Position numbers and translations under genes: made by a program | Assembly (NCBI GenBank): GCA_963676915.2 | Contig: CAXXVK010000039.1 | Location: 1-30,322 of the forward strand | DNA length: 30,322 nucleotides | Direction of reading: 5' to 3' | Source of the DNA: Myxococcota bacterium | GTDB lineage: Bacteria > Myxococcota_A > SURF-8 > G963663525 | Notes under the pieces: model-generated | What the model was told of the DNA's origin: nothing | The model's database searches: none | The model's input: the letters and a program-made list of their open reading frames with translations, nothing else | Shown: positions 1 to 30,322 of the stretch, piece by piece | Layout of the letters: each line of letters starts with the position of its first letter | Numbering within the stretch: position 1 is the first letter of the stretch

Positions 1-118
1 AAAACTGCCGTGCGGCGGCTTCGATCATCGTGCCGTTTGCAAGGCGCGCTCGTGCTTTATCGCTGCCGAAACGGCGGCTGGTCCCTCCTGCCATAATGTA
101 TAGAGGAAATCGATTCAC
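1..118 (-). CDS. mobA: Molybdenum cofactor guanylyltransferase, 5' part only (runs off the window edge)
   Basis: Not in the ORF track. Manual translation from GTG at 118 gives (M)NRFPLYIMAGGTSRRFGSDKARARLANGTMIEAAARQF, which contains the MobA/NTP-transferase N-terminal motif (L/M)AGGxSRRFGxDKA. The GTG overlaps the TGA of the upstream MMPL gene (GTGA). Confidence 0.8.
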   Translation of the reverse strand, partial: MNRFPLYIMAGGTSRRFGSDKARARLANGTMIEAAARQF

Positions 119-2418
119 GCGGCGTTTTCCTTGTTTTTACGGGAACGTAGGATCAGCGGAAGGATGACCGGCAGCAGGAAGAGGTCGGCGATCAGCGCCG
201 TGGAAATCGCTCCGACGGAGAGCAGGCCGAACGAGACGTTGCCTTGCACGTTGGAGGTGAAAATCGGCACCGAAAAACCACTGATAAGCACGATGGAGGT
301 GTAAATCATCGCTTTTCCCGTGCCGTGAATGGCACGATGCAGAACTTCTTCTTCGGGACGCCCTTGCAGGTGTTCGGAGAGGTAACGGGTGATGAAGTGC
401 ACGGTATCGTCCACCGCGATACCGAACGCAATGGAAAACGTGATCGCCGAACTGGGCTTGAGATTGATTCCCAACGCTCCGATCATGCCGAGAATGATGG
501 CCAATGGCAGAATATTGGGCAACAGAGAGATCAAGCCGACTCCCAACGAACGGAACTGAATCACCAAAAGTATGGTAATTACGGCAAAAGCGAGCAAAAA
601 CGTGTAAAAAATCTCATCCACCACAAGGGTGTTGATCATGTGAGCGACGGGATTCATGCCGGTCAAGGTAACCTTCAGATCGTCGGGGCTGTTCTTTTCG
701 ATCCACTTTTGGATGGTTCCGTAGATTTCATAGGCCCGAGGAGAATAGACATCTTCGATGCGTGACGAAACACGGGTTTTGTCCGACAGCGGGGAAACCA
801 GTCCTTCCATCGGATCTTTGCCGCTCATGGAGTACAGCAACATGTATTGAGCGATTTCCCGGCGGGTTTCGGGTATTCGATAATAGGCGGGATCGGAACC
901 ATTCATGGTTTGCGACAGTTCCTTGATCATATCGCTGGGGGCGTAGACTTTGTGAATTTCTGGAAACGTTTCGAGATAGTTTTTGGTTTTTTCTGCAAAA
1001 CGCATCACGGCAGGTTCTTTGATGCCGTCCTTTTCTCCGGTTTCTATCAGGATATCGAAGGGCATTACACCGCCCATCTTCTTTTCGAGATAGGTTTGTG
1101 TCCGAATGATGGGGTGGTCGGCGTCGAGGTCTTCGAGCAGGCGTTGTTTGCGCTCCACTTTCGTGGCGTAAAAGGTTCCGACGATCATCAGCGCCAGACA
1201 AAGGGAAAGAGAGAGCCAACGGTGTTTCGTCGTCATGATTTCGACGAAATTCAAAAAAGATAGGGAGCTTCCTTTGAAATAGCGATTTAATCTTTTGTAG
1301 GAAGGACGAGGCATCAGGGACAACACGGCGGGAAACAGCGTGATCGTGATCAGGTAAGCGCTCATAACGCCAATGGCGGTGAAAAGACCGAATTCGCGCA
1401 AAATACCGATGTCGGTTGTCATCAATACGCAAAATCCGACCGCTGTGGTGAAACTTGTGATGAAGCAGGCCACTCCAAGATGTTCGGTCGTTTTCAAAAT
1501 GGCGTCGTAGCGAGTTCTTCCCCGCAACAGTTCCTCGTAAAACCGGGTGTGATAATGGACGGAATTCGCCACGCCGGTGATCATTACGACCACGGGCATC
1601 AGGGTACTCATCAGGCTGATTTTGACATCGGCCATCGCCATCGTTCCGACCGAAGCCAGCATGGCCAAAAGGACGAGAACCATCGACAGTGCCACGCCTG
1701 CCCAATGGCGGAAGGTGAACAGCAGAATAATCAACGTAACGAGCGCCGCCATGGAGGTCATGGTTGCGGTGTCGTGCGTCATGATTTCGGCATAGGCGCT
1801 ACGGGAATGCGGAACCCCGCCGAAGGTGATTTGAAGGCCGGTATCTTTTTCCAACTGGTCCACAAGGGCGTGCATATCCTTCAAGATCGTCGCCCGACCA
1901 TCCGAAGTGTTCAAGTCCGGTTCGATTTTGACAATGAATAAAACCGCCTTGCCATCCTGAGAAATGTACGAACCGTTGTAAAGTTCGCTTTCCATCAGGT
2001 AGCGCTTTTTATTCTCGAAATCTTCCTTGTTTTCAGGGATTTCCTCGAACAGATCGTCAATGTAGAGTGTGTCGTTTTCCCACCGGGGCCGTGAGGCATT
2101 GATCAGGCTGTCCACCTCGACGATGCCCGAAACTTCCTCTGCGGCTTCTTGGAACGTTTTCAGGCGAGACATCTGCTTCTCGGTGAAAACGTCGTCACCC
2201 TCCAAGGCTATCAGCAGAGATGTGTCGTCGTATCCGAAATCCTCGATGACCTCGAAATACTTAATGACATCGGGATGTTCCGGCGGAAAAAACTGTTTGA
2301 AACTGTATTTGAAACCGATTTGGTTGGCGAAAAACAACAGAACGGCTGTTACCGCCAGGTACAGCACAATGACGGGGATTCGAAGTCGTATCAGCCACTC
2401 GGCCAGCTTAATGAACAA
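115..2418 (-). CDS. MMPL/RND-superfamily membrane transporter (putative lipid exporter)
   Basis: Two repeats of 1 TM + large periplasmic loop + 5 TM; GVANSVHY and GIAVDDTVHF transmembrane motifs typical of MMPL/RND. The ORF track starts at 2553, but the in-frame TTG at 2418 (MFIKLAEWLIRLR...) follows a purine-rich GAAAGAGAG and gives a typical MMPL N-terminus. Start uncertain. Confidence 0.9.
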   Translation of the reverse strand: MFIKLAEWLIRLRIPVIVLYLAVTAVLLFFANQIGFKYSFKQFFPPEHPDVIKYFEVIEDFGYDDTSLLIALEGDDVFTEKQMSRLKTFQEAAEEVSGIVEVDSLINASRPRWENDTLYIDDLFEEIPENKEDFENKKRYLMESELYNGSYISQDGKAVLFIVKIEPDLNTSDGRATILKDMHALVDQLEKDTGLQITFGGVPHSRSAYAEIMTHDTATMTSMAALVTLIILLFTFRHWAGVALSMVLVLLAMLASVGTMAMADVKISLMSTLMPVVVMITGVANSVHYHTRFYEELLRGRTRYDAILKTTEHLGVACFITSFTTAVGFCVLMTTDIGILREFGLFTAIGVMSAYLITITLFPAVLSLMPRPSYKRLNRYFKGSSLSFLNFVEIMTTKHRWLSLSLCLALMIVGTFYATKVERKQRLLEDLDADHPIIRTQTYLEKKMGGVMPFDILIETGEKDGIKEPAVMRFAEKTKNYLETFPEIHKVYAPSDMIKELSQTMNGSDPAYYRIPETRREIAQYMLLYSMSGKDPMEGLVSPLSDKTRVSSRIEDVYSPRAYEIYGTIQKWIEKNSPDDLKVTLTGMNPVAHMINTLVVDEIFYTFLLAFAVITILLVIQFRSLGVGLISLLPNILPLAIILGMIGALGINLKPSSAITFSIAFGIAVDDTVHFITRYLSEHLQGRPEEEVLHRAIHGTGKAMIYTSIVLISGFSVPIFTSNVQGNVSFGLLSVGAISTALIADLFLLPVILPLILRSRKNKENAA

Positions 2419-2815
2419 CGGTTGCTCTCTTTCCCGGTTTTTATATTCGAAAATTCGGACCGGACCGCTTGCCTGTCCGAACGCCCTTTGTAGCAGAAGT
2501 ACGGCGAGATACAAAATTTTGATGGAAAACAGCGGTTGCGTTCTCTTTTTCAAGCGGATTCGAGTCAGCTCGTCGTTGTTTTCGAGGTGCTTAAAATGTT
2601 GCCTCCAAATGGATTTGATTTTTTTTGTGGAAACTGTGATTTGTCCAGTGTGATCAAGTGGTTAATGTTTGTTTTTTCCTCATAGGCATACGGAGTTCTT
2701 TTTTGATTCATGTTTTTGAATGAATACAGGGTGATTTCTCTTGAATCAGGTTCCTGAAAAGATATACTTTTAGATAGTACCAATTCACAATCTTTGCTGG
2801 GGAATGGAGACTTGT

Positions 2816-4858
2816 ATGAATCGGTCGGGGCATGTTTTTGTGGTGTTTTTCCTGTTTTTTGTGATTCATGCTGGATGTTCCAAAGGGGGAAATGCCGAGA
2901 AGATCGCCAGCGGTCTGGAAGACCGGTTGACGCAGGCGTTGAGTTTCGAGGGAGGGGCGATTGTCAACGAAGAACCACCCGTGGGATCGAGCGATCCTTC
3001 CGCACCCCAGATCAAAACCATCGATGCTCCGGTCCAGTTCCGTAAAGGGGCGGATTTCAAGGTGGTTCTCACAAGCGATTTCGACCAGCCGGATGACGTG
3101 GACAAAGCGCTCGTACACGTAAAAGGGGCTAGCAAATACATTGTGATCAACAAGCCTCTGTCGTCTCTGGAATCGTCCGAGAAATGGTTGTCGCAAAAAC
3201 TTCTCGAAGACATTTCCTCCGTCATGAAGCTAGCGGGTGTACTGACGGATGATGACGAGTTGGGTGGGGAATTCATTCTGGAGTACGCCCTCCAAACCAA
3301 GGATGGCGTGACGGGTGTTTTCAAGGAGCGCTCCATGGAAATCCCCGAAGAGGTTGCAGAATGCCTGACGGGCGATTGTTGCAACGGCGGTCAGTGGATC
3401 GAGGAAGGGAGTCCCTGTGTTTCGGGTGAGGATGACCTGTCCTGTACAGACGATCTTTGTACCGCCGAGCACGCTTGCGAAGCTGTTATTGTGGAAGGAT
3501 TCTGTGCCATCGACGGGTCTTGTTTCGCTGATGGTGTGGTTGATCTCGACCACGATTGCCAGATGTGTGACGCTACTCTTTCGCCTGCAACCTGGACATT
3601 TCGTGGTTCAGAGGTGGAGTGCCGCTCGTCTGCCGGGGAATGTGACGTGGCCGAATTCTGCGATGGGAATTCCGCCGACTGTCCGGACGACACCAAAAGC
3701 ACCGAATCTTGCCGGGAATCTGCGGGAATCTGTGATGTGGAGGAATTTTGCGACGGTGTGAACGATGTTTGTCCCGACGATGGCTATCGTTCTCAGGGGG
3801 ATGAGTGCGACGATAGCGACGCGTGTACGGCAAACGACCAATGCGACGGACTCGGACCGGATGCGGCAAATTGCCAAGGAGAAACGTATTCCTGCAACGG
3901 TAATGGTGACTGCAACGAGTCGGACGCGTTTTGTTCCTGTGCCGAGGGATATACGGGCGACTACTGCGACGAATGCGACGCTGGATATCAAGGTTATCCC
4001 AATTGCGTACCCGTCACCGTAAAAATCCAGCCGGGGAGCTTCATTATGGGAAGTCCCGATGGCGAGAACTGTCCGCCGGACGAACCGGAGTGCTCGAATC
4101 CCCCCGAAGCCGAGCCGGGACGAGCCGATAACGAAGTGCAACATCAGGTAACGTTGACGCAGGAATTTTCCATCATGACTTGGGAAGTGACGCAACAGGA
4201 GTTCGAAACCCTGCTAGGGTACAATCCCAGCGAAGATAGTACATGTGGAGACGATTGCCCGGTGGAAACGGTATCCTGGCACGAAGCGTTGTTGTGTGCC
4301 AATGCCAAATCTTTGGCCGATGACCTGGATGAATGCTTCGACTGTACCGGCACCGAACCGGATGTGGAGTGCTCGCTCAAAGCGGCGTATTCCAAGCCCC
4401 AGGATTGTCCCGGCTGGCGTCTTCCTACGGAGGCCGAGTGGGAATATGCGATTCGGGCGGGAAGTTCTACGGCCCTGTATCCGAGCGACGGCAACGATGG
4501 ATCGTTGACGCTTTTGGAGTGCAATCTCGATACGAATCTCAATCAAATCGGTTGGTTTTGCGGCAATGAGGAGGAAGGCATCAACCCTTCGGGACGTTTG
4601 GAACCGAACGCCTGGGGACTCTACGATATGAGCGGAAACGTCTGGGAATGGGTGTGGGATTCCTATTGCTCCGAGTACGAAACCTACGGAACCAGCGATC
4701 CGGATGGTCAAGAGTGCTCTGGTCTTAACCATGTGGTTCGTGGTGGAGCGTGGAACCGATTTGCAGAGTTCTCCCGTTCGGCCTACCGGTATTTCAACCC
4801 ACCCGAATACAAGGATTTAAGTTTGGGATTTCGGCTGGTCAAGACAGAATCGGAATAA
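2816..4858 (+). CDS. Cys-rich lipoprotein with disintegrin-like and EGF-like repeats and a C-terminal FGE-sulfatase (SUMF1)-fold domain
   Basis: Signal peptide with lipobox (FFVIHAG-C); GGAGA before ATG 2816 (alternative start 2804). Repeats CRxSAGxCDVxEFCDGxxxxCPDD and EGF-like CSCAEGYTGDYC. The C-terminus has the FGE-fold motifs FIMGSP, PVETVSW, RLPTEAEWEYA, PNAWGLYDMSGNVWEW, RGGAW and GFRLV. Confidence 0.85.
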   Translation: MNRSGHVFVVFFLFFVIHAGCSKGGNAEKIASGLEDRLTQALSFEGGAIVNEEPPVGSSDPSAPQIKTIDAPVQFRKGADFKVVLTSDFDQPDDVDKALVHVKGASKYIVINKPLSSLESSEKWLSQKLLEDISSVMKLAGVLTDDDELGGEFILEYALQTKDGVTGVFKERSMEIPEEVAECLTGDCCNGGQWIEEGSPCVSGEDDLSCTDDLCTAEHACEAVIVEGFCAIDGSCFADGVVDLDHDCQMCDATLSPATWTFRGSEVECRSSAGECDVAEFCDGNSADCPDDTKSTESCRESAGICDVEEFCDGVNDVCPDDGYRSQGDECDDSDACTANDQCDGLGPDAANCQGETYSCNGNGDCNESDAFCSCAEGYTGDYCDECDAGYQGYPNCVPVTVKIQPGSFIMGSPDGENCPPDEPECSNPPEAEPGRADNEVQHQVTLTQEFSIMTWEVTQQEFETLLGYNPSEDSTCGDDCPVETVSWHEALLCANAKSLADDLDECFDCTGTEPDVECSLKAAYSKPQDCPGWRLPTEAEWEYAIRAGSSTALYPSDGNDGSLTLLECNLDTNLNQIGWFCGNEEEGINPSGRLEPNAWGLYDMSGNVWEWVWDSYCSEYETYGTSDPDGQECSGLNHVVRGGAWNRFAEFSRSAYRYFNPPEYKDLSLGFRLVKTESE

Positions 4859-4988
4859 GAGACGGTGCCGCTTGTTTTGCCGATGATCCCTCCGAATCAA
4901 ATAGCCCACGAAGTGATTAAGACTGTGTTTTCATTGGTTTTCGCCGCTTTTCGGGTCTGATACCATTTCGCTATCAAGTATCGAAAGC

Positions 4989-5190
4989 GTCTCGCGTAGT
5001 CTCGCGTAGGTCGGGCAAATTTCTTGCCCGACAATGCCAAGGTGTCGGGCTAAAAATTAGCCCGCCCCAGGCAATTGACAAACCTAACTTTGAACAATTT
5101 TATCGTCTGTAACTTATTGAAATTATTGAAGCTCAAAAACGACAAAGCCACTTTGTCAGCAAGCTGTGTCGGGCTAAAAATTAGCCCGAC
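4989..5190. repeat. REP/BIME-like cluster of three related palindromes between convergent genes
   Basis: GTAG-GTCGGGCAA-atttc-TTGCCCGAC at 5006-5032. Two identical 23-mers GTGTCGGGCTAAAAATTAGCCCG at 5042-5064 and 5166-5188. Tandem 10-mer GTCTCGCGTA x2 at 4989-5008. Confidence 0.7.
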
Positions 5191-5290
5191 TGCGGGATTA
5201 TCCGCATTCACGGAGATATCAGAAATTTGATCAATGGTATGATAGTCCGTGAAACTACGGCACATCGAAGCTTCAGCCTAAATAACCAAG

Positions 5291-6166
5291 CTACGCCTGT
5301 TTGTATTGCTCGAAAAGGTTTTGCATGGAACCGAAGGAGTGCTTTTTCAGTAGCTTGGCAAGCTTTCTTTCGGTTCTGCCAAGACCGACGTATCTTCGGA
5401 ACCGGGAAAAACTTGACATGTCCATACGCGGTTGACCGGGGTCCATATCGTGCGGATGGATGTAAAAATTCACGAATTGGTGCCGTTTGTTCTGAAAATG
5501 GATGGCGGCGGAAACCAGATCGACCGGTAATAGCCTGAAATATCCTCCACCGAACATGGTGAATTTTTTCCCCAAGACATCGAGAACCGTAATCGGCATT
5601 TCGTAAATATCACCGGATTTCGTATGGATGATGTGCGGCTCTGTGGGTGCGTCGGGGCTGCCGCCTTCCAAACGCTTGGCCGGAAAGAGGCTGGAATCGT
5701 AGACGAATCCTTCTTCGGCCAGAATCTCGAAGGCCCATTCGCTGGAAAAATCGATGGAAAAGCTGGGGGCACGGAAGCTTTTGACATCCTTTCCGGTGGC
5801 ATCCTGGAGCGCGTGTTTGGCTTTTCTCAAGTCGCTGCGAAAGGCTTCCGGTCCGGCATTCATGATGTGGTGATGACAATAGGTGTGACACCCGATTTCA
5901 TGGCCCGCGTCGGCGACGGTCTGTACGAGGGCAGGGTAGCGTTCGGCGATCCAGCCGAGGATGAAAAACGTAGCTGTGGTTTGAGATTCGTTCAAAATGT
6001 CCAGCAGTTTGCCCGTAACCGACTCGACCCGGTTTTCAAGAGAAGACCAGGAATCGATGGGAGCCTTGAAACCACCGAATTCGAAATTGAACCAGTCTTC
6101 CAGATCGACGGTGAAAACGTTGTGGATATCTTCTCTAAAAGGCAGTGTCGTATAGCGGACCGACAT
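5291..6166 (-). CDS. Polysaccharide deacetylase (CE4; DUF3473/XrtA-locus-type subfamily)
   Basis: FTVDLEDWF, ATFFILGW, HEIGCHTYCH, FRAPSFS, YDSSLFP, GGGYFR and YIHPHDMDP motifs. Confidence 0.9.
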   Translation of the reverse strand: MSVRYTTLPFREDIHNVFTVDLEDWFNFEFGGFKAPIDSWSSLENRVESVTGKLLDILNESQTTATFFILGWIAERYPALVQTVADAGHEIGCHTYCHHHIMNAGPEAFRSDLRKAKHALQDATGKDVKSFRAPSFSIDFSSEWAFEILAEEGFVYDSSLFPAKRLEGGSPDAPTEPHIIHTKSGDIYEMPITVLDVLGKKFTMFGGGYFRLLPVDLVSAAIHFQNKRHQFVNFYIHPHDMDPGQPRMDMSSFSRFRRYVGLGRTERKLAKLLKKHSFGSMQNLFEQYKQA

Positions 6167-6211
6167 GGAACTATCTCCTCGTCAGAAAAAAGTCAGAGTA
6201 TTGTATCACAT

Positions 6212-7327
6212 CTATATCACATCGTTGGTGCCCCAGGATAAAAACCAGCCGTCAGGGTTTTCGACGATGGGAGCCAGGCTTGGATCATCCGAGAAACAAC
6301 AGCCGCCGAAGTAAATTTCCTGCGGGAAAAATTTTCTACGAATCGGAATGAACTCGTGCAGCAGCAAACTATATCGCAACATGGTGTGTTGTGAGGCCAA
6401 AATACCGATGAAAGGGAAATGCTGTGTACGGGAATAGCGCAAAACGTGAGAAATCAGAGCGGAATAAGCGAACAACGAGTGATCTTTCGCGATCATTTCC
6501 AGGATGTACAAGACTTTGAATTTGTCCTTGATTTTCTTTTCTCCACTCAACACGGCATAACCCAGGATCTTTTCACCCTTACGAGCCACGATGATTTTAT
6601 AAGGTGTTCCCGGTTTATTGGCATAGCGCCAGTTCAAATATCTGAAGTTCCGCCGAACGGTAACATCCTTGGGTGAGTCATTATCCTCGATAAACGCATC
6701 AAACGATTCATCGAATTCCGTGATGGTTTCGATGGAAATTCCCCGGTTGAAGAGTTTGCTTGCCGCCGAATGCCAACCGGACGTGAATGAAAAGAGCTGA
6801 AGTTTGTCGTTGAACAGCAGCGAGGATGTCAGGTCCGAAAGCGATGCCCGCGCCATCAAAGGAACGTCGCCGTATTGTTTCCAGCCCAGTTTCTTGGTTG
6901 TCGGATGGATTCCGTTTTTATTGGGGAACCCGTAGATCAAATGAAAACCTTTTTGAAGGGCATACTCGTACAGTTTTTTGCCGATCGTCGAAAACAACCC
7001 CAGACCTGCATAATCAGGGTGGGTCATCGAATCACAGGACAATATCGCCTTGACGGGTTTTCCTTTTACGAGCAGAACGGAAGGAAGCGCCGTGTAAATG
7101 GATACCAGTTTTTCTTTGTGCCAGGCGCCATATACCAAGGCTTCTCCGGCGGGGTTGTCCAGGTATTTCCATTGGTAAAACGCTTTCAGATTGTCGGCTC
7201 CCAACCATGAACTATATGTTTCATCCGTAAGTTTCAGTAGCTGCGTTCCATCGGAAACGGGGTAAAAGTCGAAGGTGACTTCATCTAGGATCTTTTGTTT
7301 TTCTTCTTTGGTGTATTTGGGTGACAT
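6212..7327 (-). CDS. GNAT-family acyltransferase (two-domain, envelope-polysaccharide-associated type)
   Basis: WKYxxNP, DSMTHPDYAGLGLF acyl-CoA-binding motif, YGFPN, second-domain YLNWRY..PGTPY, and C-terminal W.L.WG.ND; co-oriented 45 bp upstream of the deacetylase. Confidence 0.8.
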   Translation of the reverse strand: MSPKYTKEEKQKILDEVTFDFYPVSDGTQLLKLTDETYSSWLGADNLKAFYQWKYLDNPAGEALVYGAWHKEKLVSIYTALPSVLLVKGKPVKAILSCDSMTHPDYAGLGLFSTIGKKLYEYALQKGFHLIYGFPNKNGIHPTTKKLGWKQYGDVPLMARASLSDLTSSLLFNDKLQLFSFTSGWHSAASKLFNRGISIETITEFDESFDAFIEDNDSPKDVTVRRNFRYLNWRYANKPGTPYKIIVARKGEKILGYAVLSGEKKIKDKFKVLYILEMIAKDHSLFAYSALISHVLRYSRTQHFPFIGILASQHTMLRYSLLLHEFIPIRRKFFPQEIYFGGCCFSDDPSLAPIVENPDGWFLSWGTNDVI

Positions 7328-7612
7328 GTCGGTATTTTTGACTTTCTTGAACGAAAGAGGATTCGTTTTGGGAGTGTTTGGGGAAAATCCACGACATGAC
7401 GCGCATTTTGTCGGAAAAATCCTGTCTGACTTTTCTTTTTTCCCCCGGTGTCTTTGTTTTCAATGTGAGCGCGTGTTGCGTGAAATGTCGCACCTTTTCA
7501 TTTTCTGTACTGCAACGTTGTCTGAAATACCTTCTTTTTTTTCCTGTAGCAATGCTTTTTTGTGCTGTCCAAACTCTCTTATATCGCGTTGTTTTCGAGA
7601 GGATCAATGATA

Positions 7613-8368
7613 TCAGTCAGCGCGTTCCTCTGTAGAAATCGGAGAGCCAAACACTTCCCGAGGATAGCCCATTCGTTGCAAGGGGAAAGCAAGGTCTTCC
7701 GGTATGGGAGCGACCAGCCGTAGGTCGTTTCCCGTTTGGGGATGGGACACCGTGAGTCCCCAGGCATGCAGTGCGAGTCGTTGCAGACCGTATCGCGCGC
7801 GCATGTCCCGGTTGATATCTCCTTTTCCGTAATTCGCATCGCCGATGAGCGGATGGTTCAGGCTTTTCATGTGTCGTCGAACCTGGTGAAGGCGGCCACT
7901 GAAGGGACGGACTTCTACAAGTGACGTTTCACGGGGAAGGGTCGGCAGGGTCGCCAGACGGCGAAACTCGGTGGATGCATCCACGAAATCCCCTGTTTTT
8001 CCGTTTTTTCTCAAGGGTTTATCGATGCGCCCTCTCTCTGGTGCAACACCTCGAACGAGCGCAAGATAACGTTTTTCAACACGATGTTGCACGAATTGGT
8101 CCGACATCTGGTGGGCGATGTCGGATTCCAGTGCGAAAAGAAGCACTCCCGAGGTGGCACGGTCCAACCGATGAAGAGGGTAGACTTTGCGAACCCCTAG
8201 AAAATCGCGGACATGCTGAACCAGCACGTCTTCAGTGTCATCCCATCCTCGATGCACAGAGAGTCCCGAGGGTTTCGAGACGGCCAAAAGCGCGTCATCT
8301 CGATACAAGATGTGCAAACGTGGTTCCGTTTCGGTGTCGTTGGGATGGGATTCGTCGGATCGGTTCAA
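7613..8368 (-). CDS. RluA-family pseudouridine synthase, TruC-like
   Basis: KPSGLSVH, catalytic HRLDRATSG, KRYLALVRG, GRLHQVRRH, HPLIGD..YG and LHAW motifs. The likely start is TTG at 8368, overlapping the GMC stop (TTGA); the ORF-track extension to 8605 lies inside the GMC gene. Confidence 0.9.
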   Translation of the reverse strand: MNRSDESHPNDTETEPRLHILYRDDALLAVSKPSGLSVHRGWDDTEDVLVQHVRDFLGVRKVYPLHRLDRATSGVLLFALESDIAHQMSDQFVQHRVEKRYLALVRGVAPERGRIDKPLRKNGKTGDFVDASTEFRRLATLPTLPRETSLVEVRPFSGRLHQVRRHMKSLNHPLIGDANYGKGDINRDMRARYGLQRLALHAWGLTVSHPQTGNDLRLVAPIPEDLAFPLQRMGYPREVFGSPISTEERAD

Positions 8369-9690
8369 GTGGGTACGGGTTCCTTTCGCTCTCGTTGAAG
8401 CAGGTGATCCGCCAGGCGGCGTCCCAGGGAAATCAGGGTCAGTACCAACGGACGGTCCAGGGCTTTGGGTAGCACGGATGCATCGGACACGTAAAGGTTT
8501 TCGATTCTCGTTTGCAGGTCGGTGTCCACAATATCCCCGATGCGGGCCGTTGCCCCCGGATGCGCTCCGCGTACCGGACCGATCATGATGCTGTCCGGGC
8601 GACATCCGGCTTCGATGAGGATTTCCCGGCTGATCGCGGCTCCGCGATTGAGTCGAAAGCGCTCTTTTTCTCCCATCGGTTTCGTGATGCGACCGTCCAG
8701 CGAAATCGAGCCGTTGCGGCTGTCGCCGATTTTGACCATGAGGCTGATCTGTTTTCGATACGAGAAAAACTGGAGCAGTTTCGACGGGTTGTGCCTAAGA
8801 GCCATTAACAGCCACATTCCCCAGGGATCGATCAGGTCTGAAAGCAGGATGCCTTCTTCCAGGAATTCGTAAGTGCCGATCGACATCGGCGGACTCAGCG
8901 GTGTTCCCTCGAAACGGGAAACTCCCGAGACAAACACCAGCGGATCGAGAAACATTCCCCGCCCGGCTTCGTGAATGCCGGATTTTTGCAGAATGCAGGG
9001 GGTTCCCAGTCCACCGGCGGCGAGCACTACGCAGTCCGCTTCGATGTCCAAAAGTCCCACAGGCGTAGAGGCAAGTACTCCGGTAGCCTGGCCATCCTGA
9101 ATACTGACGTGGAGAACGTCCGTTCGGGTCATGAATTCCCCGCCCGCCGCTTTCATGTCGTCGATATAGGCGCGGGCGCTCCATTTCGCGCCGTAAGGAC
9201 AACCCAACATGCAGGTACCGCCGCACCGCTTGCGGCACTTGGAAGGATCGATGAATTTCCGCAGCTTTTCGAAGTGATATCCCAAGGTGTCGGCGGCTTC
9301 CATCAAGCGCATGGCGGATGTGCCGATCACGTCGTTGGGAAGTGGCTCCAGGTGAAGTTCTTCGATGATATCTTTGACATACGGGGAAAGGTCGATGCCG
9401 TACTCGGTTTTAAACCATTCCGGCGGTTCGGTGGCCGCACCGCAATACATGATGGTAGAGCCGCCCGCCGTCAAGGCTCGTACGACGTTCAAGCCTTCTT
9501 CGGTGAAGTTCACTCCCATTTTGTCGGCAATCATCAGCCCGGTCAGGTGGTTTCCCAGCCATTCATGTCGGCGCCCTTTTTCAACGAGCAGCACTTTTTT
9601 CCCGGCTCGGGCCATTTCTCTCGCGACGGTCGCCCCGCCCGGACCGGAACCGACGACAACGACATCCGCTTTGCGTTTTAGAGTGTGCAT
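8365..9690 (-). CDS. GMC-family FAD-dependent oxidoreductase
   Basis: Rossmann motif VVVGSGPGG, GGSTIM, Cys cluster CRKRCGGTCMLGCP, LAAGGLGTP, active-site AHPGAT, and NLYVSDASVLP. Confidence 0.85.
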   Translation of the reverse strand: MHTLKRKADVVVVGSGPGGATVAREMARAGKKVLLVEKGRRHEWLGNHLTGLMIADKMGVNFTEEGLNVVRALTAGGSTIMYCGAATEPPEWFKTEYGIDLSPYVKDIIEELHLEPLPNDVIGTSAMRLMEAADTLGYHFEKLRKFIDPSKCRKRCGGTCMLGCPYGAKWSARAYIDDMKAAGGEFMTRTDVLHVSIQDGQATGVLASTPVGLLDIEADCVVLAAGGLGTPCILQKSGIHEAGRGMFLDPLVFVSGVSRFEGTPLSPPMSIGTYEFLEEGILLSDLIDPWGMWLLMALRHNPSKLLQFFSYRKQISLMVKIGDSRNGSISLDGRITKPMGEKERFRLNRGAAISREILIEAGCRPDSIMIGPVRGAHPGATARIGDIVDTDLQTRIENLYVSDASVLPKALDRPLVLTLISLGRRLADHLLQRERKEPVPT

Positions 9691-10445
9691 CGTTTTTCCT
9701 CCTTTGTCAGTCGGTTCTCTAGATTTCGGGCAATCTTTTCAACGGCTTGTACAGCCGGCGAGGATGCCGGCAAATCCCACAACGATCGGCTTTGGCGGTC
9801 GAAATCGGCCAGAATATCGTCTGGTGGAACATGGCCCAAAACGTCGTAACGGTCGGGAATCGCAATGTTTTCTAAAGCATGGACGCGATTGACAACGACG
9901 AGGACGTTATCGCATCCCACCATTTCGGCAATCAGATCCAAGGTGTTCAGGCTGCGGCCCGAACCATCGATAAGTACAAGATACTTTGTCACGTTTCGTG
10001 TGACTTGCCGGTTGATTTGTTCCACACCCGCTTCGGCATCGATCAGGACAAGGGAAAACGACCGGGACAAAGCGTCGATAGCTTCTCTCAGCAGGGCATG
10101 TGCCGGACAATAACAGCCTTTTTCAAGCGTTCTTCCCATGGCCAGCAGTGCATAGCCGTCCCTTTCTTCCAGGGATTCCAACAGTCGGTAGTCCAATTCG
10201 TGCTCGATGGCGTCGCGAGCGGCTTCGTCCTGCCTGCGGGCCAGTTGGATCATGCGAGAACGGATTTCGGCTAAAGTATGTTCCGTGCGTTCTCCTATGG
10301 CTGCGAGCAGTCCACCTGCCGGATCGGCGTCGATCAGACAGAACGGCTCCGGGCGACGGTGCAATAAAGCTCGGGAAAGCAGCGCACAAAACGCGGTTTT
10401 TCCTACGCCGCCCTTGCCGCATACGGCGAGAATGGGGCGAGTCAT
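9678..10445 (-). CDS. CooC/AcsF-type (MinD/SIMIBI) nickel-insertion ATPase
   Basis: Deviant Walker A GKGGVGKT, IDADP, the CXC metal motif GCYC, and switch-II DAEAGVEQ, all hallmarks of the CooC family. Confidence 0.85.
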   Translation of the reverse strand: MTRPILAVCGKGGVGKTAFCALLSRALLHRRPEPFCLIDADPAGGLLAAIGERTEHTLAEIRSRMIQLARRQDEAARDAIEHELDYRLLESLEERDGYALLAMGRTLEKGCYCPAHALLREAIDALSRSFSLVLIDAEAGVEQINRQVTRNVTKYLVLIDGSGRSLNTLDLIAEMVGCDNVLVVVNRVHALENIAIPDRYDVLGHVPPDDILADFDRQSRSLWDLPASSPAVQAVEKIARNLENRLTKEEKRCTL

Positions 10446-11104
10446 TTCGGAGGACTCCAGGTGTTTCGACTCGTTTTATCCTCTTTGGGAGTGGCGTCTT
10501 CCAGTCCTTGCGAAAGACTGGCCAAGACCTCGAAAAGGCGAAGGTTTTTGAATAACTTGTTGCGAATCCATCCCAGGGCGAAACCTAGCCAGTAGGCCAG
10601 GGCGTGAAGAATGGCCTGGAAGAATTTTTCGAACTCGGAACGAGGGTCGTGTTTTTGAATGGCGTTCGGCATGGAGGTTGCCTCCTGGTCTTGCGAGGAT
10701 CGGGGATCTTGAAATCCGATCGCCGCCAGATGATCTCGATACAATACGGTTGTGAAATCGAACAGTGGAATCAACCGTGCGAAATCACTGGGACTCCCTT
10801 TCAATAACATTTCCCGGCGTCCGAAACAAAGTCCCGGCTTGATTTCTCCCAGAAAAATTCGATGCATGGTTTCCGAATCGATCTTGATCGTTGCCCGGCC
10901 GTCGTCGTCGTGGACGCCTGTTCGGACTTGCATGGGGCGCTGGCCGAGATCGAGCAGGAGGTTCCAGCTTGTTGCGCCATGAAACCGAAACAAGGTCGGG
11001 CAGTCGGATTCGGATGTAAATTCCCGAAGCACGGTTTCCGCGTGCGGGAGTTTTTCGAAAAAACTCAATAAAGCATCGTCGTACGTCGGAGAGGGAGGAC
11101 TCAT
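10442..11104 (-). CDS. SCP2 (sterol-carrier)-like domain protein with amphipathic C-terminal extension
   Basis: N-terminal ~130 aa follows the SCP2 pattern (ATIKIDSETMHRIFLGEIKPGLCFGRREMLLKGS); C-terminal hydrophobic helix FFQAILHALAYWLGFALGWI. ATGA overlaps at both ends. Confidence 0.65.
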   Translation of the reverse strand: MSPPSPTYDDALLSFFEKLPHAETVLREFTSESDCPTLFRFHGATSWNLLLDLGQRPMQVRTGVHDDDGRATIKIDSETMHRIFLGEIKPGLCFGRREMLLKGSPSDFARLIPLFDFTTVLYRDHLAAIGFQDPRSSQDQEATSMPNAIQKHDPRSEFEKFFQAILHALAYWLGFALGWIRNKLFKNLRLFEVLASLSQGLEDATPKEDKTSRNTWSPPK

Positions 11105-11907
11105 GACGAAAATCTCCTGCGTTTGATTCGAATGTTTCGTAAATTGTCGCAGACCGGCTTTTCATCGCAAATGTCGCAATTAGACTCCTGGCAGGTCGCT
11201 TCGCCATCTTTACCAAGAGAAAGCTTTCGGTGTCTGCCCTGCAAAATTTCCGCTTCGGTCGCCAACACTGCAAGGGTGTTCACATCGTCCTCGCCGGAAG
11301 TGACGAAGACGCTTTCACAGGCTGCAACGGCTGGAAAATCCAAGGTAAAGGCGGCATTTAAAGCCGAGCCGAAGATGGAAAGATTCATGCCGTTTTGTTG
11401 TCCCTCACGACTGAATCGCAGCCACACGCGACCCGGTACGCTACGCACCATCACACCGGGAAGACGATGGACGAGGTACAGCGTTTGTTCCAGTTCATAG
11501 GGCTGTACGGACATTTCCGGTCGAAGCTGCAAAAGGACGATCTGCACGAACGGATGATAGGGGCGTTCGGGAAGGGCGTCGATATCCGGACCGATTCGAT
11601 GGACCGTTTGAGGACGAACGATGCCTTCGCGAGTCGTGGTGAGCAAAATGGAACGGGAAACCGTACGAGGATGTCCCAGTTCGGCAGCAAGGTTTCCCGC
11701 GAGAATCATTTCGGGGGTGCCTTGTCCACGATGGCAGAAATGAAAACGTTCCGTGAGTTCTCCCGGTGTCATACATGGAGATACGGTAGTGGTTCGTTCG
11801 GTATTTTCCTTTAGAAATTGGCGCAACCCTGCAATTTGTCGCTCCATTTCAGGAAAGTTCGCGCCATCCTTGGCCTGGTTGATATTGGATTGTTGGGGTT
11901 CCAACAC
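11101..11907 (-). CDS. Truncated acetyl-CoA synthase (AcsB/CdhC)-like protein: middle domain plus a Cys motif
   Basis: ELG..., IGPDID, WLRFS, FPAV and C-terminal CxxC(x5)C line up in order with the ACS middle domain. GTG start with AGGAG RBS at 11913-11917. Confidence 0.7.
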   Translation of the reverse strand: MLEPQQSNINQAKDGANFPEMERQIAGLRQFLKENTERTTTVSPCMTPGELTERFHFCHRGQGTPEMILAGNLAAELGHPRTVSRSILLTTTREGIVRPQTVHRIGPDIDALPERPYHPFVQIVLLQLRPEMSVQPYELEQTLYLVHRLPGVMVRSVPGRVWLRFSREGQQNGMNLSIFGSALNAAFTLDFPAVAACESVFVTSGEDDVNTLAVLATEAEILQGRHRKLSLGKDGEATCQESNCDICDEKPVCDNLRNIRIKRRRFSS

Positions 11908-12107
11908 GAAAACTCCTGTTTTCTACCCCGGATTATTCATGAGAATCGTTACGAGACGCAGAAAACCGAAGAGGTTTCACGAAGTTGGAGCGATTTTCAC
12001 CCGCAGTCATACCAAACGGTCTGTCGAGGATGAAAATCGGGAAACGAGTGAAAGATCGAGAGTTTTCAAGTCGGAGTAGATTCTTCATGCATCATCCGGG
12101 GTAAACG

Positions 12108-12890
12108 TTACTGCGAAAAATCCGCCGCAATGACGGCCGCGCCGAGCGCACCGATCAATTGCGGATCTGTTTTTGGAAATGGCTTCATATGAATTGAGAG
12201 TCGTTGCTCTATCGCTTCTCGTACTCCTTTGTTTTTGGCAACACCGCCGGTCATCGCTACATGCTCGACGATCCCCAGCCGCTTGCCCAGCGAGGCCACG
12301 CGGCCCGCCATGGACAGCAAAAGCCCCTTCACGATTCGAGGCAGCGCTACGCCGTCGTTGATCAGGTTGATGACTTCGCTTTCGGCGAAAACGCTGCACA
12401 TGCTGGTAATCGTGCAGGGTTCTCCGTTTTCGAAGTAATAGCGTTCCATCTCTTCGATGGGGATTTCCATCGAACGCGACATGGCTTCCAGAAAGCGCCC
12501 GGTGCCTGCCGCGCATTTGTCGTTCATCACGAAATCCAGCAGGTTGCCTTCACTGTCGATGGCGATGGCCTTCGTATCCTGGCCACCGATATCGATTACG
12601 GTGCGAACCTCCGGCAAAAGGAAGTGCGCACCTCGGCCATGGCAGGTGATTTCGGAAACGTTTTTATCGGCGAATTCCACCTGCGTTCTTCCGTAGCCTG
12701 TACCCACTACGAAAGCCACGTCCTCGCGTGCGATTCCGGCATCGGCCATGGCTTGTTTGAAAATCGTGTCCGCCGTGCGCTTGGGATTGGTCGAACTGGG
12801 ACCGATGACTTGAGCCAAGACCTCGTTTCCCTTGAGAATCACGACTTTCGAAGCCGTGGAGCCGATGTCCACTCCGGCTGTAACGCGCAT
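12108..12890 (-). CDS. ATP-dependent acyl-CoA dehydratase activator (HgdC/HadI/BcrAD, ASKHA family)
   Basis: GVDIGSTASK, GTGYGR, EITCHGRG, DIGGQDTK, MNDKCAAGTG and SMCSVFAESE motifs with two Fe-S Cys. Start ATG 12890 after GAGG (the ORF-track start at 12992 overlaps the upstream gene). Confidence 0.93.
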   Translation of the reverse strand: MRVTAGVDIGSTASKVVILKGNEVLAQVIGPSSTNPKRTADTIFKQAMADAGIAREDVAFVVGTGYGRTQVEFADKNVSEITCHGRGAHFLLPEVRTVIDIGGQDTKAIAIDSEGNLLDFVMNDKCAAGTGRFLEAMSRSMEIPIEEMERYYFENGEPCTITSMCSVFAESEVINLINDGVALPRIVKGLLLSMAGRVASLGKRLGIVEHVAMTGGVAKNKGVREAIEQRLSIHMKPFPKTDPQLIGALGAAVIAADFSQ

Positions 12891-12916
12891 ATTTTTCCTC
12901 GTTTCTACAGATCGCT

Positions 12917-14221
12917 TTACATGCTTCGTAATTTTCGAGGGTAAACGATTTCGTCTACGAAACGTTCCACCTGGAAGTAAATGTCTTCCCAAGACGTGAT
13001 TCGGGGGTCGAACATGTCGAATTCAAAGATCAACAGCGGAATATCCGCTTTACGCAGAGCTTCTTTGAACAGACCGATTCCGCCCCAGGCATGTTTGCAG
13101 GTGACGTGTCCTGCGAAGATGCAACAGTCGGCGTTCCAGCCTTCGACCATGTTCATGAAATCCCGGATATACAGATCGATATCTCCCCGGAACTGGCGGG
13201 ACATCGGTTGGCAACGAACGAGTTTGTTGGCCAGACCTTTGAGCATGGTGGTTTCGTTGCGGGTGTCGATCAAGCCTTCCTGGGCGTAGTACCCGAAAAC
13301 ATCCACCGGGATCGTCAGTCCCAATTCACGCTCGAACCAGTCGTAAATCTGCATATCCGTCCAGACGGCATCCTGATACCAGACCGCCCGTACGCGCTCT
13401 TCGAAAAAGCGCTCGTTTCGCTGGCTGCGTTCCCGTGCTTCTCGTAAAAGATTTTCGGCGATATCCACGCCTTCGGCGGAGCCGGTGAACAGAATCTGCA
13501 AAATCAGTGTAAAAGCGACCACTTTGCTCGATTGGGTCAAGGGGACGAGTTTGCGCCAGTCCAGCCATTCCCATAGGGCTTCGGTCATGCGGTTGGAGTT
13601 CTCGCAGACTTCCCGCAGTCGGTCGATATCCATGCTGTGACCGAGAACTTCCTCCATAAATTCAACAAGTTCCTTAAGCTGGGCTGCTACGTGCTCGACG
13701 GCTTCATTGTCGTCGTGATAAGGAACGTCGATGGAGAAAAACGGAGCGCCGGACAACTCGGCGATAACCTGGGAGTTCATGACCTGAGCGTCGCAAGGTG
13801 TGTTGATCCCGATGGCCAGGGCAGGCGCAGGGTAGCATCCTTTGTGCATCGCTCCTGCGGAGATTTTATCGGCGGAGCAACAATCCGTCGGAATTCCCGA
13901 TGCATGAGCCGTATCGATGAAATCAAGGCTCATACGGTGATTCCCCACCAGAGAATGTACCGTCCCCAGCATTTCCACCGGGATTGGGCAGACATCCCCC
14001 ATGGCGTAGACCAGTTCCGAACTGAAACCGAGATTGTACCAGATGAACGGACTGCGGCGGTCCATGTGATTCAGCAGACGATCGAAGTAAACCGTCAGAT
14101 TTCGTAATAGACTATTGAGACCCAACGAGTCCGGGTCGCCCTCGAAGAACGAGCGAACCAACGGCAGGGTTTCGAAAATTTCCTTCCATTGCGGGATGTT
14201 GGAAAAAGCGGTCGAATTCAT
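12917..14221 (-). CDS. 2-hydroxyacyl-CoA dehydratase family subunit (HgdA/HadB/BcrB-like)
   Basis: Cys ligands in DCCSADK, NTPCD and HVTCKH; FFSIDVP and C-terminal IPLLIFEFDMFDPR pattern of the HGD-D family. Confidence 0.85.
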   Translation of the reverse strand: MNSTAFSNIPQWKEIFETLPLVRSFFEGDPDSLGLNSLLRNLTVYFDRLLNHMDRRSPFIWYNLGFSSELVYAMGDVCPIPVEMLGTVHSLVGNHRMSLDFIDTAHASGIPTDCCSADKISAGAMHKGCYPAPALAIGINTPCDAQVMNSQVIAELSGAPFFSIDVPYHDDNEAVEHVAAQLKELVEFMEEVLGHSMDIDRLREVCENSNRMTEALWEWLDWRKLVPLTQSSKVVAFTLILQILFTGSAEGVDIAENLLREARERSQRNERFFEERVRAVWYQDAVWTDMQIYDWFERELGLTIPVDVFGYYAQEGLIDTRNETTMLKGLANKLVRCQPMSRQFRGDIDLYIRDFMNMVEGWNADCCIFAGHVTCKHAWGGIGLFKEALRKADIPLLIFEFDMFDPRITSWEDIYFQVERFVDEIVYPRKLRSM

Positions 14222-15384
14222 GGAACAACTCCCGCTGCGCGTTTGGCGCGAGTGATTTCGATTTTTTCGACGAAAGCCTGTACGCGAGTTTTAACCTGAC
14301 CGGTTGGTACGATGCCGTATTCTCGGCTGAGTGACAACACGGGAAAGACGTTTTCATTGCGGTTGCGCTGTTGCAGATTATGCAGGTCCGCTCCCCAGGG
14401 ATCGCAGAACAACAATCGCTGGAACACGACGCCGTCGGCTCGTGCGCGCCGGGCGGTGTCTTTCAATGTTTCCCATCGTTCGGGAAAATTGCCGATCATT
14501 CGTGCGCAGGAGAGGCGATAAAAGTAGGTTTTTGCCAATGCTTCCAACGGGTTGTCGCAGTGTTCGTCGATAGAAGGCAGCACGGAACGCGAACCGAAGC
14601 ACAGCTGGTCGGCCACGACCCTCGCATCTTGGCTTTCGATGGCGGCGATGAAGTCCGGTTCGTCCAATTCGGCTCCGATCAACAGCAGCCGTGCTCGGGG
14701 AATCGGTAGTTCGTCTCGTGTCTTCAATTCTTCAAAAAGCCTGTCGGCGTATTCGATAAAAATTTCCGGTGGAAGGGCGTGGGCGGCGAGATGAACCACG
14801 GCGGCTTCGGTTCCACTGAGTCGGGGACGTTCTTCCAGGCGCAGTTCGTCGAGTTGTCGCAGACGTTTTCGGACACGGTTGACACGGGCGATGGCTTCTC
14901 GAAGTTTTTCCGGTGTAATTTTCTGTCCGAAATGCATTTCCAGCGCGTTTTTCAACTTGGCCAACTCGTTGAAATAATACGAGAAAAGGCTTTGTCTGAC
15001 CGTGCGTGGCACCGAAAGAAAATGCTGGAATGGAACGTCGGTTTTTTTCTGAAACAAGTCGTAGGTGCGTCGAACATGGTCGCAGGTGTTGGAGCCGATA
15101 ATGCCATCCAGAAAATCGAATTCACCTTCCAGGACAAGGCTCATTGCGTGTCGTACGTACGTGCAGACATGGCTGCTCATGTAGGCGTCACCGGTGGAGG
15201 AATCCTCCGAACCTGAACCACGCATCCGTAATGGGACTGCACCTGCCGCAAGGATAAGTTCCTGTGGAACGTATTGGCAGAAAAATCCGACAATTGGTTT
15301 TCCTTGCGATTTGAACTCGTCGATATGGTGGTTCGTATGCGTACGAATCAATCCACGCAACGTGCGGTGCACGTCATCAGACAT
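14218..15384 (-). CDS. 2-hydroxyacyl-CoA dehydratase family subunit (HgdB/HadC/BcrC-like)
   Basis: GKPIVGFFCQYVPQELILAAG, HVCTYV, NTCDHVRR, DQLCFGSR, FCDPW and QVKTRVQAFVE motifs. Confidence 0.9.
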   Translation of the reverse strand: MSDDVHRTLRGLIRTHTNHHIDEFKSQGKPIVGFFCQYVPQELILAAGAVPLRMRGSGSEDSSTGDAYMSSHVCTYVRHAMSLVLEGEFDFLDGIIGSNTCDHVRRTYDLFQKKTDVPFQHFLSVPRTVRQSLFSYYFNELAKLKNALEMHFGQKITPEKLREAIARVNRVRKRLRQLDELRLEERPRLSGTEAAVVHLAAHALPPEIFIEYADRLFEELKTRDELPIPRARLLLIGAELDEPDFIAAIESQDARVVADQLCFGSRSVLPSIDEHCDNPLEALAKTYFYRLSCARMIGNFPERWETLKDTARRARADGVVFQRLLFCDPWGADLHNLQQRNRNENVFPVLSLSREYGIVPTGQVKTRVQAFVEKIEITRAKRAAGVVP

Positions 15385-15483
15385 GGTAAGTCACCCCGGA
15401 GTTGCATAAACAAGAAGATAAAAGTATGGTTTGAAGCATTCTATTCGGTCCTTGGGTTCAATACAACTTCTTTTGTCGAAAAC

Positions 15484-16665
15484 ATGGAGATTTCTGTGCA
15501 ACGAAAGACTCGAAGCGGTGATTTCGGTTTCTGGGGGCTTGATAAGAGTAACCTTCGATATGGCATCGTTTGTTTGTGGCTGGGGTGGCTGCTGGCCCTT
15601 TCGGCGTTTTTCTTTGCCTGTTCCGACGAAATCTCCTCGAACGACTTCGTGACGGATGAAGACTTAGAGGCAGATGGCAACGAAGAATCGCTGGAGAATT
15701 TCGAGGAATACGCTTGGCTCGTGTCTGCCCCGGATTATCAAAACGAGTTTTGCTGCCCGGATGCGGAAAACCCGGAAGCCGCAGAGGAAAGGGTGTTTAT
15801 TGAATGTCGAATGGAAGGCGAAAGTTTCATCACGGACCCGGCTGAAGCAAAAGACGAAATCGTCGTCGTCGCGTACAATCTCGAACGTGGACGTCATGCG
15901 GATGAAATCATCGAACAATTGTCGCAAAACGGCTCTGTTCCGTACCCGGATATTTTATTGGTGAGTGAAGCCGATCGTAATTGCAATCGGAGTTCGAACC
16001 GCTACATCACGCGATATCTGGCCGAAGCTTTGGGTATGAACTACGTATATGCGGTCGAATTCGTTGAGTTACCCGACTCGTTGGGAACGGGAATCGAACG
16101 CGCCGACTGCGAGCATGGAAACGGCATACTTTCCCGGTATCCTTTGGGAAATGTTCGGCAGATTCGACATGCCACGCAACGAAACTGGTCGGAATCAACC
16201 GACGAACCCCGGTTGGGTGGACGAATTGCCGTAGCGGCGGATGTGCAGATCGGGCAAAGGATCGTCCATGTGTATTCGGTGCATTTCGAATCCGATGCCG
16301 GGGAGCAGCACCGAGGGCCACAGGCCGTCGAAACGGCGGAGGATGCCCTTACCCAGGGTGGGTTGAGTCTGATTGGAGGAGATTTCAACGCCGGTATGGT
16401 GATGTTGGATCAACAACTTGGCGTCCAACAAGACCAAACCTTGAAAGCTTTTCTCGATCGGGGATTTTTCGACGCACATGCCTCGATTCCGTACGAGGAC
16501 CGAACGACGACAAGCCACGATGTTTCGTTGATACTTGACTATATCGTGGCCAGTCGAAACGTGGTTGTGAACGCTGGCATTGGCGACGCGCAGGAATACG
16601 GCTCGTTGTCGGATCACCTGCCCGTGTGGGTACGTATCGACCTTTCAGGTGTCGATGCCAAGTAG
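15484..16665 (+). CDS. Endonuclease/exonuclease/phosphatase (EEP) family lipoprotein
   Basis: AYN, SEAD, HGNGILSRYP, VHF, GGDFN, LDYI and SDHLPV motifs; lipobox-like SAFFFA-C. Start at ATG 15484 or GTG 15496 (GGAG upstream); the ORF-track start at 15274 overlaps the divergent gene. Confidence 0.85.
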   Translation: MEISVQRKTRSGDFGFWGLDKSNLRYGIVCLWLGWLLALSAFFFACSDEISSNDFVTDEDLEADGNEESLENFEEYAWLVSAPDYQNEFCCPDAENPEAAEERVFIECRMEGESFITDPAEAKDEIVVVAYNLERGRHADEIIEQLSQNGSVPYPDILLVSEADRNCNRSSNRYITRYLAEALGMNYVYAVEFVELPDSLGTGIERADCEHGNGILSRYPLGNVRQIRHATQRNWSESTDEPRLGGRIAVAADVQIGQRIVHVYSVHFESDAGEQHRGPQAVETAEDALTQGGLSLIGGDFNAGMVMLDQQLGVQQDQTLKAFLDRGFFDAHASIPYEDRTTTSHDVSLILDYIVASRNVVVNAGIGDAQEYGSLSDHLPVWVRIDLSGVDAK

Positions 16666-16683
16666 ATATCTAACATCCCTAAA

Positions 16684-18420
16684 TTACCGGCGAATCACTT
16701 GACCGTGCAATTTTTCGTCGTGGAAGCCGTTCGGGTCGAGCACGACCTGGCCGTTGATGGCGACGTATTCGATGCCGTCAGGGTACTGATCCGGGGCTTC
16801 CGTCGTTGAGTTCGAACGGATGGTCTTCGGATCGAACAGCACGAGATCGGCGTGGTATCCTTTTTCCACTTTGCCACGGTTTTTGATCTGCAATTGTTTC
16901 GCAGGCAATGACGTGCATTTCCGAATCGCTTCCCGCAGCGGGATGCCTTTGCCATCGAGCGAATAATTGCGCAGGAATTTTGGAAAACAATCGTAATAAA
17001 TGTGCGAAGGTCGTCCATAACCGATCAAAATGGTATCGGTGACGATGGAAACATTGGGATCGACCAGCGTTCCCTTCAGGCTCAACTCGATAAATGCATC
17101 TCCGGGATACGTGGCTGTTTCGAAAATAAGCACCCGGCCATCTTCATCCAACAGCAAGTCGCATACGGCATCGAAGGGATGCTTGCCTTGCTCTTTGCCG
17201 ATTTCGACGAAATTCTTTCCGATAAGGTGCTGGTTTTTCTCGGAAACGACGCTCATTACGAAAACGCTGCTCCAGCCCATGACCTTGAAGAAGTTCATCG
17301 ACCACGAGTTGCCTTCTCGGTGGGGCCATTTCGAATTCCCGGTTTCGATGTCGTGCAGGATCTTTTTTCGGGTCTGCGGGTCACGCAGGCGTTCGGTGAT
17401 TTCTTCGCGTGTGCCGTCGAGCACCCAGGGTGGGAAAAAGGCGATCAAGTGCGTGAAACCAGCGCTAGTAGGCATGGCATCCATACCGATCGGGTAGCCG
17501 TCTTCAATCCGTTTGCCGGTGAGGTCTAGAATAGGGCGCAAGCCGGTATCCAGGGGAAGATCGATTGGCATACGGTTGAAGAAGTCGGACCCAAGGGCGA
17601 CGATGCCATCCATGACACGATTGATCGGCCATGGGAAATTCGGCACCCAGAACATGTGGGACATCTGCACGGGGATTTCGGCTTCACGGCAGACGGCGAA
17701 AACTTCATCCACCGCTTTACCCAACGTATCGGAATTATAGCTGCGAAGATGCGATGTGAACACGCCGCCGTATTGGTGAATCGTATGACCCAGCTCGATA
17801 AGTTCTCGAGTATCCGACTGACTTCCGGGAAAATACTGCAGACCGGTGCTCATGCCGATCGCACCTTCTTCGAAGCAGCGTTCCAACTGGGTTTTCATGT
17901 GTTTCAGGTCGCGCCAGCTGGCCAGTTCTCGGCTGCTGCCCATGGCGTTCATGCGAAGAATTCCATGAGGCGCCAGTACGGCGAAATTGAGCAGGCTGCC
18001 CTGTTTTTCGACCGTGTCCAGCATTTCACCGAAACCGGACCAATGGATGATCGGTTCCGGGTCTTCACCGATGAACATATCGTAGAAAGCCATGGCGAAA
18101 TCACGGTTTTCTTCGCCGATGGGTGCGAATGATACACCACAATTGCCTCCGACAAACGTGGTGATACCCTGACGCACCAAAGGTTCCATCCGTTTCGAGT
18201 GGTCTTCCCGGACGATGGTGAAATCGGCGTGGGAATGCACATCGATAAATCCGGGGCATAACGCCAGTCCACTTGCATCGATTCTGCGGTTTGCTTCGGC
18301 GTCGGTCAAACGACCGATTTCAGTGATTTTATCGCCTTGAACACCTACATCAGCGCGGTAGGCACGTCGCCCCGTTCCATCGTAGATCTTCGCTTGTTCC
18401 ACAATCAGATCGAACTGCAT
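16684..18420 (-). CDS. N-acyl-D-amino-acid deacylase family amidohydrolase
   Basis: PGFIDVHSHAD, QGITTFVGGNCG (Cys ligand), GMSTGLQY, SHLR, SHM and RG.V..G..ADLVLFDP motifs. Confidence 0.9.
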   Translation of the reverse strand: MQFDLIVEQAKIYDGTGRRAYRADVGVQGDKITEIGRLTDAEANRRIDASGLALCPGFIDVHSHADFTIVREDHSKRMEPLVRQGITTFVGGNCGVSFAPIGEENRDFAMAFYDMFIGEDPEPIIHWSGFGEMLDTVEKQGSLLNFAVLAPHGILRMNAMGSSRELASWRDLKHMKTQLERCFEEGAIGMSTGLQYFPGSQSDTRELIELGHTIHQYGGVFTSHLRSYNSDTLGKAVDEVFAVCREAEIPVQMSHMFWVPNFPWPINRVMDGIVALGSDFFNRMPIDLPLDTGLRPILDLTGKRIEDGYPIGMDAMPTSAGFTHLIAFFPPWVLDGTREEITERLRDPQTRKKILHDIETGNSKWPHREGNSWSMNFFKVMGWSSVFVMSVVSEKNQHLIGKNFVEIGKEQGKHPFDAVCDLLLDEDGRVLIFETATYPGDAFIELSLKGTLVDPNVSIVTDTILIGYGRPSHIYYDCFPKFLRNYSLDGKGIPLREAIRKCTSLPAKQLQIKNRGKVEKGYHADLVLFDPKTIRSNSTTEAPDQYPDGIEYVAINGQVVLDPNGFHDEKLHGQVIRR

Positions 18421-18470
18421 ACCGCTACCTCTTTTGTTTGTTGGTCGATGCGTTGCGTCAATGAGACGTT

Positions 18471-18499
18471 AGCTTAGCGCAACAAGGGCATACGGTCAA
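18471..18499 (-). promoter_or_regulatory. Putative sigma70 promoter of the deacylase gene
   Basis: Minus strand TTGACC (18494-18499), 17 bp, TAAGCT (18471-18476), about 50 bp upstream of the ATG. Confidence 0.45.
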
Positions 18500-18607
18500 T
18501 CCGTGAGGCAGGGATTTGTATGGAGGAAATGCAATCAAAGTAAAAAAAATGCAATGATTGCAGTGAATAGGAAAAGATCCCATTGGGGGATTGGGATGGA
18601 TAGAAAT

Positions 18608-18638
18608 AAAAAAAGCCCCGCTCAATCGAGCGGGGCTT
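18608..18638 (-). terminator. Intrinsic terminator of pilA
   Basis: Stem AAGCCCCGCTC/GAGCGGGGCTT (18613-18638) with a 4-nt loop, followed by a U-run on the minus strand, 20 bp after the pilin stop. Confidence 0.9.
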
Positions 18639-18658
18639 AGCATCCGTTATAGCTAAGA

Positions 18659-19081
18659 TTAGCTATTCGTGCATTTCGTCAGGCTCATCTGGCCATCGCT
18701 GTTGGTCAGTTCGAGCGTGCAGTGCTTGACCGTGCCGAACGTGGTGCCGGAAACGGCGCGGTTCGTGGAACCGGAGGACTGTACGGTGTAGGTGTAGTAC
18801 GCCGGGCCCTTACCAACATACACGTCGGTGGCGGTGTCTACGTCACCGGACAGGTTGTAGTCCAAAGCAACGAGAGTCGTGGCATAGGTCTGGTTGCCAA
18901 GGAACGGGTGGTCATAGTAGGACAGCTGGGCGGTGCGGATGTCGCCAAGCACGTTGATCGCTTCTGCTTCACGGCTCTTCATGACGTAGTCACTGTAGGC
19001 CGGAAGGGCAACAGCGGCCAGAACGCCGATAATGGCAACAACGATCATCAGTTCGATCAGGGTGAAACCTTTTTTCATCAT
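18659..19081 (-). CDS. pilA: Type IVa major pilin
   Basis: Class III signal [29 protein letters not shown] with G-1, F1, E5 and P22; C-terminal Cys pair; strong RBS AAGGAGGAG; own promoter and terminator. The real start is 19081 (or 19078), not 19207. Confidence 0.93.
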
Positions 19082-19155
19082 CTCCTCCTTACAAAGAAAA
19101 AATCTCCTCCAGAACTTTTGATTTTCGTTCTGGCTCCAACGATGCCTTTCTTTAA

Positions 19156-19171
19156 AGCAACCATCGTGCCA
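19156..19171 (-). promoter_or_regulatory. Sigma54 (-24/-12) promoter of pilA
   Basis: Minus strand TGGCACGATGGTTGCT matches TGGCAC-N5-TTGC, 75 bp upstream of the pilin start. Confidence 0.9.
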
Positions 19172-19201
19172 TGTTTTTTTGGTGTTGAAAATATTCCGTT
19201 G

Positions 19202-19325
19202 TTTCAAGGAGTTGTACTATCTCTAATGCTGTTCTAATACAAAATGCGAGATGATCCTTTATAAAAAGTGACAAAATTTGTCCGTAAAGAATGGTCGGAG
19301 TTCAAGAAAAGTGACAAATAATGGC
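19202..19325. promoter_or_regulatory. Putative IHF site and two enhancer (PilR-type bEBP) sites upstream of the pilA sigma54 promoter
   Basis: TTTCAAGGAGTTG (19202-19214) is one mismatch from WATCAAN4TTR. Direct repeat AAAAGTGACAAA at 19264-19275 and 19307-19318, containing GACA-N5-TGTC (19270-19282) and GACA-N5-TGGC (19313-19325). Confidence 0.55.
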
Positions 19326-19800
19326 AATAAGTTCACATCGCGACTTTGGGGTGTAAAATATTCTGATACTTGAACCTTTCTTTTCCGAACAGGAGCGGGT
19401 GGAAAACGGAAATTGGCAGAATGGCATTTCATGAATTCACGTTGTCTTATTGATTGTAGTATTGGTAAATACATTATTCGTGCCATCTGGAGGAAGGCAA
19501 TTGCAGGACCAAGAATCGAAAAAATCGAATAAATCATGGATTTTTCGTGTTTTTTCGCTGTCAAACTGGTAAATTATATTGCGTTCGGATGGTGCCTGCG
19601 TTAAGAGCCTAATGGCTCGATTTTTTGTGCCGTGGTGGAGAGCGATTTATCGAACCGATCCGGGAGGTTGATCCGGAAAAGATTATGTTCTGTTCAATGC
19701 CTGTTTCGGGCATGGCAATCCACTTTTTTACCGGGGGGAAAGTCGGTGTTGAGCCGACGGTGTCAGGTTTGTTGGAATAATTCTATTTTGAGGTGTCCCC

Positions 19801-22800
19801 ATGAAGTTACCGAAGGTTGAGGCCAGAGTGGAATCGATGGACGGCAATGCTGCCGCCGCGACCAGCGCTCACGCCATGAGTGAGGTCATTGCTATTTATC
19901 CCATCACTCCTTCTTCGCCGATGGCGGAAGCCGCCGATGAGTTTTCGGCGAAAAATCGGGAAAACATTTTCGGACAAGTCCCGAGCGTCTATGAGATGCA
20001 GAGTGAAGGCGGTGCCGTTGCGGCAATTCATGGTGCAATGTCCGCTGGAACGTTGACCACGACGTTCACGGCCAGCCAGGGATTGTTGCTGATGATCCCG
20101 AGCATGTACAAAATCGCCGGTGAAATGACACCGACGCTGTTCAATGTCACGGCCCGGACAATCTCGTCCCATGCGCTGTCGATTTTCGGCGATCATTCCG
20201 ATGTTATGGCCTGCCGTCAGACCGGTTTTTCGATGATCGCTTCCAGCGACCAGCAAGAAATCATGGACCAGGCCGCTATCGGCATGGCGGCAGCGATCAA
20301 TTCGTCCATGCCGTTCTTGCATTTCTTTGACGGATTCCGTTCCTCGCATGAGATTTCCAAGGTCGAAACGCTTTCTTACGACACGATGCGCGCTCTTATC
20401 GACATGGAAGCACTTGCCCGTTTCCGTTCCCGTGCGCTCAATCCCGATCGTCCGACCTTGAAAGGAACGGCGATGAACCCGGATATCTGGTTCCAGGGTG
20501 CGGAAGCCCGCAATCCCGTGCACGATGCCATTCCGGGACATCTGCTGAAAGTTTACGAAGCTTTCGAAAAACTTACGGGTCGGAGTTATCGCCCCTACGA
20601 ATATTACGGTCATCCCGAAGCGGAAACCGTGCTGGTGATCATGGGTAGCGGTTCCAATGTGGCGCAGGAAACCGTCGAATTCCTCAATGATGCCCGTCAA
20701 ACAAAACTCGGATTGCTGAAAGTTCGTATGTATCGCCCGTTTGAGGCGAGTATGTTCATCGACGTGCTGCCCAAAACCGTCAAACAGGTTGCGGTACTCG
20801 ATCGTACCAAAGAACCTGGAAGTGTGGGCGAGCCGCTGTACCTCGACACTGTGGGAGCCTTCAGCGAGTCTCTGCGCGCCGGAAAAATCGACCACATGCC
20901 CGCGATCCTCGGCGGACGCTACGGGTTGTCCTCGAAAGACTTTACTCCGACGCAGATCAAGTCCGTGTTCGATCACATGGATTCGAACGATCCCGCCAAC
21001 TGGATTCAGGGATTTACGGTGGGTATCGAAGACGATCTGTCCGGGCGCTCGTTGCCGGTTCAGGAAGAAATCGATACCGAGAAGAGCAGTGTCAGCCGCT
21101 TGAAATTCTGGGGACTCGGTTCCGATGGTACGGTTGGAGCGAACAAGAACTCCATCAAGGTCATCGGTGACAATTCCGATAAATACGTACAGGCGCATTT
21201 CGTCTACGACTCGAAGAAAGCCGGCGGAACGACCGTCAGCCACCTGCGGTTCTCGGACGATCCGATCCTGTCGAACTATGAAATCAACAACCCCAACTTC
21301 ATCGCCATTCACAACCGGGAATTCCTGGGTAAATACGACCTGTTGGAAGGTCTGGTCGAAGGCGGAACGGTGTTGATCAATACCGATATTCCCAATGAAG
21401 AAGTCTTTGCTTCCTTCCCGGAACAAGATCAGCGCACGATGATCGAAAAGAAAGCGAAACTATACGCAATCGACGCGCACAAAGTCGTTCGCGAGTTGGG
21501 ATTGCCGGGACGCATCAACACCACGATGCAGGCGGCATTCTTCAAGATCGCCGATATTCTTCCCAAAGACGTGTACGTTCCCGCCGTCGAGGAACGAATT
21601 GCCAAAACCTTTGCCAAAAAAGGTCAGAAGGTTGTGGACATCAACCTGGCAGCATTCCGGCGCGGCTTGGATTCCTTCGTGGAAATCCCGGTGCCTGCCA
21701 CTCCTGTGATTTCCAGCGCTGCGATTCCCGAAATTCATGTGGCCGAAGGCGACGAGGCGATTTCCGGGACGATCAACAACATTATTATACCGATCATGCA
21801 GTTACAGGGTGACCGGATTCCGGTTTCGAAGGTTCCCGCCGACGGCGTGTTCCCGACCGGAACGACCAAGTACGAAAAACGCAGCATCGCAACCTACGTT
21901 CCCAAATGGGACCAGGATTTGTGCATTCAGTGCGGATATTGTGCTTTTGCATGTCCCCACGCCGCGATTCGTCTGAAAGTTTCCAAAGCGGACGAAATTC
22001 AGATGGATGGTTACGAGACCATTCAACTCAAAGGCAAGGGTGCCGCCGAAGACGATCGCTGGCGCGTCCAGGTTTATCCCGACGACTGCACCGGCTGTGG
22101 CGTATGCGCGGAAGTCTGCTTGGGTAAAAACAAGGAAACCGGCGTAAAATCTCTCACAATGGTTCCGAAAGGCGAAGTCCTCGCGGAACATCGTGCCACC
22201 CTTCAGGAATTCGAAAGACTGCCGGAAAGCCCCGCCCAGTTCGCCAACAAGGCGCTGGTCAAGGGTGTGCAGCTTGTAGATCCGCTGTTCGAGTTCTCCG
22301 GAGCCTGCGGCGGTTGCGGCGAGACGCCGTACGTGAAACTGGCGACGCAGCTTGTGGGTGACCGAATGATTCAGGCCAACGCCACCGGCTGTTCCTCGAT
22401 CTACGGCGGAACCGCTCCGACGGTGCCGTATACCCGCAATCCTCTGGGACGCGGACCGGCCTGGGCTTCGTCTCTGTTCGAAGATAACGCCGAGTTTGGC
22501 TTGGGTATCCGGCTAGGTGTCGAATACCTCCAGGAGACCGCCTGGAACCTGCGTGGGCAGCTTCTTGAAGATTCCGGTACTACCGCCGAGCTGCGGGAAG
22601 CGCTGGAAGCCATTGCTCCGTTGGAAGAGCAGGAGAAAAGCGACGACGTCTACAAGACCTCCAAAGCGGCGGCGGATCGTGTAACCAAACTGCTGGCCGG
22701 AGCTACGGACGGTGCAGGCGAGGAATTATCCAAGCTCGCAACCTACCTTACGGATGTCAAAGTGATGATCGTCGGTGGTGACGGTTGGGCCTACGACATC

Positions 22801-23421
22801 GGATACGGCGGACTGGATCACGTCATTGCCTCGGGCAAAAACGTCAATATCCTGGTGCTCGATACCGAAGTGTATTCCAACACCGGCGGACAGCGTTCGA
22901 AATCCACCTTCATCGGCGGTGTGGCGAAATTCGCGGCCAAGGGCAAGGAAAACCACAAGAAAGACCTTGGCATGATGGCCATGAACTACCGGGACGTGTA
23001 TGTGACCTCCATTGCGTTTGGTGCGAGCATGCAGCAGACCTTGAAGGGAATGCGCGAAGCGGTGGAATACCCCGGGACGTCGTTGATCATCGCCATGTCC
23101 ACTTGTATCGAGCACGGCGTGCCGATGGCCAAGGGACCGGAGTTGAGCAAGCTGGCTGTCGATACCGGATACTGGCTGCTGTATCGTTACGATCCGCGCC
23201 GTCTGGCCGAAGGCAAAAATCCGCTCCAACTCGATTCGAAAGAGCCGAAAAAGGATGTCGCCGAATTCCTCAACCGCGAGCGTCGCTTCAAACGGTTGCT
23301 GGACGAGCGTCCCGAGCGTGGTGAAACGCTGTTCAAAGAGGCGCAACGCTTCGTTTCCAATCGCTACGGTTATTACAAGAAACTTTCCGAAATGAGCTTC
23401 GAGGATTGGATTCTTCGCTAA
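19801..23421 (+). CDS. nifJ: Pyruvate:ferredoxin (flavodoxin) oxidoreductase, single-chain
   Basis: YPITPSS, EMQSEGGA, GLGSDGTVGANK, two ferredoxin motifs (CIQCGYCAFACP, CTGCGVCAEVC), GACGGCGE, NATGCSSIYGG and TPP motif GDGWAYDIG..GLDHV. Confidence 0.97.
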   Translation: MKLPKVEARVESMDGNAAAATSAHAMSEVIAIYPITPSSPMAEAADEFSAKNRENIFGQVPSVYEMQSEGGAVAAIHGAMSAGTLTTTFTASQGLLLMIPSMYKIAGEMTPTLFNVTARTISSHALSIFGDHSDVMACRQTGFSMIASSDQQEIMDQAAIGMAAAINSSMPFLHFFDGFRSSHEISKVETLSYDTMRALIDMEALARFRSRALNPDRPTLKGTAMNPDIWFQGAEARNPVHDAIPGHLLKVYEAFEKLTGRSYRPYEYYGHPEAETVLVIMGSGSNVAQETVEFLNDARQTKLGLLKVRMYRPFEASMFIDVLPKTVKQVAVLDRTKEPGSVGEPLYLDTVGAFSESLRAGKIDHMPAILGGRYGLSSKDFTPTQIKSVFDHMDSNDPANWIQGFTVGIEDDLSGRSLPVQEEIDTEKSSVSRLKFWGLGSDGTVGANKNSIKVIGDNSDKYVQAHFVYDSKKAGGTTVSHLRFSDDPILSNYEINNPNFIAIHNREFLGKYDLLEGLVEGGTVLINTDIPNEEVFASFPEQDQRTMIEKKAKLYAIDAHKVVRELGLPGRINTTMQAAFFKIADILPKDVYVPAVEERIAKTFAKKGQKVVDINLAAFRRGLDSFVEIPVPATPVISSAAIPEIHVAEGDEAISGTINNIIIPIMQLQGDRIPVSKVPADGVFPTGTTKYEKRSIATYVPKWDQDLCIQCGYCAFACPHAAIRLKVSKADEIQMDGYETIQLKGKGAAEDDRWRVQVYPDDCTGCGVCAEVCLGKNKETGVKSLTMVPKGEVLAEHRATLQEFERLPESPAQFANKALVKGVQLVDPLFEFSGACGGCGETPYVKLATQLVGDRMIQANATGCSSIYGGTAPTVPYTRNPLGRGPAWASSLFEDNAEFGLGIRLGVEYLQETAWNLRGQLLEDSGTTAELREALEAIAPLEEQEKSDDVYKTSKAAADRVTKLLAGATDGAGEELSKLATYLTDVKVMIVGGDGWAYDIGYGGLDHVIASGKNVNILVLDTEVYSNTGGQRSKSTFIGGVAKFAAKGKENHKKDLGMMAMNYRDVYVTSIAFGASMQQTLKGMREAVEYPGTSLIIAMSTCIEHGVPMAKGPELSKLAVDTGYWLLYRYDPRRLAEGKNPLQLDSKEPKKDVAEFLNRERRFKRLLDERPERGETLFKEAQRFVSNRYGYYKKLSEMSFEDWILR

Positions 23422-23447
23422 ACCGCTCTTTCACTCTTACGTTTCTT

Positions 23448-23476
23448 ACGCCCCCTTTTCGAAGGGGGCGTTTTTT
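23448..23476 (+). terminator. Intrinsic terminator of PFOR
   Basis: ACGCCCCCTT-TTCG-AAGGGGGCGT followed by a T-run, 26 bp after the stop. Confidence 0.92.
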
Positions 23477-23680
23477 GTGGGAAAATCGTTGGCTCAGTGG
23501 TTTTCACGTTTTACGCGATGGAATAGGATGCAATCCCCGTCCGTCAAAGTGGCGATCACGATTGTGTAAATCAGGGAAACAAAGCATCATTTAAAAATAC
23601 GAACAATACAGCCGAAAATTTCATGTTCGAAAAGATAGGGGAGTGTCGAAAAGAGGCAGGAAAAATCAAGAAGAACAAAT

Positions 23681-23705
23681 AAAAAAGGCCGGGAAAACCC
23701 GGCCT
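23681..23705 (-). terminator. Intrinsic terminator (candidate sRNA and probably leuS read-through)
   Basis: Minus strand AGGCCGGG-TTTT-CCCGGCCT followed by TTTTT. Confidence 0.88.
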
Positions 23706-23766
23706 GAAAGAGCAGCTACTCTGCCACTTGGGGGGGACGGTGGGACTCTAAAGCAGCTACCCTCTG
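23681..23766 (-). ncRNA. Candidate ~86-nt small regulatory RNA with a C-rich apical loop
   Basis: Bounded by a sigma70-like promoter and a terminator. An 11-bp stem (23753-23763 with 23709-23719) pairs fully only on the minus strand (3 G-U). Inner CCAC/GTGG stem with loop CGUCCCCCCCAA. Confidence 0.65.
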
Positions 23767-23772
23767 AGATTG

Positions 23773-23801
23773 ATTGTGCCGTGGGGCGTGACTTTTGTCA
23801 A
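23773..23801 (-). promoter_or_regulatory. Sigma70-type promoter of the candidate sRNA
   Basis: Perfect TTGACA (23796-23801), 17 bp, CACAAT (23773-23778) on the minus strand. Confidence 0.65.
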
Positions 23802-23894
23802 GTATAATAGACGAAAATTCCCGAACTTTGCCCTAAAAGTCCGTAGCAAAGGTTTTCCGTGGCGACTGACACGGAAAACCTGACGCGGTTAGTG

Positions 23895-26423
23895 TCATTT
23901 TACCACGAAATTGACCAGCCGCCCCGGAACGTAGATCTCCTTTTTTAAATCGCCTTTCTCAAGGTAGGACATCACTTTTTCGTCCTGCTTGGCGATTTCC
24001 AGCACGTCTTTCGCTTCGGCATCCGCCGGAACCTTGATTTCGGTCCGCCGCTTGCCGTTGATCTGTATAGCGATCGGAATCAGGCTTTCGGTGAGCCACT
24101 GTTCGTCGTATGTGGGCCAGGATGCATAGGTCAGGATTTCGTCGTGACCGAGACATTGCCAGAGTTCTTCGCCGATGTGTGGCGCAAACGGGGTAAGCAG
24201 CTTGACGAAATCTTCCATTGCCGTTTTCGCCAGCGTTTCCATTTTGTAGGCGTCGTTGGTGAATTCCATCATTTTCGCAATGGCGGTGTTGAAGCGCAAT
24301 TCATCGAGTTCTTCAGTCACCTTGGCGATGGTCCGATGCAGCAGGCGGTTCATGTCCTCGGTGGGTTCTTCATCGACAATCGCCGGGTTGACTTCGCCGT
24401 TCTTGATGAACAGCCGCCATACGCGACCCAAGAAACGGTAAACACCCTCGATGCCTTCTTCGGTCCACACCACATCGCGGTCCAGCGGCCCCATGAACAT
24501 CTCGTACATTCGCATAGCGTCCGCACCGTAGCGTTCGATTACGTCGTCCGGATTGACCACGTTGTAACGAGATTTGCTCATTTTTTCCATTTTGACATCC
24601 AACGGCTCATTGGTTTCTTTGAGCACGTAGCCGTTGCCGTCGGAGTCTCGCTGTACCTCGTGGGGATAGTGGTACTTTCCGCGTTCGTCCCGGTAGGAAT
24701 ACGCCAGCACCATGCCCTGATTGACGAGTTTCTGGAACGGCTCTTTCGTGTGCGCCCATCCGGCGTCGAAAAGCACTTTGTGCCAGAAACGAGCGTACAG
24801 CAGGTGCAACACCGCGTGTTCCGCACCACCAAGGTACAGATCCACCGGCATCCAGTATTTTTCCTTGTCCTTGTCGTAAGGAGCGAGATCGTTGAACGGA
24901 TCGAGGTAACGCAGGTAATACCAGCAACTTCCCGCCCATTGCGGCATGGTATTGGTTTCACGTTTGGCGGGTTTTCCTGTTTCGGGATCGGTGGTTTGTA
25001 CCCATTCCTCAGCCCGGGCCAGTGGCGGACGCCCATCCTCGGTGGGACGGTATTCGTCCAACTCGGGAAGCAGAACGGGAAGATCCTCGGCCCGCAACGC
25101 TTTGACGGTACCATCTTCCAGCTCGATTACCGGGAAAGGCTCGCCCCAGTAACGTTGCCGGGAGAACAACCAGTCGCGCAGACGATAGTTGACCGTCGCT
25201 TTGCCCACGCCCTGTTCTTCGAGCATCGCAATGATTTTCTTTTTGGCTTCCGGGGTGGAAAGACCGGTCAGAGGACCGGAATTGATGCTTGTGCCGTTGC
25301 CGGTAAACCCAAGAGATTCCTCACTTTTCGGAGCTTCGACGACCAGTTTGACCGGAAGGTCGAACTTTTGGGCGAATTCCAGGTCGCGGGTGTCGTGGGC
25401 GGGAACGGCCATGATCGCTCCTGTTCCGTAACCCATCAGCACGTAATCGGCGACCCAGATCGGGATCTGCTCGCCATTGACGGGATTCACCGCATAAGCA
25501 CCAGTAAAGACACCGGTTTTCTCGCGCTCCTCGTCCATCCGGTCTTTGTCGCTTTTTTGTGCAGCCTCCGCCACATAGTCAGCAACGGCGTCCCTCTGTT
25601 CGTCGGAGACGATGTCGTTTACGAAGGGATGTTCGGGGGAAAAGACGCAGTAGGTTGCACCGAACAGCGTATCCGGGCGGGTGGTGAACACGGTAAAGCG
25701 CTTGTCGGTGCTGTGGATATCGAACACGACATCCGCGCCGGTGGATTTACCGATCCAGTTGCGCTGCATTTCCTTTACGCCGTCGGTCCAGTCCAGCAAG
25801 TCGAGATCTTCGAGCAGACGTTCGGCATACGCTGTGATTTTCAGCATCCATTGCTTCATTTTGCGCTTTTCGACCGGATCGCCGGTTTCGACGTAGCAGC
25901 CGTCTTTGACCTCTTCATTGGCCAGAACGGTTCCCTGGGCCGGGCACCAGTTGACATCCACCTCGGCTTGATAGGCCAGTCCCGCTTCGTACAATTTCAG
26001 GAAAATCCATTGGGTCCAGCGATAGTATTCGGCGCTGGAGGTGTCGATTTCGCGGTCCCAGTCGTAGGAAAAGCCTAGTTTTTTGATCTGGCTTCGGAAA
26101 TGATCCGTATTCTTTTTGGTGGTGATCGCCGGATGCTGGCCGGTGCGCATGGCGTGGCGCTCGGCGGGTAGACCGAAGGCATCCCAGCCCATCGGGTGCA
26201 GGACATTGAAACCTTGCATTCTTTTGTAACGGCTGACGATATCCGTTGCAGTGTATCCCTCGGGGTGACCGACGTGCAGACCGTCACCGGAAGGATAAGG
26301 GAACATGTCCAATACGTAATATTTAGGCTTGGAAGGATCTTCCGTGCACTTGAAAATCTTGTTTTCTTCCCAGAATTTCTGCCATTTCGCTTCGATTTCA
26401 CCTGGGCGATAGCGTTCGTCCAT
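23895..26423 (-). CDS. leuS: Leucine--tRNA ligase
   Basis: MFPYPSG.GLHVGH (HIGH), [10 protein letters not shown], editing-domain [10 protein letters not shown] and [28 protein letters not shown]. Start ATG 26423 after GAGGGG. Confidence 0.97.
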
Positions 26424-26777
26424 GCCTGTTTCCCCTCGGTTTGAATGCGTTCGTCGCGGCGAGAAGGTTGGGTGGAGAATTCCAGACTCCCATAAAGCCG
26501 CGATACGATGCGGTTTTTTCACGGGGCGGAAAAGGTTCCCGTTCCCCAAACAATCTTAAAACTATTAGCCGGAAACCAGCCAAAGATCAACCGTTGGAAC
26601 CGCCTTTCTCCTCGCATCACAGGCTTTTTCGAAAAAAAACACTCTGACTCTTGAATCCAAGGACGTGGACGATTAGAGTGGGAGCGTTTGGTAATGTTGC
26701 ATCGCGTCAAAAGAGATGGCGTGTTTTCGTAACGTATCCTTCTTCTGTGTCAACCGTGACGAAAGCGGTACCTTTCG

Positions 26778-27746
26778 ATGGGCTCCTCCCGAACTTCCAG
26801 AAAATGGCTGCCCGGTGCAATCAGCAGGCTGTTGCATCTCGAAATGACGCAGATCGACGTCACCGACATCTTGCCGCAGCGGGAGGACTACTACGTCGAA
26901 AAACATGCCAAAAAGGAAACGCTGCTGCTGGGGAAATTCGGCACGAAGGACGTTTACGACCAGCTTTTGTTTCACGGCGTCGTCAATCGCCTGAAAGAAT
27001 CCGGATTCGAGGATTTGAAACTCGATCTGGCGGAGCGCTCGGAGCGAGTCTGGGAAGTCCGTTTGTACGATGGCTTGAAAGTCGAGGACCGCCTGATCGG
27101 GGAAGCGTTCATCCACGATGGTCTGTTCAAAGTCAAGGGGTCGGTTTTACCGGCGTTCGAAGGCCGACGCTTTCCGTTGATTTTCGTGCAGTGGCTGTGT
27201 TTGCAAAATCCGGGGGCAAAATTCACGCCGGAACGTTCGGCTTTTCCGGGGCAACGGTTTCCCGGCCTTAAAATGGCCGGTACGGTGATCGGTGTTTTTG
27301 CGTTCATGGCCCAACAGAACCGTTATTCGGGTTTGGCCAATACGCCGGAATACCTGCACAATGCGATGATCTACTCGTCCCGCTGCAAATACTTCAGCCC
27401 CGACGCCGAAGCTCGCTTGCAAGCCTTAATGCGCGACATGAAAGGCATTTCTCCGGTAACACTTTCCTGGGCGCAGTTGATGGGTTGCTTGCACGAATCC
27501 GATACCGGTACGGATTTTCGATGGTTCAGGGAAGAACAGATCCTGCCGTTCTCGCAAGATTTGATCGACTACTTCGAAAGCACCGAGTATCGGAACCGAT
27601 TTTGGGAAGTTTACAACGCGGTCCATTACCGCTTCGATGAAGACCGCTTCGAGCGCCACAATCCGCTCAACGCGGACGGTTCTCCCAAAGTCGGTGTCGA
27701 GGAACGACTTGCCGAGTACATCCGAAGGATGGACGAGGAAAAGTGA
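26778..27746 (+). CDS. Hypothetical protein (possibly GNAT-like; resembles a domain recalled from deltaproteobacterial deacetylase C-termini)
   Basis: 322-aa ORF with genome-typical codon usage, ending at a strong terminator; motif WLCLQNP..FTPER..FPGQ.FPGL and ..NTPEYLHNA.IY. Function from recall only. Confidence 0.75.
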   Translation: MGSSRTSRKWLPGAISRLLHLEMTQIDVTDILPQREDYYVEKHAKKETLLLGKFGTKDVYDQLLFHGVVNRLKESGFEDLKLDLAERSERVWEVRLYDGLKVEDRLIGEAFIHDGLFKVKGSVLPAFEGRRFPLIFVQWLCLQNPGAKFTPERSAFPGQRFPGLKMAGTVIGVFAFMAQQNRYSGLANTPEYLHNAMIYSSRCKYFSPDAEARLQALMRDMKGISPVTLSWAQLMGCLHESDTGTDFRWFREEQILPFSQDLIDYFESTEYRNRFWEVYNAVHYRFDEDRFERHNPLNADGSPKVGVEERLAEYIRRMDEEK

Positions 27747-27781
27747 AAACGGCGCGAAACATTCCGTTTCGCGCCGTTTTT
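27746..27781. terminator. Bidirectional intrinsic terminator between convergent genes
   Basis: 15-bp perfect inverted repeat AAAACGGCGCGAAAC-attcc-GTTTCGCGCCGTTTT with A/T runs on both sides. Confidence 0.9.
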
Positions 27782-27811
27782 CAAATAACGGGTTAACCCT
27801 GTTGCATCAGG

Positions 27812-28438
27812 TTAGTAGCAGTCGTCGGATACATAACAGGAAGACCCAATACCGCATTGTGATACTTTTCCGTCACATGTGACTCCATTAACCAAATTGT
27901 AGAGACCCAATGAAAAAACGGATAGTGTAACGCACAGTTCGACATTCATTTTATAGCGACAATGAATCCCGGACCCGGGGACCACAAAGAGGCAATCTTC
28001 GCCAGATACGGTACAAGTAGGACTAGCGTTGCTTGGTACCAGGCAAGCGGCTAGCTCGGGGCAGTCACTGATTTCGAACCCACAGCGGTCGGCTTTCATG
28101 ATGGGGGCGCAGGCTTTATAAGCGGAGACGGCGCAGTCTGGCTGGCTCGCCAGATTTTCCACGCATTCGGTCGTTGTCACGGCGGGAATATCCGTCTCTG
28201 TTTCCTCTATGGTGCAGGTTATGGCTTCGCTCATTCCCGCGTTTTCTACGTACCAGGCGCAAAAGGTTTTTTTCTCCGCATCCGAAAGGCTTTGAATCAA
28301 GCTATCGGGTGAAACATCTTCAATGTTTCCAACCGTATTTTCGTCCGAATCGTCTCCGCAGCCGGAAAACATGGGAAGAATCAGAAGGTTGAGAAAAGAA
28401 AGAATCAAGAAGAGGCTCAAAGTGCTTTTGCGTTTCAT
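27812..28438 (-). CDS. Cys-rich lipoprotein of unknown function (two 8-Cys modules)
   Basis: Basic N-terminus, hydrophobic core, lipobox FSG-C, acidic linker, and 16 further Cys; RBS AAGGAG upstream. Confidence 0.85.
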   Translation of the reverse strand: MKRKSTLSLFLILSFLNLLILPMFSGCGDDSDENTVGNIEDVSPDSLIQSLSDAEKKTFCAWYVENAGMSEAITCTIEETETDIPAVTTTECVENLASQPDCAVSAYKACAPIMKADRCGFEISDCPELAACLVPSNASPTCTVSGEDCLFVVPGSGIHCRYKMNVELCVTLSVFSLGLYNLVNGVTCDGKVSQCGIGSSCYVSDDCY

Positions 28439-28673
28439 CGGAGTTTTCTCCTTTGGTTCGAAATCAACGAATACTTAGAGTGAAATGCATCAAAGGAGGC
28501 AATATACCTATCATGTTGGAGTGCTTTTTGCCAAACTTTTGACGGAAAAGATCAAGCGGGTGCTTGTTGCCTATAAAGCGCTATAAGCACACACGTAGGA
28601 ACACACGCAATATTTCTAACACGACGAAAAACGATTCGCTCGTTTTCGATAAAAAGTGTGAAAACACCCAAAG

Positions 28674-28701
28674 AAAAACCCGCCTGACGCATCAGGCGGG
28701 T
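28674..28701 (-). terminator. Intrinsic terminator of the PKD-domain gene
   Basis: Stem ACCCGCCTGA/TCAGGCGGGT (28678-28701) with a 4-nt loop and a minus-strand U-run. Confidence 0.85.
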
Positions 28702-28724
28702 GGAGAGTAAAGCGCTTGCTGTGA

Positions 28725-30322
28725 TCAATCACATTCCGGTGGGGTGTCGAAGCGTCCGTTGGAACGAGTGATCGAGCAGCTATAGGAATCGTCGGTGTTG
28801 TACAGCACCGAGTTCTGACCCGTGGCCGAGTACGTCGCGTAGGGAGCATCGTTGATGTAGTAGAAGAAGGTCAGATGCGCCGGTAGCGGGTCGCAGAATG
28901 TCTCCAGATGGCAGATCGTACAATCTTCGCAGCAGGAATCGATGATGCCACCCACGCCGCAGAAACTCAACACGCACCAGAAGCTGTTTTCACAACCGCA
29001 ACCACAATCGTTGTGACGTTCCTCACAGACGTTTTCCTGGTGGCAGGTTTCGGAGGCTTCTTCGTAATGAGCGAAAGATTTGTAGGTGCCGTTTCCGGGA
29101 AAGTCCAGTTCTGTATCGAGGTCGGGTCTATCCAGGTCCGGGTGAACGATGATTTCCGGTCCGTTCATCTCGCTGGCCTGTACGAATTTCGGGCTGCCGT
29201 AGCCGACCCATGACGGATGCGGGTTTTCTTCGCGGCAGTCGCTGATATCGTTGGCATGGCCCCTGGGTTGTATCCAGTGCAGGTTCACGTCGCCGCCGTT
29301 GTTCCAGACCAGTTCCACTCGGATGCTGTCGTTGTAGATGACTGCCACGCTGATGTCTTCGCGACCGGAGATCAGGCCGTCTTCGTCCACGACTTCCAGA
29401 CTTACGACGTAATGACCGCCCGTGTAGAAGAAATGGTTGAAGCGTGACGCCGTGGAGATGTTCACCGCTTCGGCGGGCAATTGACCTTCTTCACGCAGAT
29501 ACCAGCGGTACTGGAGGAAGGCGTCGTCGGGATGGTCGGGATCTTGGGAGGACAGACCGTCGAGGCAGACGGACTCACCGGCGTAGATTTCGATGCTGGT
29601 ATAGCCTTCGTAACCGGCATTGCAGATACGCGGAATTGCTTCCGGTCCCTGCAAAGCATTGACGATCAAGGTGGAATCCGCCGTTTGTTCCGAAAGCTCA
29701 CCCCAGCGGTCGGTTACCGTCAGATAGATTTCGTACACGCCCGGATTGACGAATTCGGCGGTAATCTGCGGATCGCCACCGTCTGCGCCATCGAGAGCGC
29801 CGCCCCAGATAATCTGACTGGACTGGGGAGAGGTCCAGGTGAAACGGTCGATCCAGTCCGGGATGGCCGAGTCGGAGTCGGGATCCCAGGAGTCGGAGCC
29901 GTCCAAGGTGATTTCCTGGTCCACACCGACGATGTAAGTGATTTCACGGGTGCCGACACGACCGGCCGGGCGTCCCGGAGGCGATTTAACCAGTGCTATC
30001 GGCAGGTTGTTTCCTTTGCCGTTACCCTGGATTTTCACACGGTACTCGGGGTAGTCCGCACCTGGCGGGGGCTGGTCTTCGTCCGGCGTGTCTTCGAGAA
30101 TCCTTGCTGCACCCCGATCGTTGTGCTTGACGATCACCGACCCTCGGGCCGTGCCGTCGGAAGTCGGAGCGTACTTGACGGCAACCGTGATTTGTTGAGG
30201 AACCGACCCGGAATTGAGTTCGTTGAGCAGGAACGAGGTCGTTACCTGAGCCGAAGTTTCGGGAGAAGGCTGGTACACGTCTTCCAGAGCGAAACCTTCG
30301 GGGAAGTCGATCATCGTGATTT
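28725..30322 (-). CDS. Large secreted/surface protein, 3' part: Ig-like domain, two PKD/REJ-like domains and a YfaP-like C-terminal domain with a Cys-rich insert
   Basis: The frame stays open to the window edge (partial). PKD motifs LDGSDSWDPD..FTW..PGVYEIYLTVTD and LDGLSSQDPD..YRW..GHYVVSLEVVD; IRVELVW..GDVNLH..GPE pattern. Confidence 0.8.
   Translation of the reverse strand, partial: ITMIDFPEGFALEDVYQPSPETSAQVTTSFLLNELNSGSVPQQITVAVKYAPTSDGTARGSVIVKHNDRGAARILEDTPDEDQPPPGADYPEYRVKIQGNGKGNNLPIALVKSPPGRPAGRVGTREITYIVGVDQEITLDGSDSWDPDSDSAIPDWIDRFTWTSPQSSQIIWGGALDGADGGDPQITAEFVNPGVYEIYLTVTDRWGELSEQTADSTLIVNALQGPEAIPRICNAGYEGYTSIEIYAGESVCLDGLSSQDPDHPDDAFLQYRWYLREEGQLPAEAVNISTASRFNHFFYTGGHYVVSLEVVDEDGLISGREDISVAVIYNDSIRVELVWNNGGDVNLHWIQPRGHANDISDCREENPHPSWVGYGSPKFVQASEMNGPEIIVHPDLDRPDLDTELDFPGNGTYKSFAHYEEASETCHQENVCEERHNDCGCGCENSFWCVLSFCGVGGIIDSCCEDCTICHLETFCDPLPAHLTFFYYINDAPYATYSATGQNSVLYNTDDSYSCSITRSNGRFDTPPECD

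What the first reader, a model, noticed from the sequence alone, without database searches (positions are those of the whole stretch)
8365..15384. Candidate undescribed pathway: radical acyl-CoA dehydratase + mini-ACS + CooC Ni-ATPase + SCP2 carrier + GMC oxidase
Seen: seven co-oriented genes, with start/stop overlaps at 14218-14221, 11101-11104, 10442-10445 and 9678-9690. They encode HgdB/HgdA-like subunits, one HgdC-type activator, a truncated AcsB-like protein, an SCP2-domain protein, a CooC/AcsF ATPase with an intact CXC motif, and a GMC flavoenzyme. Established: HgdCAB-type enzymes perform ATP-driven ketyl-radical chemistry on CoA thioesters; CooC/AcsF mature Ni-CODH/ACS; SCP2 binds sterols and long acyl chains. 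No CooS/AcsA, corrinoid Fe-S protein, methyltransferase or CoA-transferase lies in the window. Inference: Wood-Ljungdahl parts have been repurposed in a module acting anaerobically on a hydrophobic (lipid- or steroid-like) acyl-CoA, possibly through a new Ni/Fe-S protein that serves the dehydratase or activator.
Basis: partly seen in the sequence, partly recalled or inferred. Interest (0 to 1): 0.88.

Follow-up and report, generated by a model that had tools for sequence, protein, structure and literature searches.

The report
Double-cubane reductase with mini-ACS helper pair
An operon for an unstudied ATP-driven iron-sulfur enzyme of anaerobic bacteria, which travels with two parts borrowed from the CO2-fixing acetyl-CoA synthase system (a single enzyme domain with a new cysteine tail, and a nickel-inserting type of ATPase) that are predicted to bind each other and may form a new metal site.

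Summary
The seven genes are real, but the conserved unit is smaller than a seven-gene pathway and the enzyme is probably mislabelled. The 'HgdB' subunit carries all six double-cubane [8Fe-9S] ligands, at the positions of benzoyl-CoA reductase BzdN (31 of 31 aligned). The pair is therefore a BzdNO-like heterodimer, more likely a reductase than a dehydratase, and forms its own clade below every family cut-off. The 'mini-ACS' is only the CoA-binding middle domain of acetyl-CoA synthase plus an invariant Cx2Cx5C tail (183 of 183); it has no A-cluster domain. Its CooC groups with the AcsF type and is a third paralogue, separate from the genome's own Wood-Ljungdahl cluster. In 41 loci with full flanks: alpha and beta 39, activator 38, CooC 30, GMC 12, SCP2 10, all seven 4. 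A complex model supports CooC-mini-ACS binding (0.70; best control 0.00), on the old CoA face. Nickel, substrate and reaction are untested. Nine paper searches found no description. The scan noted this module before on other genomes (four notes).

The parts
14218..15384 (-). Beta subunit (388 aa) of a BCR I/HAD/DCCP-family heterodimer, with six double-cubane ligands C36, C74, C101, C262, C293, C327 and R53
   Evidence: Pfam HGD-D; best NCBIfam NF040772 216 bits, cut-off 350; best PDB match BzdN; BzdN ligands C36/73/100/263/293/327 (PMC11971306); invariant in 31 of 31
12917..14221 (-). Alpha (catalytic-type) subunit (434 aa); predicted [4Fe-4S] ligands C115, C143, C375; conserved D144, M340, H372
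   Evidence: Best PDB match BzdO; C115 and C143 in 27 of 27, C375 in 21 of 27 (His in 6), E83 in 18 of 27
12108..12890 (-). ATP-dependent activator (ASKHA 'archerase', 260 aa), C126 and C165
   Evidence: TIGR00241 258.7 bits, cut-off 125.4; PF01869; start and Cys positions
11924..12103 (.). Dispersed 180-bp palindromic repeat (MITE-like) sitting between activator and mini-ACS; not part of the module
   Evidence: 63 matches of 150 bp or more on 32 contigs of the own genome; terminal inverted repeats; the same junction is about 25 nt in the same-genus genome
11101..11907 (-). Mini-ACS (268 aa): stand-alone ACS middle (A2) domain plus C-terminal C239-x4-C244-x2-C247-x5-C253 tail; keeps W162 and R164
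   Evidence: PDB sequence matches cover only residues 66-218; fold Z 19.3, rmsd 2.9 A, 177 aligned to 3git 316-495; motif counts
11149..11193 (-). Cysteine tail of the mini-ACS (C239 to C253), candidate Fe-S or Ni-Fe-S site
   Evidence: Cx2Cx5C in 183 of 183 family members; first Cys in 166 of 183; ACS A-cluster motif in 0 of 183
10442..11104 (-). SCP2-fold protein (residues about 5-125) with a helical C-terminal part and a conserved internal Met145 (position 10672) behind a ribosome-binding-like site; accessory
   Evidence: Foldseek E 9.7e-7 and Z 11.3 to SCP2; no Pfam match; internal start pattern
9678..10445 (-). CooC-family ATPase (255 aa) of a module-specific group next to the AcsF type; GKGGVGK and C111-x-C113
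   Evidence: Best PDB match 3kje; trees; predicted complex with the mini-ACS
8365..9690 (-). GMC-family flavoprotein (441 aa) with C152-x3-C156-x3-C160-x3-C164; recurrent but optional
   Evidence: PF00732 and PF05199; best PDB match 'glucose dehydrogenase' 6a2u_B; motif in 16 of 18 neighbouring GMCs

Best explanation
The core is a five-gene system for an uncharacterised clade of the class I benzoyl-CoA reductase / 2-hydroxyacyl-CoA dehydratase / double-cubane family. (1) The activator hydrolyses ATP to push low-potential electrons into the alpha/beta heterodimer (inferred from the family). (2) The beta subunit holds an [8Fe-9S] double cubane that stores them (ligands shown; cluster inferred). 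(3) The alpha subunit's three-ligand [4Fe-4S] site reduces a CoA thioester, most likely a non-benzoyl, hydrophobic one (inferred from architecture and neighbours). (4) The mini-ACS and the CooC are an ACS-domain / ACS-maturase pair lifted together from the Wood-Ljungdahl system. The CooC dimer docks on the former CoA-binding face of the ACS middle domain (model) and, with ATP, loads or remodels a metal site on the Cys tail, which sits where the A-cluster domain would begin. Nickel is the most likely metal. The loaded mini-ACS serves the reductase as a shared redox or maturation factor, also in trans. SCP2 and GMC are lineage-specific additions for substrate handling. Step odds: core module real 0.95; double cubane 0.9; reductase rather than dehydratase 0.6; physical CooC-mini-ACS pair 0.75; nickel 0.45.
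For: Six Cys and R53 invariant in 31 of 31 beta subunits, matching BzdN numbering; the HAD beta subunit has one cluster only (PMC7317905; PMC11971306). Beta subunits beside mini-ACS form one clade (46 plus 5 unlinked copies, FastTree 0.924), apart from 22 other family members. In one sample of 301 genomes, 11 had a mini-ACS and all 11 had this beta clade; 91 genomes with only weaker family matches had none. Well-flanked loci: alpha and beta 39 of 41, activator 38, CooC 30. Five of five tested genomes with mini-ACS loci lacking an adjacent CooC have a module-group CooC elsewhere. Module CooCs group with AcsF-type CooCs (support 0.972 and 0.93). Complex model: score 0.70, best of 3 controls 0.00; the mark was reached by 116 of 157 solved and 2 of 215 mismatched pairs; runs agree in at least 65% of contacts; partner pLDDT 81. 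The interface uses conserved residues on both sides (mini-ACS P80, R155, W162; CooC D85, Y86, L92, E94). W162 equals W405, which stacks the CoA adenine in ACS. Some genomes have several alpha/beta pairs per mini-ACS/CooC (G277: 5 to 2). CooT lies in 2 of 88 module-related loci.
Against: No biochemical or expression data. CooC is not adjacent in 11 of 41 well-flanked loci, and only 16 of 32 in the least biased sample. Two of 41 well-flanked loci (L033, L254) have no alpha, beta or activator gene, and one mini-ACS subgroup (L253-L255) sits with an acyl-CoA dehydrogenase instead. Nickel helpers are rare: CooT 2 of 88, one transporter-like motif. BzdNO was produced in E. coli from bzdNO alone (PMC11971306), so a double cubane needs no dedicated maturase. 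BzdO's His131 is not conserved and E83 only in 18 of 27, so the chemistry cannot be read off. Monophyly of the module CooCs is weakly supported (0.223 and 0.782). The complex job is unlike the calibration (own alignments, three chains). The beta profile was built partly from 9 of the 12 top-scoring genomes.
Confidence: 0.5

Rival explanations
1. No nickel. The mini-ACS is an Fe-S electron carrier or CoA-ester sensor for the reductase, and the CooC acts as an ATP-driven switch or Fe-S/Zn chaperone that competes with CoA for the W162 face.
For: W162 and R164 of the CoA face are kept in 178 and 183 of 183. Cx2Cx5C resembles common [4Fe-4S] motifs (recalled). A stoichiometric reductase needs a donor. 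The mini-ACS is linked more tightly to alpha/beta (39 of 41) than to CooC (30 of 41). Ni helpers are rare.
Against: The CXC motif is intact in all 42 module CooCs aligned. The CooC comes from the ACS-maturase branch. Two ACS arginines of the phosphate patch (columns 69, 81) are lost. Some loci have their own ferredoxin/flavodoxin genes.
Confidence: 0.27
2. One reading: a seven-gene pathway in which an HgdCAB-type radical dehydratase acts on a lipid- or steroid-like 2-hydroxyacyl-CoA delivered by SCP2, with a GMC oxidase step.
For: The window and its same-genus relative have all seven genes in one run. One activator gene, as in dehydratases. Neighbours include acyl-CoA dehydrogenases, ligases, thiolases, SDRs, a second SCP2 family, a START domain and linalool-dehydratase-family genes. 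GMC recurs in several phyla.
Against: All seven genes in only 6 of 72 loci (4 of 41 well flanked). The beta subunit has six ligands, not the single cluster of HAD. Scores are far below HadB/HadC cut-offs (34.5 of 750; 120.4 of 700). No CoA-transferase in the window. Several relatives have two activator genes, as BzdPQ does.
Confidence: 0.18
3. The CooC serves the genome's canonical CODH/ACS and the mini-ACS is a decaying or misannotated fragment; the neighbourhood is accidental.
For: The genome has a full acs cluster on C43, and many carriers also have ACS.
Against: That system has its own CooC1-type (C43) and AcsF-type (C74) genes. The mini-ACS is a uniform 240-270-aa family with invariant residues, separate from 14 canonical middle domains (support 1.0). 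Five module-bearing MAGs gave no match to the ACS C-terminal domain (0 of 5), three none to CODH/HCP; their completeness is not given.
Confidence: 0.03

Closest known systems
Class I benzoyl-CoA reductase, Bzd type (BzdNOPQ; PDB 8s02; PMC11971306)
   Same: Heterodimer of a double-cubane beta subunit and a three-Cys [4Fe-4S] alpha subunit; ligand positions nearly identical; ATP-driven activator.
   Different: Scores far below the cut-offs (132 of 453.8; 57.9 of 448.6; 204.2 of 380.2); one activator gene in the window; His131 not kept; no bzd pathway genes nearby; extra mini-ACS and CooC.
Double-cubane cluster protein DCCP / YjiM (PDB 6eno, 7yyl; NF040772; PMC7317905)
   Same: Six ligands align one to one; best-scoring HMM (216 bits).
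   Different: Below the cut-off of 350; seventh Cys not aligned; paired with an alpha subunit rather than homodimeric; YjiM falls outside the clade.
2-Hydroxyacyl-CoA dehydratases HgdCAB / HadIBC (PDB 3o3m)
   Same: Same fold family, alpha/beta pair, single activator gene.
   Different: HAD beta has one cluster; here six ligands. Far below the cut-offs; no CoA-transferase.
Acetyl-CoA synthase AcsB/CdhC, middle (A2) domain (PDB 3git, 9g7i)
   Same: Same fold (Z 19.3); adenine-stacking Trp and the next Arg kept.
   Different: No N-terminal domain, no A-cluster domain; R383/H386 of acetyl transfer not kept; new Cys tail. A stand-alone copy of this domain was noted once as a 'partial domain' without function (PMC4443539, passages).
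CooC1 (PDB 3kje) and AcsF-type CooC, nickel-insertion ATPases of CODH and ACS
   Same: Deviant Walker A motif, CXC motif; groups with the CooCs found beside acsV/acsD (mean identity 31%, against 26% to the CooC1 type).
   Different: Own sequence group (43% within), Q143/V148 in place of H/T, linked to the mini-ACS and reductase genes rather than to acs genes.

Membership tests
Bzd-type benzoyl-CoA reductase | Beta subunit with six double-cubane Cys ligands | tested here: met
   C36/74/101/262/293/327 against BzdN C36/73/100/263/293/327; 31 of 31
Bzd-type benzoyl-CoA reductase | Alpha subunit with three Cys ligands | tested here: met
   C115, C143, C375 align with BzdO C95/128/380; third ligand is His in 6 of 27
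Bzd-type benzoyl-CoA reductase | Score above NCBIfam BzdN, BzdO and BzdQ cut-offs | tested here: not met
   132 of 453.8, 57.9 of 448.6, 204.2 of 380.2
Bzd-type benzoyl-CoA reductase | Glu65 and His131 beside the aqua ligand | tested here: not met
   No His at 145 or 146; a Glu near the expected place (E83) in 18 of 27
Bzd-type benzoyl-CoA reductase | Two-gene (heterodimeric) activator | tested here: not met
   One gene in the window; two adjacent genes in some relatives
2-Hydroxyacyl-CoA dehydratase (Hgd/Had) | Beta subunit with one cluster; score above HadB/HadC cut-offs | tested here: not met
   Six ligands; 34.5 of 750 and 120.4 of 700
2-Hydroxyacyl-CoA dehydratase (Hgd/Had) | Dehydration with catalytic use of ATP and electrons | not testable with these tools
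   Needs assay
DCCP | Seven-Cys motif, homodimer, NF040772 cut-off | tested here: not met
   Six ligands present, seventh Cys not aligned; 216 of 350 bits; alpha partner adjacent
Acetyl-CoA synthase | A-cluster domain with its Cys motif | tested here: not met
   0 of 183 carry the motif; no PF19436 match
Acetyl-CoA synthase | Middle (A2) domain fold | tested here: met
   Z 19.3, rmsd 2.9 A, 177 aligned; next unrelated row Z 3.6; Foldseek E 4e-12
CooC/AcsF | GKGGVGK Walker A and CXC motif | tested here: met
   C111 and C113 in 42 of 42
CooC/AcsF | Groups with ACS-maturing (AcsF-type) CooCs | tested here: met
   Support 0.972, 0.93; the AcsF label rests on position beside RACo/acsD genes and on recall
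CooC/AcsF | Binds and inserts nickel | not testable with these tools
   Indirect only: CooT in 2 of 88 loci
SCP2 | SCP2 fold | tested here: met
   Z 11.3, rmsd 2.8 A, 114 aligned; Foldseek E 9.7e-7; Pfam PF02036 not matched
GMC oxidase | Uses O2 as acceptor | not testable with these tools
   Four-Cys motif and best match to a glucose dehydrogenase point to a dehydrogenase; that this enzyme holds an Fe-S cluster is recalled

The most novel reading that the evidence does not exclude
The mini-ACS is a new nickel protein: an AcsF-like ATPase docks on its old CoA face and inserts Ni into a Cys-tail Fe-S cluster, building a stripped-down A-cluster-like Ni-Fe-S centre that gates or reactivates a double-cubane reductase working on hydrophobic CoA esters. 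The three-Cys subgroup would leave an open site for Ni. The same docking mode would explain how AcsF recognises apo-ACS, and the two small proteins would be a minimal model for that step.
Probability: 0.25. Interest if true: 0.92.

Novelty: new variant of a known kind. Interest (0 to 1): 0.72.

Why it matters
It gives a second clade of double-cubane heterodimers besides BzdNO, spread over several anaerobic phyla, with an unknown reaction. It shows an ACS domain and its maturase reused outside CO2 fixation, which is a lead to a new Ni or Fe-S site. The predicted interface makes an open question testable with two small soluble proteins: how AcsF-type ATPases dock on ACS. A cultured carrier exists (Desulfatibacillum alkenivorans DSM 16219, L022). 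A practical point: these genes are labelled 'CO dehydrogenase/acetyl-CoA synthase beta subunit' by some sources and can give false Wood-Ljungdahl calls in MAGs.

Tried and rejected
No RNA holder listed for the operon, so co-transcription is untested; two holders were listed, neither on record as RNA. The promoter/terminator scan gave nothing above shuffles (3 against 4.9; 14 against 13.8). The protein Atlas could not be used. The metagenome scan with one distant member found no relative among 119 stretches, so gut/rumen Clostridia versions were not examined. Word searches with the SCP2 protein (2 hits) and with P0206 (itself only) were uninformative. Ten distant members carried no useful names. 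The Atlas and contig look-up gaps mean that most of the 148 extra family proteins have no known context. G220 looked like an exception (module-type alpha/beta, no mini-ACS or CooC), but both of its loci end at contig edges where those genes would lie: inconclusive. A phylum rich in canonical ACS gave 2 mini-ACS genomes of 301. Paper searches found no description of the module; most subscription journals are not covered, and the 2016 AcsF paper (recalled) was not held. No solved AcsF-ACS complex appeared in the PDB sequence search with the CooC profile. Rejected: mini-ACS as a working ACS; truC (7613-8605) as part of the module (another gene follows gmc in the same-genus genome); CooC as helper of the canonical ACS.
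Full report
OBSERVATION. The seven minus-strand ORFs and the four overlaps are as described. Pfam and NCBIfam scans of 20 window ORFs gave two HGD-D subunits, a BcrAD_BadFG activator, a weak CdhC match, a ParA/CbiA-type ATPase and a GMC flavoprotein; the SCP2 gene had no match. The activator starts at 12890. The gap before the mini-ACS holds a dispersed repeat and is about 25 nt in the same-genus genome, so the run was probably contiguous.

THE ENZYME. The 388-aa subunit's best PDB match is BzdN, then DCCP. Its C36, C74, C101, C262, C293 and C327 match the BzdN double-cubane ligands C36/73/100/263/293/327 (PMC11971306; I read passages and parts 2 and 4 of 8). They and R53 are invariant in 31 of 31 aligned relatives; in the first locus set 30 of 31 neighbours had all six and one was cut by a contig end. 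The 434-aa subunit is closest to BzdO, with C115, C143 and C375. [quoted passage not shown] All scores are below the BzdN/O/Q, BcrB/C, HadB/C and DCCP cut-offs (families matched by relatives). In a FastTree of 73 beta-type sequences, the 46 beside a mini-ACS form one clade (0.924) with 5 unlinked copies: 3 from a genome with two full modules and 2 at contig edges; 22 others, including E. coli YjiM, lie outside. So it works like BzdNO in architecture but is not a member. A reductase is the better guess, not a shown fact: BzdO's His131 is missing and E83 is present in 18 of 27.

THE MINI-ACS. Sequence matches to solved ACS cover only the middle domain. The model (pLDDT 88.6; tail 221-268 lower, 77 to 54) matches 3git residues 316-495 at Z 19.3. 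The family is large: 58 close proteins and 624 representatives at E 0.001, a number that includes canonical ACS. Among 183 proteins of 225-320 aa (of 206 held), Cx2Cx5C is in 183, the first Cys in 166, the A-cluster motif in 0, R164 in 183 and W162 in 178. By the alignment, W162 is W405 of the C. autoethanogenum ACS, which stacks the adenine of acetyl-CoA; R383 and H386, tied to acetyl transfer, are not kept (bioRxiv 2024.08.05.606187, parts 1-3 of 4 read, supplements closed; columns). Fourteen canonical middle domains form their own clade (1.0). A subgroup has only three Cys.

THE COOC. The genome has a canonical cluster on C43 (CdhD, Prismane, CdhC matches; the same-genus cluster annotated) with a CooC, and another CooC on C74 beside a gene I read as acsV (label recalled for that gene). 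In trees the module CooCs group with those found beside RACo/acsD genes, which I call AcsF type, and apart from the CooC1 type (0.972; 0.93); their own monophyly is weak (0.223, 0.782). AcsF is named a putative Ni-insertase for ACS in a reference list (PMC7079680, passages); its ATP-dependent complex with apo-ACS is recalled. CooC's role in Ni delivery is from PMC6006190 (passages).

CO-OCCURRENCE. I held 82 mini-ACS loci (35, 13, 2 and 32), merged to 72 by identical tail. Within 9 kb: activator 60, alpha 59, beta 59, CooC 53, SCP2 17, GMC 17; all seven in 6. Among the 41 with 5 kb or more on both sides: alpha 39, beta 39, activator 38, CooC 30, GMC 12, SCP2 10, all seven 4; two had no enzyme gene. 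In the least biased set (32 loci from 22 genomes; the known L022 match left out) CooC was adjacent in 16; five of five tested genomes with such loci had a module-group CooC elsewhere. Titles span Thermodesulfobacteriota, Myxococcales, Chloroflexota, Spirochaetes, Bacillota and Bacteroidota. In 301 genomes of the own phylum, 11 had a mini-ACS; 12 had a beta subunit at 328 bits or more, including those 11; 91 had only matches of 241 bits or less (profile partly built from these genomes; kin are not independent). In the sample around G308, 23 of 251 genomes had one; around G306, 2 of 301. Five module-bearing MAGs had no match to the ACS C-terminal domain and only weak CdhC/CdhD matches; three had no CODH/HCP match; completeness is not given.

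COMPLEX MODEL. CooC (two copies) with the mini-ACS scored 0.70 (0.68, 0.70, 0.72) against 0.00 for the best of 3 controls. The mark was reached by 116 of 157 solved and 2 of 215 mismatched pairs, counts that hold only roughly here. Runs agree in at least 65% of contacts; partner pLDDT 81. This supports binding and does not show it. The best contact is CooC Y86 on W162, so the ATPase would sit on the former CoA face. L92 and E94 of that helix are shared with AcsF-type CooCs (7 and 8 of 8) but not with the CooC1 type.

SUBSTRATE AND METAL. Neighbours are acyl-CoA dehydrogenases, AMP ligases, thiolases, SDRs, an enoyl-CoA hydratase, a flavin reductase of the OYE type, TetR regulators, amidases, a second SCP2 family and, in Bacteroidota, linalool-dehydratase-family genes. 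This fits hydrophobic acyl-CoA catabolism but names no compound. The SCP2 fold is confirmed by structure. The GMC has a four-Cys motif in 16 of 18 neighbours and is more likely a dehydrogenase. For nickel: a CooT profile built here hit 2 of 88 module-related loci (L069, just after cooC; L067, which also has a transporter-like HxxxxDH gene after cooC without Pfam match). That is weak support.

KNOWN OR NOT. Nine searches found no paper on the module. Passages of bioRxiv 2022.07.06.499078, PMC12289521 and PMC13370988 do not mention it. PMC4443539 (passages) notes a stand-alone copy of this ACS domain as a partial Pfam domain, without function. Supplements were not read. The scan's own notes hold four reports of the same module in other genomes; they agree, are not independent evidence, and were read after I had reached the double-cubane and AcsF readings.

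VERDICT. A real, apparently undescribed variant of the BCR I/HAD/DCCP family with a co-opted ACS-domain/CooC pair. Interest 0.72.

Noticed in passing
window 11924-12103: A 180-bp hairpin-forming repeat with terminal inverted repeats and TA ends; 63 near-full matches on 32 contigs of this genome. MITE-like.
   Followed up: partly
window 10442-10672 (- strand): The SCP2 ORF has an invariant internal Met behind a GGAG/GAGG site in 16 of 16 distinct homologues listed and in the window: possibly a nested 57-88-aa helical protein or a recent fusion. Not tested against chance.
   Followed up: partly
G000:C43:231759-233901: The canonical CODH gene of this genome is in two frames, split near 232680, while the same-genus copy is one 713-aa ORF: assembly error or pseudogene.
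   Followed up: partly
L037-L040 (Bacteroidota): The module follows a linalool dehydratase/isomerase-family gene, and the alpha subunit's third Cys is His: perhaps a terpenoid substrate in this branch.
   Followed up: no
L253, L254, L255: A mini-ACS subgroup transcribed after an acyl-CoA dehydrogenase, without nearby reductase or CooC genes.
   Followed up: partly
L013, L015, L017, L023, L025, L027, L029, L066, L246, L247, L251: Two different alpha/beta(/activator) sets flank or adjoin one mini-ACS, most with one CooC, suggesting a shared helper pair.
   Followed up: partly
L073:14423-15895, L074:14843-16318, L109:14187-15971, L246:4161-5408: A 415-594-aa gene without Pfam match precedes the beta gene in the three-Cys subgroup.
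   Followed up: no
window 7613-8605 (- strand): TruC/RluA-family pseudouridine synthase just after gmc; the real start is probably near 8314. Not conserved with the module.
   Followed up: partly
window 115-2553 (- strand): MMPL/HAE3-family RND transporter with a sterol-sensing domain, 6 kb downstream of the operon; link to the module not tested.
   Followed up: no
window 19801-23421, 16684-18420, 15274-16665: Pyruvate:ferredoxin oxidoreductase, an amidohydrolase and an exo/endo-phosphatase lipoprotein upstream; the first two are also near the module in the same-genus genome, probably plain synteny.
   Followed up: no

Follow-up and report, generated by a model that had tools for sequence, protein, structure and literature searches.

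We have found a candidate gene for a small RNA (sRNA) on the minus strand of the gap between the leuS gene and the gene for pyruvate:ferredoxin oxidoreductase (PFOR) in a Myxococcota genome. The DNA under study, referred to below as the window, is a stretch of 30,322 nucleotides from assembly GCA_963676915.2 (contig CAXXVK010000039.1). Judged by sequence comparison, the sRNA represents a previously uncatalogued family of the C-rich-loop kind, in which a constrained tip is carried by three interchangeable scaffolds. Within the genomes searched, this family occurs in a single order-level lineage of uncultured Myxococcota, where every genome has it (10/10).

Organization of the sRNA locus

The candidate gene consists of a promoter-like site, a 59-nt hairpin and a terminator, in this order. 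Its parts and its neighbours are located in the window as follows.

26549-23895, minus strand: leuS (NCBIfam leuS_bact equivalog, 1159.3 bits)
23851..23880, minus strand: hairpin behind the leuS stop codon (stem of 11 bp, weak U tail), read from the sequence
23796..23801, minus strand: -35 box TTGACA, exact match to the consensus
23773..23778, minus strand: -10 box CACAAT after a 17-nt spacer; the promoter has 10/12 matches to the consensus
23766, minus strand: predicted transcription start, placed by promoter geometry about 7 nt past the -10 box
23750..23765, minus strand: 5' arm of the basal helix P1 (MFE fold; compensatory pairs 7-54, 9-52 and 11-50 in alignment A1)
23719..23753, minus strand: near-invariant apical module of 35 nt, CUUUAGAGUCCCACCGUCCCCCCCAAGUGGCAGAG (alignment of copies)
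23744..23749, minus strand: AGAGUC, comprising the bulged A, the G of a G-C pair and the 5' internal-loop bases AGUC (MFE fold and alignment)
23740..23743, minus strand: 5' side of the apical stem, CCAC (MFE fold; 4 pairs kept in 14/14 aligned copies)
23728..23739, minus strand: apical loop of 12 nt, CGUCCCCCCCAA, the candidate seed, with the C7 run at 23730-23736
23724..23727, minus strand: 3' side of the apical stem, GUGG (MFE fold)
23707..23723, minus strand: 3' arm of P1, CAGAG followed by UAGCUGCUCUUU (MFE fold and covariation)
23680..23705, minus strand: intrinsic terminator, stem 23705-23686, 8-bp and GC-rich, with a UUUU loop and a U6 tail
23448-23471: PFOR's own terminator (terminator scan)
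19801-23421, convergent to the sRNA: PFOR (NCBIfam equivalog TIGR02176, 1570.9 bits)

A first-pass annotation of this DNA had described an unannotated sRNA between PFOR and leuS with a TTGACA-17-CACAAT promoter, an 11-position stem, a CCAC/GUGG stem, a C7 loop and a terminator. All of these elements are present on the minus strand where they had been placed, and the identity of both neighbours is confirmed by their equivalog matches (1570.9 and 1159.3 bits). The TTGACA-17-CACAAT pair is the sole promoter-like site within positions 23300-24000 (1 versus 0.4 +/- 0.7 in shuffles). The element lies 94 nt downstream of the leuS stop codon on the same strand, and the hairpin at the leuS end (23880-23851) sits between leuS and the sRNA promoter. 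This hairpin was missed by the terminator scan because its tail contains too few U residues.

The predicted unit is about 87 nt long in the window and 62-118 nt long in its relatives. It had been described as having no evident start codon, and indeed no AUG occurs within the ~87 nt. Among 14 copies checked, there is no ORF common in strand or frame, and one copy is without any ORF.

Fold and strand specificity

In the predicted fold, the stem AGGGUAGCUGC / GUAGCUGCUCU is paired at 11/11 positions with three G-U wobbles and forms part of a longer hairpin of 21 pairs (23765-23707). Towards the tip, it gives way to a bulged A, an asymmetric loop of 4 nt (AGUC) and then the CCAC/GUGG stem that closes the apical loop. 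Folded on the minus strand, a 93-nt unit reaches -40.1 kcal/mol (z = -5.03), a value that none of 200 shuffles equalled. On the plus strand, the long hairpin is absent, z is -2.21 and 5/200 shuffles folded as well. The earlier claim of a strand-specific hairpin, whose G-U wobbles would become A-C mismatches on the plus strand, thus agrees with the fold statistics (z = -5.03 versus -2.21). It is further strengthened by the relatives: in the core alignment, 8 of the 13 distinct rows have G-U at pair 12-49 and 10 of the 13 have U-G at pair 15-46. Since such pairs are frequent and would be A-C on the opposite strand, they fix the RNA strand as minus.

The C-rich loop had been described as exposed. 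In the predicted folds of all 15 copies known to us (see below), the C-run is indeed unpaired, with a mean P(unpaired) of 0.96-1.00, and it comprises 6-8 Cs throughout.

Phyletic distribution and copy number

By BLAST, the window's own genome (G000) contains one full copy of the element; a second match covers 39 nt of the terminator alone. Among 40 relatives, the element was detected in 9/9 other genomes of the same order and in 0/31 other genomes of the phylum. A covariance model built on the core found the RNA in 10/10 genomes of the order and in 0/141 other genomes of the phylum; because this 141-genome search filtered more strictly and scored no more than 36 first-look candidates for each genome, weak relatives could escape it. 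The exact core pattern occurred in 8 stretches of a genome collection (185,579 species according to its description), all of them from Myxococcota-type metagenome-assembled genomes of the same group. It also occurred in three metagenome stretches, one of which is a duplicate, thus adding two further contigs (meta27 and meta28), and it had no match in a viral collection.

One genome of the order, G002, harbors four copies, while the other nine have one each; together with the two metagenome contigs, this gives 15 distinct copies. Such conservation is the strongest argument against a chance arrangement of signals, and on this comparative evidence the element is a conserved gene. The first-pass annotation had also suggested that related genomes be searched for homologues and covariation. 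The 15 copies and the compensatory changes in their basal helices, described below, are in line with its proposal.

Transcription signals and genomic context

The TTGACA box upstream of the RNA is exact in 13/15 copies and differs at one position in the other two (TTGACT, TTGTCA). A -10-like hexamer, defined in our scan by an A at position 2 and a T at position 6, is located 16-18 nt past the -35 box in 13/15 copies (12/14 besides the window's). The two copies that lack it by this rule, G006 (TTATAA) and G002c (TAAAAA), both have TTGACA, and their -10-like hexamers fail solely at the final T. Depending on the architecture of the copy, the conserved core begins 13-19, 26 or 42-47 nt after the -10 box. 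Therefore, the promoter is always situated just before whichever basal helix is present. Following the last helix, there is a U-run in 14/15 copies. It is absent in G002c, a copy that may be decaying. The sequence between the promoter, helices and terminator signals is not conserved. From these signals, the sRNA is predicted to have its own near-consensus promoter of the sigma-70 type and its own intrinsic terminator.

The genes surrounding the sRNA differ from copy to copy. An upstream leuS is limited to 2/15 copies, those of G000 and G001, the genomes that represent the window's genus. In G003 and G007, the flank is a nadD-like cytidylyltransferase gene, with or without NAD synthase. Elsewhere in the order, the flanking genes encode radical-SAM, LAM-like, Fer4/CCG, VKOR-DsbA, LpxB, GreA, GrpB and other proteins. 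With its signals kept across copies while its neighbours change, the element has the appearance of an independent sRNA gene, as had been proposed for the window. We also observed that the sRNA loci of family f4, five in number, all have a small gene with a HAMP domain downstream, in convergent orientation; these loci are close relatives, so this linkage may be plain synteny.

Three architectures with a common tip

The copies fall into three architectures. In architecture (a), a hairpin is followed by a separate terminator hairpin (G000, G001, G003, G006, G008 and meta27). In architecture (b), a single rod of ~45 pairs carries the U-run directly at its base (G004, G005, G007, G009 and meta28). 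The G002 copies form architecture (c), which consists of short rods of 62-80 nt. One tip is common to all three. Outside G002, 10 of the 11 copies have the same 35 nt and the G003 copy departs by a single U-to-C change; 16 consecutive tip positions are invariant across 14/14 aligned copies. The bases of the CCAC/GUGG stem are fixed as well, and consequently this stem shows no covariation in the 14 copies. The fourth G002 copy (G002d) is the most divergent one. It has a different apical stem and different loop flanks, and because it still keeps a run of six Cs in the loop despite these changes, the C-run is singled out as a selected feature.

The basal helices behave differently from the tip. 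In the core alignment of 14 copies, 82.1% of the cells pair in the named structure, a share that drops to 34-50% once partners are slid. Both partners have changed in eight pairs, and the covariation score was reached by 3/500 shuffles. The cells left unpaired come mostly from three divergent copies of G002, whose pairs lie in a different register. For this reason, RNAalifold on all 14 cores retained only the 4-bp apical stem, and we took the support for the helices from the count in the named structure (14 copies) and from an alignment of the rods only (five copies). Of the 42 pairs that RNAalifold predicted for the five long-rod copies, 15 show compensatory double changes. Going by these alignments, the basal helices are free to change so long as pairing is kept, while the tip is a fixed module.

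As a yardstick we used the SRP RNA of nine of the same genomes, in which 37/100 columns are invariant and the longest invariant run measures 8 nt. The tip exceeds these values and is thus more tightly constrained than this housekeeping RNA.

Comparison with known RNA families

Rfam 15 gave no match at the gathering threshold in the whole window, consistent with the first-pass description of the RNA as unannotated. In E-value mode (E <= 10, positions 23400-23920), we obtained 12 matches, all of them sub-threshold. The only ones over the RNA were SorY with 16 bits (cut-off 111), SorX with 15.6 bits (46.6), c4-a1b1 with 13 bits (46.7) and, on the plus strand over the terminator stem, STnc430 (15.5 bits) and cHP (14.1 bits). 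These rows are terminator-like noise. No row for the 6C sRNA, which has a family in Rfam, was among the 12 matches, and the RNA has a single C-rich loop; an identity with 6C was rejected on these grounds. The same applies to sX13, which had no row in gathering or E-value mode and differs in architecture. The SRP (RF00169) and 6S (RF00013) models both score above cut-off at other loci of G000 (SRP RNA at two loci with 69.1 and 68.2 bits, 6S RNA with 61.3 bits) and are without a match here. Genomes with a Y RNA encode its protein partner Ro (TROVE), and the protein gene usually adjoins the RNA. No TROVE match was found in G000 (90.8% complete), and we discarded a Y RNA (Ro/Rsr partner) as a candidate. 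Full-text searches with the 17-nt core in three forms returned no paper, and word searches likewise yielded no report of the RNA.

The RNA had also been regarded as loosely reminiscent of the myxobacterial Pxr RNA, a resemblance that was not borne out. The Pxr model RF01812 has no match in G000 at E <= 1, and no Pxr row appears in the window at E <= 10. Pxr of Myxococcus xanthus is described as having three stem-loops and as lying directly downstream of the NtrC-like gene pxrR, in a host without hfq (PMC5684412). The two RNAs share their phylum, their small size and a presumed regulatory role, as well as hosts for which a lack of hfq is described (Pxr) or no Hfq was found (this study). They differ in that the RNA described here forms one or two helices (hairpin plus terminator, or a single rod) instead of three stem-loops, has a sigma-70-type promoter, and is surrounded by genes unrelated to pxrR (leuS/PFOR and others).

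Closer parallels are found among sRNAs with C-rich loops. The C-rich loops of the actinobacterial 6C sRNA are reported to bind G-rich ribosome-binding sites (RBSs) such as AGGGGGG and to need neither Hfq nor ProQ (PMC6486639). Like 6C (Mycobacterium, Streptomyces, Corynebacterium), the present RNA is predicted to act without a chaperone; both RNAs are small, end in a terminator and expose loop runs of six or more Cs; Hfq is not needed by 6C, and the host of our sRNA is without detectable Hfq. In contrast, 6C has two C-loops where the present RNA has one, it belongs to another phylum, and it offers no counterpart to the invariant internal loop and the long-rod variants. For sX13 of Xanthomonas, 4C loops and 4G target motifs are reported to be required and Hfq to be dispensable; its C-rich apical loops pair with motifs of 4G or longer near translation starts, and a minority of genes have a G-rich motif as their RBS (PMC3771888). 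The same text also names RNAIII of S. aureus and HPnc5490 of H. pylori. Common to sX13 and the present sRNA are the C-rich apical loop and a host in which few genes have a G-run RBS. Three stem-loops carrying 4C/5C motifs and a 5' end free of structure set sX13 apart, and its targets are known by experiment.

The bacterial small SRP RNA (4.5S) is similar in being rod-like with a strongly conserved apical module, and the sRNA resembles it in being present in 10/10 genomes of the order and single-copy in 9/10. The apical motifs of SRP RNA and 6S RNA, however, are unrelated to the tip.

Possible mode of action and candidate targets

By analogy with 6C and sX13, we lean, with a confidence slightly above even, towards an sRNA that acts in trans and independently of Hfq by pairing of its C-loop with G-rich mRNA sites. 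As a stand-alone gene, it would be transcribed from the near-consensus sigma-70-type promoter up to the intrinsic terminator. The RNA would fold into a rod or hairpin whose tip, made up of the small internal loop, the 4-bp stem and the 12-nt loop, presents seven Cs. The C-run and its flanks could then pair with single-stranded G-rich stretches of mRNAs, typically G-run RBSs, without the help of Hfq, and this pairing would block translation or alter mRNA stability. What makes trans pairing the most likely mode is the combination of an exposed C-loop, a genome in which no Hfq was found (G000, 90.8% complete), a design like that of 6C and sX13, and the existence of suitable substrates.

Regarding such substrates, the 5.18 Mb of G000 contain 59 C7 and 75 G7 positions, about six-fold fewer than base composition predicts. 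The usual RBS is AAGGAG(G), but among 3875 crude gene starts, 50 have GGGGGA in the 30 nt before them. The RBS position is occupied by a G6-G7 run in a handful of genes, namely those for DnaK/Hsp70, a LexA-like repressor with its adjacent Y-family polymerase, an FGE-sulfatase-domain protein, lipoprotein paralogues and a 509-aa protein without a Pfam match. Taken over all crude gene starts, G6/G7 runs are not enriched upstream, and G6 shows no positional peak. If the proposed pairing with G-run RBSs is real, a small regulon would be marked out in G000 that includes DnaK and an SOS-type cassette. It would also extend Hfq-free regulation by C-loops and G-motifs, so far reported from Actinobacteria, Xanthomonas, Staphylococcus and Helicobacter, to another phylum.

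The G-rich RBS of leuS (GAGGGG) had been put forward as the kind of site that the loop could bind. The start region does read GAGGGGAAACAGGC-ATG, but its role as a specific partner is not supported: only four G-C pairs could form, and the linkage to the sRNA is confined to the genus. Other individual candidates were examined and set aside. The LexA-like gene with its G7 RBS is part of a cassette shared, at 95-98% identity, by just 4 genomes from two families; no such site precedes the core lexA. The lipoprotein family with a G6 RBS exists in 2/10 genomes, and the G6 RBS of dnaK is kept only in G000 and G001 among nine orthologue loci read. For the cell's own 16S, 23S, SRP and 6S RNAs, complementarity to the sRNA stays within the range of random genomic segments. 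None of the candidates was found to be conserved alongside the sRNA throughout the order (ten genomes).

Searches with the loop sequence itself gave a similar picture. With up to 2 mismatches, sites for the 14-mer loop complement are about as frequent as those for a reversed control in all 10 genomes (13+9 versus 12+9 in G000). G000 has a single perfect match to the 14-mer, within the Gly-rich codons (GLGGTGLG) for the ATPase domain of a histidine kinase, and G001 has none at the orthologous place; this motif is found in 2/288 coding G6 runs, which argues against a targeting of the kinase family. With G-U pairs allowed, the stricter 12-mer TTGGGGGGGRYG had 17 non-self sites versus 1 for the reversed control in the ten genomes. 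Two of these sites are part of longer matches of 16 nt (G008) and 14 nt (G006), located in intergenic, terminator-ended units of genus g6 that are not homologous to each other, and the numbers fail correction for ten genomes. By simple arithmetic, a 16-mer is expected by chance ~0.03 times per genome and ~0.3 times over ten genomes. We regard the sites in G008 and G006 as suggestive leads and do not count them as evidence.

Alternative explanations

A pairing seed accounts for ~12-16 invariant nt but gives no obvious reason why the entire module of 35 nt, 4-bp stem and internal loop included, should be fixed. According to the main rival reading, the chief job of the sRNA would instead be to bind a protein, as a component of an RNP or as a sponge, with the tip as recognition surface; we consider this unlikely on balance. 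The module fits such a role in being identical in 10/11 non-G002 copies, in the CCAC/GUGG stem that never covaries in 14 copies, and in being more conserved than the SRP RNA of the same genomes. On the other hand, none of the genes linked to the sRNA codes for an RNA-binding protein, and Ro/TROVE was not found in G000. In a more concrete form, G18-A19/G46-A47 would be tandem sheared G-A pairs beside C13-G48 and a 4-nt bulge, giving a possible K-turn-like kink. The consensus K-turn consists of a C-stem, a 3-nt bulge, tandem sheared G-A/A-G pairs and then a non-canonical stem. The sequence would allow C13-G48, the bulge UUUA and then G18-A47 and A19-G46, although this bulge has 4 nt instead of the canonical 3, and the internal-loop bases are invariant, so there is no covariation to judge the pairs by. 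The case that the kink is read by an L7Ae-family protein, here the YlxR-L7Ae fusion of the nusA-infB operon, is thin. G000 does encode a 201-aa protein with YlxR and Ribosomal_L7Ae domains between nusA and infB, and an L7Ae domain is present in 9/10 genomes of the order versus 17/141 other genomes of the phylum. However, those 17 genomes have the protein without the RNA, which means that the protein is not specific to the sRNA. G002, the sole genome of the order without L7Ae, has lost the A-G pair in its three main copies (UUUAGAU / CAUAC); yet this correlation is a single data point from a 95%-complete genome, and the fourth G002 copy keeps UUUAGAG/CAGAG. It seems doubtful to us that the sRNA is the RNA subunit or decoy of a lineage-specific RNP, in which the tip, held tighter than domain IV of the SRP RNA in the same genomes, would be a K-turn-like kink plus a poly-C loop read by a protein such as YlxR-L7Ae. 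Should the tip be a protein site after all, it would indicate a new RNP, and with YlxR-L7Ae as the partner, an order-specific RNA would be tied to the transcription/translation-initiation machinery.

It seems very improbable that the element is not an independent gene at all, being instead part of the leuS 3' UTR or terminator region, an sRNA derived from that 3' UTR, or a cis-acting leader of a downstream gene. In the window, the short distance of 94 nt from the leuS stop codon on the same strand would fit this explanation, and because the hairpin at the leuS end has a weak U tail, some read-through is conceivable. But only 2/15 copies have leuS upstream, every copy has its own TTGACA-type box, and 14/15 units end in a terminator. 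The next gene, PFOR, is convergent, so there is nothing downstream in the window for a leader to act on. Since the flanking genes differ across the copies, the unit is neither a leuS 3' UTR nor a leader. More improbable still is an element that works as DNA, such as a palindromic protein-binding site, a recombination site or a small mobile repeat. The imperfect palindrome and the four G002 copies in unrelated contexts would be compatible with it. Against this stand the single copy in 9/10 genomes, the many G-U pairs that are valid on one strand only together with the poor folding of the plus strand, and the orientation of the promoter and terminator signals. Furthermore, no direct repeats or transposase-type neighbours were seen at the loci, and viral contigs gave no matches. 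Trans pairing through the C-loop is the explanation that we prefer for this sRNA.

Myxococcota riboregulation is almost unexplored beyond Pxr, and the lineage with the present sRNA is known only from metagenome-assembled genomes. The RNA gene is cleanly defined by its predicted promoter, structure and terminator, is universal in the lineage and comes in 15 natural variants. Because the tip is constrained while the helices vary freely, these variants already separate which parts of the RNA matter. The covariance model can be used for annotating the sRNA family, which is a candidate for inclusion in Rfam.

Sites complementary to the sRNA loop

The apical loop of the sRNA, with its run of seven C residues, is a candidate seed for pairing with G-rich sites. 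Among the ten genomes of the order, we could find perfect complements to this loop in two intergenic units that carry G-runs:

G008:C175, around 450-461 (stretch L159): G-run intergenic unit complementary to the sRNA loop
G006:C86, around 10306-10317 (stretch L152): G-run intergenic unit complementary to the sRNA loop

The perfect complementarity extends over 16 nt in the G008 unit, which carries a further G6 site about 50 nt downstream of the first, and over 14 nt in the G006 unit. Both units are closed by intrinsic terminators, and they share no homology. They may be targets of the sRNA or sponge RNAs.

One more complement was found in the window's own genome (G000):

G000:C12:82825-82838, minus strand: 14-nt perfect complement to the sRNA loop, with five more pairs

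It falls within the GLGGTGLG codons of a PAS histidine kinase of 603 aa, inside the ATPase domain, and is not conserved in G001, the other genome of the genus. The match is most likely due to chance.

G7 and C7 homopolymer runs are strongly depleted in G000 (75 G7 + 59 C7 positions in 5.18 Mb, at 52% GC). G6 or longer runs are over-represented in its intergenic 11%, defined as the genome left over by crude gene calls (116 of 638). Two intergenic hairpins with a C6-C7 run in the loop may represent additional C-loop sRNAs or terminators:

G000:C60:196882: hairpin followed by a U-run
G000:C14:14429: hairpin

Genomic neighbourhood and other genes

In five loci of family f4 (L005, L006, L007, L009 and L028), the sRNA is followed by a convergent gene for a small HAMP-domain protein (~190 aa), and the upstream neighbours vary. 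In the window, the longest leuS ORF begins at TTG 26549 on the minus strand, with the leuS model alignment starting only at its residue 47. GAGGGGA precedes an ATG at 26423 in the first part of this ORF (segment 26421-26549), and this ATG is probably the true start, not the TTG.

Further features of G000 were the following:

G000:C6:102300-105058: LexA-like S24 repressor and neighbouring Y-family (impB/mucB/samB) polymerase gene
G000:C27:74245-74487, minus strand (ORF L130:1426-2031): YlxR (DUF448) and Ribosomal_L7Ae fusion, 201 aa
G000:C1:16982-17079: SRP RNA gene, Rfam match above cut-off
G000:C27:88814-88911: SRP RNA gene, Rfam match above cut-off

The repressor–polymerase unit appears to be a mobile SOS-type cassette that has been shared recently, because the repressor is 95–98% identical across G000, G001, G004 and G005, which represent two families, whereas its identity with the core LexA is only ~40%. 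G6-G7 runs serve as ribosome-binding sites of both genes.

The fusion gene sits between nusA and infB. Nine of ten order genomes have its L7Ae domain, compared with only 17 of 141 from the rest of the phylum.

In both genomes of the genus, two SRP RNA loci exceed the Rfam cut-off (the G000 pair scores 69.1 and 68.2 bits), and each remaining order genome with a match has a single gene.
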